A stretch of DNA of 64,000 nucleotides from positions 4,052-68,051 of the forward strand of contig CAZDEW010000004.1 in the NCBI GenBank assembly GCA_964504585.1, given 5' to 3'. The notes under the pieces are model-generated. The model saw only the letters and a program-made list of their open reading frames with translations. It did no database searches and was not told the origin of the DNA. This document shows, in pieces, positions 1 through 64,000 of the stretch (positions within the stretch are counted from its first letter, which is position 1; each line of letters opens with the position of its first letter). This DNA is from an uncultured Pseudomonadales bacterium (GTDB taxonomy: Bacteria; Pseudomonadota; Gammaproteobacteria; Pseudomonadales; UBA7434). The position numbers and the translations under genes were made by a program.

Positions 1-96
1 AAACGGAAGGCCAACAAAAGAAGCGAGATGTCTGCCAATAGTGGTTTTGCCGGCCCCCATCGGACCAATGAGAAATATTTTTTCTTTTTTCTGCAA
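1..96 (-). CDS. aroK: shikimate kinase, 5' end only (gene continues off the left edge)
   Basis: Manual reverse-strand translation gives (L/M)[31 protein letters not shown], with Walker [10 protein letters not shown] in the AroK position. It lies directly downstream of pilQ, as in the conserved pilMNOPQ-aroK arrangement. The TTG start at 96 is a guess. Confidence 0.8.
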
Positions 97-208
97 TGTA
101 AACAGCCCTTGCTACCCGAGGGATAACCTCAAATTCACATCGACCGAAACGAGTGACGGCGCCACAATAATTTGCGGCGCCGCACCAGATTTCAGCAAGC
201 TTTGATCT

Positions 209-232
209 GCGCCGCACCGGCGCTTTTCTTTC
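209..232 (+). terminator. GC-rich hairpin GCGCCG-CAC-CGGCGC followed by TTTTCTTTC; terminator-like only on the + strand
   Basis: Read directly from the sequence. The stem is 209-223 and the T-run 224-232, abutting the pilQ stop. A second hairpin (CGGCGCC/GGCGCCG, 157-182) lies just upstream. Confidence 0.35.
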
Positions 233-2451
233 TAATCCAGTACTCTGTCAGACAGGATTCTGGGCGTTATAAAAATTAGCAGCTCAGTCTTGTCGTTGTC
301 GACACTCGTTCGCTTGAACAAGTGACCCAGTATCGGAATGTCACCAAGCAGTGGAACCTTGGTCTCCTGATACAGCTCCGACTCACGGAATACGCCACCC
401 AACACAATCGTTTTGCCATTGTCTACCAGCGCCTGAGTGGTGATTTCGTTTTTCAGAATAATTGGCACGCGCGAGTTATTCTCACCGAATACTTCGTCTT
501 CACTACGCGAATCCTGCTTGACGTTAAGATCCAGGATCAAACGGTTATCCGGCGTAATGCTGGGTGTTACCTTCAGGCTCAGCACTGCCTCTCTGAACTT
601 GATCGTCGACCTTCCGCTAGCAGAGCTTTCGACGAAAGGAATCTCTTCACCGGTTTTAATCTCAGCCTCTTGCTTATCGCCCGTGATTAAGCGCGGCTGC
701 GATACCACTTCGCCTCTACCTTCAGCGGCTAGCGCCGAGAGTTCAAGACCGAGAAAAGCGTTGTCAGACAGATAGCCGATGGCGAATGACTGCGGATTCT
801 CCGCGTCCGACAGACCAAGGTCTACGAAATTCGCATCCGGGAACTGAATGCTGCCGTTGCCATTTACAAAGTTAAATACGTCGGTACTTTCATCTAGATC
901 GGAGCCAACTTCACTGAGGAAGTTGTCCAGACTACCCGCGATACCAAAGCGATCACCAGTGCCCTGATCTGCGGTAGCACCACCCCAGGTAACACCAATC
1001 TGCTCATCGAAATTATCAGTTGCTATAACAATGCGCGCCTCAACAAGTACCTGCCGTAGCGGCACATCGATATTATTGATGAGATATTTAAACTCTTCGA
1101 TTTTTTCTGCTGTGTCGGTAATAACAATTGTGTTCGTTCGCTCATCAACGACAACTCGGCCTCGAGGACTCAAAATGCCGCCTGCACCTGCTGTATCGGC
1201 GGAGCTTTCACCGAGCTCATTCGCCTCTTCTTCACCTTGAAACAGGTTGAAGATATCGCCCGCACTTGCATAGCGGATGCGAATGAATTCAGTTTGCAAA
1301 GGAGCCAATTCTTCCAGCTGTTTGCGCGTCTCGATTTCCTGAAACTCACGCTCAGCGATCTCGACAGCAGGCGCAACCATCAATACATTGCCGACCTGAC
1401 GCTTGTCCAGTCCCTTGGTTTTCAGAATCAGATCCAGCGCCTGATCCCAGGGAACTTCCTGCAGTCGCAGGGTGATACTACCCTTGACCGAGTCACTGGT
1501 GACAAGGTTTAGTCCAGTGAAATCAGCAATCAGCTGCAGCACCGATCTAACCTTGATATCCTGGAAGTTCAGCGAGAGTTTTTCACCGGAGAACGCAAAC
1601 GCTCTGCGCTTCTCTTCTACCTCCTCCTGCGTCAGCGGTCTTACGCTCAGCACATAAGTCGTATCTGTCTGATAGGCCAGGTAATCGTATTCACCCTGAG
1701 GCTCAACCAAAATTTGGGTGTCTCGCCCTTTCTGCTTAACCTGGAAACGTTTTACGGGCGTTGCGAAATCAAGAACATCGTAGCTGCGCTCGAGCGCCTG
1801 AGCGGCATCGGTATCAGCAAACTCGACCAGTATGCTGCGGCCGTCGAGTCGGATATCGACATCTACTCTATCGTCCGAGAGGCCAAGAACAAGGTTACCC
1901 TCGCCTGATTCGCCACGCTGGAAGTCGACATTGGTAACTTGCAAACGCTCACTCTGGCCGCTCTTTGCCGCAGCTTCAGCGTAGTTTTCGTTCTCGGCAA
2001 CAAAGACGCTCTGAGCAGAGCTGCTGCCTAGATTCAGCGCAATGGAGTCGCCGTCAATATCAATATCGTAAGGTGACATTTCCAGCAAACTGATCACAAC
2101 GCGAGTTCTATCCTGCGCCTGCAACACAACGACGCTCTGAGCGTTGACGTGAGACAGGTTGTACTTTTTGCGCTCAAGGCCGCTGGTGACGCCAGGGAGG
2201 TCGATGGAAATACGCGCCGGCTTCTCAATGTTATAGGACGTTGGCTCTGGCGGCACGCCGTCAAAATCCATCTTGATTTGCAGCTCCCCACTCGGTGAAG
2301 AGATGAAATCAATTGACTTCATCTCCGTTGCAGTGGCACCCGCCGCAAGAAAAAATGCAAGAAAGGCGACAACAAAGCTCGCTCGCTGACTTACCATTTT
2401 AATCAAGTTTTTCATTGTGCTCGCCTTATCCAATTTCTCTGGTATTGACAT
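232..2451 (-). CDS. pilQ: type IV pilus secretin PilQ
   Basis: 739-aa ORF with an N-terminal signal/TM segment. It carries the C-terminal secretin block GGVFRESELYQETKVPLLGDIPILGHLFKRTSVDNDKTELLIFITPRIL. It is the last gene of a pilMNOPQ operon. Confidence 0.95.
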   Translation of the reverse strand: MSIPEKLDKASTMKNLIKMVSQRASFVVAFLAFFLAAGATATEMKSIDFISSPSGELQIKMDFDGVPPEPTSYNIEKPARISIDLPGVTSGLERKKYNLSHVNAQSVVVLQAQDRTRVVISLLEMSPYDIDIDGDSIALNLGSSSAQSVFVAENENYAEAAAKSGQSERLQVTNVDFQRGESGEGNLVLGLSDDRVDVDIRLDGRSILVEFADTDAAQALERSYDVLDFATPVKRFQVKQKGRDTQILVEPQGEYDYLAYQTDTTYVLSVRPLTQEEVEEKRRAFAFSGEKLSLNFQDIKVRSVLQLIADFTGLNLVTSDSVKGSITLRLQEVPWDQALDLILKTKGLDKRQVGNVLMVAPAVEIAEREFQEIETRKQLEELAPLQTEFIRIRYASAGDIFNLFQGEEEANELGESSADTAGAGGILSPRGRVVVDERTNTIVITDTAEKIEEFKYLINNIDVPLRQVLVEARIVIATDNFDEQIGVTWGGATADQGTGDRFGIAGSLDNFLSEVGSDLDESTDVFNFVNGNGSIQFPDANFVDLGLSDAENPQSFAIGYLSDNAFLGLELSALAAEGRGEVVSQPRLITGDKQEAEIKTGEEIPFVESSASGRSTIKFREAVLSLKVTPSITPDNRLILDLNVKQDSRSEDEVFGENNSRVPIILKNEITTQALVDNGKTIVLGGVFRESELYQETKVPLLGDIPILGHLFKRTSVDNDKTELLIFITPRILSDRVLD

Positions 2452-2501
2452 CTATAACGATTAACATAATGGGCCAACCGGCCGCCGATAAATAAAAAGT
2501 A

Positions 2502-3029
2502 CTATCCTTCCTTGAGGTTGAGCGTGCGCGGCCGCTCTACCCACGACTCATGGCCATTGGCTACAATTTCCACGAGAGAGATACTGTCGAGACCGATATC
2601 GACGATACGGCCGTGATTGCGCCCCATGTAGTTGCCCACCAAAACCTGATGGACAGAACCCGAGCCATCGTCGATCAAGGCCCAGCGCTGACCCTTTTGC
2701 TCGATTGTGCCAACCATGATCAAGGCCTCGAGGTTAAAGGACTCAAGCTGTTCAAGCGTGCGGTTCTCATCGGGTTTTACGTTGCTCGCCTTGTACAGGC
2801 TAGCAACCTGCCGAACCTGAACTGGAATGTCGAACGGTGCCCGTTTGGAGGCTGCGTTGTAGCGAAACGCCTTGTAGGGCTTAAATACAGGAATCGGATC
2901 AATCACGCCTCGAGGCTTACTCTTGGCATCCGCGATAAATCGATCTATGTCTGAATAATCGTTTCCGCCACAGCTCGCCAGCGACGCTGCAACCAGTAGA
3001 AACAAGGCTATTTTAGGTAATCGCAACAC
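2502..3029 (-). CDS. pilP: type IV pilus lipoprotein PilP
   Basis: Lipobox LFLLVAASLASC-GG, and position between pilO and pilQ. The track ORF starts at 3125 but would overlap pilO by 92 nt. I prefer the GTG at 3029, which is 4 nt after the pilO stop with GAGGG about 8 nt upstream. Confidence 0.85.
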   Translation of the reverse strand: MLRLPKIALFLLVAASLASCGGNDYSDIDRFIADAKSKPRGVIDPIPVFKPYKAFRYNAASKRAPFDIPVQVRQVASLYKASNVKPDENRTLEQLESFNLEALIMVGTIEQKGQRWALIDDGSGSVHQVLVGNYMGRNHGRIVDIGLDSISLVEIVANGHESWVERPRTLNLKEG

Positions 3030-3033
3030 TTTT

Positions 3034-3657
3034 CTAGCCCTCGTCTTTGTAGCGATAAGTTTTAGCAAGAATGCGCATTTCCATAAACCCTGGACGCTCT
3101 TCGACTGGGTTAATCTCGAAATCATGCAAGGTCACGATTCTGGGCAGGCCGGATATACCACTGACGAATGCGCCAAGATCGTGGTAGGTTCCGCTAACCA
3201 GTATGTCTATTGGCAATTCAATATAGAATTCCTGCACAATCTCGGGCTGCAGCTCGACGCTGTTAAATTCAAGTCCGTTAGCGACTCCGATAGCCGAAAT
3301 ATCTTCAAGCAGACCAGGCACCTGAGTGTCACTTGGAAGCTGGCTGACAAGGGCGCCAAACATCTGCTGCATCTCCTGCATTTGATCACGCAGAGCATCG
3401 AGGTTGGCTGCTTCAAACGCTTTGCGCTCGTATTCTTCACGCAGCGACTGTTCCTGTTTATCGGCAACCGACAGTTTGCCCAGCTGGTTATTGACCAGAA
3501 AGTAATAGCCGGCACCACAGATCACGAGAAAGGCTGCCACCAGAATCACGACCTTAACCAGTCCCGGCCAGGTACCCGGCTCTTCCCAGTCAAGCTGATC
3601 TAACTCAATAGCAGATGCTGTTTCGCGCCAGTTTTGAATAGTTTCGCTTATCGACAT
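3034..3657 (-). CDS. pilO: type IV pilus alignment protein PilO
   Basis: 207 aa with one N-terminal TM segment (LVKVVILVAAFLVICGAGYYFLV) followed by a coiled-coil region. Gene order supports the call. Confidence 0.9.
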   Translation of the reverse strand: MSISETIQNWRETASAIELDQLDWEEPGTWPGLVKVVILVAAFLVICGAGYYFLVNNQLGKLSVADKQEQSLREEYERKAFEAANLDALRDQMQEMQQMFGALVSQLPSDTQVPGLLEDISAIGVANGLEFNSVELQPEIVQEFYIELPIDILVSGTYHDLGAFVSGISGLPRIVTLHDFEINPVEERPGFMEMRILAKTYRYKDEG

Positions 3658-3669
3658 GCCCTAATCACC

Positions 3670-4232
3670 TCACTCCTGAATCGCTTCTTGATCGGGCGTT
3701 TGCAAAGAAACTGACAGGTTAAAGTTGTTAGCCTGCTCGCCATACGATGGATTGGATACAACAGCCGTTAGATTGGGATCAATGAACCAGTCCGAGGAAT
3801 CGAGCCTGCGCATCAGACTGGATACCCGGTTGTTGGATTCGGCGGTCCCCTCGATTTGAATATTATTGCCCGTGCGACTCAGCTTGGTGTAGTAAACACC
3901 ATCCGGCAGGGTTTCAACGAATTGGTCGAAGATGCGCACGATAACCGGACGATTCCCCTGCAGGCCCTGAATAATCTCCATTCGATCCAGCAGTTGCTCG
4001 CGGCTGTTTTTCAGATCTGCGATCTCAGCGACCTCTACATCCAGCTTGCCAATATGCTCTTTGATGTAGGCGTTGCGGCCTTCCTGCTGAGTAACCTGCG
4101 TACCAAGCTGGTAGTACCATAGACCTATCAAGCCTGCAGCAACGATCGAGACCACAGCAAAGTTTGTAATAAACTCGCGTTTAAGTTGTTCGCGGCGCTC
4201 TTCACGCCAGGGCAGAAGATTTATCTTGGCCA

Positions 4233-4233
<1 letters not shown>
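3670..4233 (-). CDS. pilN: type IV pilus alignment protein PilN
   Basis: 187 aa starting MAKINLLPWREERRE, the conserved PilM-binding N-terminus, then one TM segment. The start overlaps the pilM stop by 1 nt (TAATG). Confidence 0.9.
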
Positions 4234-5294
<1,061 letters not shown>

Positions 5295-5755
5295 TCAAGC
5301 TCCCCAAACTCTGCAACCGGAAAAAACAATCTCTGGAGTTGGCACATTTGTTAAGACAATGAACGCGTGGTTATTGTCGACTTTACCTAACCGCACTTCT
5401 GGACGGAGCTTGCGCCAATTGCAAATCGCCAACTGACAAAAAACACTCAATCGCTAAGCGGGCATAACCACCCAGTATCAAATCCACACACAAAACTTGT
5501 CGCGAATTGCTCTGCATTTGTGCAATACGCGCAGATTTCATGCATCCCAATGTGATCGTCAAAAACTCTCAATAGGATTTCGCTATCACTAACGATGCAC
5601 ACCTACACGCATGAATCTATTGAGGATTTTCAATTATAGGCATAAGCGTAGACCATAAACGTGAGCTTATACAAAATTACCTATTTTCCGATCAATGATT
5701 TCGATATCCTTCGACAACAATCAAACGCAGCTCACAAAGTCTCCAAAACCCCGTC

Positions 5756-8299
5756 ATGATTCGTCTGTTAAAGATGCTAGTAGTCTTAGGCTTATTAGCA
5801 GGCTCATCCGCTCTGATCGTTATTTGCGCGGCGGTACTCTATCTCAATCCGCAATTACCCTCCGTCGAGCTGCTCCGCGAATCCAATCTCAATATCCCGC
5901 TCAGGGTTTACTCGCGCAACGGGACGCTGATCGGTGAATATGGAGAAAAGTTTAGAACGCCGGTCAAACGCGAAGATCTTCCCCAGCAATTCGTGCAGGC
6001 ACTGCTCTCTGCTGAAGACGACCGTTTTATGCAGCATCGAGGCGTTGATATCACCGGCCTGATCAGAGCGGCCGTGGAACTGGTTACCAGCGGAAGCATT
6101 CAGACGGGTGGCAGCACGATCACAATGCAAGTCGCGCGCAACTACTTTTTGACGAGCGAGCAGACATTCATTCGCAAGTTCAGGGAAATCTTGCTAGCCC
6201 TGAAAATTGAGCGGCTGCTCAATAAGGGTGAGATTCTTGAGCTCTACGTCAATAAGATCTATCTGGGCAAAAGAGCCTACGGTGTGCAGGCCGCGGCGGC
6301 CATTTACTATGGGCAGTCAGTCCAGCAACTTAACCTCGCACAGCTTGCAATGATTGCAGGCTTACCCAAAGCACCCTCTGCATTTAATCCCATCAACCGG
6401 CCCGCACGCGCGCTTGAGCGGCGCAACTGGATCCTGGGCAGAATGCTCAAATTGGGTTACATCGATCAGGCAGTGTATGAGGAATTTGTCTCCCACCCCA
6501 TCACCGCGAAGTACCACGGCCCCAAGTTACAGCTGGATGCAGGCTACCCCGCTGAGATGGCAAGGCGATTCGCAGTCGACCGCTATGGCGACAAAGCTTA
6601 TACGGATGGACTTAAAGTCTTTACTACGATAGACGATGATGCGCAGATAGCCGCTGACAGTGCAGTGCGCAAAGGTCTAACCGACTATACCGCGAGGCAC
6701 GGCTATCGCGGTCCTGAACTCCAGCTCGGCACACTGGAAAAAGCAGAACAGGTAAAATCGCTAGCGGATTTGCGAATCCACGGTGACCTGATACCCGCTC
6801 TTATTGATCATATCCAGCTGTCGGGCGACGGCGAGCAGGAAGAGGGGTCGAGTGGCTATGAGCTCCACCTGTCAACCGCAAAGGATGAACAGATAACTCT
6901 GCAGTGGCCGCGCGGTAAAGATCTGGATGTTAGACCTTTCCTCGACGAAAACAGGCGCGGAAAACCGGTTATTGATCCGCGCAAGATTCTCACGGAAGGC
7001 GACGTCATCCGCATTCGGGAAACAGAACAAGGCCAATATGAACTCGCGCAACTGCCCATAGCTAGCGCCAGCCTGGTCGCACTCGCCCCAAAGGACGGCT
7101 CTATTCGCGCGATTACTGGGGGCTTCGACCACAAGCAAAGTCAATTTAACCGAGCACTGCAAGCCTATAGACAACCTGGCTCTAATTTTAAGCCGTTCAT
7201 ATACGCCGCTGCATTCGAAAATGGCTTCACCGCCGCGAGTATCATCAATGACGCACCAATCATCTTCGATGACGACAATCTTGAGAGCAGCTGGCGACCA
7301 GAAAACTCGAGCGGCAATTTTTATGGCCCAACAACACTGCGTCGAGCACTGTTCCTCTCTCGCAACCTGGTTTCGGTACGCCTACTCCGCGAGCTTGGCA
7401 TTGATAAGGCCATTAGCTATCTCAACCAGTTCGATCTGGGCGGAGGTCGACTGCCCCGCGACCTCTCGCTGGCACTCGGTAGCCATGCCCTGACGCCTCT
7501 TGAAGTTGCCTCGCTTTATGCGGTGATTGCCAATGGGGGCTTTCACGTTGAGCCCTACCTCATCGCAGAAGTCAGAAATAGAAAAAACGAACTCATCTAT
7601 GCGGCGCAGCCGACCATTGCTTGCGAAGACTGCATCGATGACAGCGACCTGCTGTCTGCCGAGCACAGTGAGGGAGCGCAAGCCACAGATCTGGCATCTG
7701 CCAATGAACAGGCGATGCTAGAGGCGAGTGATCTGGAGGAAATTCTAAATGCCGGCGAGCTCGAACAGGAAACGGAAGCAGTGGTAGCGCCAAGGCCAAG
7801 GCTTGCCAAACGCGTTATGCAGGCGGAAGTCGCTTATATTGTCGACGACATTCTGCGGGACGTTATCGCTAGAGGTACAGGCACCAAGGCGCAGGTGCTG
7901 AAAAGAGACGATATCGCCGGTAAAACGGGTACCACTAATGGACCTACCGACGCCTGGTTTTCAGGGTATCACCCCGAACTTGTCGCTACGAGCTGGCTGG
8001 GCTTTGACAACAATGAAAAATTGGGTCGGCGGGAGTTTGGAGGAACGGCTGCACTGCCCATATGGATTGACTTCATGCAATCGGAGCTGCCCAAACTCGC
8101 CTACGCCAGGCGCACGCAACCATCGGGAATCGTGGCAATACGCATTGACCGCGAGACAGGCATGGTCGCGAGCTCGTCGACCACCAACTCAGCGTTTGAG
8201 TACTTTCTGAAAGATCTTGCTCCTGAAGAAAATTCAACGTCTGGTTTCGACGGGCACTCACGCGCGGCGATAGATGCGCTCGACGAAGATCTTTTCTAG
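5756..8299 (+). CDS. mrcA: penicillin-binding protein 1A (bifunctional glycosyltransferase/transpeptidase)
   Basis: 847 aa with an N-terminal TM anchor. GT51 motifs are SAEDDRFMQHRGVD and GGSTITMQVARN. Transpeptidase motifs are SNFK (SxxK) and KTGTTN. It is divergent from pilM, as in pseudomonads. Confidence 0.95.
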   Translation: MIRLLKMLVVLGLLAGSSALIVICAAVLYLNPQLPSVELLRESNLNIPLRVYSRNGTLIGEYGEKFRTPVKREDLPQQFVQALLSAEDDRFMQHRGVDITGLIRAAVELVTSGSIQTGGSTITMQVARNYFLTSEQTFIRKFREILLALKIERLLNKGEILELYVNKIYLGKRAYGVQAAAAIYYGQSVQQLNLAQLAMIAGLPKAPSAFNPINRPARALERRNWILGRMLKLGYIDQAVYEEFVSHPITAKYHGPKLQLDAGYPAEMARRFAVDRYGDKAYTDGLKVFTTIDDDAQIAADSAVRKGLTDYTARHGYRGPELQLGTLEKAEQVKSLADLRIHGDLIPALIDHIQLSGDGEQEEGSSGYELHLSTAKDEQITLQWPRGKDLDVRPFLDENRRGKPVIDPRKILTEGDVIRIRETEQGQYELAQLPIASASLVALAPKDGSIRAITGGFDHKQSQFNRALQAYRQPGSNFKPFIYAAAFENGFTAASIINDAPIIFDDDNLESSWRPENSSGNFYGPTTLRRALFLSRNLVSVRLLRELGIDKAISYLNQFDLGGGRLPRDLSLALGSHALTPLEVASLYAVIANGGFHVEPYLIAEVRNRKNELIYAAQPTIACEDCIDDSDLLSAEHSEGAQATDLASANEQAMLEASDLEEILNAGELEQETEAVVAPRPRLAKRVMQAEVAYIVDDILRDVIARGTGTKAQVLKRDDIAGKTGTTNGPTDAWFSGYHPELVATSWLGFDNNEKLGRREFGGTAALPIWIDFMQSELPKLAYARRTQPSGIVAIRIDRETGMVASSSTTNSAFEYFLKDLAPEENSTSGFDGHSRAAIDALDEDLF

Positions 8300-8514
8300 A
8301 AGCGAGGATCGGCTGTCTCAACGCCAGCCCTGTAGCGGGGCTCAGATAAAAAGCAAGAGAGTCAGGAAGGCGGGAAATCTTTCTGGCTGGCGGGGCGCCA
8401 ATGCATTTTTTCTTGGAGCGCTAGATGCCACCCGCAGGCAGACGAGAAGTGATGCCACTCCCCGCCTGGTGAATCAAGTAGATTGAAAAAGGAATACTGG
8501 GAGCGATCGGACGA

Positions 8515-8739
8515 TTAGGCCTGATCGCGCTTGGTGCTGCGGCTGCCAAAGCGTTTCTTGAAGCGATCGACTCGGCCACCCGTATCCAGAACCTTTTGCT
8601 TACCGGTATAGAAGGGATGGCAGTTTGAGCAAACGTCAATCAGGAAGTCTTTGCCAAGAGTCGACCGGGTTTTGTAGGTTGCGCCGCAGCTGCAGGTCGC
8701 TGTGACCTCTTCGTATTTAGGATGGATGTCTGCCTTCAC
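8515..8739 (-). CDS. rpmE: 50S ribosomal protein L31 (Zn-ribbon form)
   Basis: 74 aa: [29 protein letters not shown]. Confidence 0.97.
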
Positions 8740-9241
8740 TTTTCGGCACCTCTTTAAAAAACGATCGTTAACTGTTTACGTGCGTTGGCTTGACAACATT
8801 GGGTTACAAAACTGACTTACCAACATAGGCCCCACTAACGTTGCCACACTGGCTACAAGCACTAGGATTGGCTAGTGGACCAAAAAACGGTCGGCGAGTT
8901 TACCAGAAGCCCTACGTTTGGCAAGCTTCTTACGCTAGGGGTTTTTAACGCCGCCTGCGAGGCTCTACCACCACTGAACTTGGGGCCGCGTTGATGGTAG
9001 GCTCCAACAGACCGGCAAAGCGTTTATCTTTTTGACAGACAAGTGCTCCGGGCTCTAGCGATCGTCTAAATCATTGTTTTAAATAGGGTTACAGTCTTCC
9101 CTGTGTTGGCGAGGCATTCGCTAGTAGCGCCGCAAAGCGCTATGAGCGGTACGGCTACGCGCCTATTTGTTGGAGCGCCAAGCACGCCTTAGCACGCCGC
9201 CAAGCAGCTTAACCTATTGATATTAATCACAAATTAAGATT

Positions 9242-11482
9242 TTGAACTATCTCAAAGCAGCGATCGATGCCCCTTTAAGGCGCACTTTTGATTACTTGCC
9301 CGCTGAAGGCCTCTCGGTGAGCGACTACCCGGTGGGCAGTCGGGTGCTGGTTCCCTTTGGAAAAAGAGAAGTTATCGGAATCATCGTCGACTGGACAGCA
9401 AGCAGCTCCGTCGACGCCTCGATGCTCAAGCGTGCTGGCGCGCCAACTGACGATCTGCCCCTACTCGACGATGAGCTTTTGCGCTTCATGTCATGGGTCA
9501 GCAATTATTACCATCACCCACTTGGCAACACAATTTTCACGCTCCTGCCGAGCTACTTTTGCAAAGTCGCTGATGCAGAGCCCTACCTCGAGCAGGCCGC
9601 AGCGATTTCGATCAAAGGCAAAGGTCTACCCGAAGGTGCCCTCAATAACGCGCCCAAACAACAGAAGCTGCTCAACACCCTGCGTGAGGCTAGCGGGGCC
9701 ATCAGTTTCAGCGCGCTCAAAACGGCAGGTTTTAGTCGCGCTCTGATCAAGTCGCTGCATGAGAAATCGCTGATAGAAACCAAAGTCATTAGCGTTACTC
9801 CAAAGAACTGTAAAAGCTTACACCGTGGAAGCGCTGCAACTCCTGCATTAACTCTGTCGGGAGAGCAGTCAATAGCGCTCGAAACCTGTCTCGGTCGAGA
9901 AGATAAAGGGTTTGGTGCGACACTTCTCGACGGCATTACCGGCAGCGGCAAAACCGAGATCTACCTGCAAGCCGCCGCCAACATGCTGGCGCAGTCAAAA
10001 CAAATTCTCGTGCTTGTACCCGAAATATCACTGACCCCTCAAACACTGCGCCGCTTTACCGAGCGTTTTGATTGCCTCATCGCAGTCATGCACTCTGGTT
10101 TGAATGACCGAGAGCGGGCAGCAGCCTGGCACGCAATGAAACGCGGCGAAGCCTCCATTCTGCTCGGTACTCGATCCGCGATCGCAGTGCCCATGGCTAA
10201 TCCAGGCTTAATCGTAGTCGATGAAGAGCATGACCTGTCATATAAGCAGCAGGACAGCCTGCGCTATTCGGCACGCGATCTTGCAGTTGCCAGAGCACAG
10301 CAACTGCAAATCCCCGTGATTCTGGGCTCGGCCACCCCATCGCTTGAGAGCCGGTTCAACGCTGCCACAGGTAAATATCAGCGCGTTCTGCTGACGCAAA
10401 AAACCGGCAAAGCCACTGCCTCTCAGCTCACATTAATCGATGCCAGAAAAAAGGCGCTGACAGCTGGATTTACTGACGATGCGATCAGCGCGCTGCAAAA
10501 TACCATTAGCAGAGAAAAGCAGGCCCTGGTTTTCATTAACCGGCGCGGCTTTGCCCCACAAATACTTTGCCACGACTGCGGCTGGTCCTGCCGCTGCACC
10601 AGCTGTGATGCGAGCATGACATACCACAAGCTGGCAAGAGAGCTGCGCTGCCATCACTGCGACGCCAGATCGGCGCTCCCTGCGACATGTCCGAGCTGTC
10701 AGTCAAAAAACCTGCGCGCCGTCGGCGAAGGTACCCAGCGTTGCGAGGAAGCATTAAAAACGCTGTTCGGTGATGATGTTGTGCTACGTGTAGATCGCGA
10801 CTCAATGAGCAATACAGGCGCTCTGACCCAGACGCTGGAAAGCGTTCAGCGTGGCCGCCCCTGTATCTTGATTGGCACTCAGATGCTCGCCAAAGGTCAC
10901 CACTTCCCGGCACTTGAAACAGTCGTTATGCTGAATGTCGATCAGGGCCTTTACGGCGCCGATTTCCGCGATATTGAGCGAACATTGCAACTGCTCACAC
11001 AGGTCGCGGGCCGCGCAGGTCGTGAATCTGACAGTGGCCAGGTTCTAGTGCAAACCCATATGCCGGATCACCCGGTACTGCAGGCATGGAGAACACAAAG
11101 CTACTACGATACCGGTGCCCTCATACTCGATGAGCGCAGGGTTCGCCAACTGCCACCGTTCTATCACCTCGCCACATTCGGAGCAGACAGTCCGAAGGCG
11201 CAGGCCGCGCAGGCTTTTCTGAAGCAGGTCGCTCAGATTCTGGGAAAACATGCTTACAGGGAGAAGGCAGCAGACAACCAGCCGAAGGTGAAAATTATTG
11301 GGCCCTTCTCAGCGCTGATGGAGAAACTTGCGGGGCGACACCGCGCGGCATTGCTGGTAAAAGCAGAGAAACGAGGCGACCTGCATGACATACTATCCGC
11401 CAGCCTTCCAGAGATCGAACAGATACCAAAAAAACAGGGATTGCGCTGGCACGTGGATATTGATCCACAAATCATGCTTTGA
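9242..11482 (+). CDS. priA: primosomal replication protein N' (PriA helicase)
   Basis: 746 aa with Walker A GITGSGKTEIY, a DEEH box (VVDEEHD) and Cys-rich zinc motifs (CHDCGWSCRCTSCDA..CHHCD..CPSC). The start is TTG. Confidence 0.95.
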   Translation: MNYLKAAIDAPLRRTFDYLPAEGLSVSDYPVGSRVLVPFGKREVIGIIVDWTASSSVDASMLKRAGAPTDDLPLLDDELLRFMSWVSNYYHHPLGNTIFTLLPSYFCKVADAEPYLEQAAAISIKGKGLPEGALNNAPKQQKLLNTLREASGAISFSALKTAGFSRALIKSLHEKSLIETKVISVTPKNCKSLHRGSAATPALTLSGEQSIALETCLGREDKGFGATLLDGITGSGKTEIYLQAAANMLAQSKQILVLVPEISLTPQTLRRFTERFDCLIAVMHSGLNDRERAAAWHAMKRGEASILLGTRSAIAVPMANPGLIVVDEEHDLSYKQQDSLRYSARDLAVARAQQLQIPVILGSATPSLESRFNAATGKYQRVLLTQKTGKATASQLTLIDARKKALTAGFTDDAISALQNTISREKQALVFINRRGFAPQILCHDCGWSCRCTSCDASMTYHKLARELRCHHCDARSALPATCPSCQSKNLRAVGEGTQRCEEALKTLFGDDVVLRVDRDSMSNTGALTQTLESVQRGRPCILIGTQMLAKGHHFPALETVVMLNVDQGLYGADFRDIERTLQLLTQVAGRAGRESDSGQVLVQTHMPDHPVLQAWRTQSYYDTGALILDERRVRQLPPFYHLATFGADSPKAQAAQAFLKQVAQILGKHAYREKAADNQPKVKIIGPFSALMEKLAGRHRAALLVKAEKRGDLHDILSASLPEIEQIPKKQGLRWHVDIDPQIML

Positions 11483-11684
11483 TCTTCCCGTCATGCTGCG
11501 GTGCTAGGCAAAAAAATTCCCAGAACCGCACTGTACCTCCACTGCGCGATTAGGAATAATTCACGGCTGGATAATCGTCACAGGCAGCCGTCATACTACA
11601 GCGCCTATGGCGTGCTTTGCTTTTCCGCGTTCGACAGGCATCAAGCCTGCGATTGACTGCCACAGGGCGCAAAACGAATTCACC

Positions 11685-13391
11685 ATGAAAAACGAATTAC
11701 ACCAGCTGATAGTCTCAGCATTGCAGGAGGCTTCGCGTGAACTGGGGCAGGCGATGCCCAACGTGGACAGAATTCAAATCGATCACTGCAAGAACCCTCT
11801 GCACGGTGATTACGCGAGCAACGCAGCAATGGTTTGCGCCAAGCCGCTACAATCCAACCCGCGTGCGCTGGCTGAACTGCTACTGCAAAAATTACCTGCG
11901 AATAACATCGTAGACAAAGCAGAAATAGCCGGGCCAGGCTTTATCAATTTTTCTTTAGCCCAAACCTCGCACATGCAAATTGTGGGGACCATTATTGAGC
12001 GCGGTGAAACATTTGGGCATCAACCATGCAATAAGGAAAAGGTGCAGGTTGAATTTGTATCGGCTAATCCTACCGGACCGCTGCACGTCGGCCACGGCAG
12101 AGGAGCCGCGATAGGTGACTCGCTTTGCAGATTACTGGCGGCGGCCGGACACGAGGTCACTAGAGAGTTCTACTATAACGATGCTGGCGCACAGATCGAT
12201 AATCTCACCACTTCGGTTCAGTTGCGCTGCCTCGGGATCGGCCCCGAGAACGAAGAGTGGCCAGAAGACGGGTATCGCGGTGAGTACATCAGCGATGTCG
12301 CTGCGAGTTATATGAACGGGGATACGATCGATGAAATCGCAGATTCAACACCGGTTACTGGCAAAGCGGACGCCAATGACAGGCCGGCAATCCGCGAATT
12401 TTCGGTAGCCTATCTGCGCCGCGAACAGGATCGGGATCTAAAGGCATTTGATGTCGAATTCGACGTCTACTTTCTGGAATCAAGCCTGTATGAAGATGGC
12501 AGCGTAGACAGTGTGGTCGACCGACTGCAGGCCAATGGCTTTTGTTACGAAAAAGATGACGCGCTATGGCTCAAAGCCTCTGAGCTGGGAGACGACAAAG
12601 ACCGCGTAATGCGCAAGAGCAGCGGAGGTTATACCTATTTTGTCCCCGACGTCGCCTACCACCTCAATAAATGGGAGCGTGGATTCACCACCGTTATCAA
12701 CGAGCAGGGCTCAGATCATCACGGCACCATTGCCAGGGTAAGAGCAGGATTACAGGCACTCGAGGCCGGTATCCCGCAAGGATGGCCTGATTACGTGCTT
12801 CACCAGATGGTGCTCGTGATGAAAAATGGCGAGGAGGTGAAAATTTCAAAACGAGCAGGCAGCTACGTGACACTGCGCGATCTGATCGATCAGGTGGGTA
12901 AGGACGCAACCCGTTACTTTCTCTGCTCTAGAAAGCCGGACGCCCAACTCACCTTTGATATCGACCTTGCTCTTGCCAAAAATAACGAAAACCCGGTTTA
13001 CTATATTCAATACGCGCACGCGCGCATCTGCAGTGCGATCGATAATGCCCAGCAACAATACGGGCCGTTTGACGCTGTCGCCAGCCTGTCCGGGATACAG
13101 CTGTTAACTGCGGATGCGGAAGTCGCACTGGCGAAATACCTGAGCCGTTTTCCAGAGCAGATAGCGCAAGCGGCGAGTGAGCGCAGTCCGCACCTGATTG
13201 CAAACTATCTGAAAGAGCTGGCCGCACTGCTGCATGGCTGGTATGCCAGTGGCAATCAGGACAAACAACGACAAATCCTGGTTAGCGACGCTCCACTGCG
13301 TAACGCCAGGCTTTGTCTGGCCCATGCCACGCAGCTTGTTATCGCTAATGGCCTGAAACTTCTGGGCGTTAGCGCGCCCAATCGGATGTAA
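11685..13391 (+). CDS. argS: arginine--tRNA ligase
   Basis: HIGH-type motif PTGPLHVGHGRGA and a KMSKS-like KISKRAG. I chose the ATG at 11685 (MKNELHQLIV) over the track start at 11607, which adds 26 non-conserved residues. Confidence 0.95.
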   Translation: MKNELHQLIVSALQEASRELGQAMPNVDRIQIDHCKNPLHGDYASNAAMVCAKPLQSNPRALAELLLQKLPANNIVDKAEIAGPGFINFSLAQTSHMQIVGTIIERGETFGHQPCNKEKVQVEFVSANPTGPLHVGHGRGAAIGDSLCRLLAAAGHEVTREFYYNDAGAQIDNLTTSVQLRCLGIGPENEEWPEDGYRGEYISDVAASYMNGDTIDEIADSTPVTGKADANDRPAIREFSVAYLRREQDRDLKAFDVEFDVYFLESSLYEDGSVDSVVDRLQANGFCYEKDDALWLKASELGDDKDRVMRKSSGGYTYFVPDVAYHLNKWERGFTTVINEQGSDHHGTIARVRAGLQALEAGIPQGWPDYVLHQMVLVMKNGEEVKISKRAGSYVTLRDLIDQVGKDATRYFLCSRKPDAQLTFDIDLALAKNNENPVYYIQYAHARICSAIDNAQQQYGPFDAVASLSGIQLLTADAEVALAKYLSRFPEQIAQAASERSPHLIANYLKELAALLHGWYASGNQDKQRQILVSDAPLRNARLCLAHATQLVIANGLKLLGVSAPNRM

Positions 13392-13418
13392 CCAATCGGA
13401 CCCCAGCGCAACACGATC

Positions 13419-14009
13419 GTGGCCAGCAAAAAACGAGCTAAAAAAGGCGTTACCCGAAAACCGGCGCCATCGAAAAAGCGCGATCGCAGCTGGGTTGCCT
13501 CAATACTGGCAGTGACCGAAGTCGGTGTCCTGCTTCGTCTCGCGATAGCCATTGGCTTTACAGCAAGCATCATCTGGCTAGCCAGCATACCCGCTCACGA
13601 TTCGCAGCCATCTCCATCCAGCGCCAGTCTGCAACATAAGAATTCCGGCAACGAAGGGCGCGAAGAAATCGATGGTCTTTCCTACAACGACTTCACCTTC
13701 TACTCCAAGCTGAGAGATTTCAAAATAGAGGTAAGCCTCGACCAGAGCGACACCGGGCCAAGCTATACGACCCAATACCTTATTCAGGCAGGCGCGTTTA
13801 AAAGCTTCGACCGAGCCGAGGAGCAGCTGGTTTCTCTGACGCTGCTAGATCTGGATCCAACCATCGAAGAAGATAAGGGCTGGTACCGCGTACTGATTGG
13901 CCCTCTCAAAACCCGTGGCAGCATGACGGCTGCAAGGGAACGCCTGCTTGAAAACGGGGTTGAAGCTCAGGTTTTAACCGAGAAAACACCTATCTCAGCT
14001 AAAAACTGA
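13419..14009 (+). CDS. SPOR domain-containing membrane protein
   Basis: Basic N-terminus, one TM segment and a C-terminal SPOR-like repeat (YLIQAGAFKSFDRAEE..GWYRVLIGPLKTRGSMTAARERL). It sits between argS and hslV, as I recall from pseudomonads. The start is GTG. Confidence 0.7.
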   Translation: MASKKRAKKGVTRKPAPSKKRDRSWVASILAVTEVGVLLRLAIAIGFTASIIWLASIPAHDSQPSPSSASLQHKNSGNEGREEIDGLSYNDFTFYSKLRDFKIEVSLDQSDTGPSYTTQYLIQAGAFKSFDRAEEQLVSLTLLDLDPTIEEDKGWYRVLIGPLKTRGSMTAARERLLENGVEAQVLTEKTPISAKN

Positions 14010-14017
14010 CCTGCCGG

Positions 14018-14046
14018 CTTGAAAAAAGTCAAAATACCCCCAATTT
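14018..14046 (+). promoter_or_regulatory. candidate sigma-32 (RpoH) heat-shock promoter of hslVU
   Basis: CTTGAAA (14018-14024), a 13-14 nt spacer, then CCCCAATTT (14038-14046). The consensus is CTTGAAA-N13-15-CCCCATNT. It lies about 180 nt upstream of hslV, a classical sigma-32 regulon member. Confidence 0.5.
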
Positions 14047-14227
14047 CCACCTATCCGCGGCACATAAGTAATAGCGACTAGAGCTCGATTCACCTCAATA
14101 ATAGATGACCGAGCAGGACTGACTTACCGGCAAGCCTAAGGGGTCAATACCGATTGGCGACGCTGTCCACAATCAGGCAGCCGTCAGGATTGTTTAACGC
14201 GCGCAACACAAATTTGAGAATAGCTCG

Positions 14228-14773
14228 ATGGAACAATACAGAGGCACGACCATTCTTTCAGTCAGACGTGGCAATACCGTTGTTATCGGCGGCGACGGCC
14301 AGGTTTCCATGGGGAATACCGTCATGAAGGGTAATGCCAGAAAAGTGCGGCGCCTGTACAAAGGAAAGGTGCTTGCAGGATTCGCTGGTGGAACCGCAGA
14401 CGCTTTTGCTCTTTTTGAGCGCTTCGAAGCGCAGCTGGAGAAGTATCAAGGTCACCTGACACGTGCGGCAGTCGAGCTGGCCAAGGACTGGCGAACGGAT
14501 CGCTCGCTGCGGCGCCTCGAGGCACTGCTGGCTGTAGCAGATGCCGAAAGCTCTCTCGTTATCACCGGCAACGGCGACGTTATTGAGCCCGAAAATAGCC
14601 TGATCGCAATAGGTTCTGGCGGAGCATTCGCCCAGAGTGCAGCTCTCGCCCTGCTCGAGAACACGGAACTGGATGCGGAAACCATCGTTCGCAAAGGCTT
14701 AAAAATCGCTGGCGATATCTGCGTTTACACGAACCAGAATCACACGATAGAAGTCCTGCAGGCAGACCAGTAA
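14228..14773 (+). CDS. hslV: ATP-dependent protease subunit HslV
   Basis: 181 aa, with the catalytic Thr exposed in [14 protein letters not shown] and a proteasome beta-type fold pattern. Confidence 0.97.
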
Positions 14774-14819
14774 ATCACAGCGTTTAATCAGTAAGCTACA
14801 AACAGCGGTAAAAAACCCT

Positions 14820-16139
14820 ATGTCGATGACACCGAGAGAAATCGTCCACGAGCTCGATCAGCACATCATTGGTCAGGATGGCGCCAAGCGCTCTGTCGCT
14901 ATCGCCCTGCGTAACCGTTGGCGTCGCATGCAATTAGCCGAGGATATGAGAGCGGAGATTACGCCAAAGAATATTTTGATGATCGGGCCAACAGGCGTCG
15001 GTAAAACAGAGATAGCTCGACGACTTGCCAAACTCGCCAACGCTCCTTTTATTAAGGTTGAAGCGACCAAGTTTACTGAGGTCGGCTACGTTGGCCGAGA
15101 CGTCGAATCGATTATCCGCGATCTCGCCGATGTGGCAGTCAAAAATAGCCGTGAGCTCGCGATGCAGAGAGTCAGCGCGCAAGCTTACGACGCAGCCGAA
15201 GAACGCATCCTGGATGCCTTGCTGCCACCCGCTAGAGATCAGGCAGAACCCTCGGACAGCAATACTGGCACGCGACAGATATTCAGAAAAAAGCTGCGCG
15301 AAGGCGAGCTCGATGACAAAACGATTGAGCTTGAGCTAAGCGCAAGCCCCGTCGGCGTCGAGATCATGGCTCCGCCCGGCATGGAAGAGATGACCAATCA
15401 ATTGCAAGGCATGTTTTCGAATCTGGGACGAGAGCGAAAAAAAACGGTGAAACTGAGCGTTAAAGAGGCGCTGAAACGCGTTAAGGAAGAGGAAGCAGGC
15501 AAGCTCATCAATGAAGAAGATCTAAAAACGCAGGCGCTGGTCGACGTTGAGGAAACCGGCATTGTATTTATCGATGAAATTGACAAAGTTGCAAAACGTC
15601 AGGAAGCCGGCGGCGGCGATGTTTCCCGAGAGGGCGTGCAGCGAGATTTGCTACCACTGATTGAAGGCAGCACCGTGAGCACAAAACATGGCATGATAAA
15701 AACAGACCATATTCTGTTTATCGCTTCCGGCGCCTTCCATCTCTCAAAACCGTCGGATCTTATCCCCGAACTGCAGGGCCGCCTACCCATCAGGGTTGAA
15801 CTTCAGGCATTGGGCCCGGCAGAGTTTGAACGGATATTAACCGAGCCCAGCGCTTCGCTAACCGCGCAGTATCGTGCATTGCTTGAAACCGAAGGGGTGG
15901 AGCTCAAGTTCAGTAACGACGGCATAAAGAGCCTTGCTGAGCTAGCCTGGCAGGTAAATGAGAAAACCGAGAACATCGGCGCAAGGCGATTACATACACT
16001 GCTGGAAAAACTTCTGGAAACTATTTCCTTCGACGCCTCCGACTCAGCGGACAAGCAGATTACGGTGGACGCCAATTACGTCAATGCGCAGCTGTCAGAG
16101 TTAGCTCAGGACGAAGATCTTAGTCGATTTATTCTCTAA
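14820..16139 (+). CDS. hslU: ATP-dependent protease ATPase subunit HslU
   Basis: 439 aa AAA+ protein with Walker [16 protein letters not shown], Walker [11 protein letters not shown] and the conserved C-terminus DLSRFIL. Confidence 0.97.
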
Positions 16140-16183
16140 ACACACAGGCAACATTTTCCATCTTACCCATCCACCCGAGGCCT

Positions 16184-16576
16184 ATGACTCCGAGCGCGAT
16201 CAAACTTCACCGTGAAAGTGCAGTGCTTGAGCTCTGCTATACCAACGGTGTAACCGCAAAGCTACCCGCTGAGTTTCTCAGAGTCCTGTCGCCGTCTGCG
16301 GAGGTACGAGGCCATCACCCATCGCAGGCGCGCACCGAGTCAGGCAAGAAACATGTGCGCATCAACTCTGTAAGCCCCGTCGGCAACTACGCCATACAAT
16401 TGCACTTCGACGATGGCCACGATACGGGCATTTACTCCTGGGAGCTGCTCTGGGATTTCGCCAGCAATCAGGATGCCCACTGGAATGACTACCTGCGGAA
16501 GCTAAAGGAAATCGGTGGGCGCCGCGACCCAGATGAACAGAGTATCCAATTGTTCGATCCCAAAAAGCCTGACTAG
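16184..16576 (+). CDS. DUF971 / gamma-butyrobetaine hydroxylase-like N-terminal domain protein
   Basis: 130 aa. Family recognition is from memory of the small conserved protein found between hslU and ubiE in related genomes. No catalytic motif was identified. Confidence 0.55.
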   Translation: MTPSAIKLHRESAVLELCYTNGVTAKLPAEFLRVLSPSAEVRGHHPSQARTESGKKHVRINSVSPVGNYAIQLHFDDGHDTGIYSWELLWDFASNQDAHWNDYLRKLKEIGGRRDPDEQSIQLFDPKKPD

Positions 16577-16752
16577 CACTAGAAATCGGTAAATAAGGTT
16601 ATACTAGAGCGTCGCAGGCTGTCATTTTCATATTAATCCTGCACCTGTGTAAGAAGCACTAAACCTCAAAAAGACCAAAACGTCAGAATTGCTAAAACGG
16701 GCTCTGAAGAACGCTTAAATCAACGGCCCCCCAATTACCCCAAGATTGCACC

Positions 16753-17550
16753 TTGAGCGAAGAAAATCAAAAAGACACCCAGCAGGCTGAAACCACCCAT
16801 TTTGGTTTTAGCACGGTTGAGCGAACCAGAAAAGCGGGGCTCGTCGCAAATGTTTTTCACTCGGTTGCAAAGCACTATGACGTGATGAATGACCTCATGT
16901 CGCTGGGTATTCATCGACTCTGGAAGCGCTCCACCATCGAACACTCGGGCGTCCGACCCGGAAACAGCGTGCTTGATCTTGCCGGCGGCACTGGAGATCT
17001 GGCTATTCAGTTCAGTAAAATCGTTGGCCAACAGGGCGTAGTCGTACTGTCCGACATTAATGAGTCCATGCTTTCTCTTGGCAGAGACCGGGCAATCAAC
17101 AGTGGCTGTAGCAGCAACATTGTTGTCACACAGGCCGACGCACAGTATTTGCCATTTCCGGAGGACTCCTTTGACATCGTTACCATTAGCTTTGGCCTGA
17201 GAAATGTAACGGACAAAGCCAAGGCATTAGCTTCCATCGAAAAATGTCTGAAGCCCGGTGGCAAATTACTGGTGCTCGAGTTTTCCAAACCAGTCGATCC
17301 TACCTTCGAAAAGATTTACGACCAGTACTCTTTCAATATCCTGCCCAAGATCGGTCAGATCGTCGCTGACGACGAAGCAAGCTATCGCTATCTGGCTGAA
17401 TCTATTCGTATGCACCCAGATCAGGAGACGCTGAAAAACATGGTACTCGATGCCGGATTCGAAAGCTGTGAGTACCACAACTTTACAGGCGGCATCGTAG
17501 CGCTACACATAGCGTTAAAGTCCTCCAAAGTAGCTACGCGCAGCACATAA
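16753..17550 (+). CDS. ubiE: ubiquinone/menaquinone C-methyltransferase UbiE
   Basis: [34 protein letters not shown] and the SAM motif [11 protein letters not shown]. The start is TTG. Confidence 0.93.
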
Positions 17551-17565
17551 CCTCCAGGCCAGGCC

Positions 17566-18177
17566 ATGCTCACTGAAACGCTGACCACACTAGGCGCACT
17601 AGGATTGGAGACGGGACTCAACACCGCTCTAAAGCTTGACCCTGCACTTGCAGAAAAAATTTCGGCAAGGGAAGGCAAAATAATCTGTTTGGCCTGCACC
17701 GACCCTGAGATTAATGTCGCTATAGTGCTAGGCTCAAAGTGCATGGTGCTACGCTCAATACACTGGACGGATGACAGGGTTTCTGCAAGCCTGATTGGCG
17801 ATTCTGCTGCATGGGGTGAGATGCTGCGCAGTGAGGACAAGGCAGCAGCGCTCATCAACAGCTCGCTGCAATTGCGCGGAGACAGCGGTCTCTTTCAGGA
17901 GCTAGCACAGCTAGCAGATACGGTTGACCTTGACTGGGAGTCTGCATTATCGGGCATGATTGGCGATGTACCGACACATCTGGTGAGCCAGCTGCTTAGT
18001 TTCGGAGCGAGTCGAATCACCGAGGCTCGCGAGATGGTTGAGGGATCAATTGATAATTACTTCGAGTCAGATACAAGCCTGGTTGTTAGCAAAACCACCA
18101 GCGACCGATTCTATAGCGAACTGAGAAATCTCGAAATTTCGATAGAGCGACTTGAAGCCCGGATGCGAAAACTATAA
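17566..18177 (+). CDS. ubiJ: ubiquinone biosynthesis accessory factor UbiJ (SCP2-like)
   Basis: 203 aa located between ubiE and ubiB, as for E. coli yigP/ubiJ. The call rests mostly on position. Confidence 0.65.
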   Translation: MLTETLTTLGALGLETGLNTALKLDPALAEKISAREGKIICLACTDPEINVAIVLGSKCMVLRSIHWTDDRVSASLIGDSAAWGEMLRSEDKAAALINSSLQLRGDSGLFQELAQLADTVDLDWESALSGMIGDVPTHLVSQLLSFGASRITEAREMVEGSIDNYFESDTSLVVSKTTSDRFYSELRNLEISIERLEARMRKL

Positions 18178-18187
18178 AGGCCAAGCT

Positions 18188-19726
18188 ATGTTGAATGCAA
18201 TACGGCGACTATTTGCAATCAATCGAACATTGATGCGTTACGATTTACTGACGCTAATACCGACAGCCAACCTGCATTGGCTAGCGCGACTTTTCGTATT
18301 TATTCTCAAGCCTTTTTGCCGCAGCGATGATCGGCCTGCACCGGTGAGAATCCGCCTGGCGCTCGAAGAACTCGGCCCTATCTACGTCAAATTTGGCCAG
18401 TTACTTTCGACAAGGAGAGATCTGCTACCCATCGATCTCGCTGACGAGCTAGCCAAGCTGCAGGATAGAGTGCCCCCCTTCAGCAATGAAGAAGCCGTGC
18501 GCGTTATTGAACAAAGCCTGGGCAAGCCTCTTTTGTCGGTATTCAAGACCGTCGAGGCCGAGCCACTTGCATCGGCTTCGGTCGCCCAGGTATACAAGGC
18601 CGAACTCCTCGACGGGCAGAACGTTGTTATCAAGGTTATTCGCCCGGAGATAGAGAAGCTCATACAACTCGACATCGGGCTGATGAAACTACTCGCTGCG
18701 CTCGTCGATCGATATAGCCGTGAAGGCAGGCGATTACACTTGCCAGAAGTCGTTGCCGATTACGAAACAATTATAGAAGGAGAACTTGATCTCAAACAGG
18801 AGGCGGCGAATACATCGCAACTTCGTCGCAACTTCGTCGAATCGGATAGCTACCAGCATCTGCTCTACGTACCTCAGGTACACTGGGACTATTGTAGTGA
18901 GAAGGTTCTCGTAGCAGATTTCGTCGACGGCTTTCCGATCTCAGACCACCGACAGCTCGACGCGCATAGCATCGATAGAAAAATTCTGGCCGAACGTGGT
19001 GTTGAAATATTTTTCACGCAGGTTTTTGAGCAGAACTTCTTTCACGCGGATATGCACCCAGGCAACATATTTATCGACGCAAGCAACTCCGCAAGCCCTC
19101 GCTATGTCGCACTGGATTGCGCAATCATGGGCTCGTTATCCGATGAAGAGCGCGCTCTGGTAGCGCAGATTTTACTTGGCGCACTTAACCGCGAATATGA
19201 CCTTGTTGCAGACCTGTGCCTACGCGCCGGATGGATTGACGAAGATACCTCTGTGCATGCTTTTGCAGGCGTTATTCGCAGTGTCTGTGAGCCCATATTT
19301 GCAAAACCGTTGTCCGAGATATCCTTTGGAACCCTGCTGCTGTATTTGTTCGACGCGGCGCGACGCTTCGGCATGGACGTTCAACCTTCCCTCGTTCTAC
19401 TTCAGAAAACCCTGCTGAATATCGAAGGGCTCGGGCGTGATCTTTATCCCGACCTGGATCTGTGGGCCACTGCTCAACCATTTTTGCAACACTGGGTTAA
19501 AAAGTCTTACTCCCCAGCAAACCTGCTCGAGCAGCTAAGCCAGGTCACTGGAATTGGGCGTGCAGCGCCCGCCGGTGCGGGGCTCGGTGCTTTGACAAAT
19601 TCCGAAACCGCTGTACTTTTGAAAGAACAGCGCAAGTCCATCGAACGTCTAGAAACGCAGATTGTGACTCTCCGTCGCCTGGCAATTGGTTTTGCCGCTA
19701 TTCTTGCAATCGTGTTAATTTACTGA
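18188..19726 (+). CDS. ubiB: ubiquinone biosynthesis protein kinase-like UbiB
   Basis: ABC1/UbiB family pattern (LGPIYVKFGQLLSTRRDLLP, ASASVAQVYKA, FFHADMHPGNIF) with a C-terminal TM segment. I prefer the ATG at 18188 over 18152, which overlaps ubiJ. Confidence 0.9.
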   Translation: MLNAIRRLFAINRTLMRYDLLTLIPTANLHWLARLFVFILKPFCRSDDRPAPVRIRLALEELGPIYVKFGQLLSTRRDLLPIDLADELAKLQDRVPPFSNEEAVRVIEQSLGKPLLSVFKTVEAEPLASASVAQVYKAELLDGQNVVIKVIRPEIEKLIQLDIGLMKLLAALVDRYSREGRRLHLPEVVADYETIIEGELDLKQEAANTSQLRRNFVESDSYQHLLYVPQVHWDYCSEKVLVADFVDGFPISDHRQLDAHSIDRKILAERGVEIFFTQVFEQNFFHADMHPGNIFIDASNSASPRYVALDCAIMGSLSDEERALVAQILLGALNREYDLVADLCLRAGWIDEDTSVHAFAGVIRSVCEPIFAKPLSEISFGTLLLYLFDAARRFGMDVQPSLVLLQKTLLNIEGLGRDLYPDLDLWATAQPFLQHWVKKSYSPANLLEQLSQVTGIGRAAPAGAGLGALTNSETAVLLKEQRKSIERLETQIVTLRRLAIGFAAILAIVLIY

Positions 19727-19742
19727 CATCCAGAGGCAGCAC

Positions 19743-20138
19743 ATGGCAGAGATCAACAGCGTCATGGAAGAAGTTAAATGGAACTCGTCCGGGCTGGTGC
19801 CCTGCGTCGCTCAGTGCCACCAATCGGGGCGTATACTGATGCTCGCCTGGATGAATGCCGCGGCCCTGCAAGCAACCATAGAGAAAAATGAAATGGTTTA
19901 CTGGTCCAGATCCAGGCAGTCTCTTTGGCACAAGGGCGAGACATCCGGACACATTCAAAAACTGATCGAACTTCAACTCGACTGTGATGGCGATACGCTG
20001 CTGGCAAGGGTCGATCAAATCGGCGGTATCGCCTGTCATACTGGCACCCAAAGCTGCTTTTTTAGAACCTTAGAGGGTGGAAAGTGGCAGGCAACCGAGG
20101 CACCTCTAAAACCCAGCAGCGAAATCTACAGGCAATAG
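19743..20138 (+). CDS. hisI: phosphoribosyl-AMP cyclohydrolase
   Basis: 131 aa with WSRSRQSLWHKGETSGH and LDCDGDTLL motifs. Confidence 0.9.
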   Translation: MAEINSVMEEVKWNSSGLVPCVAQCHQSGRILMLAWMNAAALQATIEKNEMVYWSRSRQSLWHKGETSGHIQKLIELQLDCDGDTLLARVDQIGGIACHTGTQSCFFRTLEGGKWQATEAPLKPSSEIYRQ

Positions 20139-20199
20139 GCAGCAACAGGACATTGAACTCCAACTGCGAATCGGCAACCCCGGATTATTCGAACGAGCT

Positions 20200-20541
20200 A
20201 TGACTTTTTCTCTAAAAGATATTGATGCACTAATCAACGAACGAAAATTGGCGAGCAGCGACGCATCTTATGTTGCTCAGCTGCACCAGAAAGGTATCGA
20301 CAAAATACTGGAAAAAATCGGCGAAGAGGCCACCGAGACCATCATTGCGGCCAAGAACTATCACCTGAAAAACAACAGCGAGAACCAGTCCGCACTTATC
20401 GGCGAGGTTGCCGACCTCTGGTTCCACACAATGGTGATGCTATCGCATGTGGGGTTGAATCACTGTGATATCATTGACGAACTGGAGCGTCGCTTTGGCC
20501 GCTCTGGCCTTGACGAAAAAGCGTCGAGGTCAAAGACTTAG
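20200..20541 (+). CDS. hisE: phosphoribosyl-ATP pyrophosphatase
   Basis: 113 aa with a MazG-like pattern (KIGEEATETIIAAK..EVADLWFHTMVML). Confidence 0.9.
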   Translation: MTFSLKDIDALINERKLASSDASYVAQLHQKGIDKILEKIGEEATETIIAAKNYHLKNNSENQSALIGEVADLWFHTMVMLSHVGLNHCDIIDELERRFGRSGLDEKASRSKT

Positions 20542-20596
20542 GCTCGTCACTCCGGTACATGCGTTGAACTTCCACACCAGGCTAATGAGGTAAATT

Positions 20597-20824
20597 ATGG
20601 GTATTGGCGGTATTAGTATTTGGCAGCTGCTCATCATATTGCTGATAGTCGTCATGATTTTTGGCACCAAGCGACTCAAGAATATTGGCTCAGATCTTGG
20701 AGGCGCCGTTAAGGGCTTCAAGGACTCGATGAGTGAAGACGACGAAAAAGCCAAGCTCTCTGAGCAATCAGAGCAAGAGTCACAGCCCTCTTCCGCGGCG
20801 AAAGAAACCACAAAAGTTGATTGA
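20597..20824 (+). CDS. tatA: twin-arginine translocase subunit TatA
   Basis: 75 aa: [40 protein letters not shown] ribosome-binding site lies upstream. Confidence 0.95.
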
Positions 20825-20896
20825 GCGGTAACGCACATGCGGCGGCTAGCACTCGATCTCTATTTTCAACAAGCCATCTCTGCGAATTAAGCGGCG

Positions 20897-21214
20897 ATGG
20901 ATATTGGCATGCAGGAGATCCTGCTACTCAGCGTTTTAGCATTGCTCATTCTGGGGCCGGAGCGCATGCCCGAAACGGTAAAGACTATCGCCGTGTGGAT
21001 AGCCAGAATAAGAAGAAACGGCCGAAAAATCTGGGAAACGGTCGAGCGGGAAATAGACGCAGATGCAATTCGCGAACACATCCATAACGAAGAGATTCTG
21101 GAGCAACTTGGGGAGTCCAAAAAGATATTGGGCGACGTTGACGCGCAGCTGCGTCAGGAAGTAGGAAAGTCCGAAGAATCTGCAAAACGTCATGATCCGG
21201 GCGAAGAAGCGTAG
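20897..21214 (+). CDS. tatB: twin-arginine translocase subunit TatB
   Basis: 105 aa: MDIGMQEILLLSVLALLILGPERMPETVKT. Confidence 0.9.
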   Translation: MDIGMQEILLLSVLALLILGPERMPETVKTIAVWIARIRRNGRKIWETVEREIDADAIREHIHNEEILEQLGESKKILGDVDAQLRQEVGKSEESAKRHDPGEEA

Positions 21215-21963
21215 TGTCTGACCTCGAACAACCGTTAGTCGCCCATCTGTTGGAGCTTCGAGATAGACTCCTAAAGAGCTTGATTGCTATCGCAGCAGTT
21301 TTCCTTTGTCTTGTACCGTTTGCCGGCCCGCTGTACACATTTTTTGCTGCACCAGTGCAATCACTTTTGCCCGAGGGCACCAGCATGATTGCGACCGATA
21401 TCGCTTCCCCATTCTTTGCACCCTTTAAACTAAGTCTGGTGCTGGCATTTTTTCTATCGGCACCGCTGTGGCTATACCAGGTCTGGTCTTTCATAGCGCC
21501 GGGACTCTACACACAGGAGAAGCGTCTAGCGACGCCTATTCTGATTAGCAGCGTCTTGCTCTTTTATTTAGGTATGGCGTTCTGTTACTTCGTCGTTTTC
21601 CCGATCGTGTTTGGGTTTTTTACCAACATCGCACCCGAGGGAATCGCCGTCACACCCGACATCAATAGCTATTTGAATTTTATTTTGAAGCTATTTTTCG
21701 CCTTCGGCCTGGCGTTTGAAATCCCTATAGCAACCGTTATCTGCATTCGAAGCGGAGTCACGACGGCAGAAAAGCTAGCGGCGAAACGCCCTTACGTCAT
21801 ACTCGGGTGTTTCGTATTCGGGATGTTGTTGACACCGCCCGACGTCATTTCCCAATCACTGCTTGCAATACCCACCTGGCTATTGTTTGAAGTTGGGCTG
21901 CTAATGTCGCGCTTTGCGGTAGCGCCGGCAGGTGAAGGCGACAATCAACGAGGCGAGGCTTAA
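21214..21963 (+). CDS. tatC: twin-arginine translocase subunit TatC
   Basis: 249 aa with six TM segments and an N-terminus PLVAHLLELRDRLLK. The GTG start overlaps the tatB stop (TAGTG). Confidence 0.95.
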   Translation: MSDLEQPLVAHLLELRDRLLKSLIAIAAVFLCLVPFAGPLYTFFAAPVQSLLPEGTSMIATDIASPFFAPFKLSLVLAFFLSAPLWLYQVWSFIAPGLYTQEKRLATPILISSVLLFYLGMAFCYFVVFPIVFGFFTNIAPEGIAVTPDINSYLNFILKLFFAFGLAFEIPIATVICIRSGVTTAEKLAAKRPYVILGCFVFGMLLTPPDVISQSLLAIPTWLLFEVGLLMSRFAVAPAGEGDNQRGEA

Positions 21964-23673
21964 CACTGAGAACGATCCTCCTCCGCCACCACCGCCGGAG
22001 GATCCTGAGCTGCTAGCGCCCGAAGATGAACCGCCATCAGAGGCTTGACTGTCACTAGGCGTGCCCGGATCGCCCAGCACGAGCTCACCAAAATCAAGAT
22101 ATTCCGTTACCAGCACATTGTTGGATGGCAGCATTTCGACGCCATCGCCTCCGATGGCGTTGACCGACTGAGTGTACTCAAAGCTACTGGCATTATTGAC
22201 GACAGTCGCTGTAATCGTTAGCGTCTCCGCGGACGAGGCATTGGGAATCTGGCAGGAAAAATTGTCGCTGAATACGGTACAGGATCCTGAGCTAACGCTC
22301 ACGGCGTCGAACTGTCCCGTCGAGGGATCGGTGATGATCCCATCAACGCCAAGCGTGACAATGCCCGCACTACCACCACCCCGCAAAACATTATATTCAG
22401 CACTAAACGATTGCTCGTAGGGCACCGTCACAGGATTAGCTGCCTCGGCGACCAAACTGCTGTCGATGGGAAAGTCCAGGCACTGGGAGCGCACCGAGGA
22501 TGCGAGCACATCGGTCATCGTTTGCCGTATTACTGATGAAGAACAAGCAGAGAACTCTGTGATTGACCCTGCGCTCCCGCCAATGCTTGGAGTCATCACA
22601 TGGGTGTTAGCAGAGCATCCGTTTGCGACTGGGTCATCATGCTCTGCGCCGAGGTTGTGGCCTATTTCGTGCGCCATCACTAAACTGACAAAAAATGCAT
22701 CGCCTGCATCCGTCACGCCGGTATTCAAGCCAAACGTATCGCAAAAAACATCGAGGTAGGCGATACCAACCACATTGCTGCTGCCACCCGGCACGATGAC
22801 AGGCGGGAAATTTCTCCCAGTAACAAAGTGAAAAATCGAGCGCGGGCTCTGTATGAAGTCAAGCTCGCCGCGGTTCCGCGCCAGTCGCAGAGAATCCAAA
22901 AGCCCAGCCGCCGTGTTCTCGCCAGCAAAGGGCGCGTCCTGAGCGGCATCCAGAAAAGTCATAGAGACACTACTTAAACGGTAATTGAAGCTTTGCTCAA
23001 AAAACAGCTCCAGTTCGTTTAACTCTCGTGTCGCTCGGTCTAAGACAGTCTCGCCCGCAGAGAATATAGCTTGATAACTTTGATCGTAGGCGAGCTCAAG
23101 TTCAGGCAACAGACAAACGCCGTCGACCGGTTCGGGACAATCAGCGGACACCATTGCGCTCGACACTGAAGCAGCGATTGGAGAAAAAGAGACATTACTA
23201 GCAGCGCTATCGAACACACTGCTTACATGGCCAGGTGCCTGGCAAAGTTGCTGATCTTCTGCCGGAGTCTCAATCAGTTCGGCCTGAAAAAGCAGTTGCT
23301 CACCAGCCACCGGTCGGTACTCATCAATTCTGTAGATAAGCCCACCAAATACCACAACACCCCGCCAGTGCCCATTCGCCTCAGAAATTCTTACGGCGCT
23401 GTCGGCAAATCCATCAATGCTCCCGTGAAAGTGCGTCGCATTTTCAGCGTGCGAAACGACTGACGAAGATCCGTTAACAATTTTTTTCGCCAGGCTGGCG
23501 TTGACTTTGATCGAGGCCTGATAAACCACGCCGTCAAGTTGAATCTCGACGGACTCCGTGCCCGACTCGGCTGAGGCAACTGCAGCGGTCCACAGCAGAA
23601 GTACCGCAGAGAACCACGCTAGCAAATCGTTGAATTTAGGTCTGGCCTTGAAGCGGGCCCTGGGGGAGTACAC
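21901..23673 (-). CDS. secreted zinc metalloprotease (metzincin/reprolysin-like) with GlyGly-CTERM-like sorting tail
   Basis: 590 aa with a signal peptide (LLAWFSAVLLLWTAAVASA) and the zinc site HEIGHNLGAEHD (22636-22671). The C-terminus has a Ser/Gly-rich linker followed by GGGGGGGSFSVLSLASLIVAFTCRRYRKARH. Confidence 0.8.
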   Translation of the reverse strand: MYSPRARFKARPKFNDLLAWFSAVLLLWTAAVASAESGTESVEIQLDGVVYQASIKVNASLAKKIVNGSSSVVSHAENATHFHGSIDGFADSAVRISEANGHWRGVVVFGGLIYRIDEYRPVAGEQLLFQAELIETPAEDQQLCQAPGHVSSVFDSAASNVSFSPIAASVSSAMVSADCPEPVDGVCLLPELELAYDQSYQAIFSAGETVLDRATRELNELELFFEQSFNYRLSSVSMTFLDAAQDAPFAGENTAAGLLDSLRLARNRGELDFIQSPRSIFHFVTGRNFPPVIVPGGSSNVVGIAYLDVFCDTFGLNTGVTDAGDAFFVSLVMAHEIGHNLGAEHDDPVANGCSANTHVMTPSIGGSAGSITEFSACSSSVIRQTMTDVLASSVRSQCLDFPIDSSLVAEAANPVTVPYEQSFSAEYNVLRGGGSAGIVTLGVDGIITDPSTGQFDAVSVSSGSCTVFSDNFSCQIPNASSAETLTITATVVNNASSFEYTQSVNAIGGDGVEMLPSNNVLVTEYLDFGELVLGDPGTPSDSQASDGGSSSGASSSGSSGGGGGGGSFSVLSLASLIVAFTCRRYRKARH

Positions 23674-24113
23674 GCGGGTCTACCATTTGAGTGATGTCCA
23701 TTGATCAAGTCTAGATAGAGATGAATAGCGAAGCCTTGTTTTCCCACCAGTTATCACCATCAAATTGAACCAGTCGACTTTTCAGTGATTACAACGAGCC
23801 GAGAGCAATAAACCCCTCCCCTCAATCTGACAATTTATCCGGTTTTTTTGCTTGCCACGGCCAAAAGTGTTTAATCGATAATCGATGCGAGGCTAGGGCA
23901 AGTCGCTCGAAACACGCACGAGGCAGGGCTTCGACCCTGCGACACGCTTCACTCACTGCATAAAAACGGGCCTCAACTGCGCTTATGTTTGTTACTAGTA
24001 GCCCCTAAAAAACACAACTATATGCCGTAGAAAGCGGGTGCATAGACAAATTACAGACTGAATATGGTTTAAAATTAGCCTAACAAAAGCATCTAATTTT
24101 AGTCCTGCAGACA

Positions 24114-24680
24114 GTGAACAAAGCGCTTTTCCTAGACCGGGACGGTGTAATCAATGAAGATCGTGGTTACGTCGTAAAACGCAAAGACTTCGTTTTTATC
24201 GAAGGTATTTTTGAACTGTGCCAGACTGCAAAGCTCAAAGACTATCTGTGCATCGTGGTTACCAACCAATCCGGCATAGGTCGGGGTCTCTACGACGAAA
24301 GTGATTTTCATGTGCTTACCGACTGGATGCAGGAGCAGTTTGATCAAAGCAGCGCAGGCCTGGACGCCGTGTATTTCTGCCCTGATCATCCAACTGAGGG
24401 AAAAGGGAAATATAAAGTCGATACGGAGCGTCGCAAGCCTGGGCCCGGCATGATACTGGAAGCTGCTGCAGACTTTGATTTGTCTCTGGCGGAATCGATA
24501 CTGATTGGCGACAAGGAAACCGATATCGAGGCAGCGCATCGTGCGGGCGTTGGTACAACAGTGAGACTCATGCGCGGCGAACACTCAGCTCAGTCCGCCG
24601 ATGCAACGGCAAGCAACTCAACGGAAACGAAAGCAACGGCAACTATAGTCAATCTGCGTAGCGCCATAGATTTACTCTAA
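24114..24680 (+). CDS. gmhB: D-glycero-D-manno-heptose 1,7-bisphosphate phosphatase
   Basis: HAD motifs FLDRDGVIN, VVTNQSG and GDKETDIEAA. Context is gmhA and hldE. The start is GTG. Confidence 0.85.
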   Translation: MNKALFLDRDGVINEDRGYVVKRKDFVFIEGIFELCQTAKLKDYLCIVVTNQSGIGRGLYDESDFHVLTDWMQEQFDQSSAGLDAVYFCPDHPTEGKGKYKVDTERRKPGPGMILEAAADFDLSLAESILIGDKETDIEAAHRAGVGTTVRLMRGEHSAQSADATASNSTETKATATIVNLRSAIDLL

Positions 24681-24735
24681 GCAGCACCCTTGCTGCTCTT
24701 AGGCAAGAGATTACCTTTATCGTAAAATACACGCC

Positions 24736-25311
24736 ATGATCGATCAAATTAGCAAACAAATATCTCGCTCAATCGAAACCAAAGAAAAGCTTTTACAAGA
24801 TAGTGAAATTCTCGAAGCTGTCGCGGAGCTAGTCAGCTGTTGTCTGGATGCGTTGAAGAGCGGTGGGAAAATAATTTTTTGTGGCAATGGCGGCAGCTTC
24901 GCTGACGCACAGCATCTGTCAGCTGAGTTTACCGCGCGCTTTCTGTTCGACCGAGCTCCGCTCGCCTCCATCGCTCTGGGCACAAACAGCTCGACCATTT
25001 CGGCGATCAGCAATGATTATGGTTATGAGCACGTATTTTCAAGAGAGCTGGAAAGTATCGGTAAAGCAAACGACGTCTTTATCGGGATCAGCACCAGTGG
25101 CAATAGCCCCAATGTATTGGCCGCGATGGAGATCGCGAACAAACTGGAGATGAATGCCGTCTCACTCACAGGTAGCACCGGTGGCAAGCTTGCTGCAATG
25201 GGCCGCTGCATACGAATTCCGTCAGACGACACGGCAAGAATACAGGAATGTCACATCTTGCTGGGCCACATCGTCTGTGAGCTTGTCGAGCACAAGTACT
25301 TTCGCGAATAA
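24736..25311 (+). CDS. gmhA: phosphoheptose isomerase (SIS domain)
   Basis: CGNGGSFADAQHLSAEF and GISTSGNSPNV motifs. Confidence 0.9.
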   Translation: MIDQISKQISRSIETKEKLLQDSEILEAVAELVSCCLDALKSGGKIIFCGNGGSFADAQHLSAEFTARFLFDRAPLASIALGTNSSTISAISNDYGYEHVFSRELESIGKANDVFIGISTSGNSPNVLAAMEIANKLEMNAVSLTGSTGGKLAAMGRCIRIPSDDTARIQECHILLGHIVCELVEHKYFRE

Positions 25312-25338
25312 ACTTGGCAATCTGATCCGGTCACTTTT

Positions 25339-27108
25339 GTGAGTCAGCAACTTACCAACATCACGCGCGCAAAGGGCAATCTCGACGAGGGACCATCCAA
25401 CGTCAGGCCGACTCTGCGGAAAATTTTACAACACCTGTACCCGCAGTCTTTTTTTCTTGGCCTTTCTATCGCCGGCTTCGCCATCTATGCGGTTACCCAG
25501 CCACTCTCTGCGGTTCTTATTGAGTGGCTGATTAAAACACTGGATGGCGAATGGCAGGAAGGCGTGGTCCTGCTCCCGCTTGCCTTTATAGCAGTTGCGG
25601 TGGTGCGTGGTGTCGGCACCTATATGGGTAGCTACTACATTTCGAAAGTATCACAGAGAATGATTGAGAGCATTCGAAAAGACCTGTTCAATAAAATCAT
25701 TCACCTACCCCTGGCAACGTTTGATCAGGCCAAAAGCGGTCGCTTTGTATCGCTGTTTACCTACAATTCTAATTTGATGGCTAACAACGTGGCGAAGTCG
25801 GTAACAGTCGTTGCACAGGAAGGCCTTACTGTCATCGCCCTACTGGCTTATCTTTTCTGGTCAAGCTGGCAGTTAACGCTAGTCTTTCTCCTTATCGTCC
25901 CACCAATCGCCCTGATCGTTAATTACGTCGGCAAGGTGATTCAGTCTTTAAGCAAAGACATACAGAACTCGATGGCCGAGCTAAACAGTACGGTCACGCA
26001 GTCTTTTTCCGGCATAAGACTTATAAAAACGTCTTCGGGTGAAGAACAAACCAAGAAACACTTCGGCAGCATAGCATCTGAAACAAGAAAGCTTGCCCTG
26101 CGCATTAGCAAAGTCAACTCTATTTATACCCCTTCGATGCAGATCCTGATTGCCTGCGCTATGGCGGTACTGGTCGTGCTAGTAATCCGCTTCCACGGCG
26201 AAATGGAAACAGCTGCGTTGATCGCCTATGTGACGGCTGCAGCCTTACTATCAAAGCCCATTCGCTCGCTCAGCAAAGTTCATGTCAATTTGACCAGAGC
26301 CGTGGTCGCTGCGAATGAAGTTTTTGCGTTTATGGAGCTTCCCCCGGAAAAGAATAGTGGAACAGTAATAGCCGATAATATTCAAGGGAATATTGAGTTT
26401 CGCAATGTAGTCCACCGCTATGCCGATGACGGCGAACCCATCTTGAACGACCTCAGCTTCACAATTGGGAGTGGCGAGACCATCGCTTTGGTGGGTCACT
26501 CTGGCGGAGGCAAATCAACCATCGCCAACCTTGTACCGCGGTTTTACAGCCTCGAGTCCGGCGAAATCTTGATTGATAACATCAATATTGAAGAGTACGA
26601 GCTATCTTCGCTGCGGAATCAAATTGCGCTCGTACCGCAAGAGGTGCATCTCTTCAATGCGAGCATTAAAGAAAACATTGGCTACGGCATAGAAGCAGAC
26701 CACGACGATATTGTTGCTGCTGCAAAGAAAGCCAACGCTCATGAGTTTATAAACGACCTCAAAGGCGGCTATGATGCAAGAGTTGGCGATAACGGCGTGT
26801 TGCTGTCGGGCGGTCAGCGACAACGTCTGGCCATTGCGCGAGCCATACTTAGAGACGCGAAAATACTTATACTGGACGAGGCTACTTCGGCGCTCGATAA
26901 CAACTCTGAGCGATTAGTACAGAGCGCACTCGAGGAGCTGCAGTCTGATATAACGACCATAATAATTGCCCACCGGTTAAGTACAATTGAAAGCGCGGAT
27001 CGGATTATTGTTCTTTCGAAAGGAAAAATAGCAGAGCAGGGCGATCATGCCTCTTTAATGGCGATTGACGGATTTTACGCAAGCCTGTTAAAAATGAGTG
27101 CTGACTGA
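25339..27108 (+). CDS. msbA: lipid A export ABC transporter/flippase MsbA
   Basis: 589 aa with an N-terminal 6-TM domain. Motifs are Walker A GHSGGGKST, signature LSGGQRQR and Walker B ILILDEATS. It sits in an LPS context. Confidence 0.88.
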   Translation: MSQQLTNITRAKGNLDEGPSNVRPTLRKILQHLYPQSFFLGLSIAGFAIYAVTQPLSAVLIEWLIKTLDGEWQEGVVLLPLAFIAVAVVRGVGTYMGSYYISKVSQRMIESIRKDLFNKIIHLPLATFDQAKSGRFVSLFTYNSNLMANNVAKSVTVVAQEGLTVIALLAYLFWSSWQLTLVFLLIVPPIALIVNYVGKVIQSLSKDIQNSMAELNSTVTQSFSGIRLIKTSSGEEQTKKHFGSIASETRKLALRISKVNSIYTPSMQILIACAMAVLVVLVIRFHGEMETAALIAYVTAAALLSKPIRSLSKVHVNLTRAVVAANEVFAFMELPPEKNSGTVIADNIQGNIEFRNVVHRYADDGEPILNDLSFTIGSGETIALVGHSGGGKSTIANLVPRFYSLESGEILIDNINIEEYELSSLRNQIALVPQEVHLFNASIKENIGYGIEADHDDIVAAAKKANAHEFINDLKGGYDARVGDNGVLLSGGQRQRLAIARAILRDAKILILDEATSALDNNSERLVQSALEELQSDITTIIIAHRLSTIESADRIIVLSKGKIAEQGDHASLMAIDGFYASLLKMSAD

Positions 27109-27126
27109 GCCAATCAAACCGTAACC

Positions 27127-27165
27127 GCTCCAAATCGACGCTCCAAATCGACGCTCGTAATCTAA
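27127..27165. repeat. 13-bp direct tandem repeat, CGCTCCAAATCGA x2 plus a degenerate third copy (CGCTCGTAATCTA)
   Basis: Read directly in the msbA/LicD-like convergent intergenic region. Confidence 0.85.
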
Positions 27166-27284
27166 CCTAGTCAGCTTCTTTTAAACCAAAGTCACAAAGT
27201 TAAAAACTTCGGTTTGCGCGCAAGTTAGGATTTGGAGTTATTGCTTAAGCGGAGGTAAAGCAAGCTAGGTACCGATTGAATTCG

Positions 27285-28157
27285 CTAAGACACAGAATCC
27301 AGTCGCGGCGCTACGGCTTCATAAGGTGCCGCATATAGCAAGCCATCGCTAATGAAATAAATCCAGTTCGAATTGGGCGTTTGCCAGTCGCTGCCATAAC
27401 GCAAGGCTAGGTATTCAGACGATCTCTCGGGTACGTTCACTGTGCACCCCAGAAAACTGTGCGACTTTACCGAGTTGAAATATTTTGCAGGTACAACCCA
27501 GGTATAGGATGCCCAGTGGCGCCGAGCATCTGGATGACTCACAACATCGAAACGGTCAGCCTCTCGACGCGTTGGAATCGCACGAAACCTACGGCGCGCC
27601 CATGCTTTATAGTAGGCACGGTAGAGAAACCGAGCAACTTTGTTATTAAAAAATCGAATGCTCCCCTCTCCCGCGACAGATGCAAGCTTGGAAACGGAAA
27701 GATCGTTTAGATCCAACGCACCCTCTCGCTCAAGCAGCTTATCGGTATGCTTTCTGGCAGCCTCGACATACCAGGTCCCATGGGGCCAAAAGATTGATCG
27801 AGCGAACTTTACTATTTGGGGGGAGCACCAAAAATCACCGTGGCGATAGTAGCAGTGAGCATGAATATCTAAAGAGGGGCGCTTGTCGGCCCATTCCAAA
27901 TTCACGCCTTGCAGCTTGCCCTTATACAACTTCTTCTTAACCAGAATGTCTCGCTCAAGACATTTCTGCTCAAGCATGGCGACACGCTGCTCGTCACAGC
28001 GCAATATACCAAGATCGATATCGCTATCATGAGACAGCAGATCACCACCGCGAATTATACCCAGCAACGTCCCGCTATCGGCAAAACACTCAACATTGCA
28101 TTCGGCCATTATCTGGCTAACAACATTAAGCAACTCTCTGGAGTTCTCAATAGACAC
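27285..28157 (-). CDS. LicD-family phospho(no)transferase (nucleotidyltransferase-fold)
   Basis: 290 aa. The N-terminal pattern CFADSGTLLGIIRGGDLLSHDSDIDLGIL matches the LicD signature (GTLLG..R......D.D.D). It is the last gene of the phosphonate operon, 9 nt after the ADH stop. Confidence 0.7.
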   Translation of the reverse strand: MSIENSRELLNVVSQIMAECNVECFADSGTLLGIIRGGDLLSHDSDIDLGILRCDEQRVAMLEQKCLERDILVKKKLYKGKLQGVNLEWADKRPSLDIHAHCYYRHGDFWCSPQIVKFARSIFWPHGTWYVEAARKHTDKLLEREGALDLNDLSVSKLASVAGEGSIRFFNNKVARFLYRAYYKAWARRRFRAIPTRREADRFDVVSHPDARRHWASYTWVVPAKYFNSVKSHSFLGCTVNVPERSSEYLALRYGSDWQTPNSNWIYFISDGLLYAAPYEAVAPRLDSVS

Positions 28158-28166
28158 TAAACATCC

Positions 28167-29285
28167 TCATCCGCTGAATACATAGTCGATATCTGCTGGT
28201 GTCAGCCTGACGGGATTGTTCCCTAAACGCTGCTGATTAACTGAAGCAATCACCTCATCCAAATCGTAATCGATGCCCGAAAGATCTTGCGTTGTGCCCA
28301 GCTGGCTGATGAGGTCCGCAAGCCAATCAGAGGCTTTCGCATCACCCAAACCAAGTAGCTCGCGCAATTCCCGCATCAGCTCACGAAATCTCTCAGCCCC
28401 CATAGGGTGGGTAATTTGCTCATCAGGAGCTTGCTCATGCACATCAAAAATTCGAGGCAAGGTAAGACCTACAGCAGCGCCATGAGAAACATCATGAAAG
28501 TAAGTGAAATAATAAGAATAAGCATGCGCGGCTGTGGTCTTGCTGATATCAATAGCCCTTCCGGCAAGATTGGCCGCCTCGAGCAAGGACTGTAGGTCTT
28601 GCGGCAACATTGTGTCGATAGACTGTGGTAACAAGAAAGAAAGTTTCTCTATCGCGCTCCGAGCGAAGCCCCGGCTTTCATCAGTCGCCCCATTAGACCA
28701 GAAAGATTCAACAGCCTGGGCCAACGCATCAATCGCGCAAGAAGCGCGCTGTGGGAGTGAGCAGGTCTCGATAAAACGCCCATCCAAAAAAGCCATTGAA
28801 GGACGCAAGATCTGAGAGGCGAGAGAGAATTTTCGGGAGCCCTGGTAGACTACAGCAAAATGGGTAGATTCACTCCCTGAGCCAGCAGTGGTGGGAACAG
28901 CCAGCACCGGGCATAACACGGAATCTATTTGAATTTCTCCCCGCAAGCAGGGTTCAATCTGGCTGTCTTCAAGCGGTGCAAAGCCTGTCATTGCTTTGGC
29001 GAGATCCAGAATCCTTCCACCACCTATCGCAATCACTTGCTGTGGCTTGAAAGCACGAAGCTTAGGCAGCGCCGCACGCACTTCATCAAGTTGCGGCAGC
29101 GAAGAGCTCGACGACACGAGCTCCACTTCAAAGTGCGTGGATAAATCCTCTAGAAGCGTGGAAATTGCCTGACTCTGCGAGGAAGAGGCGCCGACAACGA
29201 TCGCAACGCGACGAATCGCCGAAGCGGAAAGATGCTCTGGAATCTCCGCCGCGCATCCATAGTGACTGAGAATTTGCTGAGCCAT
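28167..29285 (-). CDS. group III iron-dependent alcohol dehydrogenase, probable phosphonoacetaldehyde reductase
   Basis: 372 aa with GGGRILDLAK, PTTAGSGSE and the His cluster HAYSYYFTYFHDVSHG. It lies immediately downstream of PepM and Ppd. The fold is confident; the substrate is inferred from context. Confidence 0.75.
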   Translation of the reverse strand: MAQQILSHYGCAAEIPEHLSASAIRRVAIVVGASSSQSQAISTLLEDLSTHFEVELVSSSSSLPQLDEVRAALPKLRAFKPQQVIAIGGGRILDLAKAMTGFAPLEDSQIEPCLRGEIQIDSVLCPVLAVPTTAGSGSESTHFAVVYQGSRKFSLASQILRPSMAFLDGRFIETCSLPQRASCAIDALAQAVESFWSNGATDESRGFARSAIEKLSFLLPQSIDTMLPQDLQSLLEAANLAGRAIDISKTTAAHAYSYYFTYFHDVSHGAAVGLTLPRIFDVHEQAPDEQITHPMGAERFRELMRELRELLGLGDAKASDWLADLISQLGTTQDLSGIDYDLDEVIASVNQQRLGNNPVRLTPADIDYVFSG

Positions 29286-29298
29286 AAAGTGTGCCGAA

Positions 29299-30414
29299 TC
29301 AACTACCCATGAATCGTGGTTTCAGTGAAGTCATCGCTTCTTTCGGGCGCCCTATTCCTTCCCGGTTTCCTGGGTTCACCAGAATCTCGACAAAAGACGT
29401 CCCTGAACTTTCGCGGGCCTCGGTTACCGCCTGTTCAATCTCCACAGCACTTGAAACGCGACGGGAGAAACTATAGCCGCACATTTTAGCAAACTCCGTA
29501 AAATCAAAATCAGGACCGACGGTCTCCTGACCTCCAACAGAGTCGTGCACACCATTATTGAATAAAATATGCACAAACCCTGCGGGCGCCTGCTTTCCGA
29601 TTGCCACCAGCGAACCCAGGTGCATCAACGCAGCCCCGTCGCCATCCAAACACACCACAGGCGCCCCGTCGAGCGAGGCCGCTACACCAAGCGCGATGGT
29701 GGAAGCGTGGCCCATACCACCCACGGTCATAAAAGCACGAACATCGAGCAACTGATTGGTATTTTCATAGAGTTCTCGCGAAAGCATGCCGGTTGTTGAA
29801 ACGATCCTCACTTTCGGATCAATGGCTCCAAGCGCCACCCGCAAAGCCTCTTCCCGCGACATCAATGTCTCAGAGAGGCAGCGCTTAGGTTCGATCTGGC
29901 TCTTTAGCGAACCCTTAGGTACCAGAATCGCCACGGGGGTGGACTGAGATTTTGCAACATCGACAAGCTCATCAACCATATCATCGATTTCCCCATCGTC
30001 AGAGCAAACTACTCGATATGGGATGTCAAGACTGTCCAGAATAGACTCGGTAATTCGCCCCTGATGAACGTGCTGTGGCTCATCTTTCGTACCCGGCATT
30101 GCACGCCACCCAATGATCAAGACCATCGGAATTGAGTACACTTCCGGGCTAGCAAGCGATACAAGCGGATTGATCGCGTTACCCAGTCCGGAGTTTTGCA
30201 TGTATACCGCTGAAATCTCTCCAGTTGCAAGATTGTGTCCGATTGCATGAGCCACGGCACCCCCTTCGTTTGCAGCGACAACATGCCTATCCTCGCCGAA
30301 AACTTCGGCAGCCGTGACGCAAAAGCCCGACAACACGGAATCTGGCACCCCGACCAGCCTGGTAACGCCTCTCGAAAGCAGGCAGCTCGCGAGCTTCTCA
30401 CTCTCAATCGTCAT
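29299..30414 (-). CDS. ppd: phosphonopyruvate decarboxylase (ThDP-dependent)
   Basis: 371 aa with LVGVPDSVL, ANEGGAVAHAIG, YMQNSGLGNAINPL, GGMGHASTIALG and LDGDGAALMHLG. It starts 3 nt after the PepM stop. Confidence 0.85.
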   Translation of the reverse strand: MTIESEKLASCLLSRGVTRLVGVPDSVLSGFCVTAAEVFGEDRHVVAANEGGAVAHAIGHNLATGEISAVYMQNSGLGNAINPLVSLASPEVYSIPMVLIIGWRAMPGTKDEPQHVHQGRITESILDSLDIPYRVVCSDDGEIDDMVDELVDVAKSQSTPVAILVPKGSLKSQIEPKRCLSETLMSREEALRVALGAIDPKVRIVSTTGMLSRELYENTNQLLDVRAFMTVGGMGHASTIALGVAASLDGAPVVCLDGDGAALMHLGSLVAIGKQAPAGFVHILFNNGVHDSVGGQETVGPDFDFTEFAKMCGYSFSRRVSSAVEIEQAVTEARESSGTSFVEILVNPGNREGIGRPKEAMTSLKPRFMGS

Positions 30415-30417
30415 CTT

Positions 30418-31719
30418 TTATCTCGGCGGCAACAGTTTAAGGATCTGCGAGATTGACATGATCTCGCTATTGGCCTCGTGTGAACGCGTGTGCTCAAGTA
30501 TGCTCTCGGCTACGCTGACCATGGCGGGATAGGCCGCGCGCAACAGGTGATTCGCATAAATGACAATTGATACTCCCGCCTCACACAATTCGGCCTCAGT
30601 TACAGTGTTATAGCTAGAGGGTACTGCTATTAGCGGCTGCGTGTAGCCGCGCTTGCGGAATTCAGCGGCAAACTCCAGAACTTCCGCTGGATCCGATTTC
30701 GCACTGTGTATCATGACCCCATCAGCCCCGGCTTCAATGTAAGCCTCTGCGCGCTGCATGGCATCGTCTTGGCCTTTGTCGAGGATAAGGCTTTCGATCC
30801 GAGCAAAGAACATGAAATCGTGCCCTACCTGCGCACGCTTTGCAGCGCGAATTTTGTCGCAGAAGTCCTCTATAGAGGCCTGCTCCTGCTTTACTGTTGT
30901 GCCAAACAAAGAGTTTCGCTTGGGACCAACTTTATCCTCAAGTACAACAGCCGATACACCATGGCTCTCCAATTCGTAAACCAGAAACGGTATGTTGTCT
31001 ATGCTTCCGCCCGAATCGCCGTCATAAATAATTGGAATAGCAGTAACTTCACACATATCCCGAATCACTGACAATCTTGCACCAGTGTCTACAACTTCGA
31101 TATCGGGACGCCCCCGTGAAGTCGCGTCGGTGAGTGAGCTGCACCATAGCGCATCGAAGGCGCGCACTTCTTTGCCAACGGTATGTTTTGCAGTTCCAGC
31201 AACCAGAGCGCTTAGCCCGCTGTGTGCCTCGAGAACCCTTACAGTATCTTTCGCATCGAGCAGCCGGCGAAGAAGTCCGCGGCGAAAGTCCGCGGTAATA
31301 CCACGCTCGGAAATACTCTCAATCAGCTGCGTTGAGGAAACACCCGCTGTGTAGGGCACATCTACGACCTGACCGCCCCACTTACTGATAACGTCAATAA
31401 CGTTACGACGTGTATCAGCTTGCACCCCTTCCTTCCAGTCATCGCCGTGCACGACGAAATCAGGCTTCAGACTCTCGAGGTTTGCTGTGTAATCGAGCGT
31501 CTCTTGTGGGATGACCTGCGCTACTCCCTTGATGTTCTCGACGACCGTCTTCCGCTCCTCATAGGGCATAAGCGGCAACCGCTTGTACTGGGCAATGGCA
31601 CGGTCGGTAAGCAAGCCAACCGTCAGCTCACCCAGATCACGAGCATGTTTAATGATATTAATGTGCCCGTGATGCAGTACATCCGCACAAACACCCGCGT
31701 ATACCTTTGGTTTTGTCAT
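30418..31719 (-). CDS. bifunctional cytidylyltransferase / phosphoenolpyruvate mutase (Fom1-like fusion)
   Basis: The N-terminal ~135 aa is TagD/ECT-like ([41 protein letters not shown]). The C-terminal domain is a PEP mutase with the diagnostic [10 protein letters not shown] block (30910-30939). I prefer the ATG at 31719, preceded by GGAGAAACT, over the track start at 31770. Confidence 0.85.
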
Positions 31720-32211
31720 AGTTTCTCCGAAGATTTTCCCTGAGCCCGATGGGCACTGAAGAGCAAACACCTGTAAAAACGATTATCTATCTGTGGGATC
31801 GAGCCAATACTGAGACTCGATTGGAAAGCGAGGGTTAACTCGTGGCATATATGCGTTAAGACGGCAGTCGCCTGATGCAACCACTACCCAGCTGAATATC
31901 TTTTAATCAGTAAGATTTTATGCCGTGGAAGTAAGCGTTTATCGAGCCAGCCCCACAGGTCAACATGGTGTGACGAAGCCGCGAATGCTACTCGATATAA
32001 AAAACCATAACAATTGTAGATCGGCTATAAAAATCCACGGTTTAGGCAGCTATATTGCACTGTGAAGAATTGCTTATCGGAGCAGCATTTGCGTGCATTT
32101 TGTAAAGCGGCAAAGAGACCGTAAGCAGGACCAAAACACTTTGGATATTTAGCGGATAACGTCGCTGGCAAGTCAGCTAATTGTGGAAGTAAACTGGAGA
32201 GAGGTCGGCCA

Positions 32212-34815
32212 TCAGAAAAAGATAGCTTCTTTTAGAAAATCTTCTAACTCGCCATAACCGAGCAGCGCATCAAGCACTCGGTGTCCCACCTCGCCCTTAC
32301 TCGAAGAAATGGGGCGTATTTCCCCATCAGTAACCTTGGCAACCAACTGCGCGAACTTTGCGTCACGCTTGTCGTCTCTGGCGTGACTCAATACTATTTC
32401 CGCACGACCACCACGCACTTTTTCGATAAGTAAAAGAGCAGCTTTTAGCAAAGCTTTTGACTTCTGTTTTTTAAAGCGTGGGAAACGACCGCCAATAGAC
32501 AAAACTCGTCGGACCTTAAAACGCAGTCCGGACACGATTGCCATATAAGCGCCAGCGCTACTTCCAATAGTTCTCAGCTCTGCATGCTCTTCTAAAATTT
32601 TTTGTTTACCAAGCCATCGAATAACCTGTCGTTCACTGGATCCTAACGAAGGAACACCGTCGGAATAGTTCTCGCCAAGTGGCTCCGCTATGATTAAGAA
32701 ATTGAACCTGGACGCGTCAGCGCACTGAAGCAGGGCGAAATTCGGGATAATCAATCGTCGTCGCCCACGCATCGCAAAACAAATCACCAGAACTTTTTTG
32801 GAAGAGTCGCCACCACCATCAAACAAGGTCACCGTTGGCGCAATCTTTCTGGGCTGATAACGCTGGAAGCTCTCCTCGCCAACGCTCATCAACACTGAGG
32901 AAACACTGGTGAACCATAAATCCAGCGCATTTTGAAACTTCTCGTTTTGCACATCGACAAGATCTTTACGAGAGTGCTCATGCGCAAGAAAAGCTAGCTG
33001 CTCAGGTGCCAACCGATGCTCAAAAGTTTGCAAAGCTTTATTGAGCTGGCCTATTGAGCTGCATAGCCTGAATACCCTTCTGAAAGTTTTTACCAGCTGA
33101 GTATAGTGATCATCTAGACGTAACCGCTCTTTAAATCCTTCAGGGAGAATTTCACCGCCAACCCTGCCGGTTTCTGCACCCGCTGAAATAGTCGCCACCA
33201 ACTGACTTAACAGCCTATAATCAGCAAACTCGCCGGGATCTATCACCACATCAAACTGCATTTCAACAAGAATAAGCAGCTCCATCTGCGTCATAGAATC
33301 CATACCAAGTGTTCGCAGTTTTACATCTTCTTCACCCGCCTCAAATGCATCTAGACTGTCGCCTAGGAAGTCCATGACTGACGGCAAACCTCTGATAGCC
33401 TCACACAGTCTCGTGCGGACATCACCGAACCGCCCGCTAATAGCCAAAACCTCTTGCCGGTTAACCTTACCTGTCTCCCCTCTCGGCACCTTGTTAACCA
33501 GAATGAACTGCTTGGGGGATCGAGCACCAGCACGTGCGCTAACGAACCTTTGGATTCGCGAGAGTTTTGGCGGACTCGCATATTGATCAAACGCTAATAT
33601 TGCAATCGGAACGTCACCGTGAATACGCGATTTTCTGGGTACGACGGCCGCATCAGCCACGCCAGGATACTCCATGATGAGTGACTCAAGCTCCTGTGGA
33701 TAAATGTTCATACTGTTGAACACAAACATGTCATCCGAGCGGCCAAGAATAAATAGACTACCGGTCTGGTCGATTCTTGCGATATCCCCTGTACAATACC
33801 AACCATCTTTCACACTCTTTTGATAAACCTCCTCAGCACCCAAATAGCCTTCGAACATGCCTTCACCACGCACGAATAAAACCCCGGGCTGGTCAGGCTC
33901 GACCACAACGCCAGCAGCATCTCGGCACTCAAGCTGAAGACCATTCAAAGCGCGACCAACGGACTCGGACTCAACAAACTCGGAAGTGTGCGCAAATGCG
34001 ATTGCTCCCGTCTCGGTAGTTCCGTATCCGAAGCGCAGATTCGGCGTTAGGGAATCTGTTAAAAGTTTTCTCGTCTCGGGTGATACATGCGAACCACCGA
34101 TTTTCAAACCTATACTTTGTAATCGATGAGCATCAGCATGACGAACCAGAGATCGCGCCTGGTACTCAGATACATGAAGCGTCTCTACATTCAAGCTAAT
34201 GCACTGATCCAGCAACTCATTACTGTCAAGAAAAACATTAGTAGCTCCACGGGCCATCACATAAAACCTGTGCCGCTTTGAAAAATTATGCTCAACGGAT
34301 GCGATACAAGCGAATCTTTCGTGCTCGTTATCGACATGCCTATGTGCCTGAGCGATCAGCCCAGCGCTACTGTGAACAACAATCTTCGGCTTTCCCGAGG
34401 TGCCGGACGTAGAAAACAGTAGTTGTGCGTTGCCGAGATCGCCGACATGCGTATTATCCGGAACAGTCCCAGAGAAACCCGAGGCCAACTGTTCCACTAA
34501 AAAAAAACGAGTGCCAGCCGACTCGAACACTGAAGTATCAAAGGCCATCTCAAAAGTAGGAATCGTAAAAGTTGTCGCCTCCAATCGCATACCAGCTAAA
34601 CAAATAATTAAGTGTTCGATGTCGTTGGCGCAGCGAATACCCATGACTGCCGCGGAGGTAACACCCAGAGACAATAATTCATTGGCCTCTGCCTCGACCA
34701 TTGCAGCAAGCTCCGAGTAAGAAATCGATCTCTCAACTGAAACCAGAGCATCCCGGTCGGGGGTAGACAGAGCCTGTTGATACAATAATGAAACGATATT
34801 TTTAGGGCGTTGCAT
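32212..34815 (-). CDS. tridomain adenylation - carrier (T/PCP) - alpha/beta-hydrolase-like enzyme
   Basis: 867 aa. Adenylation motifs are LLFSTSGTSGKPKIVVHS, GYGTTETG, WYCTGDIARIDQTGSLFILGRSDDM and PRGETGKVNRQE. The carrier motif LGMDSM has its Ser codon at 33295-33297. The C-terminal ~300 aa carries a nucleophile elbow GSSAG (Ser codon 32557-32559), then candidate Asp (HARDD) and His (EVGHRV). Confidence 0.8.
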   Translation of the reverse strand: MQRPKNIVSLLYQQALSTPDRDALVSVERSISYSELAAMVEAEANELLSLGVTSAAVMGIRCANDIEHLIICLAGMRLEATTFTIPTFEMAFDTSVFESAGTRFFLVEQLASGFSGTVPDNTHVGDLGNAQLLFSTSGTSGKPKIVVHSSAGLIAQAHRHVDNEHERFACIASVEHNFSKRHRFYVMARGATNVFLDSNELLDQCISLNVETLHVSEYQARSLVRHADAHRLQSIGLKIGGSHVSPETRKLLTDSLTPNLRFGYGTTETGAIAFAHTSEFVESESVGRALNGLQLECRDAAGVVVEPDQPGVLFVRGEGMFEGYLGAEEVYQKSVKDGWYCTGDIARIDQTGSLFILGRSDDMFVFNSMNIYPQELESLIMEYPGVADAAVVPRKSRIHGDVPIAILAFDQYASPPKLSRIQRFVSARAGARSPKQFILVNKVPRGETGKVNRQEVLAISGRFGDVRTRLCEAIRGLPSVMDFLGDSLDAFEAGEEDVKLRTLGMDSMTQMELLILVEMQFDVVIDPGEFADYRLLSQLVATISAGAETGRVGGEILPEGFKERLRLDDHYTQLVKTFRRVFRLCSSIGQLNKALQTFEHRLAPEQLAFLAHEHSRKDLVDVQNEKFQNALDLWFTSVSSVLMSVGEESFQRYQPRKIAPTVTLFDGGGDSSKKVLVICFAMRGRRRLIIPNFALLQCADASRFNFLIIAEPLGENYSDGVPSLGSSERQVIRWLGKQKILEEHAELRTIGSSAGAYMAIVSGLRFKVRRVLSIGGRFPRFKKQKSKALLKAALLLIEKVRGGRAEIVLSHARDDKRDAKFAQLVAKVTDGEIRPISSSKGEVGHRVLDALLGYGELEDFLKEAIFF

Positions 34816-34954
34816 CTGTTTTAGCTATAAGCCTAAATTTATAGATGGGCAATAGGTTTATGGGAAGTGAGGCTTCCCGCATGACTAGTTCCCGGCTTAA
34901 GTGATGTGTGAGTGCAGTCGTCACGCGAAAATCACGCCAGAGTAGTTACAAAAA

Positions 34955-36160
34955 TCACCGCGGAATCTTTTTTGAGTATCTTAGATACGTAGAAAACAAT
35001 CTCGCTATACGCTGCTTAAAACTGGTACGAAGATAAAGCCACCACCAAGGCAGATGTCTAACTGATTGGTAACGTTCTTCAATTAAGTTCGCCTGCAAAC
35101 TCAAAGATTCGCCCCGACTATCAAACACAGCATAATCTAGCAGCTTGCGACGATCCTGCTGCTTGTCATCGGTCGCCAAAGCTTGTCGTACAAAAGGTAG
35201 CAAGTCCTCGGAATGATCGATTACAGTCCCCGCCTGCCATACATACGTATTATCAGTAATCTGATTACCGGCCTTGTACCGTCCCGGCGCAGGGTTGGCG
35301 AAAAGAATCGGACGGTCAAAATGCAACCATTCGTAGCATACCGATGAAATGTCGGAGATCATGGCATCGCTTGCTGCCATATAGGGTGTGATGTCATCAT
35401 CAATCACAACCTTCACGTTTGCTTCATAACCCAGCTCTTCTATTAAATCTTTGACCCGATCATAGATGTCGATTTTGTCCGAAACCAACTTGCTATGAAA
35501 CTTCATAATTACATTGTAGTGACTGCCAAGCTGTCTCACGATTTCAAGAGACCAAAGTTGGATCGAGCTTTCACCATAGAGTGAACGCTCACCTAGCTTC
35601 ATACTAGTCACCGAGCTATCCCAAGTTGGCGCGTATAGAATGACCTTCCTATCCTCATCGAACAAACTTACTGGTGTAAGGCTTCCCTTATAAAATTCAT
35701 CAAATTTGGGATAACCTACTAGCTTCCAGCTATTGATATACGGCAACGTACCTGCAAGCTTTGCTTTATCTACAGCTTTCTGCCCGGGGAACAGGACAAG
35801 GTCGTAACAGGTGAGTCGAGCTGACTCTATATATCGCTTGTCTGACAAGCCCCCATGAAAAACCTGAACTGCTACACCACAGTAAAGAAGATGAAAACTT
35901 GGATAAACAATCAACCTCAATCTCAACTTAAACGCCAGCTTCCTTGCCTCTGCTCTATTTTCTACTAGCCGTATGTCCAGGCAATAATCCGAATATTTTT
36001 CATTAGCGCGGGCAAAAATACTGGTGTTATCGGTAATGATAACCCCACCAAGGCGTGGATATAGCCTGATAACTGGAGGCAGGTGTTGGATGTTCGAAGA
36101 CAAGTAGTAGCCAATTTTCTTATCCATACTTGCACTGGCCGACACTTCAGCATTCATCAT
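34955..36160 (-). CDS. TagB/TagF-family CDP-alcohol phosphotransferase (glycerophosphotransferase-like)
   Basis: 401 aa. ILYAPTWDSS and MAASDAMISDISSVCYEWLHFDRPILF match the Glyphos_transf pattern (YAPT[WF]R and D.LI.D.SS..F.....P). Confidence 0.7.
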   Translation of the reverse strand: MMNAEVSASASMDKKIGYYLSSNIQHLPPVIRLYPRLGGVIITDNTSIFARANEKYSDYCLDIRLVENRAEARKLAFKLRLRLIVYPSFHLLYCGVAVQVFHGGLSDKRYIESARLTCYDLVLFPGQKAVDKAKLAGTLPYINSWKLVGYPKFDEFYKGSLTPVSLFDEDRKVILYAPTWDSSVTSMKLGERSLYGESSIQLWSLEIVRQLGSHYNVIMKFHSKLVSDKIDIYDRVKDLIEELGYEANVKVVIDDDITPYMAASDAMISDISSVCYEWLHFDRPILFANPAPGRYKAGNQITDNTYVWQAGTVIDHSEDLLPFVRQALATDDKQQDRRKLLDYAVFDSRGESLSLQANLIEERYQSVRHLPWWWLYLRTSFKQRIARLFSTYLRYSKKIPR

Positions 36161-36248
36161 AAAAACCGAATTATTCTTTTACCCGACACAGCAGGGTGAT
36201 TGTATGTTGGAACTTGGAGTGTTGAAGGGCTGACTTGCCCGGCTCAGA

Positions 36249-37115
36249 CTAGCCACTGATCAGATTCAACTTCTCTCTTATTATTGTCGAACTAACGCTT
36301 GGCGTGTAGTCAAAGTAGATTACTTCACAACTAGTTTTTGGGTACTTGCCTTTCCAGTCGGAGCCTACGGATATCGCATCGATACCGAACTTATCTACCG
36401 CTGCTTGTTTATTTTTGTCGTGTTGCGGCACGACTTTATCCACATATGATATCTGCTCTACGATTGCTGCGCGCTCCTCATAGGGAATGACAGGTAGACG
36501 CCCTTTATCTTTTAAAATCAGATCGTCAACTGAAACGCCCACTATCAGTTCGTGACAAAGCTCTTTAGTGCGTCGCAAAATATTTAAATGGCCGTGATGG
36601 AATATGTCGAAACAACCCGTAGTGTACATCCTGTTGAATCGCTTATTCGGCTGCTGCTGCACGGCTACTGCGGCAAACTCCTTCTTCAGGACAGCCTTCA
36701 TCGCAGCGTGTTCTTCATCGCTCATCTCCAGCGACGTGGATAAATCACAGGGGCCCGGCCAACTGCGATCGAAAAATTCACGGCCTTGCAGCTTTTGAGC
36801 AGCACTATGACGCGGAAAGATATGGAAATGAACGTGCGGATCAACCATCATAAGCATGAGATAATTCGTCTTCTCATAACCCAATCTGCCCTTAAAAACC
36901 GCCTCGATAATCTTTACCAAATTTCCCTGTTCAATAACTGCGTCGGGGGAAATCTGGTCATACGCCGTGACATTTTCTTTGCAAACGAGAACAATAGAAC
37001 CGAGCGTCACCTGTTTGGGTCGATACAAAACCTCCCAAAAACGAGATGAAAAAATCGTCGATTCAGGAAAACCGAATTTGTCTAATGTGTCCTGGACATC
37101 CATAAAAGTGCTCAA
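36249..37115 (-). CDS. HIT-domain / TagD-like cytidylyltransferase fusion protein
   Basis: 288 aa. The N-terminal HIT histidine triad is PHVHFHIFPR (36825-36839). The C-terminal half is colinear with glycerol-3-phosphate cytidylyltransferase: TTGCFDIFHHGHLNILRR (HxGH at 36588-36599), VGSDWKGKY, TPSVSSTIIRE. Confidence 0.75.
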   Translation of the reverse strand: MSTFMDVQDTLDKFGFPESTIFSSRFWEVLYRPKQVTLGSIVLVCKENVTAYDQISPDAVIEQGNLVKIIEAVFKGRLGYEKTNYLMLMMVDPHVHFHIFPRHSAAQKLQGREFFDRSWPGPCDLSTSLEMSDEEHAAMKAVLKKEFAAVAVQQQPNKRFNRMYTTGCFDIFHHGHLNILRRTKELCHELIVGVSVDDLILKDKGRLPVIPYEERAAIVEQISYVDKVVPQHDKNKQAAVDKFGIDAISVGSDWKGKYPKTSCEVIYFDYTPSVSSTIIREKLNLISG

Positions 37116-37326
37116 GCAAACCCCACGCTGCGAAGCGGAATTTTACAATATAATGGCGAAATCCAACAAGCAAAGCCCTGCCCCACACGCCCGCTACAAG
37201 CAGCTTTGGTAACTTTTGCGGTGTTCAACGGAAGTTGCAGGATCAACTTCCCTATTGAGAGCCATGCCCGTAAAGTCCGTGCGCAGAGCATCACTTCAGA
37301 ACCGTATTCCTGATGCAAAGGCAATC

Positions 37327-38448
37327 ATGCAAACTCCGATAACCGATCAACCCCTTACCATCTATCTGGACACACCCAATCTCTACTATCTCCCTCAGTA
37401 CGAGCCGTTGATCAATGAAGCAATCCGAAGGGGCGCCAACTATAAAGTTGTCCTGTATCAAGACAAAAATCAGCTCAACACTCAGCGATCATGTCTCGCG
37501 AAGCATGCTGACAAGCTGATTTTAGTGGATGATGCAGAACAGGCTTCAAAGCTTTACGCGAAAGACAGACCTAACTGGGTGTTTTTTGGCAATAGCTTTG
37601 ATTATCTGGAGCTACTCCACGCGGACACGCATACCGCACAGCTAGGGCACGGCATCGGCCCAAAGCCAAGCTACTATCATAAATCTCGCACGGCGATGAC
37701 CGTCCGATTTATCGAAGGCGCACTAAGGCTCTCAACCATCCGCAAGCTCTATCCTGAACAAAACTTTGTTCAGGTTGGCTTTTGTAAGCTGGATCCCTTA
37801 TTCAACAGCAAGGCGGAAATGCAGCCACCTGAAAATTACAAGTTGCCGAAGGGCAGAACCACTTTACTTTATGCGCCAACTTTCAAACCGAGTTCGCTTG
37901 AGTGCTTTCCCGATAACTGGCCAGAGCACTTCGAAGAAACCAATATCTTGGTCAAGCCGCATCACTTTACTTATGAGAGAAAGCGCTATGAAAAGCAGCG
38001 CAGGAAGCTGGAAAAATGGTCTCGCTTTCCGAACGTCCACATTGCCAGCAAAGACGCCCTATCCTTGTTGCCGTACATGAATATTGCGGATCTGATGATT
38101 AGCGATGCCTCATCCGCAATTTTCGAATTTGCAGCATTAGACAAGCCTATCGTGCTGTGTAATTTCTTTAAGCTTCCATGGCACTATCGAGGTCCATTTA
38201 AATATCGTTATAACCGACGCTTCGTACAGGACGCTGTAGCCTATGAATCGCTTGCGCCGTTCGCCAGGAATTTTCAGGAGATGCACCGCCTAGTCGGCGA
38301 AGAACTAAAAGCACCCGAACGATATGCGCCGGCGAGACAGGCGTACACGCGAGATCATGTTGGAGACACCGACGGCAGAGCATCTGCCCGGATCCTCGAT
38401 TATATTGAGAACTACTCGGTAAACTCAGCTTCAGATCGAGCGAGTTGA
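37327..38448 (+). CDS. second TagB/TagF-family CDP-alcohol phosphotransferase
   Basis: LLYAPTFKPSS and MNIADLMISDASSAIFEFAALDKPIVLC. The start is uncertain: the track gives 37216, with ATGs at 37264 and 37327, and I use 37327 (MQTPITDQ). The 3' end overlaps the convergent GT9 gene by 18 nt. Confidence 0.68.
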   Translation: MQTPITDQPLTIYLDTPNLYYLPQYEPLINEAIRRGANYKVVLYQDKNQLNTQRSCLAKHADKLILVDDAEQASKLYAKDRPNWVFFGNSFDYLELLHADTHTAQLGHGIGPKPSYYHKSRTAMTVRFIEGALRLSTIRKLYPEQNFVQVGFCKLDPLFNSKAEMQPPENYKLPKGRTTLLYAPTFKPSSLECFPDNWPEHFEETNILVKPHHFTYERKRYEKQRRKLEKWSRFPNVHIASKDALSLLPYMNIADLMISDASSAIFEFAALDKPIVLCNFFKLPWHYRGPFKYRYNRRFVQDAVAYESLAPFARNFQEMHRLVGEELKAPERYAPARQAYTRDHVGDTDGRASARILDYIENYSVNSASDRAS

Positions 38449-39492
38449 AGAAAGCCCTATACCCTCACCGGCGACAACGCGATCCAGCATACGACAGACA
38501 TCATCCAGCTCAATCAGCGCCATCAAGTGGTCTCCTTTCGCCCGTTCGCCCCAACTTGGCGTAGTGTTGCTTCTGGTCTGAGACGCGATCGCATCGTGAT
38601 AAACACTCACCACATACTCCCTGTATGTATAGGGACCCGTCCGCTCGGGGTTACTATGGGCATAAAGACCCACCACAGGCGTCCCTTGTGAGACAGCCAT
38701 GTGCGCCGGGCCCGTGTCAGGGCAAACCAGAACACTTGCAAGACGCAGAAAATAGAGCATCTGAGACAGGGAGAATTTACCACTAACATTTTCGACAGGC
38801 ACTTTGCACGCCGCGAGAATTTGCTCGACAAATTCCAACTCTCTTGCCGCGGGGCCGGAGCATACATAAACATGAAAACCCCTTTCATGAGCGTATGAGG
38901 CTAGCGCCGCATACCGTTCCGGCAACCAGTTGCGCTCGAAATTCGATGCCACGGGCGCGATAACAAGACATGGTGCGGTACCCTGATGGAATTGCTCGAC
39001 GTACTGTGCATCTTTCGAATCCAGCGGAAAGCTCCACCGCAACTGAAAGTCTGGCAAACCCAGTGCTCGCGCGAATGCTTTAAAGCCGTCTACAACATGG
39101 GGGCGCTCAGGCATATCACACCGGGAATTGACGACTAGACCGTGTAACTCTTTGGACAGATGTCGCGGGAACCCGATTTTCTTTCGAGCCCTGACCAGCA
39201 AAGCCAGCGCATTTGCCCGCAGCGAGAGCTGCATATGCAGCAGCACATCAAAAACCTCATTGAGCTCTCTACGGAGCTTTAGGTATTCAGAAACGCCACG
39301 TGACTTGTCAAAAACGTAGAAGTCGATGCCGGGCAAGCTACTAACCAGCGCATACTCCGCCTTACCAATGATCCATGTTATGCGAGCATGCTTTTTTACG
39401 CGTTGAATTTCCTGCACCACGGCAACGGCATTGCAGACATCGCCAATGGCCGATAACCTAAGAATGCAAATTGACTCAGATGGCGCCGTCAT
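38431..39492 (-). CDS. LPS heptosyltransferase (glycosyltransferase family 9, WaaC/WaaF-like)
   Basis: 353 aa with ILRLSAIGDVCNAV at the N-terminus and VCPDTGPAHMAVSQGTPVVGLY near the C-terminus. It lies 17 nt downstream of hldE. Confidence 0.85.
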   Translation of the reverse strand: MTAPSESICILRLSAIGDVCNAVAVVQEIQRVKKHARITWIIGKAEYALVSSLPGIDFYVFDKSRGVSEYLKLRRELNEVFDVLLHMQLSLRANALALLVRARKKIGFPRHLSKELHGLVVNSRCDMPERPHVVDGFKAFARALGLPDFQLRWSFPLDSKDAQYVEQFHQGTAPCLVIAPVASNFERNWLPERYAALASYAHERGFHVYVCSGPAARELEFVEQILAACKVPVENVSGKFSLSQMLYFLRLASVLVCPDTGPAHMAVSQGTPVVGLYAHSNPERTGPYTYREYVVSVYHDAIASQTRSNTTPSWGERAKGDHLMALIELDDVCRMLDRVVAGEGIGLSSTRSI

Positions 39493-39509
39493 TCCTTTGT
39501 AACCGCTCG

Positions 39510-40967
39510 CTACTTCTTTATCTTGCTGATCAGGTTAGTGGTTGACAAGCCCTCGACCAAATCAACAATCGCTACAACACCACCATAAGACTCCACCAGA
39601 TCAGCGCCAACGATGTTCTCACGCTGATAATCCCCGCCTTTGACTAACACATCAGGGCGTATTTCGGAAATGAGTTCCAGAGGTGTGTCGTCACCGTCAT
39701 CGCCAAAGCAGAGAATCCAATCCACACAGCGCAAGCCGCGCAAGACCGCTCGACGGTTCTGGAGAGAATTAACTGGCCTGTCACTGCCTTTTAAGCGCGA
39801 AATACTGCTATCGGTATTCAATCCGAGTACCAGCCGGTCGCCAAGCTTTCTCGCCTCCTCCAGATACGCGATATGCCCTGCGTGCAATATATCGAAACAG
39901 CCGTTGGTGAAGACTATTCGCTCTCCATTCTGACGGGCAGCCATAATCTGGAGTTTCACAATCTCCTCGTTGCCTGGGCCTGCAGAATGGGCCATCTCCT
40001 GAGTCATGTAAGCCTGAACAAGCTCAGGCAGTGTGACCGCCGCGGCACCCAAACGGGATACAACCAGCCCCGCTGCTACGTTTGCATAGCGAGCCGCACC
40101 CGCAAGATTCTCTCCAAGGCAAGTCATAATCGCCAGTGTAGCGATGACGGTGTCACCGGCGCCAGTCACATCACTAATTTCCTTGGCGCTGACACCCAGG
40201 TCGAGCTTATCGACCTGGCCATCGGTGTCGCTTGCACTAATGATTGACATGCCTTGCTCACTCCGCGTGAGAACCATCGAATAAATGGCATAGTTGTCGA
40301 GCATGTCGCTAGCCGATTGCAGGATGTTCGCCTCTGTATCGACGACGCCGCCGGCGTTTACAAACTCAGAGCGATTGGGAGTAATTACCGTTGCACCACG
40401 ATAGATAGAGAAATCGTGCGCCTTGGGATCAACAAGAACCGGTTTTTCATGATCCTTTGCGAGTGCGATCATCTCTGTGACCAAGCGCAGGGTGCCCTTC
40501 TCATAATCTGAAAATACTATGCAATCATAGTCTTTCATCGAAACTTCAAATGCGTCGCGAATAGACTGCGCATGTGAAGGCTGGAATTTCTCCTCCTCAT
40601 CGAGTCGTAGAATCTGCTGCCCTCGGCTAATCACTCGGGTCTTGGTGATCGTCGGCAGATCGTTACACACAAGAAGTTCCGCCTTTATCCCAAGCTCTGA
40701 AACAAGGCCGCGCATTGCTTCGGCACTACCGTCATTACCGACCATCCCCAGTAAGCCAACTTGCGCGCCCAGTGAGGCGAGGTTTCGCGCAACGTTTGCA
40801 GCACCCCCTAAGCGGCATTCAAAACCTTCGACCTTGACGACGGGTATTGGCGCCTCTGGAGAAATTCTCTGCGTATCGCCGGTATAGTACTGGTCGAGCA
40901 TGACATCGCCTACGACGAGCACTCTGACGCCGGCTGCCTTCTGCATGAGGGGAGAATCAAAATTCAT
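39510..40967 (-). CDS. hldE: bifunctional D-beta-D-heptose 7-phosphate kinase / heptose 1-phosphate adenylyltransferase
   Basis: 485 aa. The N-terminal half is ribokinase-like (GGAANVARN, DVTGAGDTV). The C-terminal half is a nucleotidyltransferase (TNGCFDILHAGHIAYLEEAR). Confidence 0.93.
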   Translation of the reverse strand: MNFDSPLMQKAAGVRVLVVGDVMLDQYYTGDTQRISPEAPIPVVKVEGFECRLGGAANVARNLASLGAQVGLLGMVGNDGSAEAMRGLVSELGIKAELLVCNDLPTITKTRVISRGQQILRLDEEEKFQPSHAQSIRDAFEVSMKDYDCIVFSDYEKGTLRLVTEMIALAKDHEKPVLVDPKAHDFSIYRGATVITPNRSEFVNAGGVVDTEANILQSASDMLDNYAIYSMVLTRSEQGMSIISASDTDGQVDKLDLGVSAKEISDVTGAGDTVIATLAIMTCLGENLAGAARYANVAAGLVVSRLGAAAVTLPELVQAYMTQEMAHSAGPGNEEIVKLQIMAARQNGERIVFTNGCFDILHAGHIAYLEEARKLGDRLVLGLNTDSSISRLKGSDRPVNSLQNRRAVLRGLRCVDWILCFGDDGDDTPLELISEIRPDVLVKGGDYQRENIVGADLVESYGGVVAIVDLVEGLSTTNLISKIKK

Positions 40968-41329
40968 AGTGCGGGAGGGGAGTAATTATCCTGTTTAAAA
41001 TATGCGAATAGCCGCCGTAGTCACCGCTGCCACAAAGCCGCGAATAGCTTTTGCACGTAGCAAAGCACCCCCAATCTTACCACTTTCTAAGAACCATCGG
41101 ATGTCATGATGCCGTTAATCTAACCGCAGAATTAGCAGGTCAATACCCCAGACCACGCCAGCGAAATTACCCCAGCAAGCATGTCGCAGCGGGCATCCAA
41201 ATCCCGGACGGTTAGGCTTGTTTCAGGGCTCCCTATAAGCAGGCCTGTAACCCCGGCATAAGAACGAAGATGATTCGAGCCTTCGTATAGTACAATGACA
41301 GCCTTAGAATTCTGACCTCCAGACAGAAC

Positions 41330-42031
41330 ATGCATCTGTATCACGCAAAGACAAACATCAAGGACGACGAAAAAGCAGCGCTTGAGAAAAAAGTTACAAA
41401 CGCCATCGCACAGCTCCACCACTCCCGCAAAAAAACCAGAGACGGAAGAGGTGAAATATTTATCATCGACGATCACGAGCCCGCGCTCGTCGTTAAGCGC
41501 TTTAGACGGGGCGGCCTCGTCGCTCGCCTGACCAGCGCAACTTATCTAGGGCTCAGCGACCACCACTCTCGCATGGTTGTAGAGCTGCGGTTTCTAGAAA
41601 CGTTGAAGCACCTTGCCTTACCAGTTCCTGCGCCGGTAATGGCCGCCGTGTCGCGCAAATTTTTATTCTACGGCGGATATCTGGTCACTGAACAAATCAA
41701 AAACGCCAACACGCTAACAGAGTCACTATGCAGAGGGCCACTGCAAAGCGAGCATTGGGAGAAAATCGGGGGCACGCTCCGCTTATTTCACGACAAGCAG
41801 ATTTTCCATGCTGATCTTAACGCTGGCAATATTATGATTGATAAACAAGGCAAGGTCAGCCTGATAGATTTTGATAAGTCTTATAAACGAGAGCATGATA
41901 CGTGGAAGAGCGACAATCTCTTACGCCTGAAACGCTCATTGGAAAAGATTCGCCGTGCCGAAAAGGAATTCCACTACAGAGAAGAAGATTGGACAATCTT
42001 AATGCGCGCTTATGACAACCAGGCCAACTAG
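41330..42031 (+). CDS. kdkA: 3-deoxy-D-manno-octulosonic acid (Kdo) kinase
   Basis: 233 aa with a kinase catalytic/Mg pattern (FHADLNAGNIMID ... LIDFDKS). Size and position next to waaA fit KdkA. Confidence 0.78.
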   Translation: MHLYHAKTNIKDDEKAALEKKVTNAIAQLHHSRKKTRDGRGEIFIIDDHEPALVVKRFRRGGLVARLTSATYLGLSDHHSRMVVELRFLETLKHLALPVPAPVMAAVSRKFLFYGGYLVTEQIKNANTLTESLCRGPLQSEHWEKIGGTLRLFHDKQIFHADLNAGNIMIDKQGKVSLIDFDKSYKREHDTWKSDNLLRLKRSLEKIRRAEKEFHYREEDWTILMRAYDNQAN

Positions 42032-42041
42032 ATAAACTCCT

Positions 42042-42079
42042 GCCCTTAGCCCTTAGCCCTTAGCCCTTAGCCCTTAGCC
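42042..42079. repeat. perfect heptanucleotide tandem repeat (GCCCTTA) x5 plus a partial copy
   Basis: Read directly. It fills most of the 56-bp gap between the convergent kdkA (stop 42031) and waaA (stop 42088). Confidence 0.95.
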
Positions 42080-42087
42080 GATGGTCG

Positions 42088-43344
42088 TTAACCGCGCTCA
42101 GCTCCCGATATAAAGTCGATGTAGGTGGCGAGAATTTTTTCGGATTCGCTTTTAACCTTCCATGCGGCATCAGAAGAATCGTCGCCCTTCATCGAATCTA
42201 AATCAAGATTACCCAAAGCCTCAGCCTCCAGTTGAATCAAGACGCCAAGCTCCTGCAGCCAAACCACATCCTCATCAACATTCTCTGTGTGGGGGCCTAC
42301 CACGACGGTCTTGCCCTGGAGCGCAGGCTCTAAGACATTATGCCCGCCAAACGGCGCAAAGCTGCCACCGATGATTGCCAGCAGCGCACCCGGCAAGAAG
42401 TGCTGAATCAGCCCCATGGAATCAATCAGCAAGACATCTGGAGCACTACCGGCATCAAAGCTCGATAGCAGACTCACGCTTGCGCCCGCTTGTGAGAGCG
42501 ACGCAACAACTTCATCGATTCGCGATAAATGTCGAGGGGCAATAACCAGCAAGGGTTTGTCTTCCCGCCCTCGCCACGCCGTCCAAATCAAACGTTCTTC
42601 GTCGGGGCGACTGGATATCACCAGCACATAGTCGCGGTTTGGCAACTTAGCAGTTGGAGCGATAACCGCAGAAGGTAGATCCTTCGAAACAACAACAGCG
42701 CAGCGCTTTAGGTTTCCCAATATGGAAACTGTATCCGGTTGTGCACCCAGATCGACGTAGCGCGCCGAGTTGTGCTCGTCGCGACAACCGACCCGGTCTA
42801 CACAGTTCAAGGCGTGCTGATAAAGACCCTTCAATGCTCGCGGAGCACTCATGGTCTTGTCACTAAGTCTCGCATTAATTAGAAGCAACTCAAGCCCTGA
42901 CCGAGACGCCTCCGCGAATAAATTAGGCCAGATTTCTGTTTCAACAACAATCAACTTACTTGCTTTCAGCTGCTTGATAAAGCGACGCGTTGAAAAGTAA
43001 AAATCCAACGGTAGATAACAGCTTTGAATACGCGCCAGCTCATACTGTTCACAAAATTTTTCCAAAGCGCGTATCGCTTCCGGCGTGTTGACGCTAACAG
43101 TCAACGACAACTCGTTTTCCCGACTAAGCGCAATCAATAATGGGAACAGGGACGTCACTTCACCGACCGAGGCAGCATGAAACCAAAGCCGCTGCTGCGC
43201 TGCTTTCTCCCCTTGGAATCTAGCCAATCCCAGACGCTGTAGAACATAGCGAATGCCCCCCGCTCGAGCGGCGGCCTGTTGCAAAGTCAACAAAAGCGGA
43301 ATCGGGTAAAGGATATAGAGAAGGACACTATAGATAACGCGCAT
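42088..43344 (-). CDS. waaA: Kdo transferase WaaA (KdtA)
   Basis: 418 aa with WFHAASVGEV near the N-terminus and a GT30 C-terminal pattern (GGSF..FGGHNVLEP). Confidence 0.92.
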   Translation of the reverse strand: MRVIYSVLLYILYPIPLLLTLQQAAARAGGIRYVLQRLGLARFQGEKAAQQRLWFHAASVGEVTSLFPLLIALSRENELSLTVSVNTPEAIRALEKFCEQYELARIQSCYLPLDFYFSTRRFIKQLKASKLIVVETEIWPNLFAEASRSGLELLLINARLSDKTMSAPRALKGLYQHALNCVDRVGCRDEHNSARYVDLGAQPDTVSILGNLKRCAVVVSKDLPSAVIAPTAKLPNRDYVLVISSRPDEERLIWTAWRGREDKPLLVIAPRHLSRIDEVVASLSQAGASVSLLSSFDAGSAPDVLLIDSMGLIQHFLPGALLAIIGGSFAPFGGHNVLEPALQGKTVVVGPHTENVDEDVVWLQELGVLIQLEAEALGNLDLDSMKGDDSSDAAWKVKSESEKILATYIDFISGAERG

Positions 43345-43435
43345 AGAGCCTCGTTGATCGACAGAAGACTTCGTTATTTTTAGTCGCTAATCGCATTCGT
43401 ATCACTGAAAATACAGCGCTAAAATTTACCGAGTT

Positions 43436-44356
43436 ATGGCAAAAGATAAAAAATCCCGCAAAACTGCGCTCTATCATCCTCGATACTGGATGAACTGGAT
43501 TGGCGTACTCTTGCTGCGCATCGTTGCCACCCTGCCATTGGGCGCGAAACACGCGGCTGGAAAGGCGGTGGGGATCCTAGCCTACCACTTCGTAAAAAGG
43601 CGTAGGCACATAACCAATGTCAATATTGAACTCTGCTTTCCGGAGCTTTCTCCTGATGAAAGGGCAAAGTTGGTAAAAGACATTTTCATCCAGAACGGCA
43701 TTGGATTATTCGAAATAGCATGGTCATGGTGGGTCAAGCCGGGGCAGCTGGAAGGGCTGTACACGCTTGAAAATCTCGACTTACTTCGTGAAGCCCAGCG
43801 GGATGGTAGTGGCGTGCTGCTGGTTGGAGCACACTTTGTCCATCTAGATCTTTGCGGCGCTATGATCTGTCAGGATTACCCAATCGGTGCCATCTATCGA
43901 ATGAACAACAATCCGGTCATGGAGGCAGTGATTACTCGCGGTCGCAAACGGATTTTCACCGATGTGCTGGAGCGATCCGACATGCGCGCCATAGCCCGCA
44001 GACTAAAAGCCGGCGCAGTTATCTGCTATGCCCCGGATCAGGACTTTAATCACCGGCATAGCGTATTCGCCCCTTTCTTCGGCCAGAGCGCCTCAACGCT
44101 GACTGCAACCAGTAGGCTGGCAAGGCTCGGCAATGCCAAAGTCGTCGGTCTATTTCACTACCGCGACCCAAAAACTCGCCACTATCGTATAGTTTTTAAA
44201 GCAATCGACCCATCATTCCCGACGGGTGACGACGTGCAAGATGCGACGCTGGTGAATCAAATGCTGGAGAGCTGCATCAGGGAAGCGCCGGCCCAGTATA
44301 TGTGGGTACATCGGCGCTTTAAAACCAGGCCTCCCGGAGAAAACCCAGTCTACTGA
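43436..44356 (+). CDS. lpxL: lipid A late (secondary) acyltransferase, LpxL/HtrB family
   Basis: 306 aa with an N-terminal TM segment, the acyltransferase H(x)4D motif GAHFVHLDL, and YMWVHRRFKTRP near the C-terminus. Confidence 0.82.
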   Translation: MAKDKKSRKTALYHPRYWMNWIGVLLLRIVATLPLGAKHAAGKAVGILAYHFVKRRRHITNVNIELCFPELSPDERAKLVKDIFIQNGIGLFEIAWSWWVKPGQLEGLYTLENLDLLREAQRDGSGVLLVGAHFVHLDLCGAMICQDYPIGAIYRMNNNPVMEAVITRGRKRIFTDVLERSDMRAIARRLKAGAVICYAPDQDFNHRHSVFAPFFGQSASTLTATSRLARLGNAKVVGLFHYRDPKTRHYRIVFKAIDPSFPTGDDVQDATLVNQMLESCIREAPAQYMWVHRRFKTRPPGENPVY

Positions 44357-44635
44357 AGCACAGACAAGGCATATTAACGTCACTCGCACGCACAACGCGC
44401 GGACAAGATGGCGCACAGGGTTTACACTTAATCCCAGATACTACGCCAGACGACCGCGTGCGCATAGCCATCGTTACAGCGAGATTTAACGCGGCAGATG
44501 TCACATCCTTGCAGCTGTAACTAGGGCTAATACCAACAGCGGGGAGGTGTCAGACGCGGGGTCAGGATCGAAAGCAGGACCGGCATCTAGCGTTGTGCTT
44601 ACCCACCACTAATTTTGGATTTAGAGAGAAACACT

Positions 44636-45631
44636 ATGACTGCGTTCGGCAGCCAGTTTATGCCTAAGATGAGCCTTACCGAGTACCGGGATGGCGCGTG
44701 GAGCAGCAGCCAAATCACGGACTGTGATCGTGTAACCCTGCATGCGGGCGCGCATGTGCTCCATTATGCGAGTTCGGTGTTTGAAGGGCTCAAGGCGTTC
44801 AAGCATAGCGATGGTAGCGTCAAACTCTTTCGCCCGGATCGCAACATTGCGAGGCTGGCCAGGAGCTCACAGTTGCTGCATCTACCTGCTGTCGACGAAG
44901 CTCAGGTACGGGAAATGATTTTCTCAATTGTCGCGCACTATGCGGCGCAAACACCCGAACCTCCAGGCTCAATGTATGTTAGGCCCACCCATATTGGCAC
45001 CGAACCCGCCATCGGCGCCGCAGCCGCCGGCTCGACCAGCAGTATGCTCTATGTACTGCTGTCACCCGTCGGCGATTATTTTGCTGGAGGAAGTGGCGGA
45101 CTGAGTATACTGGTCGAGGAAGATTACGCGCGCTGTGCGCCGCATATGGGCGTCGTTAAAAGTGGTAGCAACTACGCCAGCGCACTGGGTCCGATTCTGC
45201 AGGCCAAGCAGGAATACGGTGCAGCCCAGATTCTCTTTTGCCCCAATGGAGATGTGCAGGAAACCGGCGCTTCCAACTTTCTACTGATTGATGGCGACGA
45301 GATCATCACCAAAAATCTTGACAGCACGTTTTTACACGGAGTGACTAGAGACTCGATATTGGCGCTTGCACGAGACAAAGGTATGCAAGTCTCGGAGCGC
45401 GCTTTAAGCACGGATGAGCTTTTTGAACGGATCGCAAAACCCGAATGCGAGGCGGCGCTGAGTGGAACCGCCGCAGTGCTAACGCCAGTGAGCACCTTGA
45501 TTCGCAATGGCAAACCCCACAAGGTCGGCAGTGGACTGGAGGGCAAAACCACAGCCGCACTGCGTGCCGAATTGAATGCGATTCAGTGGGGGCAGGCAGA
45601 AGACAAATTCAACTGGCTGCAATCGGTCTAA
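44636..45631 (+). CDS. ilvE: branched-chain amino acid aminotransferase (fold type IV)
   Basis: HYASSVFEGLKAF, RP.RNI.RL and VKSGSNYASAL patterns. I prefer the ATG at 44636, with AGAGAGAA upstream, over the TTG at 44615. Confidence 0.82.
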   Translation: MTAFGSQFMPKMSLTEYRDGAWSSSQITDCDRVTLHAGAHVLHYASSVFEGLKAFKHSDGSVKLFRPDRNIARLARSSQLLHLPAVDEAQVREMIFSIVAHYAAQTPEPPGSMYVRPTHIGTEPAIGAAAAGSTSSMLYVLLSPVGDYFAGGSGGLSILVEEDYARCAPHMGVVKSGSNYASALGPILQAKQEYGAAQILFCPNGDVQETGASNFLLIDGDEIITKNLDSTFLHGVTRDSILALARDKGMQVSERALSTDELFERIAKPECEAALSGTAAVLTPVSTLIRNGKPHKVGSGLEGKTTAALRAELNAIQWGQAEDKFNWLQSV

Positions 45632-45632
45632 T

Positions 45633-47453
45633 CTAGCGGTCGACCGCAGGCGCAGTGCGCAGTACTTCTTCTGCCGTTGTGAGGCCGGCCGCTACCTTGT
45701 GCGCACCCGCAAGCCGCAGGGTTCTCATGCCCTCGCGCATAGCCTGAGTGCGGAATTTAGCGAGATCAAAATCATCGGTAATCAGCCGGTTGAGATCCCG
45801 GCTTAATGGAAGGATTTCGTAGATTCCCTTGCGCCCGTAATAGCCAGTATTGCGGCACTCCATGCAGCCCACATTGTGGTAGACCTGCTCAGGCATCTTC
45901 GCACTCCAGGGCGCCGTCAACTCATGCCAGATATCGTCATCGAGCGACGCGGGCTCCTTACAGTGCTCGCAAAGCGTTCGCACCAGGCGCTGGGCCATGA
46001 TGCCGATCAGCGTGGCACGCAGCAGGTAGGAGGGAATACCAAGTTCCAGCAAACGAGAAACTGCGCTGGGCGCATCATTGGTATGCACCGTAGAAATCAC
46101 CAGATGCCCGGTTAATGCGGCCTGCACTGCCATCTCGGCCGTTTCGGGATCGCGAATTTCGCCAATCATGATGATATCCGGATCCTGACGCATCAATGCC
46201 CTGACGCCGCTAGCAAAGCTGACATCGATCTTTGCCTGAACCTGCATCTGATTGAATGCCGGCTCGACCATCTCGATAGGATCTTCAATGGTGCAAACGT
46301 TAACCTCGGGGCGCGCAAGCATTTTCAGCGTTGAATATAGCGTGGTGGTTTTACCCGAGCCGGTGGGGCCGGTTACCAAAAGAATGCCATTCGGCCTCTC
46401 AGCCATGCTGGTCCATCTGGCGTAGTCCTCTGCGACCAGACCAAGATCCTCAAAGCTGCGCAGCAATACATCCGGATCAAAAATTCGCATGACGAGCTTT
46501 TCACCAAATGCGGTGGGCATGGTAGCCAAACGCAGCTCAACTTCGTTGCCGTTCGGGCTCAGGGTCTTTATTCGACCGTCCTGCGGCTTGCGTTTCTCGG
46601 CAAGGTCCATGCGGGCGAGAATCTTCAGGCGACTGGTTACCGCACCGATCACAGCTGGCGGCAATTCGTAAATATGGTTCAGCGCACCGTCAATCCGAAA
46701 ACGAATATTGCCCTGATCCCGCCTTGGCTCAATGTGAATGTCGCTTGCCCTCTGGTCGAAGGCATACTGCAGCAACCAGTCAACGATATTGATAATGTGC
46801 TGGTCATTGGCATCGGGCTCGGCCATTTTTCCAAGCTCGAGCATCTGCTCGAAGTTGGTAACCGGCGACTCTGATTTATTGGTGCCAAACGCGCTGCTAA
46901 CCGAATTAACAAGGCTGTAAAACTCGACCGCATAGCGGGTAATGTCAGCCGGATTGGCGATCACGCGGACGATGCGCTTTTTCAGCACATGCGCCAGATC
47001 AGCCTCCCAGTCGTTCAGGAAAGGCTGTGCACTTGCGATCACAACTTCATCCTGTGTAACCCGCAAGGCAAGAATATGGTGACGCTTGGCGAAAGCGAAT
47101 GACATGACGTTCACCACCGAACGCACGTCAACCTTCATGGGGTCGATCACCTCGACCGCTTGACCCGATAGCTGACCCAGCCAGTGCAAAATTGCCGTTA
47201 CATCCAAGCGCTGCCCATTAGCTGCATTCACCAACTTCTGATCAGCCACATAGTTAACCGGATGCTGCTCGAGTTCGACTTTACTGCGGCGTAAACCGCT
47301 GAGCTTTAGCAGGTCATCCTGATTAATCATTCCGCTGCGCTGCAGCTCGTCCAGCAATGCGCGCAAATCGAGAGGGCGAGCCGGGAACGATTGATGCGAC
47401 GCGCCAGCACGCGCATGCTGATTCAAGGGCTCGATTTTCGGGTTATGATTCAC
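45633..47453 (-). CDS. GspE/PilB-family secretion ATPase (orphan)
   Basis: 606 aa with an N-terminal T2SSE_N-like region, Walker A GPTGSGKTTT and a His box TGHLVISTVHTNDA. A tetracysteine motif (CEHC ... CMEC) is also present. Confidence 0.85.
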   Translation of the reverse strand: MNHNPKIEPLNQHARAGASHQSFPARPLDLRALLDELQRSGMINQDDLLKLSGLRRSKVELEQHPVNYVADQKLVNAANGQRLDVTAILHWLGQLSGQAVEVIDPMKVDVRSVVNVMSFAFAKRHHILALRVTQDEVVIASAQPFLNDWEADLAHVLKKRIVRVIANPADITRYAVEFYSLVNSVSSAFGTNKSESPVTNFEQMLELGKMAEPDANDQHIINIVDWLLQYAFDQRASDIHIEPRRDQGNIRFRIDGALNHIYELPPAVIGAVTSRLKILARMDLAEKRKPQDGRIKTLSPNGNEVELRLATMPTAFGEKLVMRIFDPDVLLRSFEDLGLVAEDYARWTSMAERPNGILLVTGPTGSGKTTTLYSTLKMLARPEVNVCTIEDPIEMVEPAFNQMQVQAKIDVSFASGVRALMRQDPDIIMIGEIRDPETAEMAVQAALTGHLVISTVHTNDAPSAVSRLLELGIPSYLLRATLIGIMAQRLVRTLCEHCKEPASLDDDIWHELTAPWSAKMPEQVYHNVGCMECRNTGYYGRKGIYEILPLSRDLNRLITDDFDLAKFRTQAMREGMRTLRLAGAHKVAAGLTTAEEVLRTAPAVDR

Positions 47454-47692
47454 GAACTAATCAACTCTCTGACAATAGAATCTGGAAATCTCTTTTCGAA
47501 GTCGCGCTATGATACGGTGTTTGAGCAGCAACCGCCCTACTCTAGCCACCTATCGGAAACGACGCGCAATAAATGAACAGTAGCGCTAACTCATTAAGTC
47601 TAGCCACTGAGCATCACATAAACACTTGGCCTTGGCAAAACTGAGCACCAAATGCCGTTTCCAATGAATATTTTTCCAGAGACTGCGCAAGC

Positions 47693-48838
47693 ATGAAGAA
47701 AACACAGGAAATTCTCAGCGAATTGGTCGCAATACCGTCAATTAGCAGCGCCGATACCGCCTGGGATCTCTCAAATAGACCAATCATTGATCACCTTGCG
47801 ACTCGCCTGGAGGACCTTGGATTTACTATCGAAATTCAGGCGATTGAAAACAATAAAGCCAATCTGATTGCCAGCATCGGCCGGGGCAGCGGTGGTCTGG
47901 TACTGGCCGGGCATACCGATACCGTCCCCTACGATGCGGACCTATGGCAGTCGGATCCATTCGTTCTTCAGGATTCTGATGATCGTTTGCTCGGACTCGG
48001 CAGTACCGACATGAAAGGTTTTTTCGCCGTATCACTCGAAGCACTTGAACGACTGGGTAAAACTGCGCTCGCCAATCTCGACAAGCCACTAACCGTGGTT
48101 GCGACGGCCGACGAAGAGTCCAGCATGTCTGGCGCGCGTGCACTTTCTGATGCAGACCCTCTCAATGCACGCTTCGCGGTAATCGGAGAGCCCACGGGCA
48201 TGCAACCGGTGCGGATGCACAAAGGCATCATGATGGAGAGCATCAGTCTGCACGGGCAATCCGGTCATTCGTCCAACCCGGCTCTGGGACACAGCGCGCT
48301 CGACGCCATGCATCAGGTCATCTCAGAACTGATGGCGCTACGCCAGTCATGGGCCACGCAATTCCAGAACCCCAGCTTCGAAGTCAGTGTGCCGACAATG
48401 AATCTGGCGTCTATTCACGGCGGCGACTCACCCAATCGAATTTGCCAGCACTGTAAACTCGGTTTTGACGTCAGGCTTCTGCCGGGTATGAGCAACGAAG
48501 ACATTCGCCAGCAAATTCAACAAACGGTCTCCGATACGCTGTCGGGCTCAGGCGTATCGGCCAAATTCTCAACGCTCTTTACCGGTGTAGAGCCATTTCT
48601 GGAAGCAGAGGATAGCGAGCTTGTGAAAACTGTTGAAAAGCTCACCGGTCATCAGGCGGTGAGCGCCGGGTATGCCACCGAGGCGCCATTCATGCAGGCG
48701 CTGGGCATGCAAACCGTGGTGATGGGCCCCGGCAGCATAGACTGCGCCCATCAAGCTAATGAGTTTTTTCCAAAAAATCAGATTGAGCCTGCGATCTCGC
48801 TAATAATGCAGCTGGTCAATCATTACTGCATGGCGTAA
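47693..48838 (+). CDS. argE: acetylornithine deacetylase (M20 peptidase family)
   Basis: 381 aa with LVLAGHTDTVP, GLGSTDMKG and ADEESSMSGA motifs. It is adjacent to argA. Confidence 0.82.
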   Translation: MKKTQEILSELVAIPSISSADTAWDLSNRPIIDHLATRLEDLGFTIEIQAIENNKANLIASIGRGSGGLVLAGHTDTVPYDADLWQSDPFVLQDSDDRLLGLGSTDMKGFFAVSLEALERLGKTALANLDKPLTVVATADEESSMSGARALSDADPLNARFAVIGEPTGMQPVRMHKGIMMESISLHGQSGHSSNPALGHSALDAMHQVISELMALRQSWATQFQNPSFEVSVPTMNLASIHGGDSPNRICQHCKLGFDVRLLPGMSNEDIRQQIQQTVSDTLSGSGVSAKFSTLFTGVEPFLEAEDSELVKTVEKLTGHQAVSAGYATEAPFMQALGMQTVVMGPGSIDCAHQANEFFPKNQIEPAISLIMQLVNHYCMA

Positions 48839-48880
48839 CCTGCAGTTTGCTTATAACCCAGTTCAGGCAAGTCCCGCGGG

Positions 48881-50188
48881 ATGTCAACTAACAAACCTAT
48901 TGAGTGGTTCAGACAGGCCACGCCCTACATCAACGCACACAGAGGAAAAACCTTTGTATTAATGCTCAGCGGCGATGCCGTTGCCGACGAGCACATTCAC
49001 GGCCTTGTGCACGATATTGTTCTGCTGCACAGTCTTGGTATCAAACTCATCATCACGCATGGCATTAGACGCCAGTTGGACGAACGCCTCAAAGCAAAAA
49101 ATCAGGCGACGAGTTTCACTGATGGGCTACGCGTCACCACCGAAGACGCGCTGGAAACGGCTATCGAAACATCCAGCCTCATTCGCTCAAGGCTCGAGCG
49201 CAAACTTTCGATGGGGCTGCCCAATTCACCCATGCACGGCGCATCGATTAAGGTAAGCTCCGCTAATGTCGTGAGCGCTCGACCCGCGGGCGTCATTAAT
49301 GGCGTCGATCTATTGCATACCGGCAAGATTCGCAATGTCGACAGCGTCTCTATTAACAACATGCTTGAGCTTGGACACATAGTCCTGCTTTCACCAATTG
49401 GCTACTCCCCAACGGGCGAGGCTTTTAATCTACTCTATCAGGATCTAGCCGCGGCAATCGCACAGGGCATAGAGGCTGATAAAATCATTGCCTTCACGCA
49501 TAGCGAAGGCATGCAATTTGATCTGGTCGACAAGGGCAGCGCACTGACCACGAAAGAGGCCGAGGCAATTGTCGCAACGCTGCCAAGCGATCACGAATAT
49601 GCAATATGCCTGCAACGCTGTATCGACTGCGTCGACAAAGGTGTTCCCAGAGGCCACCTGCTGGACTACCGAGTCGACGGCGCCCTGCTTACAGAGCTAT
49701 TCTCAGTCGATGGTCAGGGTCTTTTGATACAGGATCAGCAGTTCGAACATGTGCGCGAAGCAAGCGCGGACGATATCCCGGCCATCATTGATATTATCAG
49801 GCCATTGGAAAAAGCCGGCGTGCTTGTGCGCAGAGACAGAGACAGGCTCGAAGCGGAGATCGAACGATTTAGCGTCATCGAGCGAGAGGAACTGACTGTC
49901 GCTGTAGCAGCACTCTATCTTTCCGATGACGGCCAACTGGCTGAGGTAGCCTGCATCACAACTCACCCCGACTATCAGGGCGAAAATCGTGGCGGAACTT
50001 TACTGCGGCATCTGGAGTCGAAGGCCAGGACAGAGGGGGCACAGCGAATATTCGTCCTCACAACGCAGACTACCCACTGGTTTATTGAGCATGGCTTTAA
50101 GGTGGGTAGCGTTGACGACTTACCGGAATCCAAAAAAAATCTTTACAACTATCAGCGCAACTCCAAAGTGTTGATTAAAGATCTTTAA
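48881..50188 (+). CDS. argA: amino-acid N-acetyltransferase (N-acetylglutamate synthase)
   Basis: 435 aa. The N-terminal half is an amino-acid kinase fold (FRQATPYINAHRGKTFVLMLSG). The C-terminal half is a GNAT domain (ACITTHPDYQGENRGGTLL). Confidence 0.9.
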   Translation: MSTNKPIEWFRQATPYINAHRGKTFVLMLSGDAVADEHIHGLVHDIVLLHSLGIKLIITHGIRRQLDERLKAKNQATSFTDGLRVTTEDALETAIETSSLIRSRLERKLSMGLPNSPMHGASIKVSSANVVSARPAGVINGVDLLHTGKIRNVDSVSINNMLELGHIVLLSPIGYSPTGEAFNLLYQDLAAAIAQGIEADKIIAFTHSEGMQFDLVDKGSALTTKEAEAIVATLPSDHEYAICLQRCIDCVDKGVPRGHLLDYRVDGALLTELFSVDGQGLLIQDQQFEHVREASADDIPAIIDIIRPLEKAGVLVRRDRDRLEAEIERFSVIEREELTVAVAALYLSDDGQLAEVACITTHPDYQGENRGGTLLRHLESKARTEGAQRIFVLTTQTTHWFIEHGFKVGSVDDLPESKKNLYNYQRNSKVLIKDL

Positions 50189-50287
50189 CGGAACTCTTTT
50201 GTCGCTATGTGCTTTAAAGGGAGCGCTGTTATTCATTGCCGCCTCGCTAAAAGTTAGACTCAACAACTAAACCAAAAGAGAAACACT

Positions 50288-50755
50288 ATGAAACACTTAC
50301 CACTGGTGCTGGCGATTTACGTTGCTTTCGTTTTTGTACAATCACTTTTCTTCAAATTTGCTGGTGTTATTACCGGCAACCCCGCAGATATCACGATCTA
50401 CATTTTCGACACTGTCGGCCAATGGATGTCAGATATTGGTCTGGGGCAGATTGGAACGCTGTTTGCGGCGCATGGGGGTGTCGTGATTGGTCTGGCAGAA
50501 TTACTGGCAAGCGCGTTGATTCTCATCACTGTGACAAGAAAGTGGGGCGCACTGCTCGGGCTTGGCATTATGTCGGGGGCTATTTTCTTCCATATTTTCA
50601 CCCCGCTCGGACTATTCCCCTACACCGACCTATCTTGCACCACAGCAGGCTGCCCCACCGAGAAGCCACTCTTCTTTATGGCTATTGGCGTATGGCTAAG
50701 CTGTGCCTATCTGGCCTGGCAGGGATTTTTGAAACAAAACGATGCAGGTGCTTAA
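50288..50755 (+). CDS. small 4-TM membrane protein, DoxX-like
   Basis: 155 aa with four hydrophobic helices. The family call is weak. Confidence 0.5.
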   Translation: MKHLPLVLAIYVAFVFVQSLFFKFAGVITGNPADITIYIFDTVGQWMSDIGLGQIGTLFAAHGGVVIGLAELLASALILITVTRKWGALLGLGIMSGAIFFHIFTPLGLFPYTDLSCTTAGCPTEKPLFFMAIGVWLSCAYLAWQGFLKQNDAGA

Positions 50756-50763
50756 GCACCTGC
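50744..50763. terminator. bidirectional intrinsic terminator (perfect 8-bp stem GCAGGTGC / GCACCTGC, loop TTAA)
   Basis: The hairpin is flanked by ATTTCTT on the + strand and by TCGTTTTGTTTC on the - strand. It lies between the convergent DoxX-like and OMP genes, and the DoxX-like stop codon is in the loop. Confidence 0.7.
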
Positions 50764-50780
50764 ATTTCTTGGAGCGGGGT

Positions 50781-51338
50781 TTAGAAGAAGCGGAAACCTG
50801 CGGTCAGTCGCAGCAAATCCTGTTTTGCATGAGAGGTAATAGTGATACGCGCTGGGACTGCGGCATCGGTACTCAGGTCAAGACCGATACCAAAAAAGAT
50901 TTCGGAATCAGATGGGACTTCATCGAGGTCTGATTCCAGACTTCCTGGCGATACATCATCTTCAAATTGGTCGACACCAAAGATACCGTAAGCGTATTTA
51001 TTAACCCCTACAGTACCCCCTGCCAAAATCGCCAGCGAAACCGACGTCAACTCGTACTGGCCCTGTACACTGTTATTCGATCTCACATCGACTTCTCCGA
51101 AGTCGTTGTATGCGAGCTCTATGGCAAGAGTCTCATTCACTTCATAGCCAATTCCGAGTGAGGCGCCTGCACTGGATTCATCGAGCGTAGCCACATCAAA
51201 CCGATTAAAACCCACGTCTGCAAACAGGTAAGCATCACCGAGAGTTTCACGGTCAGCGTGAGCAAGACCCGATGAAAAAAGTGTTATGGCGACCGAACTA
51301 CAAATCGCAGCGTACTGGCTCGATAGAAAATTCTTCAT
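50781..51338 (-). CDS. small outer-membrane beta-barrel protein
   Basis: 185 aa with a signal peptide ending LAHA. It has alternating amphipathic strands and a terminal aromatic residue (TAGFRFF). Confidence 0.7.
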   Translation of the reverse strand: MKNFLSSQYAAICSSVAITLFSSGLAHADRETLGDAYLFADVGFNRFDVATLDESSAGASLGIGYEVNETLAIELAYNDFGEVDVRSNNSVQGQYELTSVSLAILAGGTVGVNKYAYGIFGVDQFEDDVSPGSLESDLDEVPSDSEIFFGIGLDLSTDAAVPARITITSHAKQDLLRLTAGFRFF

Positions 51339-51629
51339 GGTTAACTTGTGCTCTAGATCTTGACGATTGGTCCGGCCTGCCCGGAATTCTTCACCGAGCC
51401 AGCGCTACGCCACCCGGTCACAAAGCCTATGGTAACCCAATGTTATTGTTCAGGTTTTGGCCGCAAAAAGGTGATTGGCGGGCTTTGAGCGCAACATGTT
51501 AGCCATTAGCGAGGGCAGCCGTTCTGCCACTGCGATAGCTTGGACTTTTTTCGCGCTAAGCTGCCTTTTTAGGCGGTTAAACGGCGAACAGCGGTAAAGC
51601 TCTGTCACACCGTTGATGATCGATGCTTG

Positions 51630-52523
51630 CTAGCCTCTTGCGGCCGCCTCACTGGCAATCAGCGCCGCTTTACGGTCTACCCCCCACCGATACAGATTGA
51701 GCACGCCTGACTCCCTGATGACCCGGTGGCAAGGCACTAGACAGGCCACTTCGTTACTCGCAACGGCGCTGGCGACTGCCCGTGCTGCAGTAGGTCGACC
51801 AATACGGCCCGCAAGCTGCTGGTAGCTGACCAAGGTGCCCGGAGCAATTCTCATAAGCGCTTCCCAGACTTGCAAGCGAAACGGTGTACCTTTGAGCAGC
51901 ACCTGTACGCTGCGGACCGCTGGCTCATCGGAGGCAGCTGAGGGAAAAAGTTGCTCAAAATCAGACCTTGCCCGCTCCTCGCTTGCGATCAGGCTGGCAT
52001 TTGGCCAGCTCCGCTCTAACTCCGCACATACCGCCGGAAGCTCTGACCACCTGTCAAAAAAACTCAGCTTACAGATGCCTCTTGCCGTTACCGCGATAAA
52101 GCAGTAACCGTACGGGGATGAAAAAGCCGCATAGTAGATTACGATACCCGCACCGCCGCTCTTGTACTCGCCGGGGGTGACGCTTTCATGAGTGACCATC
52201 AAATCATACAGGCGGCTAGCGCCGCTCAGCCCTGCGGCGTGCGAGGCGTCCATGACAGACGCATGGCGCAATGCAGATTTCGCGTACTCCTTAGTGAGGT
52301 ACTGCAGAAACTGTTTGGGGGAGATACCCACCCACTCGGAAAAAGTTCTCTGCAGGTGCGATTCACTCACACCCGTAGCCCGAGCAATTTGAGAAAGCGC
52401 GGGCTGCTCAGCATGATGCTGATTCAGATAGCTTATTGCGCTTGCGATTTGCTGGTAGCGCCTGTGCTCGCTCAACTTTTTTGGTTTTTTTATTTGATGC
52501 ATAAGCAGCGATTGTCGCTGCAA
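51630..52523 (-). CDS. AraC-type HTH fused to methylated-DNA--protein-cysteine methyltransferase (Ada/Ogt-like)
   Basis: The AraC HTH region is IARATGVSESHLQRTFSEWVGISPKQFL. The C-terminal MGMT active site is LVPCHRVI. Confidence 0.8.
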   Translation of the reverse strand: MQRQSLLMHQIKKPKKLSEHRRYQQIASAISYLNQHHAEQPALSQIARATGVSESHLQRTFSEWVGISPKQFLQYLTKEYAKSALRHASVMDASHAAGLSGASRLYDLMVTHESVTPGEYKSGGAGIVIYYAAFSSPYGYCFIAVTARGICKLSFFDRWSELPAVCAELERSWPNASLIASEERARSDFEQLFPSAASDEPAVRSVQVLLKGTPFRLQVWEALMRIAPGTLVSYQQLAGRIGRPTAARAVASAVASNEVACLVPCHRVIRESGVLNLYRWGVDRKAALIASEAAARG

Positions 52524-52670
52524 AGGGAAACGAGAGCGACCCGAATCTTGCTCAAAAGCCCATTATTTCGAGGAAGCGCCAAAAAAGGTACTCAGAGATT
52601 ATGGGCGCTGCGCTACCGACTTCGTCAGACAAAAAACGAACCAGCGGCAGGTATTTTATGCACGCTCGAT

Positions 52671-53588
52671 TCAATTGGCCCGCTTTCTAAAGACAAGAGT
52701 CATGCGGTCTGATTCACCGATAGCCTGCGCTTGCTGCTTACTGCTTTCGCTCTCATGTCCGCGCAACGAGGGCGGCAAGCGCCAAACATAATCCCCAGCT
52801 TCGGGGCGGTCGAGCGGGTTGGCATTGATGGAGGACTCAGCAAACAGCTCAAAGCCTGCCTCTTCGAACATAGCAATGACCGCAGACCGCTTCAAGTACC
52901 CGTTTTGTCCAGCTGCCCAGTTATCGTCAGCATTTTCAGGGGCTCGATGTTGCACAACGCCAACCGTACCATCAGGCTTTAGCCACCGATGTATTTGCGC
53001 GAGCGCGGCTGTTCTTGTTCCCGCCTTTGCCTCAAAGCGATTGAGATTGTGCAGCGCCCTGATCATCACGATGCGATCAAAATGTTGATCCCAGGAATCT
53101 GGCGCCCGACCGAAGGATGCGCCCTGGCCGGTAACGCCAACACCTCCGCTCTGCGTCAGAAAATCTTGCCATTCAGCCATCTGCTTCTTGACCGCTGCAA
53201 TGCGTTCATCGCTGAAAAACCCGAACATGGGCAGCATTTCGTGCGCATACATGACACCGTGCAACTCCCCGCCGTCACTGAGATAGGGCGCTAGCACTCG
53301 GGTATACCACCCGCTACCGGGCAAAACCTCCAGCACTTTCATGTCGCTCTCAACTTCAAAGAAGTCCAGCGTCTCCTGAGGATTCCGCGCCCCATCACGT
53401 GCACGGTCATCTTCAGATCTCGCCGCGACTGCCAAGGCCAACTTATCGGAATCAATCGATGGGTCACTCGTTACGTCAACAACGCCGCCACCAGCTGTGC
53501 AACCCACCGCGCCGAGCAGCCCGAAAACTATCATTGCGCGCAAAAAGCTCGACGATGCTCCATGTGCAAAACCAAAGACTCTAATCAT
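52671..53588 (-). CDS. exported (possibly lipoprotein) class I SAM-dependent methyltransferase-like protein
   Basis: Signal peptide MIRVFGF..MIVFGLLGAVGC and a Rossmann SAM motif (VLEVLPGSGWYTRVLAP). I prefer the ATG at 53588 over 53636, which overlaps ilvD. Confidence 0.68.
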   Translation of the reverse strand: MIRVFGFAHGASSSFLRAMIVFGLLGAVGCTAGGGVVDVTSDPSIDSDKLALAVAARSEDDRARDGARNPQETLDFFEVESDMKVLEVLPGSGWYTRVLAPYLSDGGELHGVMYAHEMLPMFGFFSDERIAAVKKQMAEWQDFLTQSGGVGVTGQGASFGRAPDSWDQHFDRIVMIRALHNLNRFEAKAGTRTAALAQIHRWLKPDGTVGVVQHRAPENADDNWAAGQNGYLKRSAVIAMFEEAGFELFAESSINANPLDRPEAGDYVWRLPPSLRGHESESSKQQAQAIGESDRMTLVFRKRAN

Positions 53589-53632
53589 AGTGAACCTCAA
53601 TAGCGCTTTTAGGGGAACCAGTGAGCTTAATA

Positions 53633-55330
53633 TCAACCGTCTGTGATCGCGCCGACGGATGCCGATCCAACAGCCGCCGCATACTTGGCGAGAACGCCTT
53701 TTTTGTACTTGGGCCTGGGAGCCTTCCAGGCTTTTTTCCTTGCCGCTAGTTCGCTCTTGGAAATATGGAGCTGCAGCTGTCGGGTTTTCGCATTGATAGA
53801 AATACGGTCGCCGTTCTTGACCAGCCCGATCGGGCCGCCAACCGCCGCCTCGGGCGTAATGTGGCCAACAACAAAACCATGTGTACCTCCAGAGAACCGG
53901 CCATCAGTAATGAGTGCCACGTCGTCTCCAAGACCCTGCCCCATAATTGCTCCCGTATGAGAAAGCATTTCCTGCATGCCGGGACCACCGACAGGACCCT
54001 CGTTGCGAATGACCACTACATCACCCTTCTTGATTTTTTGATCAAGGATGGCTTTGAGCGCCGAATCAGAGGAGTTGAAAACCCGGGCTTTGCCGTCAAA
54101 GCTCAGACCCTCGTGCCCGGAGATTTTGGCCACCGCGCCCTCGGGAGCAAGGTTGCCCTTGAGAATAACAAGGTGGCTGTCTTTCTTGATGGGGTTATCC
54201 AATGCTCGAATAATTTCCTGCTGCTTTGGATAAGGCTTAACCCTTGCCAGATTCTCGGCAACCGTTTTTCCGGTTACCGTTAAGCAGTCGCCGTGCAAGA
54301 GCCCCGCGTCGAGCAGTAACTTCATCAGTGGCTGAATACCACCGATGGCAATCAAGTCCGCCATGCTGTGCCGACCGCTCGGCTTGAGATCGGCGAGCAT
54401 CGGTACGCGCTTGCCGATGCGCGTGAAGTCATCGAGCTTGAGCTTCACGCCCATGGAATGTGCCATCGCAAGTAAATGCAGCACGAGATTCGTCGAGCCT
54501 CCAAGCGCTATTGCCACGGTCATGGCGTTCTCAAACGCCTTTTTCGTCATAATTTGATCTGGCGTGATGCCGCGCTTAACCAGGTTCATCAGCGCTTTGC
54601 CCGCGCGCTGGCAATCCAGCTCTTTGTTCTTTGAAATTGCAGCCTGCGCGGAGCTATCGGGGAGGCTCATGCCCATCGCTTCGATGGCAGATGCCATAGT
54701 GTTAGCTGTGTACATGCCGCCACAGGAACCTGGGCCGGGGATCGCACGCTCTTCGATTGCCTTGAGCTCTCGCAACGGAATTTTGTCGTTAGCCTGCGCG
54801 CCTATCGCTTCAAATACCGAAACAACATCAAGCTGCTTTCCATCGTGCTCGCCCGGCAGAATGGTGCCCCCATAAACAAATATCGCCGGTCGATTGAGTC
54901 GCGCTATCGCGATCATGCATCCGGGCATATTTTTATCACAACCGCCGATAGCGATTAGACCGTCATAACCCTGACAGGCAATGACTGTCTCTATAGAATC
55001 CGCGATCACCTCACGCGACACCAACGAGTACTTCATATTTTCAGTACCCATTGAAATACCATCAGAGATAGTGATGGTATTGAATAAGATAGCCTTGCCG
55101 CCGGAACTATCGACGCCGTTAATCGCATGTTCGGCGAGCCCATTAATATGCATATTGCAAGGTGTTACCTGTGATCCCGTCGACGCCACTCCAATATGTG
55201 GCTTTCTGAAATCTTTATCCTTAAAGCCCAGCGGGCGCAACATCGCCCGACTGGCGGCGCGATCATTGCCGTCAACGATTCTGGAGGAGTGCTTCCGCTG
55301 CTCGTTGAGCGGTATATTTTTGGAGGTCAT
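53633..55330 (-). CDS. ilvD: dihydroxy-acid dehydratase
   Basis: Motifs [31 protein letters not shown] and [10 protein letters not shown] prefer the ATG at 55330 ([10 protein letters not shown]) over the GTG at 55360. Confidence 0.95.
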
Positions 55331-55357
55331 ATTGAGTTGTATCCTGAATGCATTGAG

Positions 55358-55378
55358 CACTTATCTAATCGATAAGTG
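55358..55378. repeat. 21-bp near-perfect palindrome CACTTATC-TAATC-GATAAGTG
   Basis: Read directly. Nine of ten positions pair. It lies about 28 nt upstream of the preferred ilvD ATG. Confidence 0.8.
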
Positions 55379-55491
55379 ACTACGAATTAGAACATATGTG
55401 CAGCGCAAAGATGCATTGAATTTTACACGAGGACAGACTCGGGCAAATGCACGCTGATCAACCGGCCGAACTGGCAAACAGTAGCAGGCAC

Positions 55492-55516
55492 GAAAAAGGC
55501 CCCTTGTGGGGCCTTA
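55492..55516 (-). terminator. intrinsic terminator of the TonB2-type operon
   Basis: On the minus strand, AAGGCCCC-ACAA-GGGGCCTT is followed by TTTTCG. It starts 30 nt downstream of the TPR gene stop (55546). Confidence 0.75.
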
Positions 55517-55545
55517 TAAGCAAAGCTGGAAATGGGAGACGAAAT

Positions 55546-56928
55546 CTAGGCCTTGAGGCAGCTATCTATTTTGGCGCCACGCGCGATCAATCTTGCACGG
55601 CGCCCGCCTTCGGCCTTAACGTAATTCGCCCAGTTGGACGCGCTACGCTCGGTTTTTTCAAACTCAGCAGCGCGCGCAAAGGATCGTTCCGCATCGCTAT
55701 AGCAGTGCAGCGCAGCTTCCGCGGTTCCCTTGTTCATCCAGGTTAAATCTTCTCGCTTCAGGCCACCTTTGGCCAGCGCCTTTTCCGCCGCCTCAAGTGC
55801 CTTCTCATTCTCATTGATATTTAGATAGACCCCCGCAAGTCGAGACCACACATTGCCATCATCCGACATTGCCGCGGCCTCTTCGAGGATAGGTGATGCA
55901 CGGCCAAATTCCTGTGATCGCTGCCAGGCGGAACCGAGCACTTCCAGATTCTTTTGCGAGCGCGAGATCAGTCCCGACTCCATACCCTTCTCGATCAGAT
56001 AAGCTGCGCGAAATGGCGTATCAAACGCCATGTAGCGATAGGCCAGTGCCATTAGCTGTTTTTCTTTATCCAGGCCATCCTGCATGTAGGTAACTTCTAG
56101 CCCCAGCAGCTCGTTGCGCTCGTCTTCAAGTGCGGCAAACATTGCCGTGAGCTGCTTCCAGTATTTATTTTTGGGGTAGTAGGTGAGCAGGGTATGACTA
56201 ATGCCGACCGCTTTGCGATACTCTTCGCGCTCGTAGTGGAGAACCCACAGAAAGCTCAACCAACCTTCCTTCGGAACAGACTGCAGCTCCTTACTCTCGG
56301 CCATAACTTCCTGCATTAGGTCGAGCGAGCGATCCTTTTTTTCCAGGTTGTAGTAGGCCTTCGCAAGCAGCACCTTACCACCGCGATCCGGCGTCTCGAC
56401 CTCGGTTAGCCAGATTTCCAGCTGATCCGCTGCATCCTGGTAGCGCTCTTGCATGAACATCAGTTGAGACATGTTGTAGCGGACTCTGACACGCTTATCA
56501 GGATCAGCTTCCGGCTCCTCAACCACCAGTTTGTAGGCTTCTATCGCCTCGGTAACCTTGTCCTGCTGAAACAGCGCAACGCCAATCCAGTTGTTGACCT
56601 CGGAATGTTCAAAACCTTTTTTGCAGGCTCTGCGCATCGCCTGCCTTGCCGCCATTTCAGCTTCAGGCCAACTCTCAGTTTCGAAAAACTCCTGAACTTT
56701 TTGCAGCCTTGCACCACATTCAGGGCTTGGCGTGCGTCGGCGACGCGTCGCAAAGTCTTTGTACTGCAACTTGTCTTCAGCACTCTCTGCTTTCTCCTCG
56801 GCAGGCTTCTCGTCCTGTGCAATAGCCTGATGTGAGGCGGCAGCAGCAAAAAGCAGACACAGCAAAAATAACCCGTGCAGAAGAAAATCGGATCTACGGA
56901 AGCGTCTCTGGAATTGAGAATCTGTCAT
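55546..56928 (-). CDS. TPR-repeat protein, last gene of the TonB2-type operon (TtpD-like)
   Basis: 460 aa with a signal/TM segment and multiple TPR-like repeats. The operon position is equivalent to the TPR protein of Vibrio TonB2 clusters. Confidence 0.72.
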   Translation of the reverse strand: MTDSQFQRRFRRSDFLLHGLFLLCLLFAAAASHQAIAQDEKPAEEKAESAEDKLQYKDFATRRRRTPSPECGARLQKVQEFFETESWPEAEMAARQAMRRACKKGFEHSEVNNWIGVALFQQDKVTEAIEAYKLVVEEPEADPDKRVRVRYNMSQLMFMQERYQDAADQLEIWLTEVETPDRGGKVLLAKAYYNLEKKDRSLDLMQEVMAESKELQSVPKEGWLSFLWVLHYEREEYRKAVGISHTLLTYYPKNKYWKQLTAMFAALEDERNELLGLEVTYMQDGLDKEKQLMALAYRYMAFDTPFRAAYLIEKGMESGLISRSQKNLEVLGSAWQRSQEFGRASPILEEAAAMSDDGNVWSRLAGVYLNINENEKALEAAEKALAKGGLKREDLTWMNKGTAEAALHCYSDAERSFARAAEFEKTERSASNWANYVKAEGGRRARLIARGAKIDSCLKA

Positions 56929-56964
56929 AGAACTGCGCCTCTAACCCTCTCGCAAAACACCAAA

Positions 56965-57576
56965 CTACTTGCCAAAGCCGGCAAAGGTAAACTTGTATTT
57001 GACGCCAGGGACTTCGACAGGCTCCCCATCGACATACTTGGCGTTGTAACGCAACTTCTGGGCGGCCTTGACCGCAGACTTACCAAAGCCAAAATTTTCC
57101 GGAAATTCCTCGAGCATAACTATGTCCTTGGTCGTTCCCAAGGTTGTGATCGTCACCTGAACTACCGCATAGCCGGCCTTACCCTGTCGTTCTGCGCGAG
57201 GCGGATAGCGTGGCGTCGGCACAAAAACCGGAATCGCATCACTGTCGGTGCTCACGCCAACTGCCGTATCGATATTCACTTCGGCTTTGGCAACACCGCT
57301 GGAGATATTCAAGCCCGAGTCACCGGAATCAATATCGATGTCAATCATCTCCTGATCGGGCGGCGGCTCATCCAGGATATCCTCGAGTTCCGGCAGGTCA
57401 TCATCGATTTTCGCTTCGATCTCCACTTTGGGCATGGTGAAGTCAGCAATCTTGGTACTGCCCTTCTTGTCGATTTCGACTTCACCCATCTCAATTAACA
57501 AACTCATGACAATAAACAGCACGAAAGCGATTACCGCCCCCAGAGCTAAACTGCCACCTAATCGAAAAGCCTGCAT
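56965..57576 (-). CDS. tonB: energy transducer TonB
   Basis: 203 aa with an N-terminal TM segment and an acidic/Pro linker (LDEPPPDQEMIDIDID). The C-terminal TonB domain is PRYPPRAERQGKAGYAVVQVTI..G..KDI. Confidence 0.82.
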   Translation of the reverse strand: MQAFRLGGSLALGAVIAFVLFIVMSLLIEMGEVEIDKKGSTKIADFTMPKVEIEAKIDDDLPELEDILDEPPPDQEMIDIDIDSGDSGLNISSGVAKAEVNIDTAVGVSTDSDAIPVFVPTPRYPPRAERQGKAGYAVVQVTITTLGTTKDIVMLEEFPENFGFGKSAVKAAQKLRYNAKYVDGEPVEVPGVKYKFTFAGFGK

Positions 57577-57631
57577 AACTTTAGTTCGTTAGTTTAGTGA
57601 TAAGTTCGTTTATCGATACGCCGTTATGAAG

Positions 57632-58039
57632 CTAGAGCGGATCGGTTGAAATATGGATATCGACGACGCCCGCCTGCTTGGCAGCGTCATAAACCTTCGC
57701 ATAGAACTCCGCATTGGAGTTTTTGTGCTGCTGGATGACGACAGCACCCAATGGATTATCGGTGTGCAAACGTTCGATTTTTGCCTTCAGTGTGCGCTCG
57801 TCTATTTTCTTTCTGTCGAGATAGATCTCATTGCGCTCATTGATCGCGATCAAGATGCTTTGGTTTTTTACATCGTCGCGCACGAGCGTGCTTGGCCGAT
57901 CAACATTGATGCCCGGTTCCTTGATAAAAACGGCCGTTACAATAAAAAAGATCAGCATGATGAATACGACGTCCAACATCGGCGTCAAATCAATCTCACC
58001 ACCTTCTTCCTGGGCCTTACTGGCCGCACCTCTTGGCAT
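57632..58039 (-). CDS. exbD: biopolymer transport protein ExbD/TolR
   Basis: 135 aa: IDLTPMLDVVFIMLIFFIV followed by a periplasmic domain. Confidence 0.9.
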   Translation of the reverse strand: MPRGAASKAQEEGGEIDLTPMLDVVFIMLIFFIVTAVFIKEPGINVDRPSTLVRDDVKNQSILIAINERNEIYLDRKKIDERTLKAKIERLHTDNPLGAVVIQQHKNSNAEFYAKVYDAAKQAGVVDIHISTDPL

Positions 58040-58077
58040 CGCTAAGTTACCTTGTTCTGTTTCAACCAGGGCTCTTC

Positions 58078-58617
58078 TTAGACCACTGGATCATCGCCAG
58101 ACGTCAGGCGATCTTCTATCAGCGCGCACTCGCGCTCAACAATCCGCTGCAGGTATGCCTGCGCAAAAACGCCAGACAGCGCCGCTACCATTCCGGCCAT
58201 GGTGGGCACAGTAGCCCTCGAAACACCGCCGGCCATAGACTTGGGATCGCCGCCGCCAGTAATCGCCATAATGTGGAAAACCAGAATCATGCCTGTAACA
58301 GTACCGAGCAGACCAAGCATCGGCGCTAGCGCGACCAGCGTTTTTATCAACCCCATATTGCGGGTGATCTTCATCACTGTTTCAGAGATCAGGGCCTCAC
58401 GAATCTTTCGTGCTCCCCAGCTTCTCTTGTCATCGCGCTCTTCCCAGTACTTCACAACGGCACGCACTTCTTCTTTGAGTACCGAGTTGAAGAAAAAGAT
58501 CCGCTCAAATATCAAAGTCCACATAACAAATAGCAGCGCACCGATCAAAAGGAGTACAGGACCTCCCATGTCGACGAAGCCAAGAACCATCTCTATTGCG
58601 TCATTGATGTAATTCAT
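58078..58617 (-). CDS. exbB: MotA/TolQ/ExbB proton channel protein (short ExbB)
   Basis: 179 aa with three TM segments and the conserved block LALAPMLGLLGTVTGMI..F. Confidence 0.9.
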   Translation of the reverse strand: MNYINDAIEMVLGFVDMGGPVLLLIGALLFVMWTLIFERIFFFNSVLKEEVRAVVKYWEERDDKRSWGARKIREALISETVMKITRNMGLIKTLVALAPMLGLLGTVTGMILVFHIMAITGGGDPKSMAGGVSRATVPTMAGMVAALSGVFAQAYLQRIVERECALIEDRLTSGDDPVV

Positions 58618-58657
58618 GCAACTTCCTGCGCGCTATCGATACTGCGAGACAAAGGCA

Positions 58658-60055
58658 TTAATGGTTCTCGGCGTTGCGGGCAATAATGCCTGCTGCCTGT
58701 TCTTCAAGGATCTGGATGATGCGCTTGGCTCGACCGTTAACGATGGTGTGTGCGAGCAGCGTTGGAATCGCCACAACCAGACCTAAAACGGTGGTGACAA
58801 GCGCGCTCGAAATACCGCCTGCCATCGTTTTCGGATCACCCGCACCAAAGATCGTGATCGCCTGGAACGTGATAATCATACCGGTAACCGTACCGAGCAG
58901 ACCCAGAAGCGGCGCCACTGCAGAAATGATCTTGATCAGTGTCAGCGAATTCTCAATGCTTGGTATCTCTTTAAGTACCGCTTCGTTCAGCTTCAGCTCT
59001 AGAGTCTCGTTGTCCATATTCGGGCTTTCCTCATGCACCGCGAGAACCCTTCCAAGCGGATTGTCAGTGCTGGCAGTACTGGACTTAAGCTGGGAATTAA
59101 CCTTGGCACCCACAAACATCAGGACGAAGAAACGCCACAGAGCGATTAGCATACCCACCACGCCGACAGCGGTGATCACGTATCCCACTAAGCGGCCCTG
59201 ATGCCAGCGATCGACCAGCGATGGGGTATCAATAAATGCATTGAGCAACGAACCACCTGAGGGGCCGGTTGGATCTGCGCCAAAACGATGCGCGCCGTCG
59301 CTAGCATTAGCTAGCTCCTGGGCCCAGGCCACAAACTTACCCTGCGGCTGCTTAGGCAATTCACTCAGCGCTGCAGTTCCATCAGCCTGCGCCTCGTACT
59401 TAAGGTAGTTGCCCTCTTGAGTCACCATGTTAAATGAACCGACTCGAACGACGGAGCCAGACACTGGATCACCCGCAGCGCTTGAGTACTCGGTGTCAAA
59501 GCTGACTATACGACCAGATTCTGCAATTTCACGCTGGAATTCAAACCAAAGCTGCTCGATCTCTTCAATCTCGGGCAGGCTAACCCCTTTGAGTTTATCG
59601 ATCAGGCCGGTGAGAAACTCCTGCCTATTCGGGTACTGCACGCTGACGAGTGAAACATCAACCGTGTCACGCAAGTCACCCGCCGCCGAGTTGATATGTC
59701 CGAAAAGTTCTTCGAGCTCGCCCTTGGCAACTTTGAGAGCCTGACGCTTCTCTTTGAGCTTTTCTTTATTGGCCTGAAATTCAAGCTCCAAACGCTCAGC
59801 CCGCGCTTTCTCCTGATTGCGAATATCGGTCGCGCTAGCGATCGCTTCGACCTGCGCTTCTTTATTGGCAATAAATTTAGCTTCACGCTCTTTAGCCAGG
59901 CGATCTTCACGCACCATGCCACGCTGAACAAGCTCTAGCAGGTCTTCCAGAGTTCTAGCGCCATCCTGCGCATGCGCTGGTGCCGTGACACCAACAGATA
60001 AGATGCCGGTAAAAAGAAGCGCCAGAGACGTTTTTAGGATAAATATCGACTTCAT
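58658..60055 (-). CDS. long MotA/TolQ/ExbB-family protein with large periplasmic N-domain (TtpC-like)
   Basis: 465 aa with a signal peptide, a coiled-coil region and a C-terminal ExbB-like channel (AVAPLLGLLGTVTGMIITFQAI). Confidence 0.8.
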   Translation of the reverse strand: MKSIFILKTSLALLFTGILSVGVTAPAHAQDGARTLEDLLELVQRGMVREDRLAKEREAKFIANKEAQVEAIASATDIRNQEKARAERLELEFQANKEKLKEKRQALKVAKGELEELFGHINSAAGDLRDTVDVSLVSVQYPNRQEFLTGLIDKLKGVSLPEIEEIEQLWFEFQREIAESGRIVSFDTEYSSAAGDPVSGSVVRVGSFNMVTQEGNYLKYEAQADGTAALSELPKQPQGKFVAWAQELANASDGAHRFGADPTGPSGGSLLNAFIDTPSLVDRWHQGRLVGYVITAVGVVGMLIALWRFFVLMFVGAKVNSQLKSSTASTDNPLGRVLAVHEESPNMDNETLELKLNEAVLKEIPSIENSLTLIKIISAVAPLLGLLGTVTGMIITFQAITIFGAGDPKTMAGGISSALVTTVLGLVVAIPTLLAHTIVNGRAKRIIQILEEQAAGIIARNAENH

Positions 60056-60855
60056 TTGGCAACCTCCGGGGCCTCAATGGGCAATTGCAAGATATCTTTT
60101 ACAGCCTGATTGCGAGCGATTCGAATACCTGTGTTGATATTGTCGCCCCACTCCCCGACATCCAGCGCTTCCCACTGGCGCGTGTCGTTGTTCCAACGAC
60201 CCACTTCTTCTCCGTTCTCTGTTTTGTAGAGCAGTGCAATTCTGCCAACCCTGAAAACATCGACCGCACGTTTCTGTCCGTCGCCATTAAAATCAATCGA
60301 TGCCTTGTAGGCTTCGATTTTTCTGCCGTACTCGTTTTCTATCTTGTAGGCCTCTAGCACCTGACGAAAATTCTCGCCCACCGCCTGGTTGCCTTTACCC
60401 AATCCTGCACGGATGCCGGCAATTCGATCCCTGCGCTCCTCGATAAGGAATGGCACGTCCAGCTCGACGAAATTTTCCAAACCGTCGATCATCTTTTGTA
60501 GCAGCAGCGGGATTTGCGTAGATACCCCGGCCACACCAACGATTGATTTATCGATCTCGGCCATCTCGTTGATCTGGTCCTGAATCTTGGTCTGCACCTG
60601 CGCGTTGTTAACTCGCAGCGCCTCGATTTCCTTGTTCAGCGCTTTGTACTGCTGAATAAGATCGACCGTCTCATCGGCGAGCGAATCAACTAGAACCTGA
60701 GATTCCTGTGCGGCGATCAGGCGGGCGTTACTGACTGCCAGCACATCCACGACCTGATCTGCATAGAGCGGGGAAAAGCTGCAAGCTGCAAGCGGAACTA
60801 CACTTAGCCGCAATGCGCCCTTGAGTTTTTGCTTCGTTTTCTTGGGTATCTTCAT
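60052..60855 (-). CDS. DUF3450-like periplasmic coiled-coil protein (TtpB-like), first gene of the TonB2-type operon
   Basis: 267 aa with a signal peptide and a long coiled coil. It has a 4-nt overlap with the next gene. Confidence 0.68.
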   Translation of the reverse strand: MKIPKKTKQKLKGALRLSVVPLAACSFSPLYADQVVDVLAVSNARLIAAQESQVLVDSLADETVDLIQQYKALNKEIEALRVNNAQVQTKIQDQINEMAEIDKSIVGVAGVSTQIPLLLQKMIDGLENFVELDVPFLIEERRDRIAGIRAGLGKGNQAVGENFRQVLEAYKIENEYGRKIEAYKASIDFNGDGQKRAVDVFRVGRIALLYKTENGEEVGRWNNDTRQWEALDVGEWGDNINTGIRIARNQAVKDILQLPIEAPEVAK

Positions 60856-60896
60856 GAGGTTCTAGAGCCGTTTTGATTCAAATTAACGTGTTCGAA

Positions 60897-60949
60897 TTGG
60901 TTGCTTTAAATTAGTTGCAGTAGCTTGGTTGCTTTAGTTTTGCTGTAGT
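60897..60949. repeat. imperfect ~26-28-bp direct repeat (TTGGTTGCTTTA + AT-rich tail, two copies)
   Basis: Read directly. TTGGTTGCTTTA occurs at 60897 and 60925, each followed by a related GTTGCAGTAGC / TTTGCTGTAGT segment. It lies 40-95 nt upstream of the operon's first gene. Confidence 0.7.
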
Positions 60950-61155
60950 TTTAATGTTAGCTGCTTGCCTTAAAGTTCAGTCATCTATATTCCGACGCCA
61001 CCGGCCGGGACAATCGACTGGGTTCAGCGATCTTTGGAGCCTTTTAAACCAAAGTATTTACCCGAGCTGCGCTGTCTCGCGGCGAGCCAGCATTTTCAGG
61101 CGGCAGATTCCCGCGAACTCTAATCACCCCGCTGCCACTCATGGCTTTCACGGGG

Positions 61156-61191
61156 CACTCACAGACTCCATGACACTCACAGATTCCATGA
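61156..61191. repeat. 18-bp tandem duplication CACTCACAGA(C/T)TCCATGA x2
   Basis: Read directly; there is one mismatch between the copies. Confidence 0.9.
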
Positions 61192-61531
61192 AAAGAAGCG
61201 GACGATCCGGCCAGAGCGATAAACTGTTTTTATCAAATTGAGTTTTGGGGCACGAATCATCAACCAGTGCTTTTCTAATCACCAGCAGGCGCTTGCCTCA
61301 CACGATCAGACAGCAATTTTCGCACCCAGTTACGAGTTATGCGCCCCCGCACCCCGTTCGTCGCACAATAATCAATTCCTTAACAATTAGCAACACCGAA
61401 GGGACAAGTCATCCACCACCCAAAAGTTATGCAACGAAGGCGTGTTATGTGCTTAAGGCGCACGCCTGCAAAGAGAAAATAGCGCAAACATTAACCAGTC
61501 CCATAAGCCCAATCCCAATGCCAGGCTTTCA

Positions 61532-62326
61532 CTAAACCGCGACGGGCGCCGCGATATGCGCGTCAGGGTGATAATCAACCAGCGTGAAGTCGTCGAACGT
61601 GAATGCAAACAGGTCTTTCACCGCGGGGTTTAGCTTCATGCTGGGCAGCGACTTGGGTTGGCGCTGCAATTGCAGGCGAACCTGGTCCAGATGGTTGATA
61701 TAGAGGTGTGCGTCACCCAGCGTATGGACAAAATCGCCCGGCTCGAGCTCCAGCACTTGTGCAATCATCATGGTTAACAGCGCATAGGAAGCGATATTAA
61801 AAGGCACACCCAGAAAAATGTCTGCGCTACGCTGATACAACTGACAGGATAACTTGCCATCCGCGACATAAAATTGAAACAGTGCATGGCAGGGTGGCAG
61901 AGCCATATTGTCGACATCGGCGACGTTCCAGGCACTGACTATATGCCTGCGAGAATCTGGCGTCTCTCTGAGACCCTGAAGCAATCTTGAAATCTGGTCG
62001 ATTTGCTCCCCGGATGCGCTGGGCCATGACCGCCACTGGTGGCCATAGACCGGTCCGAGATTACCCGCCTCATCAGCCCACTCGTCCCAGATTGAGACCC
62101 CATTCTGCTTGAGATAGGCGATATTGGTATCGCCAGTGAGGAACCAGAGCAGCTCATGGATGATCGATTTTAGGTGAAGCTTCTTGGTTGTGAGGCAAGG
62201 GAATCCCTGCCCAAGATCGAAGCGCATCTGGTAGCCAAAAACACTCAGCGTGCCTGTGCCTGTTCGGTCAGACTTTTCCTGACCGTGCTCAAGCACATGA
62301 CGCATTAAATCTAGATATTGCTGCAT
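61532..62326 (-). CDS. thyA: thymidylate synthase (ThyA type)
   Basis: 264 aa: [34 protein letters not shown]. Confidence 0.97.
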
Positions 62327-62351
62327 CTTATATTGAGAACGTTGTGTTGGA

Positions 62352-63251
62352 TTACTTCTTCTTTTTTTTGCGGCGAGTCCCGCGCTTTGCGGGCTTCACG
62401 CGAGCTTTCGCAGTAGGACTCCCCGCCGAAGCTTTGACACCGGGGTTTTCCGGGCTTGTGCCCAAGTCCTGGCTGGTGCCAGCGTTGCGATAAGCCAGAA
62501 CGACCATGATAACACCGGCGACGATCATTGGCATCGACAACAGCTGGCCACGCGTCACTAGATCGAACGCCAGAGTCGCATCGGGCTCGCGAAAAAATTC
62601 AACCACAAATCGAGCCGTTCCATACACCGCCAGGAAAACGCCGGTTATTGACCAGGCCGGCCGCGGTCGACGGGCAAACCAGTACACAATCGCAAAGAGC
62701 AGAACCCCTTCCAGAAAAGCCTGATAGAGCTGTGAAGGGTGGCGCGTCAAGCCCTGCGGATCAGTTGGAAAAACCATAGCCCAAGGCACATCGGACTGAC
62801 GCCCATAGAGCTCCGCATTAATAAAATTGGCTAGCCTGCCCAAACCCAGACCGATTGGCGCAAGAGGCGCGACAAAGTCGGCAAGCGCACCTAAAGGCAC
62901 CGAGAGCGCACGCGCGTACAGGATGAGGGCAAAAAATACGCCCAGCAAGCCACCGTGAAAGGCCATGCCGCCTTCCCAGATCCGAAACAGCCACAGTGGG
63001 TCTGCCGCGAAGCGCTCGAAGCCGTAAAAGAAAACATACCCAAGCCTTCCACCAAGCACAGCACCAAGCGCGCCATAAAAGATGAGGTCTTCGACCTGAC
63101 CGGCCTGCAAAGGTGCCCATGGCTTCCTGCACTGCCGCTTGCCAAGCCAGAATGCCGCAAGAAAACCCAGTAAATACATCATGCCGTACCAGCGAACGGC
63201 GACTGGCCCAATCGAAAATATCACTGGATCGATGCTTGGGTACTGAATCAT
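62352..63251 (-). CDS. lgt: prolipoprotein diacylglyceryl transferase
   Basis: 299 aa with [22 protein letters not shown] and [14 protein letters not shown] motifs. It carries a basic C-terminal extension ending RRKKKKK. The lgt-thyA pair is conserved. Confidence 0.95.
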
Positions 63252-63309
63252 GATCGGGGAATTGTTCGGCTCGTGGTTTAGCGCAGCAAAATCTAGAGGT
63301 CTGCGCCCC

Positions 63310-64000
63310 TCAAAGCAGGGTGTAGAGCCTTAGTAGCGATGACAGCAGAGTGTAACTGGCAACCGTGAACAGTAACAGCGCGAAAAGTCGCGAAAGTAAT
63401 TGCGGGGAGAAAAACGCGGCCAATCTGGCGCCTAGAAAAGCTGCCGGCACGCTGGTCGCGACGATCGCAAAGAAAGCCGGTAGATAAACGAAGCCCCAGT
63501 TCACTCCAATCGGCACCTCGACTCCGCCAGTTTGCCCGAACCACCAATAGGAAAGCGCGCCAAACGCGGCGATCGGCAGACCACAGGCCGCCGATGTTCC
63601 CACCGCTTCGTGTACCGCGCGGTTGCAGTACTTCAGCCAGGGCACGGTCAGCGACCCACCACCAATACCAACAAATGACGATACCGCGCCGATGGTGACA
63701 CCGACACCTCTAATACCAGCCGTGCCCGGCAGCCCACCACGCGAAACTGGAAGCCATGCAAAACCCATCTGTAAGGCGACGAACGCGAAAAATAAACCAA
63801 TGAAAGGGGCGAGCCAAAGCGACGAAAACTGACTGGCTATCCAGCTACCTAAGGTCACACCAATCGCAAGAGGCAGAGCCAGTGCGCGCCACAGCGGCCA
63901 GTTGACATTGCCCTGCCGGTGATGCCCCCAAAGGGAACCCAGCGATGTGAATACGATGGTTGCAAAAGAAGTACCAACGGCCAGATGCGCCAGCGTTTTC
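63310..64000 (-). CDS. TauE/SafE (DUF81) family anion permease, 5' end off the right edge
   Basis: The polytopic membrane ORF continues in frame upstream of the track start. Manual translation of 63859-64000 gives KTLAHLAVGTSFATIVFTSLGSLWGHHRQGNVNWPLWRALALPLAIGV. It also has a Gly-rich helix (GIGGGSLTVP). Confidence 0.72.
   Translation of the reverse strand, partial: KTLAHLAVGTSFATIVFTSLGSLWGHHRQGNVNWPLWRALALPLAIGVTLGSWIASQFSSLWLAPFIGLFFAFVALQMGFAWLPVSRGGLPGTAGIRGVGVTIGAVSSFVGIGGGSLTVPWLKYCNRAVHEAVGTSAACGLPIAAFGALSYWWFGQTGGVEVPIGVNWGFVYLPAFFAIVATSVPAAFLGARLAAFFSPQLLSRLFALLLFTVASYTLLSSLLRLYTLL

Follow-up and report, generated by a model that had tools for sequence, protein, structure and literature searches.

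Phosphodiester-linked substituents on the first heptose of the LPS core occur in some species of the genera Shewanella, Alteromonas and Oleiphilus. In S. pacifica glyceric acid is linked in this way to D,D-Hep, S. oneidensis carries another phosphodiester-linked group on D,D-Hep, and in A. addita a phosphodiester joins glucose to heptose (PMC4052302). Colwellia 34H has phosphoglycerol in its core, and the phosphoglycerol of its lipid A can be acylated (PMC8914368). Teichoic-acid-like capsules of Gram-negative bacteria are made by TagF-like polymerases (PMC5974469). For phosphonates, 2-hydroxyethylphosphonate (HEP) is made by iron-dependent alcohol dehydrogenases of the PhpC type (PMC8942020), CMP-HEP is the product of Fom1, and in the Pnt logic a nucleotidyl activation is followed by LicD-like transfer to glycans (PMC6697681). 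In the literature searched we found no report of a phosphonate in an LPS core. Here we describe a region of an uncultured, marine-type gammaproteobacterium, contained in a 64 kb stretch of DNA (the window). Inside an LPS inner-core locus this region combines, as a mosaic, three units that are distributed separately. The three gene sets probably decorate a short LPS with hydroxyethylphosphonate and polyol-phosphate groups, and possibly with an acyl ester.

The gene order in the window is gmhB-gmhA-msbA, eight intact ORFs, then GT9-hldE-kdkA-waaA-lpxL, with gmhB, gmhA and msbA flanking one side and the remaining core genes the other. The flippase gene msbA (25339..27108, plus strand; TIGR02203, 617 bits against a cut-off of 602) encodes the proposed exporter of the decorated product. 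The GT9 heptosyltransferase gene (38431..39492, minus strand) has a product 51% identical to the GT9 protein adjoining a TagF2/HIT-CT pair in Shewanella, and overlaps the 3' end of tagF2 by 18 nt. The coordinates confirmed that eight genes, seven of them on the minus strand, lie between msbA and GT9, and that the four phosphonate genes are spaced by 3, 13 and 9 nt; the domain assignments of all eight proteins were upheld by profile searches and structure models. A hydropathy scan of the eight proteins found none rich in transmembrane segments, and the set does not encode its own exporter or polymerase machinery. Between the phosphonate operon and the genes upstream lies a long gap of 441-492 nt (31771..32211), and it shows that these units do not form one operon; the eight genes therefore make up at least three transcription units. 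The gap, which presumably holds the promoter of the phosphonate operon, matched no Rfam family, and scans of it for consensus promoters and terminators performed no better than chance and found none.

The first unit is the phosphonate operon. It begins with the gene of CT-PepM, a bifunctional Fom1-type protein that joins a cytidylyltransferase (CTP_transf_like) to a PEP mutase (30418..31770, minus strand; TIGR02320, 374.1 bits against 319.55). Its likely start according to the gene call is the ATG at 31719, giving 433 aa, and it carries a [10 protein letters not shown] motif. Against the cytidylyltransferase (CyTase) domain of Fom1 (5x3d) its N-terminal domain gives an E-value of 1.9e-56, and against TagD one of 1.4e-10. 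The phosphonopyruvate decarboxylase gene ppd follows (29299..30414, minus strand; TIGR03297, 416.7 bits against 312.5), and 13 nt after it comes an iron-dependent alcohol dehydrogenase gene (28167..29285, minus strand) whose product has the Fe-ADH and ADH_Fe_C domains. The top NCBIfam family of this protein is TIGR03405 Phn_Fe-ADH (E = 2.6e-42, under the equivalog cut-off), and it is proposed to be a phosphonoacetaldehyde reductase yielding 2-hydroxyethylphosphonate, in the manner of PhpC (a role taken from PMC8942020) and FomC. A carbon-phosphorus bond pathway with a nucleotide-activation step, as claimed in the preliminary description, is thus present, PepM and Ppd scoring above their cut-offs and the CyTase domain being Fom1-like. 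The operon ends, 9 nt downstream of the dehydrogenase gene, with a divergent phosphotransferase of the LicD family (27285..28157, minus strand; Pfam LicD, 33.7 bits against 22.6). The Pfam match is limited to an N-terminal block, an alignment to FKRP (6kaj) spans the DSDIDLG block, and only three representative clusters were found at E<=1e-30; in the few relatives that the protein has, D27, D44, D46, D48 and a C-terminal YG..W block are invariant. Among 80 LicD loci from metagenomes, at least 11 carry CT-PepM too, with 42-57% identity, and Ppd and Fe-ADH are also present in seven to nine of these, the order in other cassettes being Ppd then Fe-ADH as here. Their neighbours are GT2 and GT4 glycosyltransferases and epimerases; the HEP cassettes found elsewhere belong to non-LPS glycan clusters. 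The pairing of such a cassette with TagF-like genes is not confined to this locus; it is also found in one of these clusters (L063).

The second unit contains a fusion of a HIT domain with a TagD-like cytidylyltransferase (HIT-CT; 36249..37115, minus strand, 288 aa; likely start 37103 by gene call), and it is the second CDP-alcohol-type cytidylyltransferase that had been predicted. TarD (2b7l) and TagD (1coz) match it at about E 1e-22, and in the AF2 model (pLDDT 89.7) the C-terminal domain superposes on TarD with a TMt of 0.85, while the N-terminal domain, which contains HVHFHIF, has a HIT fold and matches the HIT protein 3nrd with a TMt of 0.78. HIT-CT is the proposed supplier of a CDP-activated alcohol, and the identity of that alcohol is uncertain because the TagD-like domain scores under the equivalog cut-off (TIGR01518, 92.7 bits against 165.4) and reads YTPSVSST at the RTEGISTT signature. 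The HIT domain might serve in a GalT-like nucleotide exchange or in proofreading. Facing HIT-CT across a divergent intergenic region (37116..37326, with boundaries that vary with the start codons chosen) is the gene of the TagF-like phosphotransferase TagF2 (37216..38448, plus strand; Glyphos_transf, 74.8 bits), the likely start of which is, from orthologue lengths, the ATG at 37327, and to which TarL (8va1) aligns. TagF1 (34955..36160, minus strand; Glyphos_transf, 78.1 bits) is a CDP-alcohol phosphotransferase that has a single domain, falls in the size class of TagB/TarF and aligns with TagF (3l7i) over the PTW, His and SDxSS motifs. Together with the LicD-like protein, these two complete the three transferases of the LicD/TagF type that had been counted.

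More than 650 full-length homologues of HIT-CT exist at 50-58% identity, and the divergent layout with tagF2 is common to three loci, in Shewanella, Alteromonas and a 4.8-Mb metagenome contig. TagF2 is 49-53% identical to the HIT-CT-paired proteins of these loci (L053-L055) and is their orthologue; in Shewanella (L054) the pair abuts GT9-kdkA-waaA. TagF1 homologues (40-58% identity) were seen only alongside TagF2-like genes, and in three loci (L056-L058) they adjoin these together with HIT-CT or LPS core genes: L056 and L057 have HIT-CT or an MsbA-like gene, and L058 has hldE, GT9, gmhA, kdkA, waaA and lpxL. Taken together, orthologues of the second unit lie next to GT9, kdkA, waaA, hldE, gmhA, lpxL or an MsbA-like ABC gene, and no pepM was found in the TagF1 or HIT-CT loci. 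The statement that none of the eight genes belongs to the inner-core set does not hold for TagF2 and HIT-CT, which are regular there in marine Gammaproteobacteria.

The third unit is a single gene encoding an 867-aa protein (ATX; 32212..34815, minus strand; Pfam AMP-binding, AMP-binding_C and PP-binding), in which an adenylation domain resembling acyl-AMP ligases is followed by a carrier (T) domain bearing Ser507, then a helical linker and finally an alpha/beta hydrolase. The domain profile search assigned no family to the C-terminus; the hydrolase was recognised from an AF2 model (pLDDT 89.4) for which Foldseek returns alpha/beta hydrolases, with the capsule O-acetyltransferase CsaC among the fold matches. 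ATX retains every catalytic residue, and 26 homologues show no variation at Gly-x-Ser753-x-Gly, Asp818 or His845. Within its large family ATX is divergent and stands apart: it shares 34-39% identity with its relatives, which share about 50% with one another. A haem-oxygenase-like protein and a methyltransferase, both absent from the window, adjoin 32-35 of 40 ATX homologues, and this operon, unrelated to LPS, is normally the home of the family. None of the 40 loci contains another of the eight genes, and LPS, TagF and pepM genes are never neighbours of these homologues. The single eight-gene module of the preliminary description gives way to three separately distributed units, two of which recur as units in independent loci.

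On balance we lean towards reading the region as a mosaic decoration locus of the LPS/LOS inner core, with the enzymes of all three units acting on lipid A-core before MsbA. These would all be soluble or peripheral cytoplasmic proteins, and the likeliest acceptor is lipid A-Kdo(P)-Hep, which they would modify on the cytoplasmic side of the membrane ahead of the flip; the acceptor of every transferase in the locus is putative. Action at this stage, already suggested in the preliminary description, fits the orthologues adjoining LPS core genes in other genomes. From the family assignments, the first unit (31770-27285) would convert PEP to phosphonopyruvate (PepM domain), then to phosphonoacetaldehyde (Ppd), HEP (Fe-ADH) and CMP-HEP (Fom1-like CyTase domain), and the LicD-family enzyme may pass the HEP phosphonyl group from CMP-HEP to an acceptor hydroxyl, forming a phosphonate ester. 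In the second unit the TagD-like domain would supply a CDP-activated C3 alcohol, most likely CDP-glycerol and possibly a glycerate derivative. TagF2 would then place the first alcohol-phosphate on the inner core, probably on the first heptose, and TagF1 might add a second polyol-phosphate unit. The link between these genes and LOS chemistry is a genus-level correlation only. As its domains and invariant residues suggest, ATX may adenylate a carboxylic acid and load it onto its own phosphopantetheine arm; the Ser-Asp-His domain would then either hydrolyse the thioester or pass its acyl moiety to a hydroxyl. The explanation is at its weakest in assigning this hydroxyl to the Gro-P or HEP substituent.

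The separate distribution of the three units would also suit a narrower reading, in which only TagF2/HIT-CT, perhaps with TagF1, act on the LPS core and insertion at a variable hotspot for surface polysaccharides explains the adjacency of the rest; the HEP cassette would then target a different glycoconjugate, for example a capsule, exopolysaccharide or glycoprotein, whose synthesis is encoded elsewhere in the genome, and ATX would make or release an unrelated small molecule. Consistent with this are the generic glycan clusters that hold HEP cassettes elsewhere, the non-LPS partners usual for the ATX family, the long gap separating ATX from the cassette, and a G+C content that falls to 0.45-0.48 over 32-38 kb, compared with about 0.51-0.53 nearby. 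We nevertheless consider it rather unlikely, given that the 64 kb window contains no further genes for assembling or exporting a glycan, that the cassette sits between msbA and the core genes, and that L063 unites a HEP cassette with TagF-like genes in one cluster. The earlier proposal of a wall-teichoic-acid and D-alanylation parts list, that is, a teichoic-acid-like chain of poly(polyol-phosphate) that is assembled on a lipid acceptor, bears an aminoacyl (D-alanyl) ester of the Dlt type as well as a phosphonate branch, and leaves through MsbA, is correct as to the TagD- and TagF-like domains and the A-T protein, and it has the precedent of the Gram-negative capsules mentioned above. We regard it as improbable: both TagF-like proteins are single-domain and about 370-400 aa, a TagB/TarF size that lends no support to a long teichoic-acid polymer, they score 17-24 bits on the TarF and TarL equivalogs, for which the cut-offs are 550-1000, and the locus has no TagGH or KpsMT exporter. 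The analogy with DltA/DltC is weak, since there is no DltB or DltD at the locus, the usual partners of ATX are unconnected with LPS, and its adenylation domain scores 104 bits against 317 for TIGR01733, with MenE, 4-coumarate ligase (4CL) and FadD-type ligases (FadD13) as top matches, MenE and 4CL also leading those in the PDB.

Comparison with fosfomycin biosynthesis raises the last alternative, a free small molecule in place of a surface decoration, since CT-PepM, Ppd and Fe-ADH are the counterparts of Fom1, Fom2 and FomC (PMC6697681). The fosfomycin pathway, in contrast to this locus, has the Fom3 radical-SAM methyltransferase, the Fom4 epoxidase and a CMP hydrolase, and with an operon ending in a LicD-family transferase amid LPS genes we give this reading hardly any credence. 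In comparison with known systems, CT-PepM, Ppd, Fe-ADH and LicD are a HEP tailoring cassette of known kind, TagF2/HIT-CT and TagF1 are a conserved, uncharacterised accessory set of the LPS-core loci of Shewanella, Alteromonas and Oleiphilus, and the adenylation domain of ATX resembles acyl-CoA ligases and is unlike DltA.

Eight open reading frames, seven of them on the minus strand, lie between msbA and the GT9 heptosyltransferase gene, as the preliminary description had placed them, and each of its domain calls was upheld by Pfam and NCBIfam searches. They encode, in order of position, a LicD-family protein recognised by Pfam and NCBIfam (27285-28157, minus strand), a Fe-ADH (28167-29285, minus), Ppd (29299-30414, minus), CT-PepM, a cytidylyltransferase fused to a PEP mutase (30418-31770, minus), the 867-aa protein ATX (32212-34815, minus), which has AMP-binding and PP-binding domains and a C-terminus without family assignment, the Glyphos_transf protein TagF1 (Pfam; 34955-36160, minus), HIT-CT, a TagD-like cytidylyltransferase whose N-terminal region contains HVHFHIF (36249-37115, minus), and the Glyphos_transf protein TagF2 (Pfam; 37216-38448, plus). 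The likely true starts of CT-PepM, HIT-CT and TagF2 are at 31719, 37103 and 37327, respectively; from the ATG at 37327 TagF2 has 373 aa, its orthologues having 354-384 aa, and codons 1-37 of the TagF2 frame (37216-37326, with a TTG start) are probably untranslated. On one side the eight genes are bordered by gmhB, gmhA and msbA, on the other by GT9, hldE, kdkA, waaA and lpxL. Just upstream of gmhB lies a gene for a zinc metalloprotease of the reprolysin-like (M12B) type (590 aa, with a weak DUF11 repeat; 21901-23673, minus), a family that is uncommon in bacteria.

The ORF coordinates confirm that the phosphonate genes are spaced by 3, 13 and 9 nt. Because a gap of 441-492 nt separates this operon from its upstream gene, and because TagF2 and HIT-CT are transcribed divergently, the region consists of at least three transcription units. 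Rfam gave no match on the whole window, so that the 441-nt gap contains no known riboswitch; a consensus promoter/terminator scan returned fewer sites than it did in shuffled sequence and was for this reason left out of the operon definition. The G+C content is 0.45-0.48 across ATX, TagF1, HIT-CT and TagF2 (32000-38000), whereas it is 0.51-0.53 both in the flanks and in the phosphonate operon; a dip of this kind is typical of variable surface-polysaccharide genes. The 64-kb window holds only one GT9 gene, and no waaL, outer-core glycosyltransferase or capsule export genes were present among its scanned ORFs, which fits either an LOS that is very short or the presence of additional loci elsewhere.

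The phosphonate unit is a cassette of an already known type and, judged from the families of its proteins, very probably makes 2-hydroxyethylphosphonate (HEP) and CMP-HEP. CT-PepM scored 374.1 bits against the PEP mutase model TIGR02320 (cut-off 319.55), and the EDKxxxxxNS motif is present in its translation as [10 protein letters not shown]. Its N-terminal PF01467 domain matches the CyTase of Fom1 (5x3d; E 1.9e-56, 194.8 bits, residues 18-155) and reaches just 43.7 bits (E 1.4e-10) against TagD; Fom1 cytidylylates HEP, and 23.6% of Ppm proteins are PF01467-PepM fusions (PMC6697681). Ppd exceeded the equivalog cut-off of TIGR03297 (416.7 against 312.5 bits). The Fe-ADH protein, whose gene begins 13 nt after Ppd, carries the Pfam Fe-ADH and ADH_Fe_C domains and scored 144.9 bits against the phosphonate-type family TIGR03405, under the cut-off of 423.7, yet this was its top-scoring family. 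Fe-ADHs of the PhpC type convert phosphonoacetaldehyde to HEP, and the HEP type accounts for about 8.5% of pepM neighbourhoods (PMC8942020). The order Ppd then Fe-ADH recurs in comparison loci L061, L063, L093, L099 and L115.

The LicD protein belongs to a very divergent branch, from which only three representative clusters were reached at E<=1e-30. It scored 33.7 bits against PF04991 (gathering cut-off 22.6) over profile positions 5-57 only; the acidic DxD block, with D44, D46 and D48 invariant, and the C-terminal block are both kept. A metagenome scan with this protein alone as query gave no match, and a scan with a LicD alignment yielded 80 metagenome loci, at least 11 of which carried CT-PepM at 42-57% identity; in 7-9 of these CT-PepM-bearing loci Ppd and Fe-ADH stood beside the LicD gene. 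The surroundings of the metagenome cassettes contained GT2 and GT4 glycosyltransferases and epimerases. LicD-like transferases have been proposed as the next step in the "phosphonyl tailoring" of surface glycans (PMC6697681). We consider it probable that the LicD-type enzyme transfers the HEP group to a glycoconjugate, although it is from the operon partners only that we infer a transfer from an activated head group; the chance that LOS would be the acceptor is about even. In L063 the neighbours of the cassette are two TagF-like genes, one with a fused GT1 domain, and because this locus carries both, the pairing of CT-PepM with TagF-like genes is not unique to the window. In full, the stretch in L063 (1284-11611, one strand) encodes an 832-aa TagF-like/GT1 fusion, two LicD proteins, a TagF-like protein of 403 aa, an NTP transferase, CT-PepM, Ppd and Fe-ADH, with a Mu-transposase-like gene after them. 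By its gene content it resembles a cluster for a teichoic-acid-like glycopolymer carrying a HEP branch.

TagF2, HIT-CT and TagF1 are a widespread, unstudied accessory set of the core locus. TagF1 (78.1 bits) and TagF2 (74.8 bits) exceed the PF04464 gathering cut-off of 22.1, and their alignments to TagF (3l7i) and TarL (8va1) span the PTW/PTF, His and SDxSS motifs; against the TarF and TarL equivalogs they reached 17.5-23.7 bits, with cut-offs of 550 and 1000, and they share only 26% identity with each other over a local alignment of 187 residues. Full-length homologues of HIT-CT, a fusion protein of 288 aa, number more than 650; they share 50-58% identity with it and occur in Shewanella, Alteromonas, Kangiella, Psychromonas and some Bacteroidales, and those in named species carry only generic annotation. 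In all three loci examined HIT-CT was paired divergently with a Glyphos_transf gene 49-53% identical to TagF2; in Shewanella this pair lies directly beside GT9 (51% identity to the GT9 of the window), kdkA and waaA. Judged by gene neighbourhood the TagF2/HIT-CT pair belongs to the core locus of marine Gammaproteobacteria, and it is reasonably likely that these enzymes act on the inner core. Oleiphilus and Thalassotalea are among the taxa that hold the roughly 130 TagF1 homologues of 40-58% identity. The TagF1 homologues of L056, L057 and L058 each have a TagF2-like gene no more than about 1.5 kb away, and these loci also hold HIT-CT and an MsbA-like gene, or hldE, GT9, gmhA, kdkA, waaA and lpxL. 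Some loci with TagF2 and HIT-CT lack TagF1, the reverse was not seen among the loci examined, and TagF1 would thus be an add-on to TagF2, with TagF2 acting first. A second TagF1-like gene in L056 (7464-8653) is split into ORFs of 199 and 183 aa, adjoins the intact TagF2-like/TagF1-like pair and the MsbA-like gene, and is probably a decaying paralogue. In L054 (Shewanella; 2247-8587) and L055 (Alteromonas; 1721-5745) yjbEFGH-like genes lie within a few kb of the TagF2/HIT-CT pair, a Wzi gene is nearby in L054 and also in L059 (11280-12806), close to a TagF1 homologue, and L055 and L059 have a separate short TagD and another TagF-like gene; in these genomes TagF2/HIT-CT may be linked to a capsule-like polymer.

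The structure of HIT-CT was modelled with a pLDDT of 89.7. In the model the C-terminal domain superposes on TarD/TagD (2b7l; TMt 0.85, rmsd 1.4 A, 36% identity), and the HxGH motif is present as FHHGH. The canonical TagD signature is RTEGISTT; in HIT-CT it reads YTPSVSST, with the Tyr invariant in 28 homologues, and this change from Arg to Tyr may mark a distinct substrate class. Because the domain scored 92.7 bits against TIGR01518, under the cut-off of 165.4, and because its signature is altered, the alcohol which HIT-CT activates is uncertain. In the PepM-fused CyTase (30418-31770) the same position reads YTAGVSST. The modelled N-terminal domain has a HIT fold by Foldseek (3nrd_B; TMt 0.78, rmsd 2.4 A, E 2.4e-6), with 17.2 bits against the Pfam HIT family, under its gathering cut-off of 21.5. 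Of the HxHxHxx triad H96 and H98 (the second and third His) alone are invariant, the first varying, and any role of this domain is conjectural.

Published LOS structures contain chemistry that such enzymes might produce. In Shewanella LOS a phosphodiester-linked group is present on the D,D-heptose attached to Kdo8N, with glyceric acid in S. pacifica, and in Alteromonas addita glucose is joined to heptose via a phosphodiester (PMC4052302); both genera have a short, highly anionic LOS (PMC4052302; PMC3210612). Colwellia 34H has phosphoglycerol in its core, and its lipid A phosphoglycerol can be acylated (PMC8914368). No phosphodiester substituent was reported in the paper on the LOS of Shewanella sp. 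HM13, where the sample had strong alkaline treatment before analysis. The agreement between the TagF2/HIT-CT genes and phosphodiester LOS chemistry is correlative, at the level of genera, and does not amount to a demonstration. A literature search found no paper naming the enzymes for the phosphodiester substituent of the first heptose in Shewanella or Alteromonas, and a search on TagF-like enzymes that target the LPS core gave nothing specific. The generically annotated pair, which is 50-55% identical in named, culturable species of both genera, is a candidate for the unassigned LOS phosphodiester chemistry of some of them.

ATX is a unit on its own. The best families and structures for its adenylation domain are MenE, 4CL (4-coumarate), FadD and luciferase, not amino-acid adenylation domains, and the score against TIGR01733 was 104.5 bits (cut-off 317.4). 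The carrier domain scored 30.4 bits as PP-binding (cut-off 20.8), and its D506-S507, like the triad Gly-x-Ser753-x-Gly, Asp818 and His845, is invariant in 26 homologues. The model covering residues 470-867 (pLDDT 89.4) shows a canonical core of the alpha/beta-hydrolase type. With identities of 8-15%, Foldseek matched it to FrsA, acylaminoacyl peptidases, esterases, a capsule O-acetyltransferase (CsaC) and a putative thioesterase (2pbl). In marine Gammaproteobacteria ATX has more than 300 full-length homologues, at 34-41% identity, and this family of about 900-aa A-T-hydrolases is an uncharacterised enzyme family. None of 40 species-representative loci had another gene of the module within 10 kb of the ATX homologue; a SAM methyltransferase was directly upstream in 35 of the 40, and a PF14518 haem-oxygenase-like (HDO) gene accompanied it in 32, both of which partners are absent from the whole window. 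The window protein is 34-39% identical to its relatives, whose mean identity among themselves is 50%. Because of this outlying identity, the kept catalytic residues and the missing partners, ATX is a divergent, intact family member in a new context; a pseudogene or decayed insertion was rejected, every invariant catalytic residue being retained. The three-gene unit of PF14518 protein, SAM methyltransferase and A-T-alpha/beta-hydrolase, found in 32-35 of the 40 loci and mostly in marine Gammaproteobacteria, is exemplified by L003/L004 (8414-12712) and a further 31-34 loci among L005-L043, and has no functional name in any source; in Zhongshania a Sfp-type PPTase lies 8 kb downstream of it.

The region between msbA and the heptosyltransferase is a mosaic of three units, whose exact combination, the phosphonate and TagF sets with ATX, was found nowhere else. 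In the most economical reading lipid A-Kdo(P)-Hep would be decorated in the cytoplasm before the MsbA flip: one or two polyol-phosphate units would be added by TagF2 and then TagF1 from a donor made by HIT-CT, the LicD-like enzyme would add a HEP phosphonate ester from CMP-HEP, and ATX could possibly add an acyl ester. That ATX might acylate the same product as the other units is doubtful. We regard as quite improbable the strongest form, in which all three units act on one product, a heptose with one or two polyol-phosphates and a HEP ester cap, with a free hydroxyl acylated by ATX before the flip. The preliminary description had likened the locus to a wall-teichoic-acid and D-alanylation system with a phosphonate branch. 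The TagD/TagF chemistry of that analogy stands, but a polymer does not, because both TagF proteins are TagB/TarF-sized and no exporter is present; single additions are expected instead. The D-alanylation part fails because the adenylation domain is not DltA-like and neither DltB nor DltD is present: no DltB (MBOAT) or DltD domain was found among the eight genes, and a hydropathy scan upheld the earlier statement that no TM-rich protein is encoded there either. A single mobile module was rejected, the three units being separately distributed, as was a secreted fosfomycin-like product, the late fosfomycin genes being absent.

HEP and methylphosphonate have been described as the most abundant phosphonates in marine high-molecular-weight dissolved organic phosphorus (DOP) (PMC8931226). 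A HEP cassette between msbA and core genes makes LOS a testable, concrete candidate for the molecule from which such phosphonates come. If the single decorated product were true, it would, within the literature searched, be the first LPS core for which a C-P bond is reported, it would involve a new carrier-dependent LPS esterification without a membrane acyltransferase, and marine gammaproteobacterial LOS would be a source of the HEP esters abundant in this DOP.

Among known systems, NRPS-like A-T-TE enzymes have the same order of adenylation domain, carrier and Ser/Asp/His hydrolase as ATX, whose hydrolase domain differs in having no match to a Pfam thioesterase family. The HDO/methyltransferase/ATX operons share full-length homology with it, whereas the window copy is a sequence outlier without both partners. 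AlmEFG adds glycine to Vibrio cholerae lipid A. In this system, as in DltABCD and as proposed for ATX, a group borne on a carrier protein esterifies an envelope polymer or glycolipid; ATX, however, unites A, T and putative transferase in a single soluble protein, its A domain resembles acyl-CoA ligases, and its putative transferase is an alpha/beta hydrolase instead of an MBOAT (DltB) or LpxL-type (AlmG) protein. With TagD/TagB/TagF/TarF and the Gram-negative TagF-like capsule polymerases (Cps3D and relatives) the window shares the PF04464 domain, its conserved His, PTW and SDxSS, and a TagD-fold cytidylyltransferase encoded alongside. It differs in that its TagF proteins are short, single-domain, without a fused GT domain and placed in an LPS core locus, and in that the cytidylyltransferase carries a fused HIT domain and falls under the TagD equivalog cut-off. 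The Pnt and Lic pathways (LicC/LicD, phosphocholine on LOS or teichoic acid) likewise join a nucleotide-activated head group to LicD-type transfer to a glycan, and in Pnt pathways Ppm is fused to a nucleotidyltransferase (PMC6697681); but the characterised PntC is a PF12804 enzyme specific for AEP whereas the window has the PF01467/HEP branch, with a very divergent LicD at home in an inner-core locus beside msbA. Close in chemistry to the phosphonate unit is the Fom1/Fom2/FomC set of early fosfomycin synthesis in Streptomyces wedmorensis, where a PF01467 CyTase-PEP mutase, a Ppd and a Fe-ADH likewise lead to HEP and then CMP-HEP. Since the window locus lacks Fom3, Fom4 and FomD, ends in a LicD-family transferase and sits in an LPS locus, CMP-HEP is here expected to be a donor and not a transient intermediate.

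Follow-up and report, generated by a model that had tools for sequence, protein, structure and literature searches.

The window, that is the whole 64-kb stretch of DNA that was analysed, carries on its minus strand three intact open reading frames, which encode a cytidylyltransferase-PEP mutase (CT-PepM) fusion, a ThDP-dependent phosphonopyruvate decarboxylase (Ppd) and an Fe-type alcohol dehydrogenase (ADH), followed by a LicD-family gene (Table 1). Separated by 3, 13 and 9 nt, respectively, these genes span positions 27285-31719 as a four-gene operon. An earlier note had described the trio at 28167-31719 with its gaps of 3 and 13 nt, which open reading frames and family matches confirm to the base, while its gene list lacked the LicD-family gene at 27285-28157 that completes the operon. 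Chance is excluded as an explanation for the trio, as the open reading frames are long, the matches to curated families strong and the gene order repeated in dozens of unrelated genomes. The host is a marine-biofilm bacterium.

Table 1. Features in and around the CT-PepM operon, with positions counted from the first letter of the window
Feature	Position	Strand	Remarks
gmhB, gmhA, msbA (flanking LPS genes)	24114..27108	+	NCBIfam
Divergent LicD-family phosphotransferase	27285..28157	-	9 nt after ADH; PF04991
PhpC-type Fe/Zn ADH, predicted phosphonoacetaldehyde reductase	28167..29285	-	372 aa; PF00465, PF25137
Ppd (ThDP enzyme)	29299..30414	-	371 aa; 3 nt past fusion stop codon
CT-PepM fusion, bifunctional Fom1-type	30418..31719	-	433 aa; PF01467 + PF13714
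Non-coding spacer	31720..32211	.	492 nt; 5' of fusion gene, bounds four-gene operon
A-T protein (adenylation + carrier domain)	32212..34815	-	PF00501, PF13193, PF00550
TagF-like CDP-alcohol phosphotransferase 1	34955..36160	-	PF04464, 78.1 bits
Second cytidylyltransferase (N-terminal HIT-like + TagD-like C-terminal domain)	36249..37115	-	PF01467, 67.2 bits
TagF-like phosphotransferase 2	37216..38448	+	PF04464, 74.8 bits
GT9 heptosyltransferase, hldE, Kdo kinase, waaA, lpxL (LPS core/lipid A)	38431..44356	.	

The spacer upstream of the fusion gene, with a GC content of 45.5%, contains no open reading frame, no Rfam family and no convincing sigma-70 match, and its predicted RNA fold is no better than that of shuffled sequences (z -0.05); it is presumably the location of the operon promoter. 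On both sides lie genes for lipopolysaccharide (LPS) biosynthesis. In the gmhB-gmhA-msbA group TIGR00213 scores 170 bits (cutoff 149.6) and TIGR02203 617 bits (cutoff 602), while the best matches of gmhA stay below cutoff; in the other group the heptosyltransferase matches PF01075, HldE (590.3 bits, cutoff 521), KdkA (200, cutoff 142) and LpxL/P (319, cutoff 298) pass, and the best matches of WaaA fall below cutoff.

The fusion gene starts with an ATG at 31719, with GGAG 7 nt 5' of the start, and a public gene prediction for this contig has the same start, while the mechanical open reading frame extends to a GTG at 31770. The cytidylyltransferase domain comprises residues 1-138 (about 31306-31719; PF01467 at residues 11-134) and the PEP mutase domain residues about 149-433 (PF13714 at residues 150-408). 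The HxGH motif is present as HHGH at residues 16-19 (codons 31663-31674) and the Ppm-specific motif EDKxxxxxNS (PMC6697681) as [10 protein letters not shown] at residues 261-270 (codons 30910-30939), both at the codons given previously. The PEP mutase model TIGR02320 matches residues 150-431 with 374.3 bits against an equivalog cutoff of 319.55, and the PEP mutases 5UNC and 1M1B of the PDB match with E 4e-50 and 1e-42. The cytidylyltransferase domain is identical to the crystal structure of the Fom1 cytidylyltransferase (PDB 5X3D) at 85 of 138 positions (61.6%; E 4.8e-56). The biochemically characterised Fom1 is no outlier in identity among the trio-linked domains and, ranking 31st of 84 by identity of this domain to that of the window, is an ordinary member of the clade. 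As activity of the Fom1 cytidylyltransferase on 2-hydroxyethylphosphonate (HEP) is stated in PMC6697681, homology and the near-universal ADH partner suggest that the domain in the window cytidylylates HEP as well.

Ppd possesses both ThDP domains (PF02776 and PF02775) and exceeds the equivalog cutoff of TIGR03297 (416.7 versus 312.5 bits). The ADH gene, which starts 13 nt further on, is syntenic with pepM and ppd, the property by which phpC was assigned in PMC9381506. PhpC is a pf00465 enzyme with the metal ligands Asp/His(Gln)/His/His and the substrate residues Lys157, Thr256, Tyr264 and Arg349, the tyrosine being strictly conserved in PhpC and replaced by phenylalanine in sulfoacetaldehyde reductase (PMC13576164). 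The window ADH matches this set with K152, D186, Q190, T250, H254, Y258, H268 and R353; across 77 trio-linked ADHs these residues do not vary, except at position 190, which is Gln in 57 and His in 20 sequences. In SarD the PhpC tyrosine is replaced by Phe, and position 190 is Gln. The best NCBIfam model for the ADH, TIGR03405, remains below its cutoff (144.9 versus 423.7 bits), yet none of ten other trio-linked ADHs reaches this cutoff either (148-335 bits), so that the functional group extends beyond what the model captures. The nearest named relatives are annotated as phosphonoacetaldehyde reductases, and the ADH of the HEP-glycan producer Stackebrandtia nassauensis is 37% (36.6%) identical (E 2e-60), while generic Fe-ADHs of solved structure give E-values no better than 1e-27. 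Cumulatively, the enzyme is predicted to be a PhpC-type phosphonoacetaldehyde reductase. As far as sequence can show, the designation of the genes as a Fom1/Fom2/FomC-type trio in the earlier note holds: PepM and Ppd pass equivalog cutoffs, and cytidylyltransferase and ADH carry the expected likeness and signature residues.

A Pfam scan of the open reading frames of at least 150 aa in the 64 kb revealed no class V/III aminotransferase, radical-SAM or cupin-type enzyme, and this bears out the previous observation that the window lacks a 2-aminoethylphosphonate (AEP) transaminase, a radical-SAM methyltransferase and a HEPD/MpnS/HppE-type oxygenase. The sole aminotransferase is IlvE. A fosfomycin cluster was rejected, as Fom3 (radical-SAM methylase) and Fom4 (HppE epoxidase) are absent from the same set of open reading frames.

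The most obvious transferase of the operon is the product of the LicD-family gene. This protein is strongly divergent, carries an insertion of about 80 aa and has no more than four matches in a word-indexed search. PF04991 is recognized with 33.7 bits (gathering cutoff 22.6) and in 39 of its 40 nearest representatives, and the acidic residues D44-x-D46-x-D48 vary little or not at all among 40 relatives. With its AF2 model (pLDDT 84.4, pTM 0.83) as the query, Foldseek places FKRP at each of the first 13 ranks (E from 8e-7 to 2e-5 at probability 1.00, with query-normalised TM-scores of 0.42-0.46), and the best match, at E 8e-7, is FKRP in complex with CMP or CDP-ribitol. LicD with CDP-choline and FKRP with CDP-ribitol catalyse transfer with release of CMP. 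Homology and gene context predict that the LicD-family enzyme uses CMP-HEP as donor and passes its HEP-phosphonyl group on to an acceptor hydroxyl, whereby CMP would be released.

Beyond the spacer lie the genes of the A-T protein, the two TagF-like enzymes and the second cytidylyltransferase. The second cytidylyltransferase scores 92.7 bits with TIGR01518 (below the cutoff of 165.4), its HIT domain is sub-threshold (E 0.0084) with a readable HVHFHIF motif, and it probably supplies CDP-glycerol or a similar donor. TagF-like enzyme 1 is a candidate user of CMP-HEP or of this second CDP-activated donor. The A-T protein ends in an uncharacterised domain of 320 aa that contains GSSAG and has no Pfam match, and the AF2 model of the protein, at pLDDT 34, is too low in confidence for use. 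No hydrophobic stretch of membrane-span length occurs in the LicD-like protein, TagF-like enzyme 2, the second cytidylyltransferase or the A-T protein.

Relatives of the fusion are encoded in at least 456 species genomes. Of 83 related loci, 77 have Ppd and ADH next to the fusion, and five of the six that do not are truncated contigs; among the 78 loci whose flanking DNA is long enough, the count is likewise 77. Two genomes encode Ppd and ADH as a single fused protein. As the query alignment was built from ADH-linked loci, this sample is skewed towards fusions that resemble ADH-linked ones. No neighbour families are commoner than the TagF-like and LicD-like genes, one or both of which occur in 60 of 84 loci, usually in a polysaccharide locus; sugar-nucleotide enzymes and glycosyltransferases are the other common neighbours. 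LPS genes flank the trio also in L005 (LptB, LptA-like, KdsD-like) and L019 (an HldE homologue). The CT-PepM/Ppd/ADH module is common in bacteria and archaea and not new; nor is the idea of the earlier note new, given how extremely widespread the module is and that published work has already interpreted pepM/aepY/phpC neighbourhoods containing LicD-type genes as makers of phosphonate esters (PMC9381506, PMC6697681, PMC8942020).

These observations make it likely that 27285-31719 is one operon which builds a phosphonate head group that is handed to a cell-surface glycan. The PEP mutase domain would convert PEP to phosphonopyruvate, which Ppd would decarboxylate to phosphonoacetaldehyde and thereby pull the unfavourable equilibrium onward; the PhpC-type ADH would reduce phosphonoacetaldehyde to HEP, and the Fom1-type cytidylyltransferase domain would form CMP-HEP and pyrophosphate from HEP and CTP. 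The LicD-family enzyme, encoded last, would finally transfer the HEP-phosphonyl group to an acceptor hydroxyl and free CMP. As all of these are soluble enzymes that draw on nucleotide donors, the reactions are expected on the cytoplasmic face. With the operon placed between gmhB/gmhA/msbA and heptosyltransferase/hldE/kdkA/waaA/lpxL, the LPS core is the likely acceptor; alternatively, a glycerol-phosphate unit added to it by the TagF-like enzymes and the second cytidylyltransferase may serve, in both cases before the flip by MsbA. Judged by sequence, the four enzyme-family identities and their conserved co-occurrence stand, and we infer HEP as the substrate of the cytidylyltransferase, LicD as the transferase and the LPS core as the acceptor. 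The route to CMP-HEP proposed previously is thus supported; CMP-HEP itself, which had been taken as the end product, is better called the activated donor, with a HEP ester on a glycoconjugate as the end product.

By the same route to CMP-HEP, one or both TagF-like enzymes (34955-36160, 37216-38448) might be the HEP transferases, CMP-HEP taking the role of CDP-glycerol, with the LicD-like enzyme serving the product of the second cytidylyltransferase. This arrangement, which we consider rather unlikely, draws on the related loci, where TagF-like genes are the commonest trio neighbours (40 of 84 loci, in 18 directly after the ADH gene); in S. nassauensis two TagF-like genes are located directly upstream of the trio with no LicD gene in the 21 kb examined, and the closest relatives of TagF-like enzyme 2 among the fetched loci are encoded directly upstream of CT-PepM in two Bacteroidota genomes (L030 and L033; E 1e-51). 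In the window, however, it is the LicD-like gene that adjoins the trio, at a gap of 9 nt, and LicD-like genes directly follow the ADH gene in 10 related loci, whereas the TagF-like genes are 3-6 kb away, one on the opposite strand, beside a TagD-like cytidylyltransferase of their own and in a block of lower GC content (44-49% versus 52-53%). The extension of HEP by TagF-like enzymes or its esterification by the A-T protein, as suggested in the earlier note, is speculation, although the link of TagF to HEP gains support, on comparative grounds, from the related loci including the known HEP-glycan producer. A bolder combination, to which we give little credence, is an LPS inner core with a C-P compound, on which the TagF-like enzymes use CMP-HEP as an analogue of CDP-glycerol, building glycerol-bridged or repeating HEP-phosphonate units on lipid A-core, and the A-T protein acylates or aminoacylates the chain; chain building would be possible as HEP keeps a free hydroxyl. 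If true, this would be a phosphonate counterpart of teichoic acid on a Gram-negative lipid A-core.

That HEP or CMP-HEP is an intermediate only, converted by MpnS, HEPD, a Fom3-like methylase or other enzymes encoded elsewhere to methylphosphonate, hydroxymethylphosphonate or a small-molecule phosphonate, is improbable. CMP-HEP is such an intermediate in the fosfomycin pathway (PMC6697681) and the visible DNA amounts to 64 kb of an uncultured genome, but the window holds no HEP-modifying gene, the operon ends in a transferase within an LPS locus, and the common trio neighbours scanned are polysaccharide enzymes and transferases; moreover, phpC in ocean metagenomes is 64-76% as abundant as pepM, while mpnS and hepD each stay below 1.5% of surface communities (PMC9381506). 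Least probable by our estimate is AEP as the head group, made by a transaminase encoded elsewhere and activated by the cytidylyltransferase, with the ADH in a side or salvage role: no biogenic phosphonate is commoner than AEP, and some AEPT-encoding neighbourhoods also contain PF01467-Ppm fusions (PMC8942020), but it is the ADH gene, not a transaminase gene, that follows Ppd here and in nearly all informative loci, IlvE is the only aminotransferase in the window, and the enzymes so far characterised as activating AEP are members of another nucleotidyltransferase family, PF12804 (PMC6697681).

The preferred reading, a HEP ester on a surface glycan, can be compared with several known systems. 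The exopolysaccharide of S. nassauensis and Glycomyces spp. bears HEP (Yu et al., 2014, as cited in PMC8942020, PMC13576164 and PMC12723261), and by these citing accounts HEP is there the final head group and not an antibiotic intermediate, as predicted for the window. S. nassauensis encodes CT-PepM, Ppd and Fe-ADH in the same order (56.6%, 46.6% and 36.6% identity) and, like the window, two TagF-like PF04464 genes and a second cytidylyltransferase beside the trio. In contrast to the window, where the operon lies within LPS core/lipid A genes and an A-T protein is added, S. nassauensis is Gram-positive with an exopolysaccharide acceptor; LicD is absent from the region examined, the second cytidylyltransferase is of IspD/PF12804 type instead of HIT-TagD type, and CDP-alcohol phosphatidyltransferases are part of the locus.

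Streptomyces Fom1/Fom2/FomC perform the same four steps from PEP through phosphonopyruvate, phosphonoacetaldehyde and HEP to CMP-HEP, with Fom1 showing the same domain fusion. The fosfomycin pathway, though, methylates and hydrolyses CMP-HEP and includes the B12 radical-SAM methylase Fom3 and the HppE epoxidase Fom4, both missing from the window, where CMP-HEP is proposed to be consumed by a transferase.

In the Lic pathway (LicC/LicD) and in PntC-type CMP-AEP tailoring (PMC6697681), the head group is cytidylylated and transferred to a glycan by a LicD-family enzyme with release of CMP, as proposed here. The activating enzyme is of family PF01467 in the window and PF12804 in LicC and PntC, and the head group is predicted to be HEP instead of phosphocholine or AEP; LicD-family transfer of a phosphonate is not described in the literature examined. 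The CDP-ribitol-dependent ribitol-phosphate transferases FKRP and fukutin, which provide the best structural match of the LicD-like protein (6KAL and 6KAM, E about 1e-6), also free CMP, but are eukaryotic, share 12-13% sequence identity at a query-normalised TM-score of 0.45 and use another donor and acceptor.

The marine pepM-aepY-phpC neighbourhoods share the three core genes with the window, and in their vicinity are glycosyltransferases and genes of the LPS choline-phosphotransferase (LicD) type (PMC9381506). HEP-type neighbourhoods make up 8.5% of 434 Ppm neighbourhoods (PMC8942020), and both surveys read such neighbourhoods as encoding phosphonate esters of polysaccharides. Compared with these surveys, which do not describe an insertion among waa/lipid A genes or the combination of a HIT-cytidylyltransferase with an A-T protein, the window possesses both, and its distinctive feature is the placement of the operon within the LPS core/lipid A locus.

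The four genes at 27285-31719 lie on the minus strand in the same direction, with gaps of 3, 13 and 9 nt, and encode a cytidylyltransferase-PEP mutase (CT-PepM) fusion, a phosphonopyruvate decarboxylase (Ppd) and an Fe-type alcohol dehydrogenase (ADH), together termed the trio, followed by a LicD-like protein (see table). While the trio as read in the earlier note is borne out, with HHGH at codons 31663-31674 and [10 protein letters not shown] at codons 30910-30939 of the fusion exactly as described, the fourth gene was missing from its list. The fusion starts with the ATG at 31719, as in the public gene call, with GGAG 7 nt 5' of it, and passes the PEP mutase equivalog TIGR02320 (374.3 bits, cutoff 319.55). 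A 492-nt spacer without ORF or Rfam match and with unremarkable fold (z -0.05) parts the operon from the next upstream gene; the Rfam search of the window gave zero matches, and promoter and terminator scans gave signals not above those of shuffled sequences.

Features of the phosphonate operon and the adjoining transferase block
Feature	Position	Strand	Description
LicD-like	27285-28157	-	LicD-family protein
ADH	28167-29285	-	group III Fe-type alcohol dehydrogenase
Ppd	29299-30414	-	phosphonopyruvate decarboxylase equivalog, 416.7 bits (cutoff 312.5), passes
CT-PepM fusion	30418-31719	-	433 aa; PF01467 cytidylyltransferase domain joined to PEP mutase
A-T protein	32212-34815	-	867 aa; adenylation domain, carrier domain, C-terminal domain of ~320 aa
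TagF1	34955-36160	-	
HIT-like/TagD-like cytidylyltransferase	36249-37115	-	288 aa; N-terminal histidine-triad motif HVHFHIF, residues 94-100
TagF2	37216-38448	+	

The assignment of the ADH as a PhpC-type phosphonoacetaldehyde reductase was tested by signature residues and by the ADH of Stackebrandtia nassauensis, in place of a tree with PhpC, FomC and DhpG, for none of which the PDB holds a solved structure. The best NCBIfam model of the window ADH is TIGR03405, the phosphonate-associated Fe-ADH, which it matches with 144.9 bits (cutoff 423.7); as this model is also the best match of ten other ADHs adjoining CT-PepM and Ppd, all of which stay under the cutoff (148-335 bits), the shortfall is uninformative and was dropped as evidence against the assignment. 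The PhpC signature residues are more telling than this score. A 2026 study lists Asp191, His195, His260 and His274 as metal ligands and Lys157, Thr256, Tyr264 and Arg349 as substrate residues, with the tyrosine strictly conserved, while sulfoacetaldehyde reductase has Phe instead (PMC13576164). The window ADH possesses K152, D186, Q190, T250, H254, Y258, H268 and R353, and in an alignment of 77 trio-linked ADHs all eight positions are invariant save 190 (Gln in 57, His in 20); 6JKO, a solved sulfoacetaldehyde reductase, has Phe at the position of the PhpC tyrosine. The closest database relatives (35-41% identity) bear the NCBI name phosphonoacetaldehyde reductase, and the S. nassauensis ADH shows 37% identity (E 2e-60).

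Residues 1-138 of the fusion match the crystallised cytidylyltransferase (CTase) domain of Fom1 (PDB 5X3D) with 85 of 138 residues identical (E 4.8e-56). Fom1, the CTase domain of which is reported to convert 2-hydroxyethylphosphonate (HEP) and CTP to CMP-HEP (PMC6697681), holds rank 31 by identity to the window among 84 such domains and shares up to 77.5% identity with other trio-linked domains, the closest from a Stackebrandtia MAG; the fosfomycin enzyme is thus an ordinary member of the clade of the window CTase. At fusion residue 11 (window 31687-31689), just before the HxGH motif, the window protein has Cys (GMSAD changed to GVCAD); Ser is found at this position in at least 95% of 85 aligned CTase domains, Fom1 among them.

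The operon would convert PEP via phosphonopyruvate and phosphonoacetaldehyde to HEP and subsequently to CMP-HEP, from which the head group would be transferred to a glycoconjugate. This chemistry from PEP to CMP-HEP, as put forward in the earlier note, is supported: the predicted synthesis of HEP by the operon can be regarded with high confidence, the predicted formation of CMP-HEP is quite probable, and the use of CMP-HEP as a surface-glycan donor is a likely prediction. A family scan of the window ORFs of at least 150 aa detected no class V/III aminotransferase, radical-SAM enzyme or cupin-type oxygenase, and the sole aminotransferase in the window is IlvE.

With respect to distribution, when a four-fusion alignment was used as query against one genome for each species, a relative of the CT-PepM fusion was recovered from at least 456 genomes, and the best 80, at 54-59% identity, come from Bacteroidota, Ignavibacteria, several proteobacterial classes, SAR11, SAR86, spirochaetes, Elusimicrobia, actinobacteria and three archaea. 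That identity stays this flat over very distant phyla suggests that the fusion has spread widely by horizontal transfer while under strong constraint. Ppd and ADH are located beside the fusion in 77 of 83 related loci as judged by tblastn, which replaced an ORF-based count of 69/83, an undercount from spurious overlapping ORFs; five of the six loci without the full trio are contigs ending within 1.6 kb, leaving one informative locus without ADH. This sample is skewed to query-like fusions and does not establish a HEP link for every PF01467-Ppm fusion, but it does place the window enzyme in a large, coherent HEP-type group. Single polypeptides of 721 and 745 aa, encoded directly after the CT-PepM fusion, combine Ppd and ADH in two genomes (L076 11314-13479 and L085 2205-4442). 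Archaeal MAGs (Methanoregula, Woesearchaeota and Methanosphaera; loci L023, L057 and L071) carry the fusion with 55-57% identity, and Ppd and ADH adjoin it where the contig allows.

In the literature surveyed, no enzyme that attaches HEP to glycans is described. The commonest neighbour families of the trio are TagF-like PF04464 phosphotransferases (40/84 loci) and LicD-like proteins (25/84); one or both occur in 60/84 loci, both in 5, and neither in 24, many of which are short contigs. That the two never co-occur, as BLAST clusters within 6 kb had indicated (0/83), was refuted by profile HMMs run over whole loci, which placed both in 5/84, so that the families are claimed only as the two commonest trio partners, not as mutually exclusive. 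Sugar-nucleotide epimerases/dehydratases, GT2, GT4, SDR, methyltransferase and NeuB are the next commonest neighbours, and by their neighbour families the trio loci are surface-polysaccharide loci. In its naming of TagF-like and LicD-like enzymes as HEP transferase candidates, this comparative result may outweigh the locus itself in use, with testing made practical by cultured carriers such as Rheinheimera soli, Bowmanella denitrificans JCM 13378, Brumicola blandensis W409, Aliiglaciecola sp. SL4, Vibrio kasasachensis and Roseovarius aestuarii. As a lead only, a HEP mono(2,3-dihydroxypropyl) ester, which would link glycerol to HEP, was reportedly described by Yu et al. in a 2014 abstract. A membrane protein of ~1000 aa is encoded near the trio in L012 (8820-11861), L029 (18216-21239) and about ten other loci, mostly of Bacteroidales, in many of them directly after the TagF-like gene that follows the ADH, as in L012; its N terminus holds a YidC/60KD_IMP domain, its C-terminal region weakly resembles the sulfatase/alkaline-phosphatase type, and it could be an extracytoplasmic transferase for the phosphonate unit.

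In the window, the LicD-like protein is the slightly favoured candidate transferase. It is divergent, with 4 matches in a word-indexed search versus 2556 in an exhaustive one; 39 of its 40 nearest representatives belong to PF04991, and the acidic D-x-D-x-D motif is conserved. Its confident AF2 model (pLDDT 84.4) matches FKRP (E 8e-7, probability 1.00), the LicD-family CDP-ribitol transferase for which crystal structures with CMP and CDP-ribitol exist. Compared with a typical LicD of 220-270 aa, the protein has an insertion of ~80 aa at residues ~120-200, predicted as helical with low confidence (pLDDT 52-70).

The operon is situated inside an LPS core/lipid A locus, as it is flanked by gmhB, gmhA and msbA on one side and, on the other, beyond the A-T protein, a TagF-like gene, the HIT-like/TagD-like cytidylyltransferase and the second TagF-like gene, by a GT9 heptosyltransferase, hldE, a Kdo kinase, waaA and lpxL; in L005 and L019, LPS genes likewise flank the trio. 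The LicD-like protein, TagF2, the second cytidylyltransferase and the A-T protein lack a hydrophobic stretch of membrane-span length, which fits cytoplasmic modification before export by MsbA. A specific acceptor hypothesis is thereby added, with the LPS core before MsbA flipping as a tentative candidate. Between msbA and lpxL (core genes at 38431-43344), a single GT9 heptosyltransferase and no further glycosyltransferase is encoded, and the Kdo kinase is located beside waaA, which points to a short core with phosphorylated Kdo, though further core genes may reside elsewhere in the genome.

The stretch 31720-38448 (spacer, A-T gene, TagF1, HIT-CTase and TagF2) has a GC content of 44-49% compared with a window mean of 51.6% and 52-53% for the trio; this transferase block looks compositionally foreign while the trio does not. 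TagF2 and the heptosyltransferase are convergent with their 3' ends overlapping by 18 nt (38431-38448). The protein at 36249-37115 matches Pfam HIT (E 0.0084) and the TagD-like TIGR01518 (92.7 bits), both sub-cutoff. The C-terminal domain of the A-T protein has no Pfam match at E up to 1 and contains GSSAG, which recalls a serine-hydrolase nucleophile elbow; a single-sequence AF2 model of the protein was discarded (pLDDT 34). Between tatC and gmhB, a reprolysin-like (M12B) zinc metalloprotease of 590 aa is encoded (21901-23673, minus strand), which public gene calls split into two genes of 380 and 205 aa. The contig originates from marine-biofilm metagenomes.

The window operon is an instance of a known, very widespread system and not a new one; as another compact example, with four genes and the transferase last, it opens no new field, and what is worth keeping is that it lies in an LPS-core locus and that the comparison points to TagF-like/LicD-like enzymes as HEP transferase candidates. 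Phosphonate tailoring is described as proceeding, as a rule, through nucleotidyl activation (PMC6697681), and in marine surveys LicD-type genes beside pepM/aepY/phpC have already been read as phosphonate-ester synthesis (PMC9381506). S. nassauensis, cited in three papers (PMC8942020, PMC13576164, PMC12723261) for a HEP conjugate that was purified from exopolysaccharide, has two TagF-like genes, an IspD-like cytidylyltransferase, CT-PepM, Ppd and ADH together in a single block, the latter three with 56.6%, 46.6% and 36.6% identity to their window homologues. The window locus is a Gram-negative counterpart of this block, with the LicD-like gene added to the operon.

Follow-up and report, generated by a model that had tools for sequence, protein, structure and literature searches.

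The minus-strand open reading frame at 32212..34815 of the window, by which we mean the whole 64-kb stretch of DNA analyzed here, starts with an ATG and encodes an 867-aa protein in which an adenylation (A) domain, a carrier (T) domain and a lid-bearing alpha/beta hydrolase are joined in a single polypeptide. The hydrolase belongs to an unnamed family, and neither this tridomain architecture nor the gene cassette in which most of its relatives lie was found described in the literature. The explanation that we consider best, while holding it tentatively, is that the protein is a self-contained "NRPS-like" A-T-TE enzyme which would pass an acyl group via Ser753 to an acceptor hydroxyl, possibly in the envelope, and that the gene has diverged within a family that normally works in a three-gene oxygenase-methyltransferase-ATX cassette, the partners having been lost here.

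Domain architecture of the 867-aa protein

The ANL adenylation domain occupies aa 1 to 460 (33436..34815, minus strand, as are all parts of the gene) and was delimited by Pfam and NCBIfam, motifs, alignment and fold matches. It is followed by the carrier (thiolation) domain at aa ∼470 to 548 (33172..33408; Pfam, motif, alignment). The C-terminal domain comprises a four-helix lid, or N-terminal subdomain, at aa ∼559 to 645 (32881..33141), visible in the AF2 model and in the alignment of homologues, and an alpha/beta-hydrolase core at aa ∼654 to 867 (32215..32856), supported by AF2, Foldseek, motifs and alignment. The Pfam matches are to AMP-binding (E 5.9e-37, 127.8 bits versus a cut-off of 29.9), AMP-binding_C (aa 375 to 450, 31.8 bits versus 24.5) and PP-binding (PF00550; aa 496 to 543, 30.4 bits versus 20.8), while a condensation domain is absent from the protein by the same search.

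All three domains were confidently modeled by AF2 (mean pLDDT of 88.2 for the full-length protein), and the full-length model aligns with the A-T-TE termination modules of EntF and SrfA-C over ∼960 columns. Identity to homologues from the cassette family is 35 to 41% over the full length, and the domain architecture and catalytic residues are unchanged in 119 aligned relatives. A preliminary description made from the sequence had proposed just such an A-T-(alpha/beta hydrolase) protein without a condensation domain, and Pfam, AF2, the 368 Foldseek matches detailed below and the motifs bear it out. It had also placed the A-domain motifs, Ser507, Ser753 and His845 correctly, all of these residues being invariant in the 119 relatives.

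The adenylation domain resembles acid-CoA ligases

The A domain carries the core motifs of the ANL superfamily, namely SGTSGKPK (A3, aa 137 to 144), GYGTTETG (A5, aa 263 to 270), TGD (A7, aa 342 to 344), GRSDD (A8, aa 358 to 362) and GKVNRQE (aa 449 to 455), the last of which includes the A10 lysine, Lys450 (nt 33466 to 33468); both of its Pfam models score above their cut-offs. The core motif residues are invariant in the 119 aligned relatives. Whether this domain might be degenerate had been raised in the preliminary description; its core motifs are intact, and from them we predict that it is active.

By sequence (best matches at 2e-28) and by fold (target-normalized TM of 0.72 to 0.80), the A domain is closest to MenE, 4-coumarate:CoA ligase (4CL), FadD13, MatB and oxalyl-CoA synthetase, with CahJ also among the closest. 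It is compact and, at ∼460 aa, MenE-sized, aligning to MenE 147 to 476 without a long insertion. NCBIfam scores are all far under their cut-offs: the top match is a long-chain-fatty-acid-CoA ligase model (183.5 bits versus 476), and the model for NRPS amino-acid adenylation, TIGR01733, reaches 104.5 bits versus 317.4. DltA appears at rank 50 among the fold matches.

The Asp with which motif A4 of amino-acid activators holds the substrate's alpha-amino group (Asp235 in GrsA, Asp197 in DltA) is absent. In its place stands His176, provided that the NRPS "FDxS" corresponds to the "FH" of CoA ligases, as we take it to do from established motif alignments; a HMMER alignment puts His176 at the "plfH" position of MenE. 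Mapping of the pocket in the manner of Stachelhaus is approximate and serves as evidence at the A4 position only. At position 176, 106 of the 119 relatives have His, 12 have Gln and 1 has Tyr. Around it lies an invariant motif particular to the family, R159-H160 ... N177-F178-x-K/R-R181-H182-R183-x-Y185, whose K/R-R-H-R stretch after the A4 His is strongly basic and polar.

Taken by its sequence, the A domain resembles aryl-, acyl- and dicarboxylate-CoA ligases. Aminoacylation in the style of the Dlt or Alm systems, that is, loading of D-Ala or Gly, appears unlikely because the A4 position holds His instead of Asp and because neither matches nor scores are of the amino-acid type. The enzyme had been suggested to load an amino or a carboxylic acid; the carboxylic half of this suggestion fits an A domain that looks like an acid-CoA ligase, whereas the amino half is unlikely (104 versus 317 bits, His176). 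Nor can we sustain the idea of a fused analogue of Dlt/Alm for D-Ala or Gly, the best A-domain matches being acid-CoA ligases.

The carrier domain

The carrier domain scores above the PF00550 cut-off and forms helices at aa 485 to 549 in the AF2 model. Its LGMDSM motif (aa 503 to 508) holds Ser507 (nt 33295 to 33297), the predicted phosphopantetheine attachment residue, which is kept in 119/119 relatives, as is Asp506 in 116/119. Phosphopantetheinylation is predicted accordingly from the motif; a phosphopantetheinyl transferase gene was not found within the 64-kb window.

A lid-bearing alpha/beta-hydrolase domain with a predicted catalytic triad

AF2 modeled the C-terminal domain of ∼310 aa (pLDDT 93.8, pTM 0.91) as a helical lid on an alpha/beta-hydrolase core, so the structure prediction called for in the preliminary description does show a hydrolase fold. 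Foldseek returned 368 matches at an E of ≤1e-3, all of them alpha/beta hydrolases among the matches listed. Even the best-fitting folds, those of FrsA/DUF1100-type and DHPON hydrolases, reach a TM-score of only ∼0.4, and the matches include CsaC (6yuo) and Ag85C (1dqy/1dqz) at ranks 35 to 49 with ∼10% identity.

Model and alignment agree on the hallmarks of the superfamily, a sheet core and a GxSxG elbow followed by an acid and then a His. The nucleophile elbow is GSSAG at aa 751 to 755, with Ser753 at nt 32557 to 32559; the motif EVGHRV at aa 842 to 847 provides the base, His845 (nt 32281 to 32283); and the invariant acid is Asp818 within "KRD" (nt 32362 to 32364; 119/119 relatives). G751, S753, G755, D818 and H845 are all invariant in the 119 relatives. 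By residue order, invariance and modeled fold, Ser753-Asp818-His845 is an intact predicted catalytic triad. The serine elbow and the His that follows it had been recognized from the sequence, but the Asp had been sought in "HARDD", where D814 is Asp in just 80/119 relatives and D815 is not conserved.

Despite its clear fold, the domain lies outside any named family, as had been surmised. No Pfam or NCBIfam match was found for aa ∼550 to 867 at an E of ≤1, neither PF00975 nor another named hydrolase family recognized it, and no PDB sequence match below an E of 0.1 was found with the single sequence or a profile; one stand-alone relative reaches just 20.7 bits for Abhydrolase_1. The transferase had also been described as mechanistically different from those of the Dlt and Alm systems. 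This is overstated because DltD also uses a Ser-His-Asp acyl-enzyme and because glycan O-acyltransferases of the alpha/beta-hydrolase fold exist, CsaC being among our fold matches.

The hydrolase family comprises ∼1,750 representative clusters at 50% identity, and its members occur alone, fused to a carrier, or fused to a sulfotransferase or GT2 domain (Sulfotransfer_4 or GT2 in some representatives). Distant stand-alone homologues keep the triad, and the four-helix lid, with its conserved residues R580, Q590/N592 and E599-R601-x-x-P604, is present in stand-alone homologues, too. In the two independent context types that we looked up, stand-alone homologues adjoin GT2, Caps_synth, GT17 and sulfotransferase genes, and genes for small carrier proteins lie close by. 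As a separate observation, nothing in the sequence tells transferase from hydrolase chemistry.

Most relatives of the tridomain gene lie in an oxygenase-methyltransferase cassette

At ∼59 of the ∼73 related loci, the gene adjoins genes for a diiron oxygenase and a methyltransferase; of the ∼70 relatives examined, nearly all that have sufficient flank adjoin a gene for a CADD/BesC-like diiron oxygenase and one for a SAM methyltransferase that is highly conserved. We define this unnamed cassette family by two adjacent partners, a CADD/BesC-like diiron oxygenase (PF14518) and a SAM methyltransferase of 248 aa. The cassette occurs in ∼60 loci of marine Gammaproteobacteria, Methylophilaceae and Planctomycetota, with Zhongshania, Litorivivens and Porticoccus as cultured hosts. 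Its flanks are otherwise unrelated across the ∼59 loci, and no fourth neighbor, hence no acceptor-related gene, recurs. PepM, TagF or LicD was not found in any of the ∼73 related loci, none of which is an LPS or phosphonate locus. A crude search upstream of 26 cassettes for a Fur box, a Pho box or enriched k-mers, which is a weak test, gave nothing, and Rfam on eight cassette loci reported two tRNA genes only and no riboswitch.

The window locus does not belong to the cassette family, since both partner genes are absent: tblastn for oxygenase and methyltransferase homologues across the 64 kb gave nothing better than an E of ∼3. The window gene sits on a long basal branch of the A-domain tree, and its product carries 20 substitutions at positions otherwise at least 94% conserved, some of them adjoining pocket-lining motifs (A262F, L239I, T275A); the A-domain residues particular to the family are kept. 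Partners are also absent from a Planctomycetota locus with an A plus a T-hydrolase protein in a non-envelope context.

The window gene is surrounded by LPS and phosphonate genes

That the gene lies among LPS and phosphonate genes, as the preliminary description had stated, is confirmed by Pfam and NCBIfam annotation of the neighbors, whose functional tie to the tridomain gene is hypothetical in every case. On one side, across a gap of 139 bp, are minus-strand genes for a TagF-like glycerophosphotransferase (34955..36160) and a cytidylyltransferase with a 160-aa N-terminal extension (36249..37115), and beyond them a second TagF-like gene on the plus strand (37216..38448). Downstream, on the same strand as the tridomain gene and beyond a 441-bp gap, genes at 27285..31770 encode a cytidylyltransferase-PEP mutase fusion, a phosphonopyruvate decarboxylase, a PsrA-like Fe-alcohol dehydrogenase and a LicD-family transferase, a predicted pathway for hydroxyethylphosphonate decoration. 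The tridomain gene is thereby co-oriented with a run of LPS-core, TagF and phosphonate genes that is otherwise purely envelope related, and it shares a low-GC island (31.6 to 38.2 kb, GC 0.44 to 0.49) with the TagF and cytidylyltransferase genes.

The 139-bp and 441-bp gaps would allow independent transcription of the gene. Neither a promoter-like site on the minus strand in the region of the gene nor a terminator-like site in the downstream gap was found by consensus scans, and the promoter/terminator scan of the flanking gaps did no better than on shuffled sequence. The 441-bp gap contains small ORFs that appear spurious, and neither an Rfam RNA family nor a tRNA gene (ARAGORN) was found in the window.

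Conservation of this setting is another matter. The closest homologues of the first TagF-like protein (54 to 58% identity) have the same TagF and cytidylyltransferase partners, in one case within an LPS core locus, and no tridomain gene. The LPS context of the tridomain gene is not conserved; by comparison with the ∼73 related loci, envelope surroundings are seen in the window only. The phosphonate literature makes no mention of an ANL or carrier partner.

Comparison with known systems

EntF, SrfA-C and the FrsA TE system (PMC7794379) share with the window protein the order of adenylation, carrier and Ser-His-Asp alpha/beta hydrolase. In these enzymes the acyl-serine is off-loaded by hydrolysis or by intermolecular transesterification, and the window protein is alike in principle; the FrsA TE domain, which transesterifies a side chain onto FR900359 (PMC7794379), offers a precedent for the intermolecular route. 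Unlike an NRPS A-T-TE module, the window protein has a hydrolase without a Pfam Thioesterase match and with an N-terminal four-helix lid, an A domain of the CoA-ligase and not the amino-acid type, and no C domain.

In the Dlt system (DltA/DltC/DltB/DltD) and in AlmE/AlmF/AlmG of V. cholerae (PMC4278540), too, a dedicated carrier is charged by an ANL enzyme, and the acyl group finally sits in ester linkage on a polymer of the envelope, a likeness that for the window protein is a proposal; the window locus also holds teichoic-acid-type (TagF) genes. However, those systems consist of separate proteins, whereas here everything is fused and cytoplasmic; they use an amino acid held by a pocket Asp, whereas the sequence predicts a non-amino-acid pocket here; and their transferases are MBOAT plus SGNH proteins (Dlt) or of the LpxL family (AlmG), no such partner having been found in our locus.

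Neisseria CsaC (6yuo) and mycobacterial Ag85C (1dqy/1dqz) have the alpha/beta fold and a Ser-His-Asp triad in common with the window domain and move an acyl group to a sugar hydroxyl, but their donors are acetyl-CoA or trehalose mycolate instead of a carrier domain, and they do not share the lid. MenE, 4-coumarate:CoA ligase, oxalyl-CoA synthetase, MatB and CahJ match the A domain in compact size and in the His at A4. They differ in that transfer is to CoA or a separate carrier, while the window A domain shares a polypeptide with its carrier and shows the invariant R-H ... N-F-x-K-R-H-R-x-Y motif particular to its family.

Proposed reaction and alternative explanations

Following the explanation that we favor, the ANL domain, with its motifs intact, would adenylate a carboxylic acid and not an alpha-amino acid; the closest folds and sequences and the invariant basic motif are why an aryl, short acyl or dicarboxylic (anionic) acid seems most likely. 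The acyl group would next be thioesterified to the phosphopantetheine on Ser507 in its intact attachment motif, and the lid-bearing hydrolase domain, with its modeled fold and predicted triad, would take it onto Ser753, aided by His845 and Asp818. An acceptor hydroxyl, rather than water, may then resolve the acyl-enzyme. Such transfer from carrier to serine to acceptor is chemically reasonable, and an envelope hydroxyl is a plausible target. The acceptor here might be a cytoplasmic-face envelope intermediate before MsbA export, candidates being a glycerol-phosphate or hydroxyethylphosphonate substituent or a sugar of the nascent LPS core or a TagF-made polymer. In favor of a glycan acceptor are the stand-alone homologues in glycan loci, the sulfotransferase and GT2 fusions, and the low-GC island shared with the TagF genes. 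A bolder version, which we regard as speculative and unlikely, would see in the protein a Gram-negative equivalent of the D-alanylation of teichoic acids, cytoplasmic and combined in one polypeptide. It would charge its own carrier with a non-amino (aryl or dicarboxylic) acid, which the lid-bearing hydrolase would esterify, prior to export, to a glycerol-phosphate or hydroxyethylphosphonate group on the LPS core; the C-terminal domain would then represent a large family of carrier-dependent glycan O-acyltransferases, and the envelope would be the target of the cassette as well.

A quite different account, doubtful yet to be taken seriously, assigns the protein to a small-molecule pathway and regards the location of its gene as incidental. 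Its hydrolase domain would be a plain thioesterase that frees the product by hydrolysis. As in the relatives, a CADD/BesC-like diiron oxygenase and a SAM methyltransferase, encoded elsewhere in the genome or dispensable, would take part in making or modifying the acid, and the LPS neighborhood would mark a variable locus in which a gene gained by horizontal transfer had inserted. The conservation of the cassette in ∼59 loci with unrelated flanks speaks for this account, and retention of the family-specific A-domain residues suggests a similar substrate; TagF modules that elsewhere do without the tridomain gene, low GC suggestive of acquisition and the partnerless, non-envelope Planctomycetota locus are likewise in its favor. 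It fares less well with the absence of oxygenase and methyltransferase homologues from the 64 kb, with the 20 substitutions at conserved positions, which are consistent with a changed role, with the association of stand-alone and fused hydrolase-family members with glycan-tailoring enzymes, and with the co-orientation of the gene in an otherwise purely envelope run. It is very improbable that what remains here is a defunct remnant of a broken cassette: partner genes are missing and the basal branch is long, but the reading frame of 867 codons is intact, no catalytic or family-invariant residue has been lost, and AF2 models all three domains with confidence.

Two further alternatives concern the acid. 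Fatty-acyl-AMP-ligase-type loading, with transfer of a fatty acid to lipid A, core or lysolipid as a secondary acylation, could appeal to the top NCBIfam match, to FadD13 and other fatty acyl-CoA synthetases among the matches and to the lipid A genes nearby. We consider it improbable, as that NCBIfam score is far under its cut-off (183 versus 476), the MenE-sized domain appears to leave no room for a FAAL insertion, and the basic/polar K/R-R-H-R motif is unlike a hydrophobic fatty-acid tunnel. Slightly less probable again is fused Dlt/Alm-type aminoacylation, in which D-Ala, Gly or another amino acid would be esterified to glycerol phosphate, HEP or lipid A and lower the surface charge. The A-T logic and the teichoic-acid-like TagF neighbors do resemble a Dlt setting, and DltA is among the fold matches, but the amino-acid adenylation score, the acid-CoA-ligase matches and the His (Gln in 12/119) where the alpha-amino-binding Asp is expected all argue against it. 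Partners are missing as well, with neither DltB plus DltD nor a dedicated AlmG-type protein: no MBOAT or DltD domain was found by Pfam in ORFs of at least 150 aa between 17.5 and 47.5 kb, and the single LpxL-family gene, at 43436, lies 8.6 kb away, adjoining waaA. Considered as an AlmG analogue, this gene was rejected as an ordinary LpxL/LpxP (319 bits versus 298); a class IV aminotransferase at 44615, considered as a supplier of D-amino acids, scores as IlvE and was likewise rejected.

Were the envelope reading true, the gene would stand for a hitherto undescribed way in which Gram-negative LPS is decorated with the ester of an organic acid, with a carrier protein as donor and an alpha/beta hydrolase as transferase. 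This could have consequences for surface charge, for interactions with phages and antimicrobial peptides, and for the chemistry of marine phosphonates. Independent of that reading, the analysis defines a lid-bearing alpha/beta-hydrolase family and a compact three-gene cassette (diiron oxygenase, methyltransferase, A-T-hydrolase), both uncharacterized. The window gene is so far the sole member whose neighbors hint at an acceptor.

An intact three-domain protein with distant relatives

The open reading frame at 32212-34815 (minus strand) encodes 867 aa, in which a Pfam scan found AMP-binding (E = 5.9e-37), AMP-binding_C (aa 375-450) and PP-binding (aa 496-543) domains, with no match over aa ~550-867 and, in agreement with the preliminary description, no condensation domain. 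The motifs previously read by eye were all recovered in this frame, as residues and as nucleotides, among them Ser507 (nt 33295-33297), Ser753 (nt 32557-32559), Lys450 and His845. Since the frame is long, its three domains are modeled confidently (full-length pLDDT 88.2) and hundreds of full-length homologs exist, it is a real gene and a chance reading frame is excluded.

A search of ~5.8 billion proteins returned 345 matches, the best 120 of which are nearly all full length (about 870-985 aa) at only 34-41% identity; their hosts are marine Gammaproteobacteria (Zhongshania, Litorivivens, Porticoccus, Spongiibacteraceae), Methylophilaceae and others. Across an alignment of 119 sequences, the A3, A5, A7, A8 and A10 residues of the adenylation (A) domain are invariant, as are Ser507 of the carrier (T) domain and G751, S753 and G755 of the nucleophile elbow, while Asp506 is kept in 116/119. 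The window protein itself forms a singleton cluster, found on contigs from one metagenome study. In a neighbor-joining tree of A domains it separates basally from the main clade, with a long branch, and it deviates at 20 positions elsewhere ≥94% conserved (e.g., A262F adjoining GYGTTETG).

The C-terminal domain defines an unnamed hydrolase family

AlphaFold2 prediction of aa 548-867 with a family alignment (pLDDT 93.8, pTM 0.91) gave a core of the alpha/beta sheet type, preceded by an N-terminal lid of four helices (aa ~559-645). Foldseek returned 368 PDB matches at E≤1e-3, and all those listed are alpha/beta hydrolases, albeit with TM-scores of only about 0.4-0.45. The best were FrsA (3our, 4i4c), DHPON hydrolase (2jbw), acylaminoacyl peptidases and esterases, with the O-acyltransferases CsaC (6yuo) and Ag85C lower in the list. 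Hydrolase fold and triad, on which the preliminary description had staked its reading, are thus both present in a confident prediction, with Ser753, Asp818 and His845 invariant in the 119 sequences. Because of this invariance, we predict the catalytic acid to be Asp818, in 'KRD', and not the candidate aspartate formerly proposed in 'HARDD', where D814 is Asp in only 80/119 and D815 is variable. The family could not be named at the outset, and the domain sequence indeed matches no PDB chain or Pfam model; it is a new branch of the alpha/beta-hydrolase superfamily, lid bearing and as yet unnamed.

This family, equally without a Pfam model across its about 1,750 representative clusters, is large: a hydrolase-domain profile search found 1,756 clusters (50% identity) at E≤1e-3, 280 of them at E≤1e-30. 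Stand-alone proteins of about 300-340 aa make up the majority of the 150 best-scoring representatives listed; other forms are T-hydrolase (about 400-450 aa) and A-T-hydrolase (about 900 aa) fusions, and fusions to Sulfotransfer_4 (n = 3), GT2 or Gluconate_2-dh3 domains. Ser, Asp and His are kept in all four stand-alone homologs looked up, which represent two independent contexts, one with GT2, Caps_synth, GT17 and sulfotransferase genes, the other with a P450, a 92-aa carrier protein, an Acyl_transf_3-SGNH O-acyltransferase and GT2. Stand-alone or family proteins include P0166, P0168, P0194 and P0207, and two such genes (L055 8001-9029; L057 8001-8936) lie amid glycosyltransferase/sulfotransferase genes with small carrier-protein genes nearby. 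Although few in number, these loci are the strongest independent evidence that the domain has a carrier-linked role in glycan tailoring.

Most relatives lie in a three-gene cassette

A tight operon is present in Zhongshania, Litorivivens and a Methylophilaceae MAG, and in it the tridomain homolog comes third, after a PF14518 heme-oxygenase-like diiron enzyme (about 260 aa, weakly CADD- and BesC-like) and a SAM methyltransferase (about 248 aa). Both partners occur at 31 of 39 related loci in genomes, taken one per species, and at 28 of ~35 in metagenomes (loci L003-L043 and L063-L096; e.g., L006 6450-10676, L025 6479-10649, L030 3380-7615), the remainder being mostly cut at a contig edge. Cultured hosts include Zhongshania, Litorivivens and Porticoccus. 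Across the taxa of the main group, methyltransferase identity is 67-94%, far above that of the tridomain protein, and no fourth gene recurs in the otherwise unrelated flanks. This oxygenase-methyltransferase-A-T-hydrolase cassette, new here, is conserved and apparently undescribed.

In an alternative arrangement (L037 7926-12113; also L034, L036, L038, L040, L041, L087, L089 and L092), A (about 486 aa) and T-hydrolase (about 405 aa) are split into overlapping ORFs, with methyltransferase and oxygenase convergent downstream. At L037, a UbiA-like prenyltransferase ORF, recognized by eye from its translation, lies directly upstream. The window holds no homolog of the cassette oxygenase or methyltransferase. 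A second case is a split pair at a Planctomycetota locus (L044 8001-10615), where neither partner occurs within 8 kb and the neighbors encode a sigma-factor fusion and a large Ser/Thr kinase.

An LPS/phosphonate setting unique to the window

The LPS/phosphonate surroundings described before are present as gene calls. Downstream of the tridomain gene, a four-gene phosphonate module (27285-31770, minus strand) comprises a Fom1-like cytidylyltransferase-PEP mutase fusion (374 bits) and a phosphonopyruvate decarboxylase (Ppd; 417 bits), both above cut-off, a PsrA-like Fe-alcohol dehydrogenase and a LicD-family transferase. By analogy with the Fom1 and Pnt pathways (PMC6697681), this set predicts formation and transfer of CMP-hydroxyethylphosphonate. 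No aminotransferase is found among the adjoining genes, and the module predicts surface decoration with hydroxyethylphosphonate (HEP) rather than the usual 2-aminoethylphosphonate. Upstream lie two TagF-like glycerophosphotransferase genes and a cytidylyltransferase, then heptosyltransferase, HldE, Kdo kinase, WaaA and LpxL; MsbA, GmhA and GmhB are on the opposite side. GC content is 0.44-0.49 over about 31.6-38.2 kb (31600-38200), spanning the tridomain, TagF-like and cytidylyltransferase genes, against 0.51-0.54 in the flanks, which suggests that this segment entered the LPS core locus by horizontal transfer.

This setting does not recur among the relatives: none of the 39 genome or ~35 metagenome loci carries PepM, TagF or LicD. 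Conversely, the closest homologs of TagF1, one of the two TagF-like proteins (54-58% identity), have another TagF and the same cytidylyltransferase for neighbors, and one such group (L061) sits within an LPS core locus, but these loci lack tridomain and phosphonate genes. The association is unique to the window, and guilt by association is therefore weak; also new is that one family member has relocated to a locus for LPS, glycerophosphate and phosphonate functions.

Substrate and competing readings

The solved sequences closest to the A domain are MenE (2.4e-28), 4-coumarate:CoA ligases (4CL), FadD13, malonyl-CoA synthetase and salicylate-AMP ligase. Superposition of the full-length model (target-normalized TM-scores) ranked MenE best (0.79-0.80), followed by oxalyl-CoA synthetase (0.77), 4CL (0.74-0.76) and CahJ (0.72-0.74); DltA stood at rank 50 (0.63). 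Every NCBIfam score lies far under its cut-off, including that of the amino-acid adenylation model (104.5 versus 317.4 bits). His176 occupies the A4 'FH' position in the MenE alignment; amino-acid-activating domains have their alpha-amino-binding Asp at the matching position, an equivalence we take to be established. Of the amino or carboxylic acid first envisaged, only the latter is retained, and we conclude that the substrate is probably a carboxylic acid lacking an alpha-amino group. The A4 histidine is followed by an unusual motif that is invariant in, and specific to, the family (R159-H160 ... N177-F178-x-K/R180-R181-H182-R183-x-Y185); its basic character hints at a polar or anionic acid. 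With FadD13 among the closest sequences and this motif on the other side, fatty acylation appears highly improbable; Dlt/Alm-style aminoacylation, the reading closest to the original proposal, is about as improbable. Membership in the Dlt or Alm systems (PMC4278540) is excluded because substrate class, partners and transferase type all differ. The earlier epithet "mechanistically different" is nevertheless overstated for the transferase: DltD, too, works through a Ser-His-Asp acyl-enzyme, which brings the two chemistries closer than had been supposed.

The full-length model aligns across all three domains with the A-T-TE modules of EntF and SrfA-C, and the protein may work like such NRPS-like enzymes. 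The A domain would, very probably, adenylate the acid, which would be thioesterified to Ser507-phosphopantetheine before the acyl group moves onto Ser753. More doubtfully, a hydroxyl of an envelope intermediate at the cytoplasmic face might then resolve the acyl-enzyme, glycerol phosphate, HEP or a core sugar being tentative acceptors. For such domains, intermolecular transesterification is possible, as in the FrsA TE (PMC7794379). Envelope acylation is the reading we tentatively favor; that a thioesterase simply frees its product, the location in an LPS locus being incidental, is only somewhat less probable. We give almost no credence to the gene being a relic: its product retains three intact domains in A-T-TE order with all catalytic residues conserved.

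Minor features of the window

A 441-bp noncoding, low-GC gap (31771-32211) separates the tridomain and PEP mutase genes; no ORF or terminator in it is convincing, and Rfam gave no match. About 160 aa at the N terminus of the cytidylyltransferase that accompanies the TagF genes (36249-37115) form an extension that carries no annotation. Beside TagF pairs elsewhere in marine Gammaproteobacteria, a protein of similar length (281 aa) and the same Pfam domain recurs (L060 5714-6559; L062 4663-5508); one of these loci, L061, is a complete LPS core locus. Finally, a gene for a 590-aa reprolysin-like (M12B) zinc metalloprotease, a family unusual for a bacterial chromosome core region, lies at 21901-23673 between tatC and gmhB/gmhA/msbA.

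Follow-up and report, generated by a model that had tools for sequence, protein, structure and literature searches.

A HIT-fold domain joined to a TagD-type cytidylyltransferase, and the recurrence of its relatives beside CDP-alcohol enzymes

The fusion gene and its surroundings

The window analyzed here is a stretch of 64,000 nucleotides from an uncultured Pseudomonadales bacterium. On its reverse strand, a single gene encodes a HIT-fold domain joined to a TagD-type cytidylyltransferase domain, and two genes carrying the Pfam domain Glyphos_transf flank it. The features of the locus are as follows, with amino acids numbered from the first residue of the fusion protein.

36249..37103, reverse strand: fusion gene, HIT-cytidylyltransferase, 284 aa; ATG at 37103, stop codon at 36249-36251
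36654..37103, reverse strand: HIT-fold domain, aa 1-150 (PDB profile match, VIA-align, Pfam HIT in relatives, ESM Atlas)
36810..36842, reverse strand: HIT active-site motif D88-P-H-V-H92-F-H94-I-F-P-R98 (sequence and homologue alignments)
36252..36638, reverse strand: TagD-like cytidylyltransferase domain, aa 156-284 (Pfam PF01467, alignment to TagD 1coz, phmmer)
36588..36599, reverse strand: HxGH nucleotide-binding motif, H169-H-G-H172 (read from the sequence)
37104..37215, no strand: divergent intergenic region between the fusion gene and its TagF-like partner, 112 bp
37216..38448, forward strand: TagF-like glycerophosphotransferase (Pfam Glyphos_transf, E 8e-21), divergent from the fusion gene
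34955..36160, reverse strand: second TagF-like gene (Pfam Glyphos_transf, E 8e-22), 88 bp downstream of the fusion gene

The open reading frame 36249..37115 (reverse strand) is present, and the list of open reading frames places its start at a TTG (37115). Initiation at the ATG at 37103 yields a protein that begins MDVQDTLDKF. Homologues start at the same position, and the fusion protein is therefore most likely 284 aa long. Among the 120 matches listed, fusion homologues span 95-100% of the query and are 51-90% identical to it. The predicted structure of the fusion (AlphaFold/AF2) has a pLDDT of 90.6 and a pTM of 0.64, a value that leaves it uncertain how the domains are placed relative to each other in the model. 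A fusion of HIT and TagD-like domains had been proposed in a sequence-only reading of this DNA, and is borne out by the family profile, the predicted fold, Pfam/TIGR matches and structure alignments.

A homologue of the divergent TagF-like gene adjoins the fusion in 22 of 22 informative loci and is its sole constant neighbor. These partners share 45-52% identity with the window copy (36% in the Oleiphilus locus L021), and the two genes are arranged divergently, convergently or co-directionally depending on the locus. A promoter scan of 37104..37215 finds no sigma-70-like match inside this region. The second TagF-like gene probably forms one operon with the fusion gene. It lies outside the conserved module, having a close homologue (54% identity) in one of 24 loci, again that of Oleiphilus. 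An A-T-hydrolase gene adjacent in the window is not conserved either, with one weak partial match among the 24 fusion loci.

The GC content is 0.45-0.48 across 32-38 kb of the window, compared with 0.50-0.54 in the flanks, and the full fusion is absent from the 18 congeners examined. Both observations point to an accessory module, and the two genes (fusion and TagF-like) were probably acquired horizontally into the lipopolysaccharide (LPS) core locus of the source genome. Glycerol phosphate in the LPS core of Shewanella is mentioned in neither of two papers (PMC3210612 and PMC6357163). The module adjoins an unrelated hydroxyethylphosphonate operon, whose genes (Fom1-like CTase-PEP mutase, Ppd, Fe-ADH and LicD) lie 4.5 kb from the fusion gene. 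The Fom1-like gene (30418-31770) is the other cytidylyltransferase of the region, confirming the earlier observation that there are two.

The TagD-like C-terminal domain

The C-terminal domain matches Pfam CTP_transf_like (PF01467) over aa 160-277 (E 2e-18) and contains the segments CFDIFHHGHLNILRR, GSDWKGKY and SVSSTIIRE, all of which had been picked out from the sequence as signs of a TagD relative. It is colinear with the whole chain of TagD/TarD: phmmer aligns it end to end with the Bacillus subtilis (1coz) and Staphylococcus aureus (2b7l) enzymes (E ~1e-22), and VIA-align superposes its model on 1coz with a Z of 19.2 and an rmsd of 1.6 Å over 123 residues at 36% identity. The GxDW motif is kept, as is HxGH, with H169, G171 and H172 invariant in 39 homologues. 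The equivalent of TagD K44 is the invariant K200. As in teichoic-acid loci, the gene adjoins members of the TagF family.

The domain differs from TagD in several respects. YTPSVSST aligns with the RTEGISTT of TagD, such that the T and the C-terminal SST are retained while an invariant Tyr stands in place of R113; R202 occupies the position of K46. It is moreover fused to a 150-aa HIT domain, and its host is Gram-negative, with the gene in an LPS core locus. The score against TIGR01518 (glycerol-3-P cytidylyltransferase) is 92.7 bits (E 1.8e-26), under the equivalog cut-off of 165.4 bits, which makes the domain a TagD relative and not a certified equivalog. Its substrate could be an alcohol phosphate other than glycerol-3-phosphate.

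The N-terminal HIT domain

Against Pfam HIT (PF01230), the window copy scores 15.5 bits over its full length and 17.3 bits when the N-terminal domain is taken alone (E 0.008-0.03), below the gathering threshold of 21.5 bits. Searches with this domain as a single sequence (Pfam, NCBIfam and phmmer against the PDB) return HIT matches that are all sub-threshold, so that its assignment required a family profile and the fold. Pfam HIT is matched at E<=0.01 by 15 of 20 family members (best 8.5e-8), and a profile built from the 20 N-terminal domains matches the HIT structure 2oik with an E of 7.7e-9 against the PDB. VIA-align places the model of the domain on five HIT structures with overlaps of 126-135 residues: 3i4s (Z 15.2), 3i24 (Z 15.1), 3ohe (Z 14.5), 2oik (Z 14.1) and 3ano, which is Rv2613c (Z 14.1). 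Foldseek gives TM scores of 0.61-0.78, normalized to target length, and the ESM Atlas neighbors are HIT family clusters. The assignment to HIT thus misses the Pfam threshold for the window copy and is restored by the family profile and the fold. A helix (aa 129-150) ends the HIT fold and leads into the C-terminal domain.

The signature PHVHFHIFPR reported from the sequence occupies aa 89-98 (36810-36839); the interval first given for it, 36825-36839, spans only P-H-V-H-F. The window copy carries a full triad, H90-V-H92-F-H94-I-F. The first of the three histidines is not conserved: most members have lost it, and position 90 holds A, E, D, I, Y or H. D88, V91, H92, H94, P97 and R98 are invariant in the fused relatives; the same residues are invariant in the stand-alone relatives, apart from V91, which is nearly so (90% or more). 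Across 20 fused and 40 stand-alone relatives, H92, H94, N80, D88, Q31 and D112 are invariant. The nucleophile position (H92), expected from the HIT signature, is thereby constant family-wide.

The best profile and structural matches are small structural-genomics HIT proteins (2oik Mfla_2506, 3ohe Maqu_1709, 3nrd SMc02904, 3i24 and 3i4s), which share the motif context P-H-V-H-W-H-V-I-P-R with the domain. They are stand-alone proteins that keep all three histidines and have 15-19% identity to it. Since these solved proteins are themselves without known function, the matches assign none to the N-terminal domain.

Distribution of the fusion

Of 185,579 species genomes, about 23 encode the fusion, most of them from marine Gammaproteobacteria and Bacteroidales, and at least 120 metagenomic protein clusters carry it. 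The architecture, described as unusual in the sequence-only reading, is hence uncommon but recurrent, and no paper on a HIT-TagD fusion was found in the literature. A split form is present in a Clostridiaceae polysaccharide operon (L027), where the two halves are adjacent genes (9953-10405 and 10409-10873). Its HIT reading frame scores exactly 21.5 bits against Pfam HIT, and two other proteins, P0124 and P0126, reach 25.8 and 28.0 bits. In a quick maximum-likelihood tree of weak support, the fused N-terminal domains fall into two clusters, 15 gammaproteobacterial and 4 from Bacteroidota, a topology compatible with a single fusion event as well as with more than one.

In close homologues of the C-terminal domain from Flavobacteriaceae, the HIT domain is replaced by an unrelated N-extension of 80-88 aa, into which a BLASTP alignment ran on. 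A degenerate HIT remnant was considered for this extension and rejected: hhalign of 38 flavobacterial N-extensions against the HIT-domain alignment gives a probability of 0.35% and an E of 0.17, no better than a reversed control.

Stand-alone relatives and their gene neighborhoods

The N-terminal domain belongs to a large HIT subfamily, mostly stand-alone, with the motif x-V-H-x-H-x-x-P-R-Y. An hmmsearch recovers 794 representatives at E<=1e-10, mostly stand-alone proteins of 140-153 aa. In a metagenomic sample of 41 loci of 3 kb or more, with neighbors called by BLAST clusters only, at least 17 have a gene for a CDP-alcohol phosphatidyltransferase, an NTP_transferase/NTP_transf_3 or a TagD-like protein near the HIT gene. 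Over half of the stand-alone loci have no recognized CDP-alcohol enzyme, and many of the contigs are short. Among 400 sampled genomes of the phylum there are six strong matches to the subfamily, and all six have such a gene within 6 kb; by chance, 1.5% of random positions have one nearby, as estimated in one genome, the window's own. The HIT genes accompany complete activate-and-transfer cassettes of different enzyme folds, and the subfamily repeatedly adjoins four different kinds of CDP-alcohol enzyme. What is new here is this HIT subfamily and its repeated association with CDP-alcohol enzymes, an association found in no paper. The general idea that the HIT part handles CMP/CDP conjugates, put forward from the sequence, gains support from these gene contexts.

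Teichoic acids, capsules, LPS decorations, phospholipid head groups and compatible solutes are products of CDP-alcohol pathways, which are usually described as two steps, catalyzed by a cytidylyltransferase and then a phosphotransferase. The recurrence of a HIT domain in fused, split and adjacent form suggests an overlooked third activity in editing, pool control or nucleotidyl exchange.

A proposed role in CDP-alcohol metabolism

The best reading, in which our confidence is a little short of even, is that the protein is a CDP-glycerol-type synthase for the neighboring TagF enzymes with a built-in HIT enzyme acting on the CMP-phosphate bond of CDP-alcohols. With its two domains, the fusion would then serve a CDP-alcohol pathway by which the cell surface is decorated. 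In a first step, strongly supported by the likeness to TagD, the C-terminal domain would form CDP-glycerol from CTP and either glycerol-3-phosphate or a close analogue of this alcohol phosphate. In a second step, supported by conserved adjacency, the TagF-like phosphotransferase, here together with the second TagF-like enzyme, would consume this donor and put glycerol-phosphate-type units on the LPS core or another envelope glycan, freeing CMP. For the third step, we infer that the N-terminal domain is catalytically competent and belongs to a distinct HIT subfamily specialized in CDP-alcohol pathways. His92 would attack the alpha (CMP) phosphorus of the CDP-alcohol to form a CMP-histidine intermediate, and the most likely outcome would be hydrolysis to CMP and the alcohol phosphate. 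This would serve as editing or pool control opposing the synthase. Without regulation, joining such a hydrolase to the enzyme that makes its substrate would seem futile.

That the two halves are functionally coupled is indicated by the fusion in about 23 species and by the split adjacent pair in Clostridiaceae. As the window copy scores under both the Pfam HIT and TIGR01518 cut-offs, the exact substrate and activity of the fusion are not assured.

In a broader proposal, which we hold with more doubt than conviction, the x-V-H-x-H-x-x-P-R-Y class may be an unrecognized third component of CDP-alcohol pathways next to the activation and the transfer of the head group, either a proofreading hydrolase or a CMP-exchange enzyme. 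Across many phyla, it would work with systems of the TagD/TagF, NTP-transferase and CDP-alcohol phosphatidyltransferase types. A CMP-exchange variant would make donors that are out of reach of direct cytidylylation. If true, several hundred clusters labeled "HIT family protein" would gain a function, and a conserved two-gene surface-decoration module moving between marine bacteria would be explained.

Alternative roles for the HIT domain

An unlikely alternative is a GalT-like exchange or phosphorolysis, whereby the HIT domain would move CMP from CDP-glycerol onto a different phospho- or phosphono-acceptor, or onto inorganic phosphate. This would yield a second activated donor, one that cytidylyltransferases do not make directly, for use by a downstream transferase. 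The presence of the HIT gene with complete activate-and-transfer cassettes fits such an integral pathway step better than housekeeping. Some HIT-superfamily members are indeed transferases or phosphorylases, among them the structural neighbor Rv2613c, an Ap4A phosphorylase with a full HxHxH that can use phosphate in place of water. This protein (3ano) shares the HIT fold over 126 residues, but at 13% identity, and differs in its adenine dinucleotide substrate and its tetrameric assembly with an N-terminal extension. The P-x-V-H-x-H context also resembles the N-P-H-P-H of GalT. However, the third motif position is a His, as in hydrolases, where GalT and Apa1/2 have a Gln; the domain is a single small HIT unit without the duplicated GalT architecture; and the fusion has no conserved association with a pathway that could provide a second acceptor.

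The HIT domain could instead be a nucleotide-binding regulatory or dimerization module for the cytidylyltransferase, sensing for example CMP, CTP or CDP-glycerol. HIT proteins and TagD are both homodimers, most members have lost the first triad histidine, and the different flavobacterial extension indicates that the N-terminal position tolerates other modules. This role is nonetheless unlikely. H92, H94, N80 and D88 stay invariant whether the domain is fused or free, at sequence identities of about 35-50%, as is typical of an active enzyme, and most copies of the domain are free proteins.

It is quite improbable that the domain is a generic Hint/Fhit-type housekeeping hydrolase (of Ap4A or AMP-amidates) and its fusion incidental. 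Its fold is that of small HIT hydrolases, and some stand-alone members are labeled "Ap4A HIT family hydrolase" in the sources. Against this stand the fusion, the split pair and the adjacency to four kinds of CDP-alcohol enzyme over the 1.5% background, as well as a rare and patchy distribution (6 of 400 genomes) unlike that of HinT.

The FomD-like recycling or proofreading of CMP-phosphonate donors (CMP-HEP or CMP-AEP) proposed in the sequence-only reading draws on the nearby phosphonate operon and is very improbable, as tblastn finds homologues of LicD, Fe-ADH and Ppd in 0 of 24 fusion loci, the CTase-PEP mutase query matches these loci only via its cytidylyltransferase domain and detects no PEP-mutase homologue, and the fusion partner is of the TagD and not the phosphonate type; conservation thus lends the idea no support, in contrast to the TagF-like gene adjacent in every informative locus. 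A stand-alone relative in two genomes of one genus (G189 and G212) lies in an operon of a class-V aminotransferase, an NTP_transferase and the HIT gene that seemingly resembles AEP-transaminase/PntC pairs. The G189 locus (L178) has no PEP mutase or Ppd homologue within 8 kb on each side, and the G212 contig (L179), at only 5.5 kb, is uninformative on phosphonate genes.

Precedents for the proposed chemistry

Hydrolysis of a CDP-alcohol, as preferred here, has counterparts elsewhere. Cdh, a CDP-diacylglycerol pyrophosphatase of the HIT clan, and FomD, a CMP-phosphonate hydrolase of unrelated fold, break a conjugate of CMP with a phosphate or a phosphonate, which is the type of reaction proposed for the N-terminal domain. 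The likeness does not imply family membership, and neither protein is among the listed sequence or structural matches of the domain. A precedent for pairing a synthase with a pyrophosphatase is NadM-Nudix, in which NMN adenylyltransferase is fused to ADP-ribose pyrophosphatase. Both fusions combine a nucleotidyltransferase of the HxGH superfamily with a hydrolase, a putative one in the HIT fusion, of nucleoside-diphosphate-X compounds. They differ in that NadM-Nudix has a Nudix and not a HIT hydrolase fold, with non-homologous hydrolase parts, and acts on adenine compounds in NAD metabolism.

The fusion protein and its C-terminal domain

The fusion gene encodes an N-terminal domain (aa 1-150) and a C-terminal domain (aa 156-284) that are both folded and retain intact catalytic signatures.

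36249-37115, minus strand: fusion ORF as listed, start codon TTG
36588-36602, minus strand: FHHGH, sequence of the C-terminal domain

An ATG at 37103, four codons after the TTG, opens MDVQDTLDKF... and coincides with the start of every aligned homologue; the protein was therefore taken as 284 aa. Each string quoted for it in the sequence-only reading is present in the translated ORF. PHVHFHIFPR occupies aa 89-98 (36810-36839), and the interval originally assigned to it spans only its first five residues.

Residues 160-277 match Pfam CTP_transf_like (E 2e-18), and TagD of S. aureus and B. subtilis align with aa 156-284 over their full length (phmmer, E ~1e-22). The top NCBIfam match is glycerol-3-phosphate cytidylyltransferase, at 92.7 bits far below the 165.4-bit equivalog cut-off. 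In the AlphaFold model of the fusion protein (pLDDT 90.6, pTM 0.64), the C-domain superposes on TagD 1coz with Z 19.2 and an rmsd of 1.6 Å over 123 residues at 36% identity; the second-best structural match is the Fom1 cytidylyltransferase domain (Z 16.6). The HxGH motif is invariant among homologues. TagD K44 corresponds to K200 in the alignment, whereas K46 is replaced by R202, RTEGISTT reads YTPSVSST, and an invariant Tyr of the family stands where TagD has R113. Taken together, profile, alignment, fold and motif evidence show that the C-domain is a TagD relative that very probably makes a CDP-alcohol, with CDP-glycerol as the first candidate product.

Among stand-alone proteins, the nearest relatives of the C-domain (60-69% identity) are found at L023:9839-10480, L038:9989-10627 and some 40 more Flavobacteriaceae loci (L025-L068). 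They carry a conserved N-terminal extension of 80-88 aa in which no similarity to HIT could be detected (hhalign probability 0.35%), and a LicD-like gene adjoins them. L023 additionally contains a TagF-like gene, as well as an ORF of ~226 aa that by eye resembles LicC-type nucleotidyltransferases.

The N-terminal HIT domain

Assignment of the N-domain to the HIT family, proposed from the signature motif, falls short of the threshold with the window's copy alone, which scores 15.5-17.3 bits against a Pfam threshold of 21.5 and has only marginal PDB matches; the family profile and the fold do bear it out. Of 20 N-domains excised from related loci, 15 match Pfam HIT at E<=0.01 (best 8.5e-8), and a profile of all 20 matches the HIT protein 2oik (E 7.7e-9) as well as 1y23, Fhit and others. 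Over 126-135 residues, the N-domain model aligns at Z 14-15 with the HIT structures 3i4s, 3i24, 3ohe, 2oik and 3nrd, and likewise with the Ap4A phosphorylase Rv2613c.

The window's copy has the complete triad H-V-H-F-H-I-F. Its first histidine is not a family trait, this position being A, E, D, I, Y or H among relatives. D88, H92, H94, P97, R98, W23, Q31, N80 and D112 are invariant in fused and free relatives alike, while V91 and R28 are invariant in fused forms and nearly so (90% or more) in free ones. H92 corresponds in position to the nucleophile of Hint and Fhit. This conservation pattern fits an active enzyme rather than a relic.

Distribution of the fusion

A protein search with the fusion protein returned 1106 matches, the best 120 of which align over 95-100% of the query with 51-57% identity, one reaching 90%. 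The listed homologues are named at source only as 'adenylyltransferase/cytidyltransferase family protein' or 'glycerol-3-phosphate cytidylyltransferase'. The fusion is found in about 23 of 185,579 genomes (one per species), which belong to Shewanella (12), Alteromonas, Pseudoalteromonas, Kangiellaceae, Psychromonas, Oleiphilus and, within Bacteroidales, Carboxylicivirga and Labilibaculum. A tree of the N-domains has poor resolution. The same pair of domains also occurs split. In a Clostridiaceae MAG (L027:9953-10873), a 150-aa HIT ORF, exactly at the Pfam threshold, and a 154-aa cytidylyltransferase ORF are neighbours separated by a stop codon and a 3-nt gap, inside a polysaccharide operon and adjoining pyruvyl transferase and epimerase genes; this pair represents the fusion in split form.

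No full fusion was found in 18 congeneric genomes, and GC content is 0.45-0.48 over 32000-38000 versus 0.50-0.54 in the flanks (msbA, hldE, waaA region). The gene is therefore accessory in this lineage and probably acquired, and both observations are consistent with this stretch of the LPS locus having been gained horizontally.

A conserved two-gene module

Two TagF-like genes flank the fusion.

37216-38448, plus strand: TagF-like partner (Glyphos_transf)
34955-36160, minus strand: second TagF-like gene

The window's neighbours were compared by tblastn with 24 fusion loci, and all ORFs there were clustered. The only family travelling with the fusion comprises homologues of the TagF-like partner (45-52% identity; 36% in the Oleiphilus locus L021). 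Adjacency is obligate, holding in 22/22 informative loci, mostly in divergent orientation as in the window, convergent in Bacteroidales and co-directional in Psychromonas and Oleiphilus. Thus, the inherited unit is a two-gene module of fusion and TagF-like partner. For the second TagF-like gene, a close homologue (54% identity) exists in just one of the 24 loci, L021; the gene is therefore a lineage-specific addition to this module. In the window, Shewanella and Psychromonas, the pair is surrounded by waaA, kdkA and a GT9 heptosyltransferase gene, an LPS core locus.

The A-T-hydrolase gene beside the fusion is not conserved across the 24 loci. Recycling or proofreading of CMP-phosphonate donors, a role first suggested for the fusion, gains no support from conservation: homologues of LicD, Fe-ADH, Ppd and the PEP-mutase domain, encoded by the window's phosphonate operon, were found by tblastn in 0/24 fusion loci.

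Stand-alone relatives and their neighbours

Searching 1.84 billion representatives with the N-domain profile (hmmsearch) gave 1577 proteins at E<=1e-3, of which 794 reach E<=1e-10. The best 150 are mostly stand-alone proteins of 140-153 aa that share the invariant residues of the fused N-domains; the ~285-aa fusion appears in only a few clusters. Partners in metagenome loci, many of them short, were identified by clustering and Pfam annotation of neighbours. A TagD-like gene is near the HIT relative in only 4/80 loci. The most frequent partners are a CDP-alcohol phosphatidyltransferase directly upstream on the same strand (14 loci) and nearby NTP_transferase or NTP_transf_3 nucleotidyltransferases (13 loci). 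Of 41 loci at least 3 kb long, 17 or more contain one of these partners. The subfamily is rare, with six strong matches among 400 evenly sampled genomes of the phylum, all six within 6 kb of a CDP-alcohol/nucleotidyltransferase-type gene.

Contexts of the six strong matches (genes in order)
1 genome: fusion and TagF-like gene
2 genomes: class-V aminotransferase, NTP_transferase, HIT, desaturase-like gene
1 genome: CDP-alcohol phosphatidyltransferase, HIT, an unnamed family
2 genomes: nucleotidyltransferase 3-5 kb from the HIT gene

As a rough control, the window's 3.4-Mb genome has only 8 ORFs that match the partner-family profiles, 5 of them inside this locus, and only 1.5% of randomly chosen positions have such a match within 6 kb. 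Partner-gene enrichment is large, as a rough figure from a one-genome control with neighbours assigned by BLAST cluster.

Possible functions

The C-domain would supply a CDP-glycerol-type donor to the TagF-like enzyme or enzymes, which in turn may decorate the LPS core or another envelope glycan. Core glycerol phosphate is not mentioned in PMC3210612 or PMC6357163, on marine and Shewanella LPS. One step further, the HIT domain might act through His92 on the CMP-phosphate bond of a CDP-alcohol. The simplest outcome would be hydrolysis, for editing or pool control, because the third His, which HIT hydrolases typically have, is kept in the motif. The strongest competing reading is CMP exchange or phosphorolysis, since the HIT gene is found together with complete activate-and-transfer cassettes. 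A domain that only regulates or dimerises, or generic Ap4A or AMP-amidate housekeeping, is less likely given the conservation pattern and genomic contexts.

Full-text literature searches found no paper on a HIT-cytidylyltransferase architecture or a HIT/CDP-alcohol association. As each of the two domain families is already well known, the fusion does not amount to a new kind of system; its interest lies in a recurrent, unexplained HIT partner of CDP-alcohol pathways.

Related cassettes and architectures

In two genomes of one genus (G189, G212), the aminotransferase, NTP_transferase, stand-alone HIT and fatty-acid-desaturase-like genes form a conserved operon (L178:6795-10406, L179:1606-5195) that may serve to activate a head group or a phosphonate. 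PEP mutase was not found in L178 within 8 kb on each side; L179 is only a 5.5-kb contig. A three-gene cassette recurs at L102:3830-6589, L136:3911-6452 and L180:6921-9501. Its first gene encodes ~380 aa, with an unassigned ~190-aa N-terminal part and a C-terminal CDP-alcohol phosphatidyltransferase domain; the HIT relative and a ~340-aa family without a Pfam match follow, and some copies have a convergent NTP_transferase. The HIT subfamily also forms the C-terminus of P0154 (333 aa) and P0127 (431 aa). One of these has a ~290-aa N-terminal part without a Pfam match; the other looks eukaryotic, with a low-complexity region and a RanBP-type zinc finger preceding HIT.
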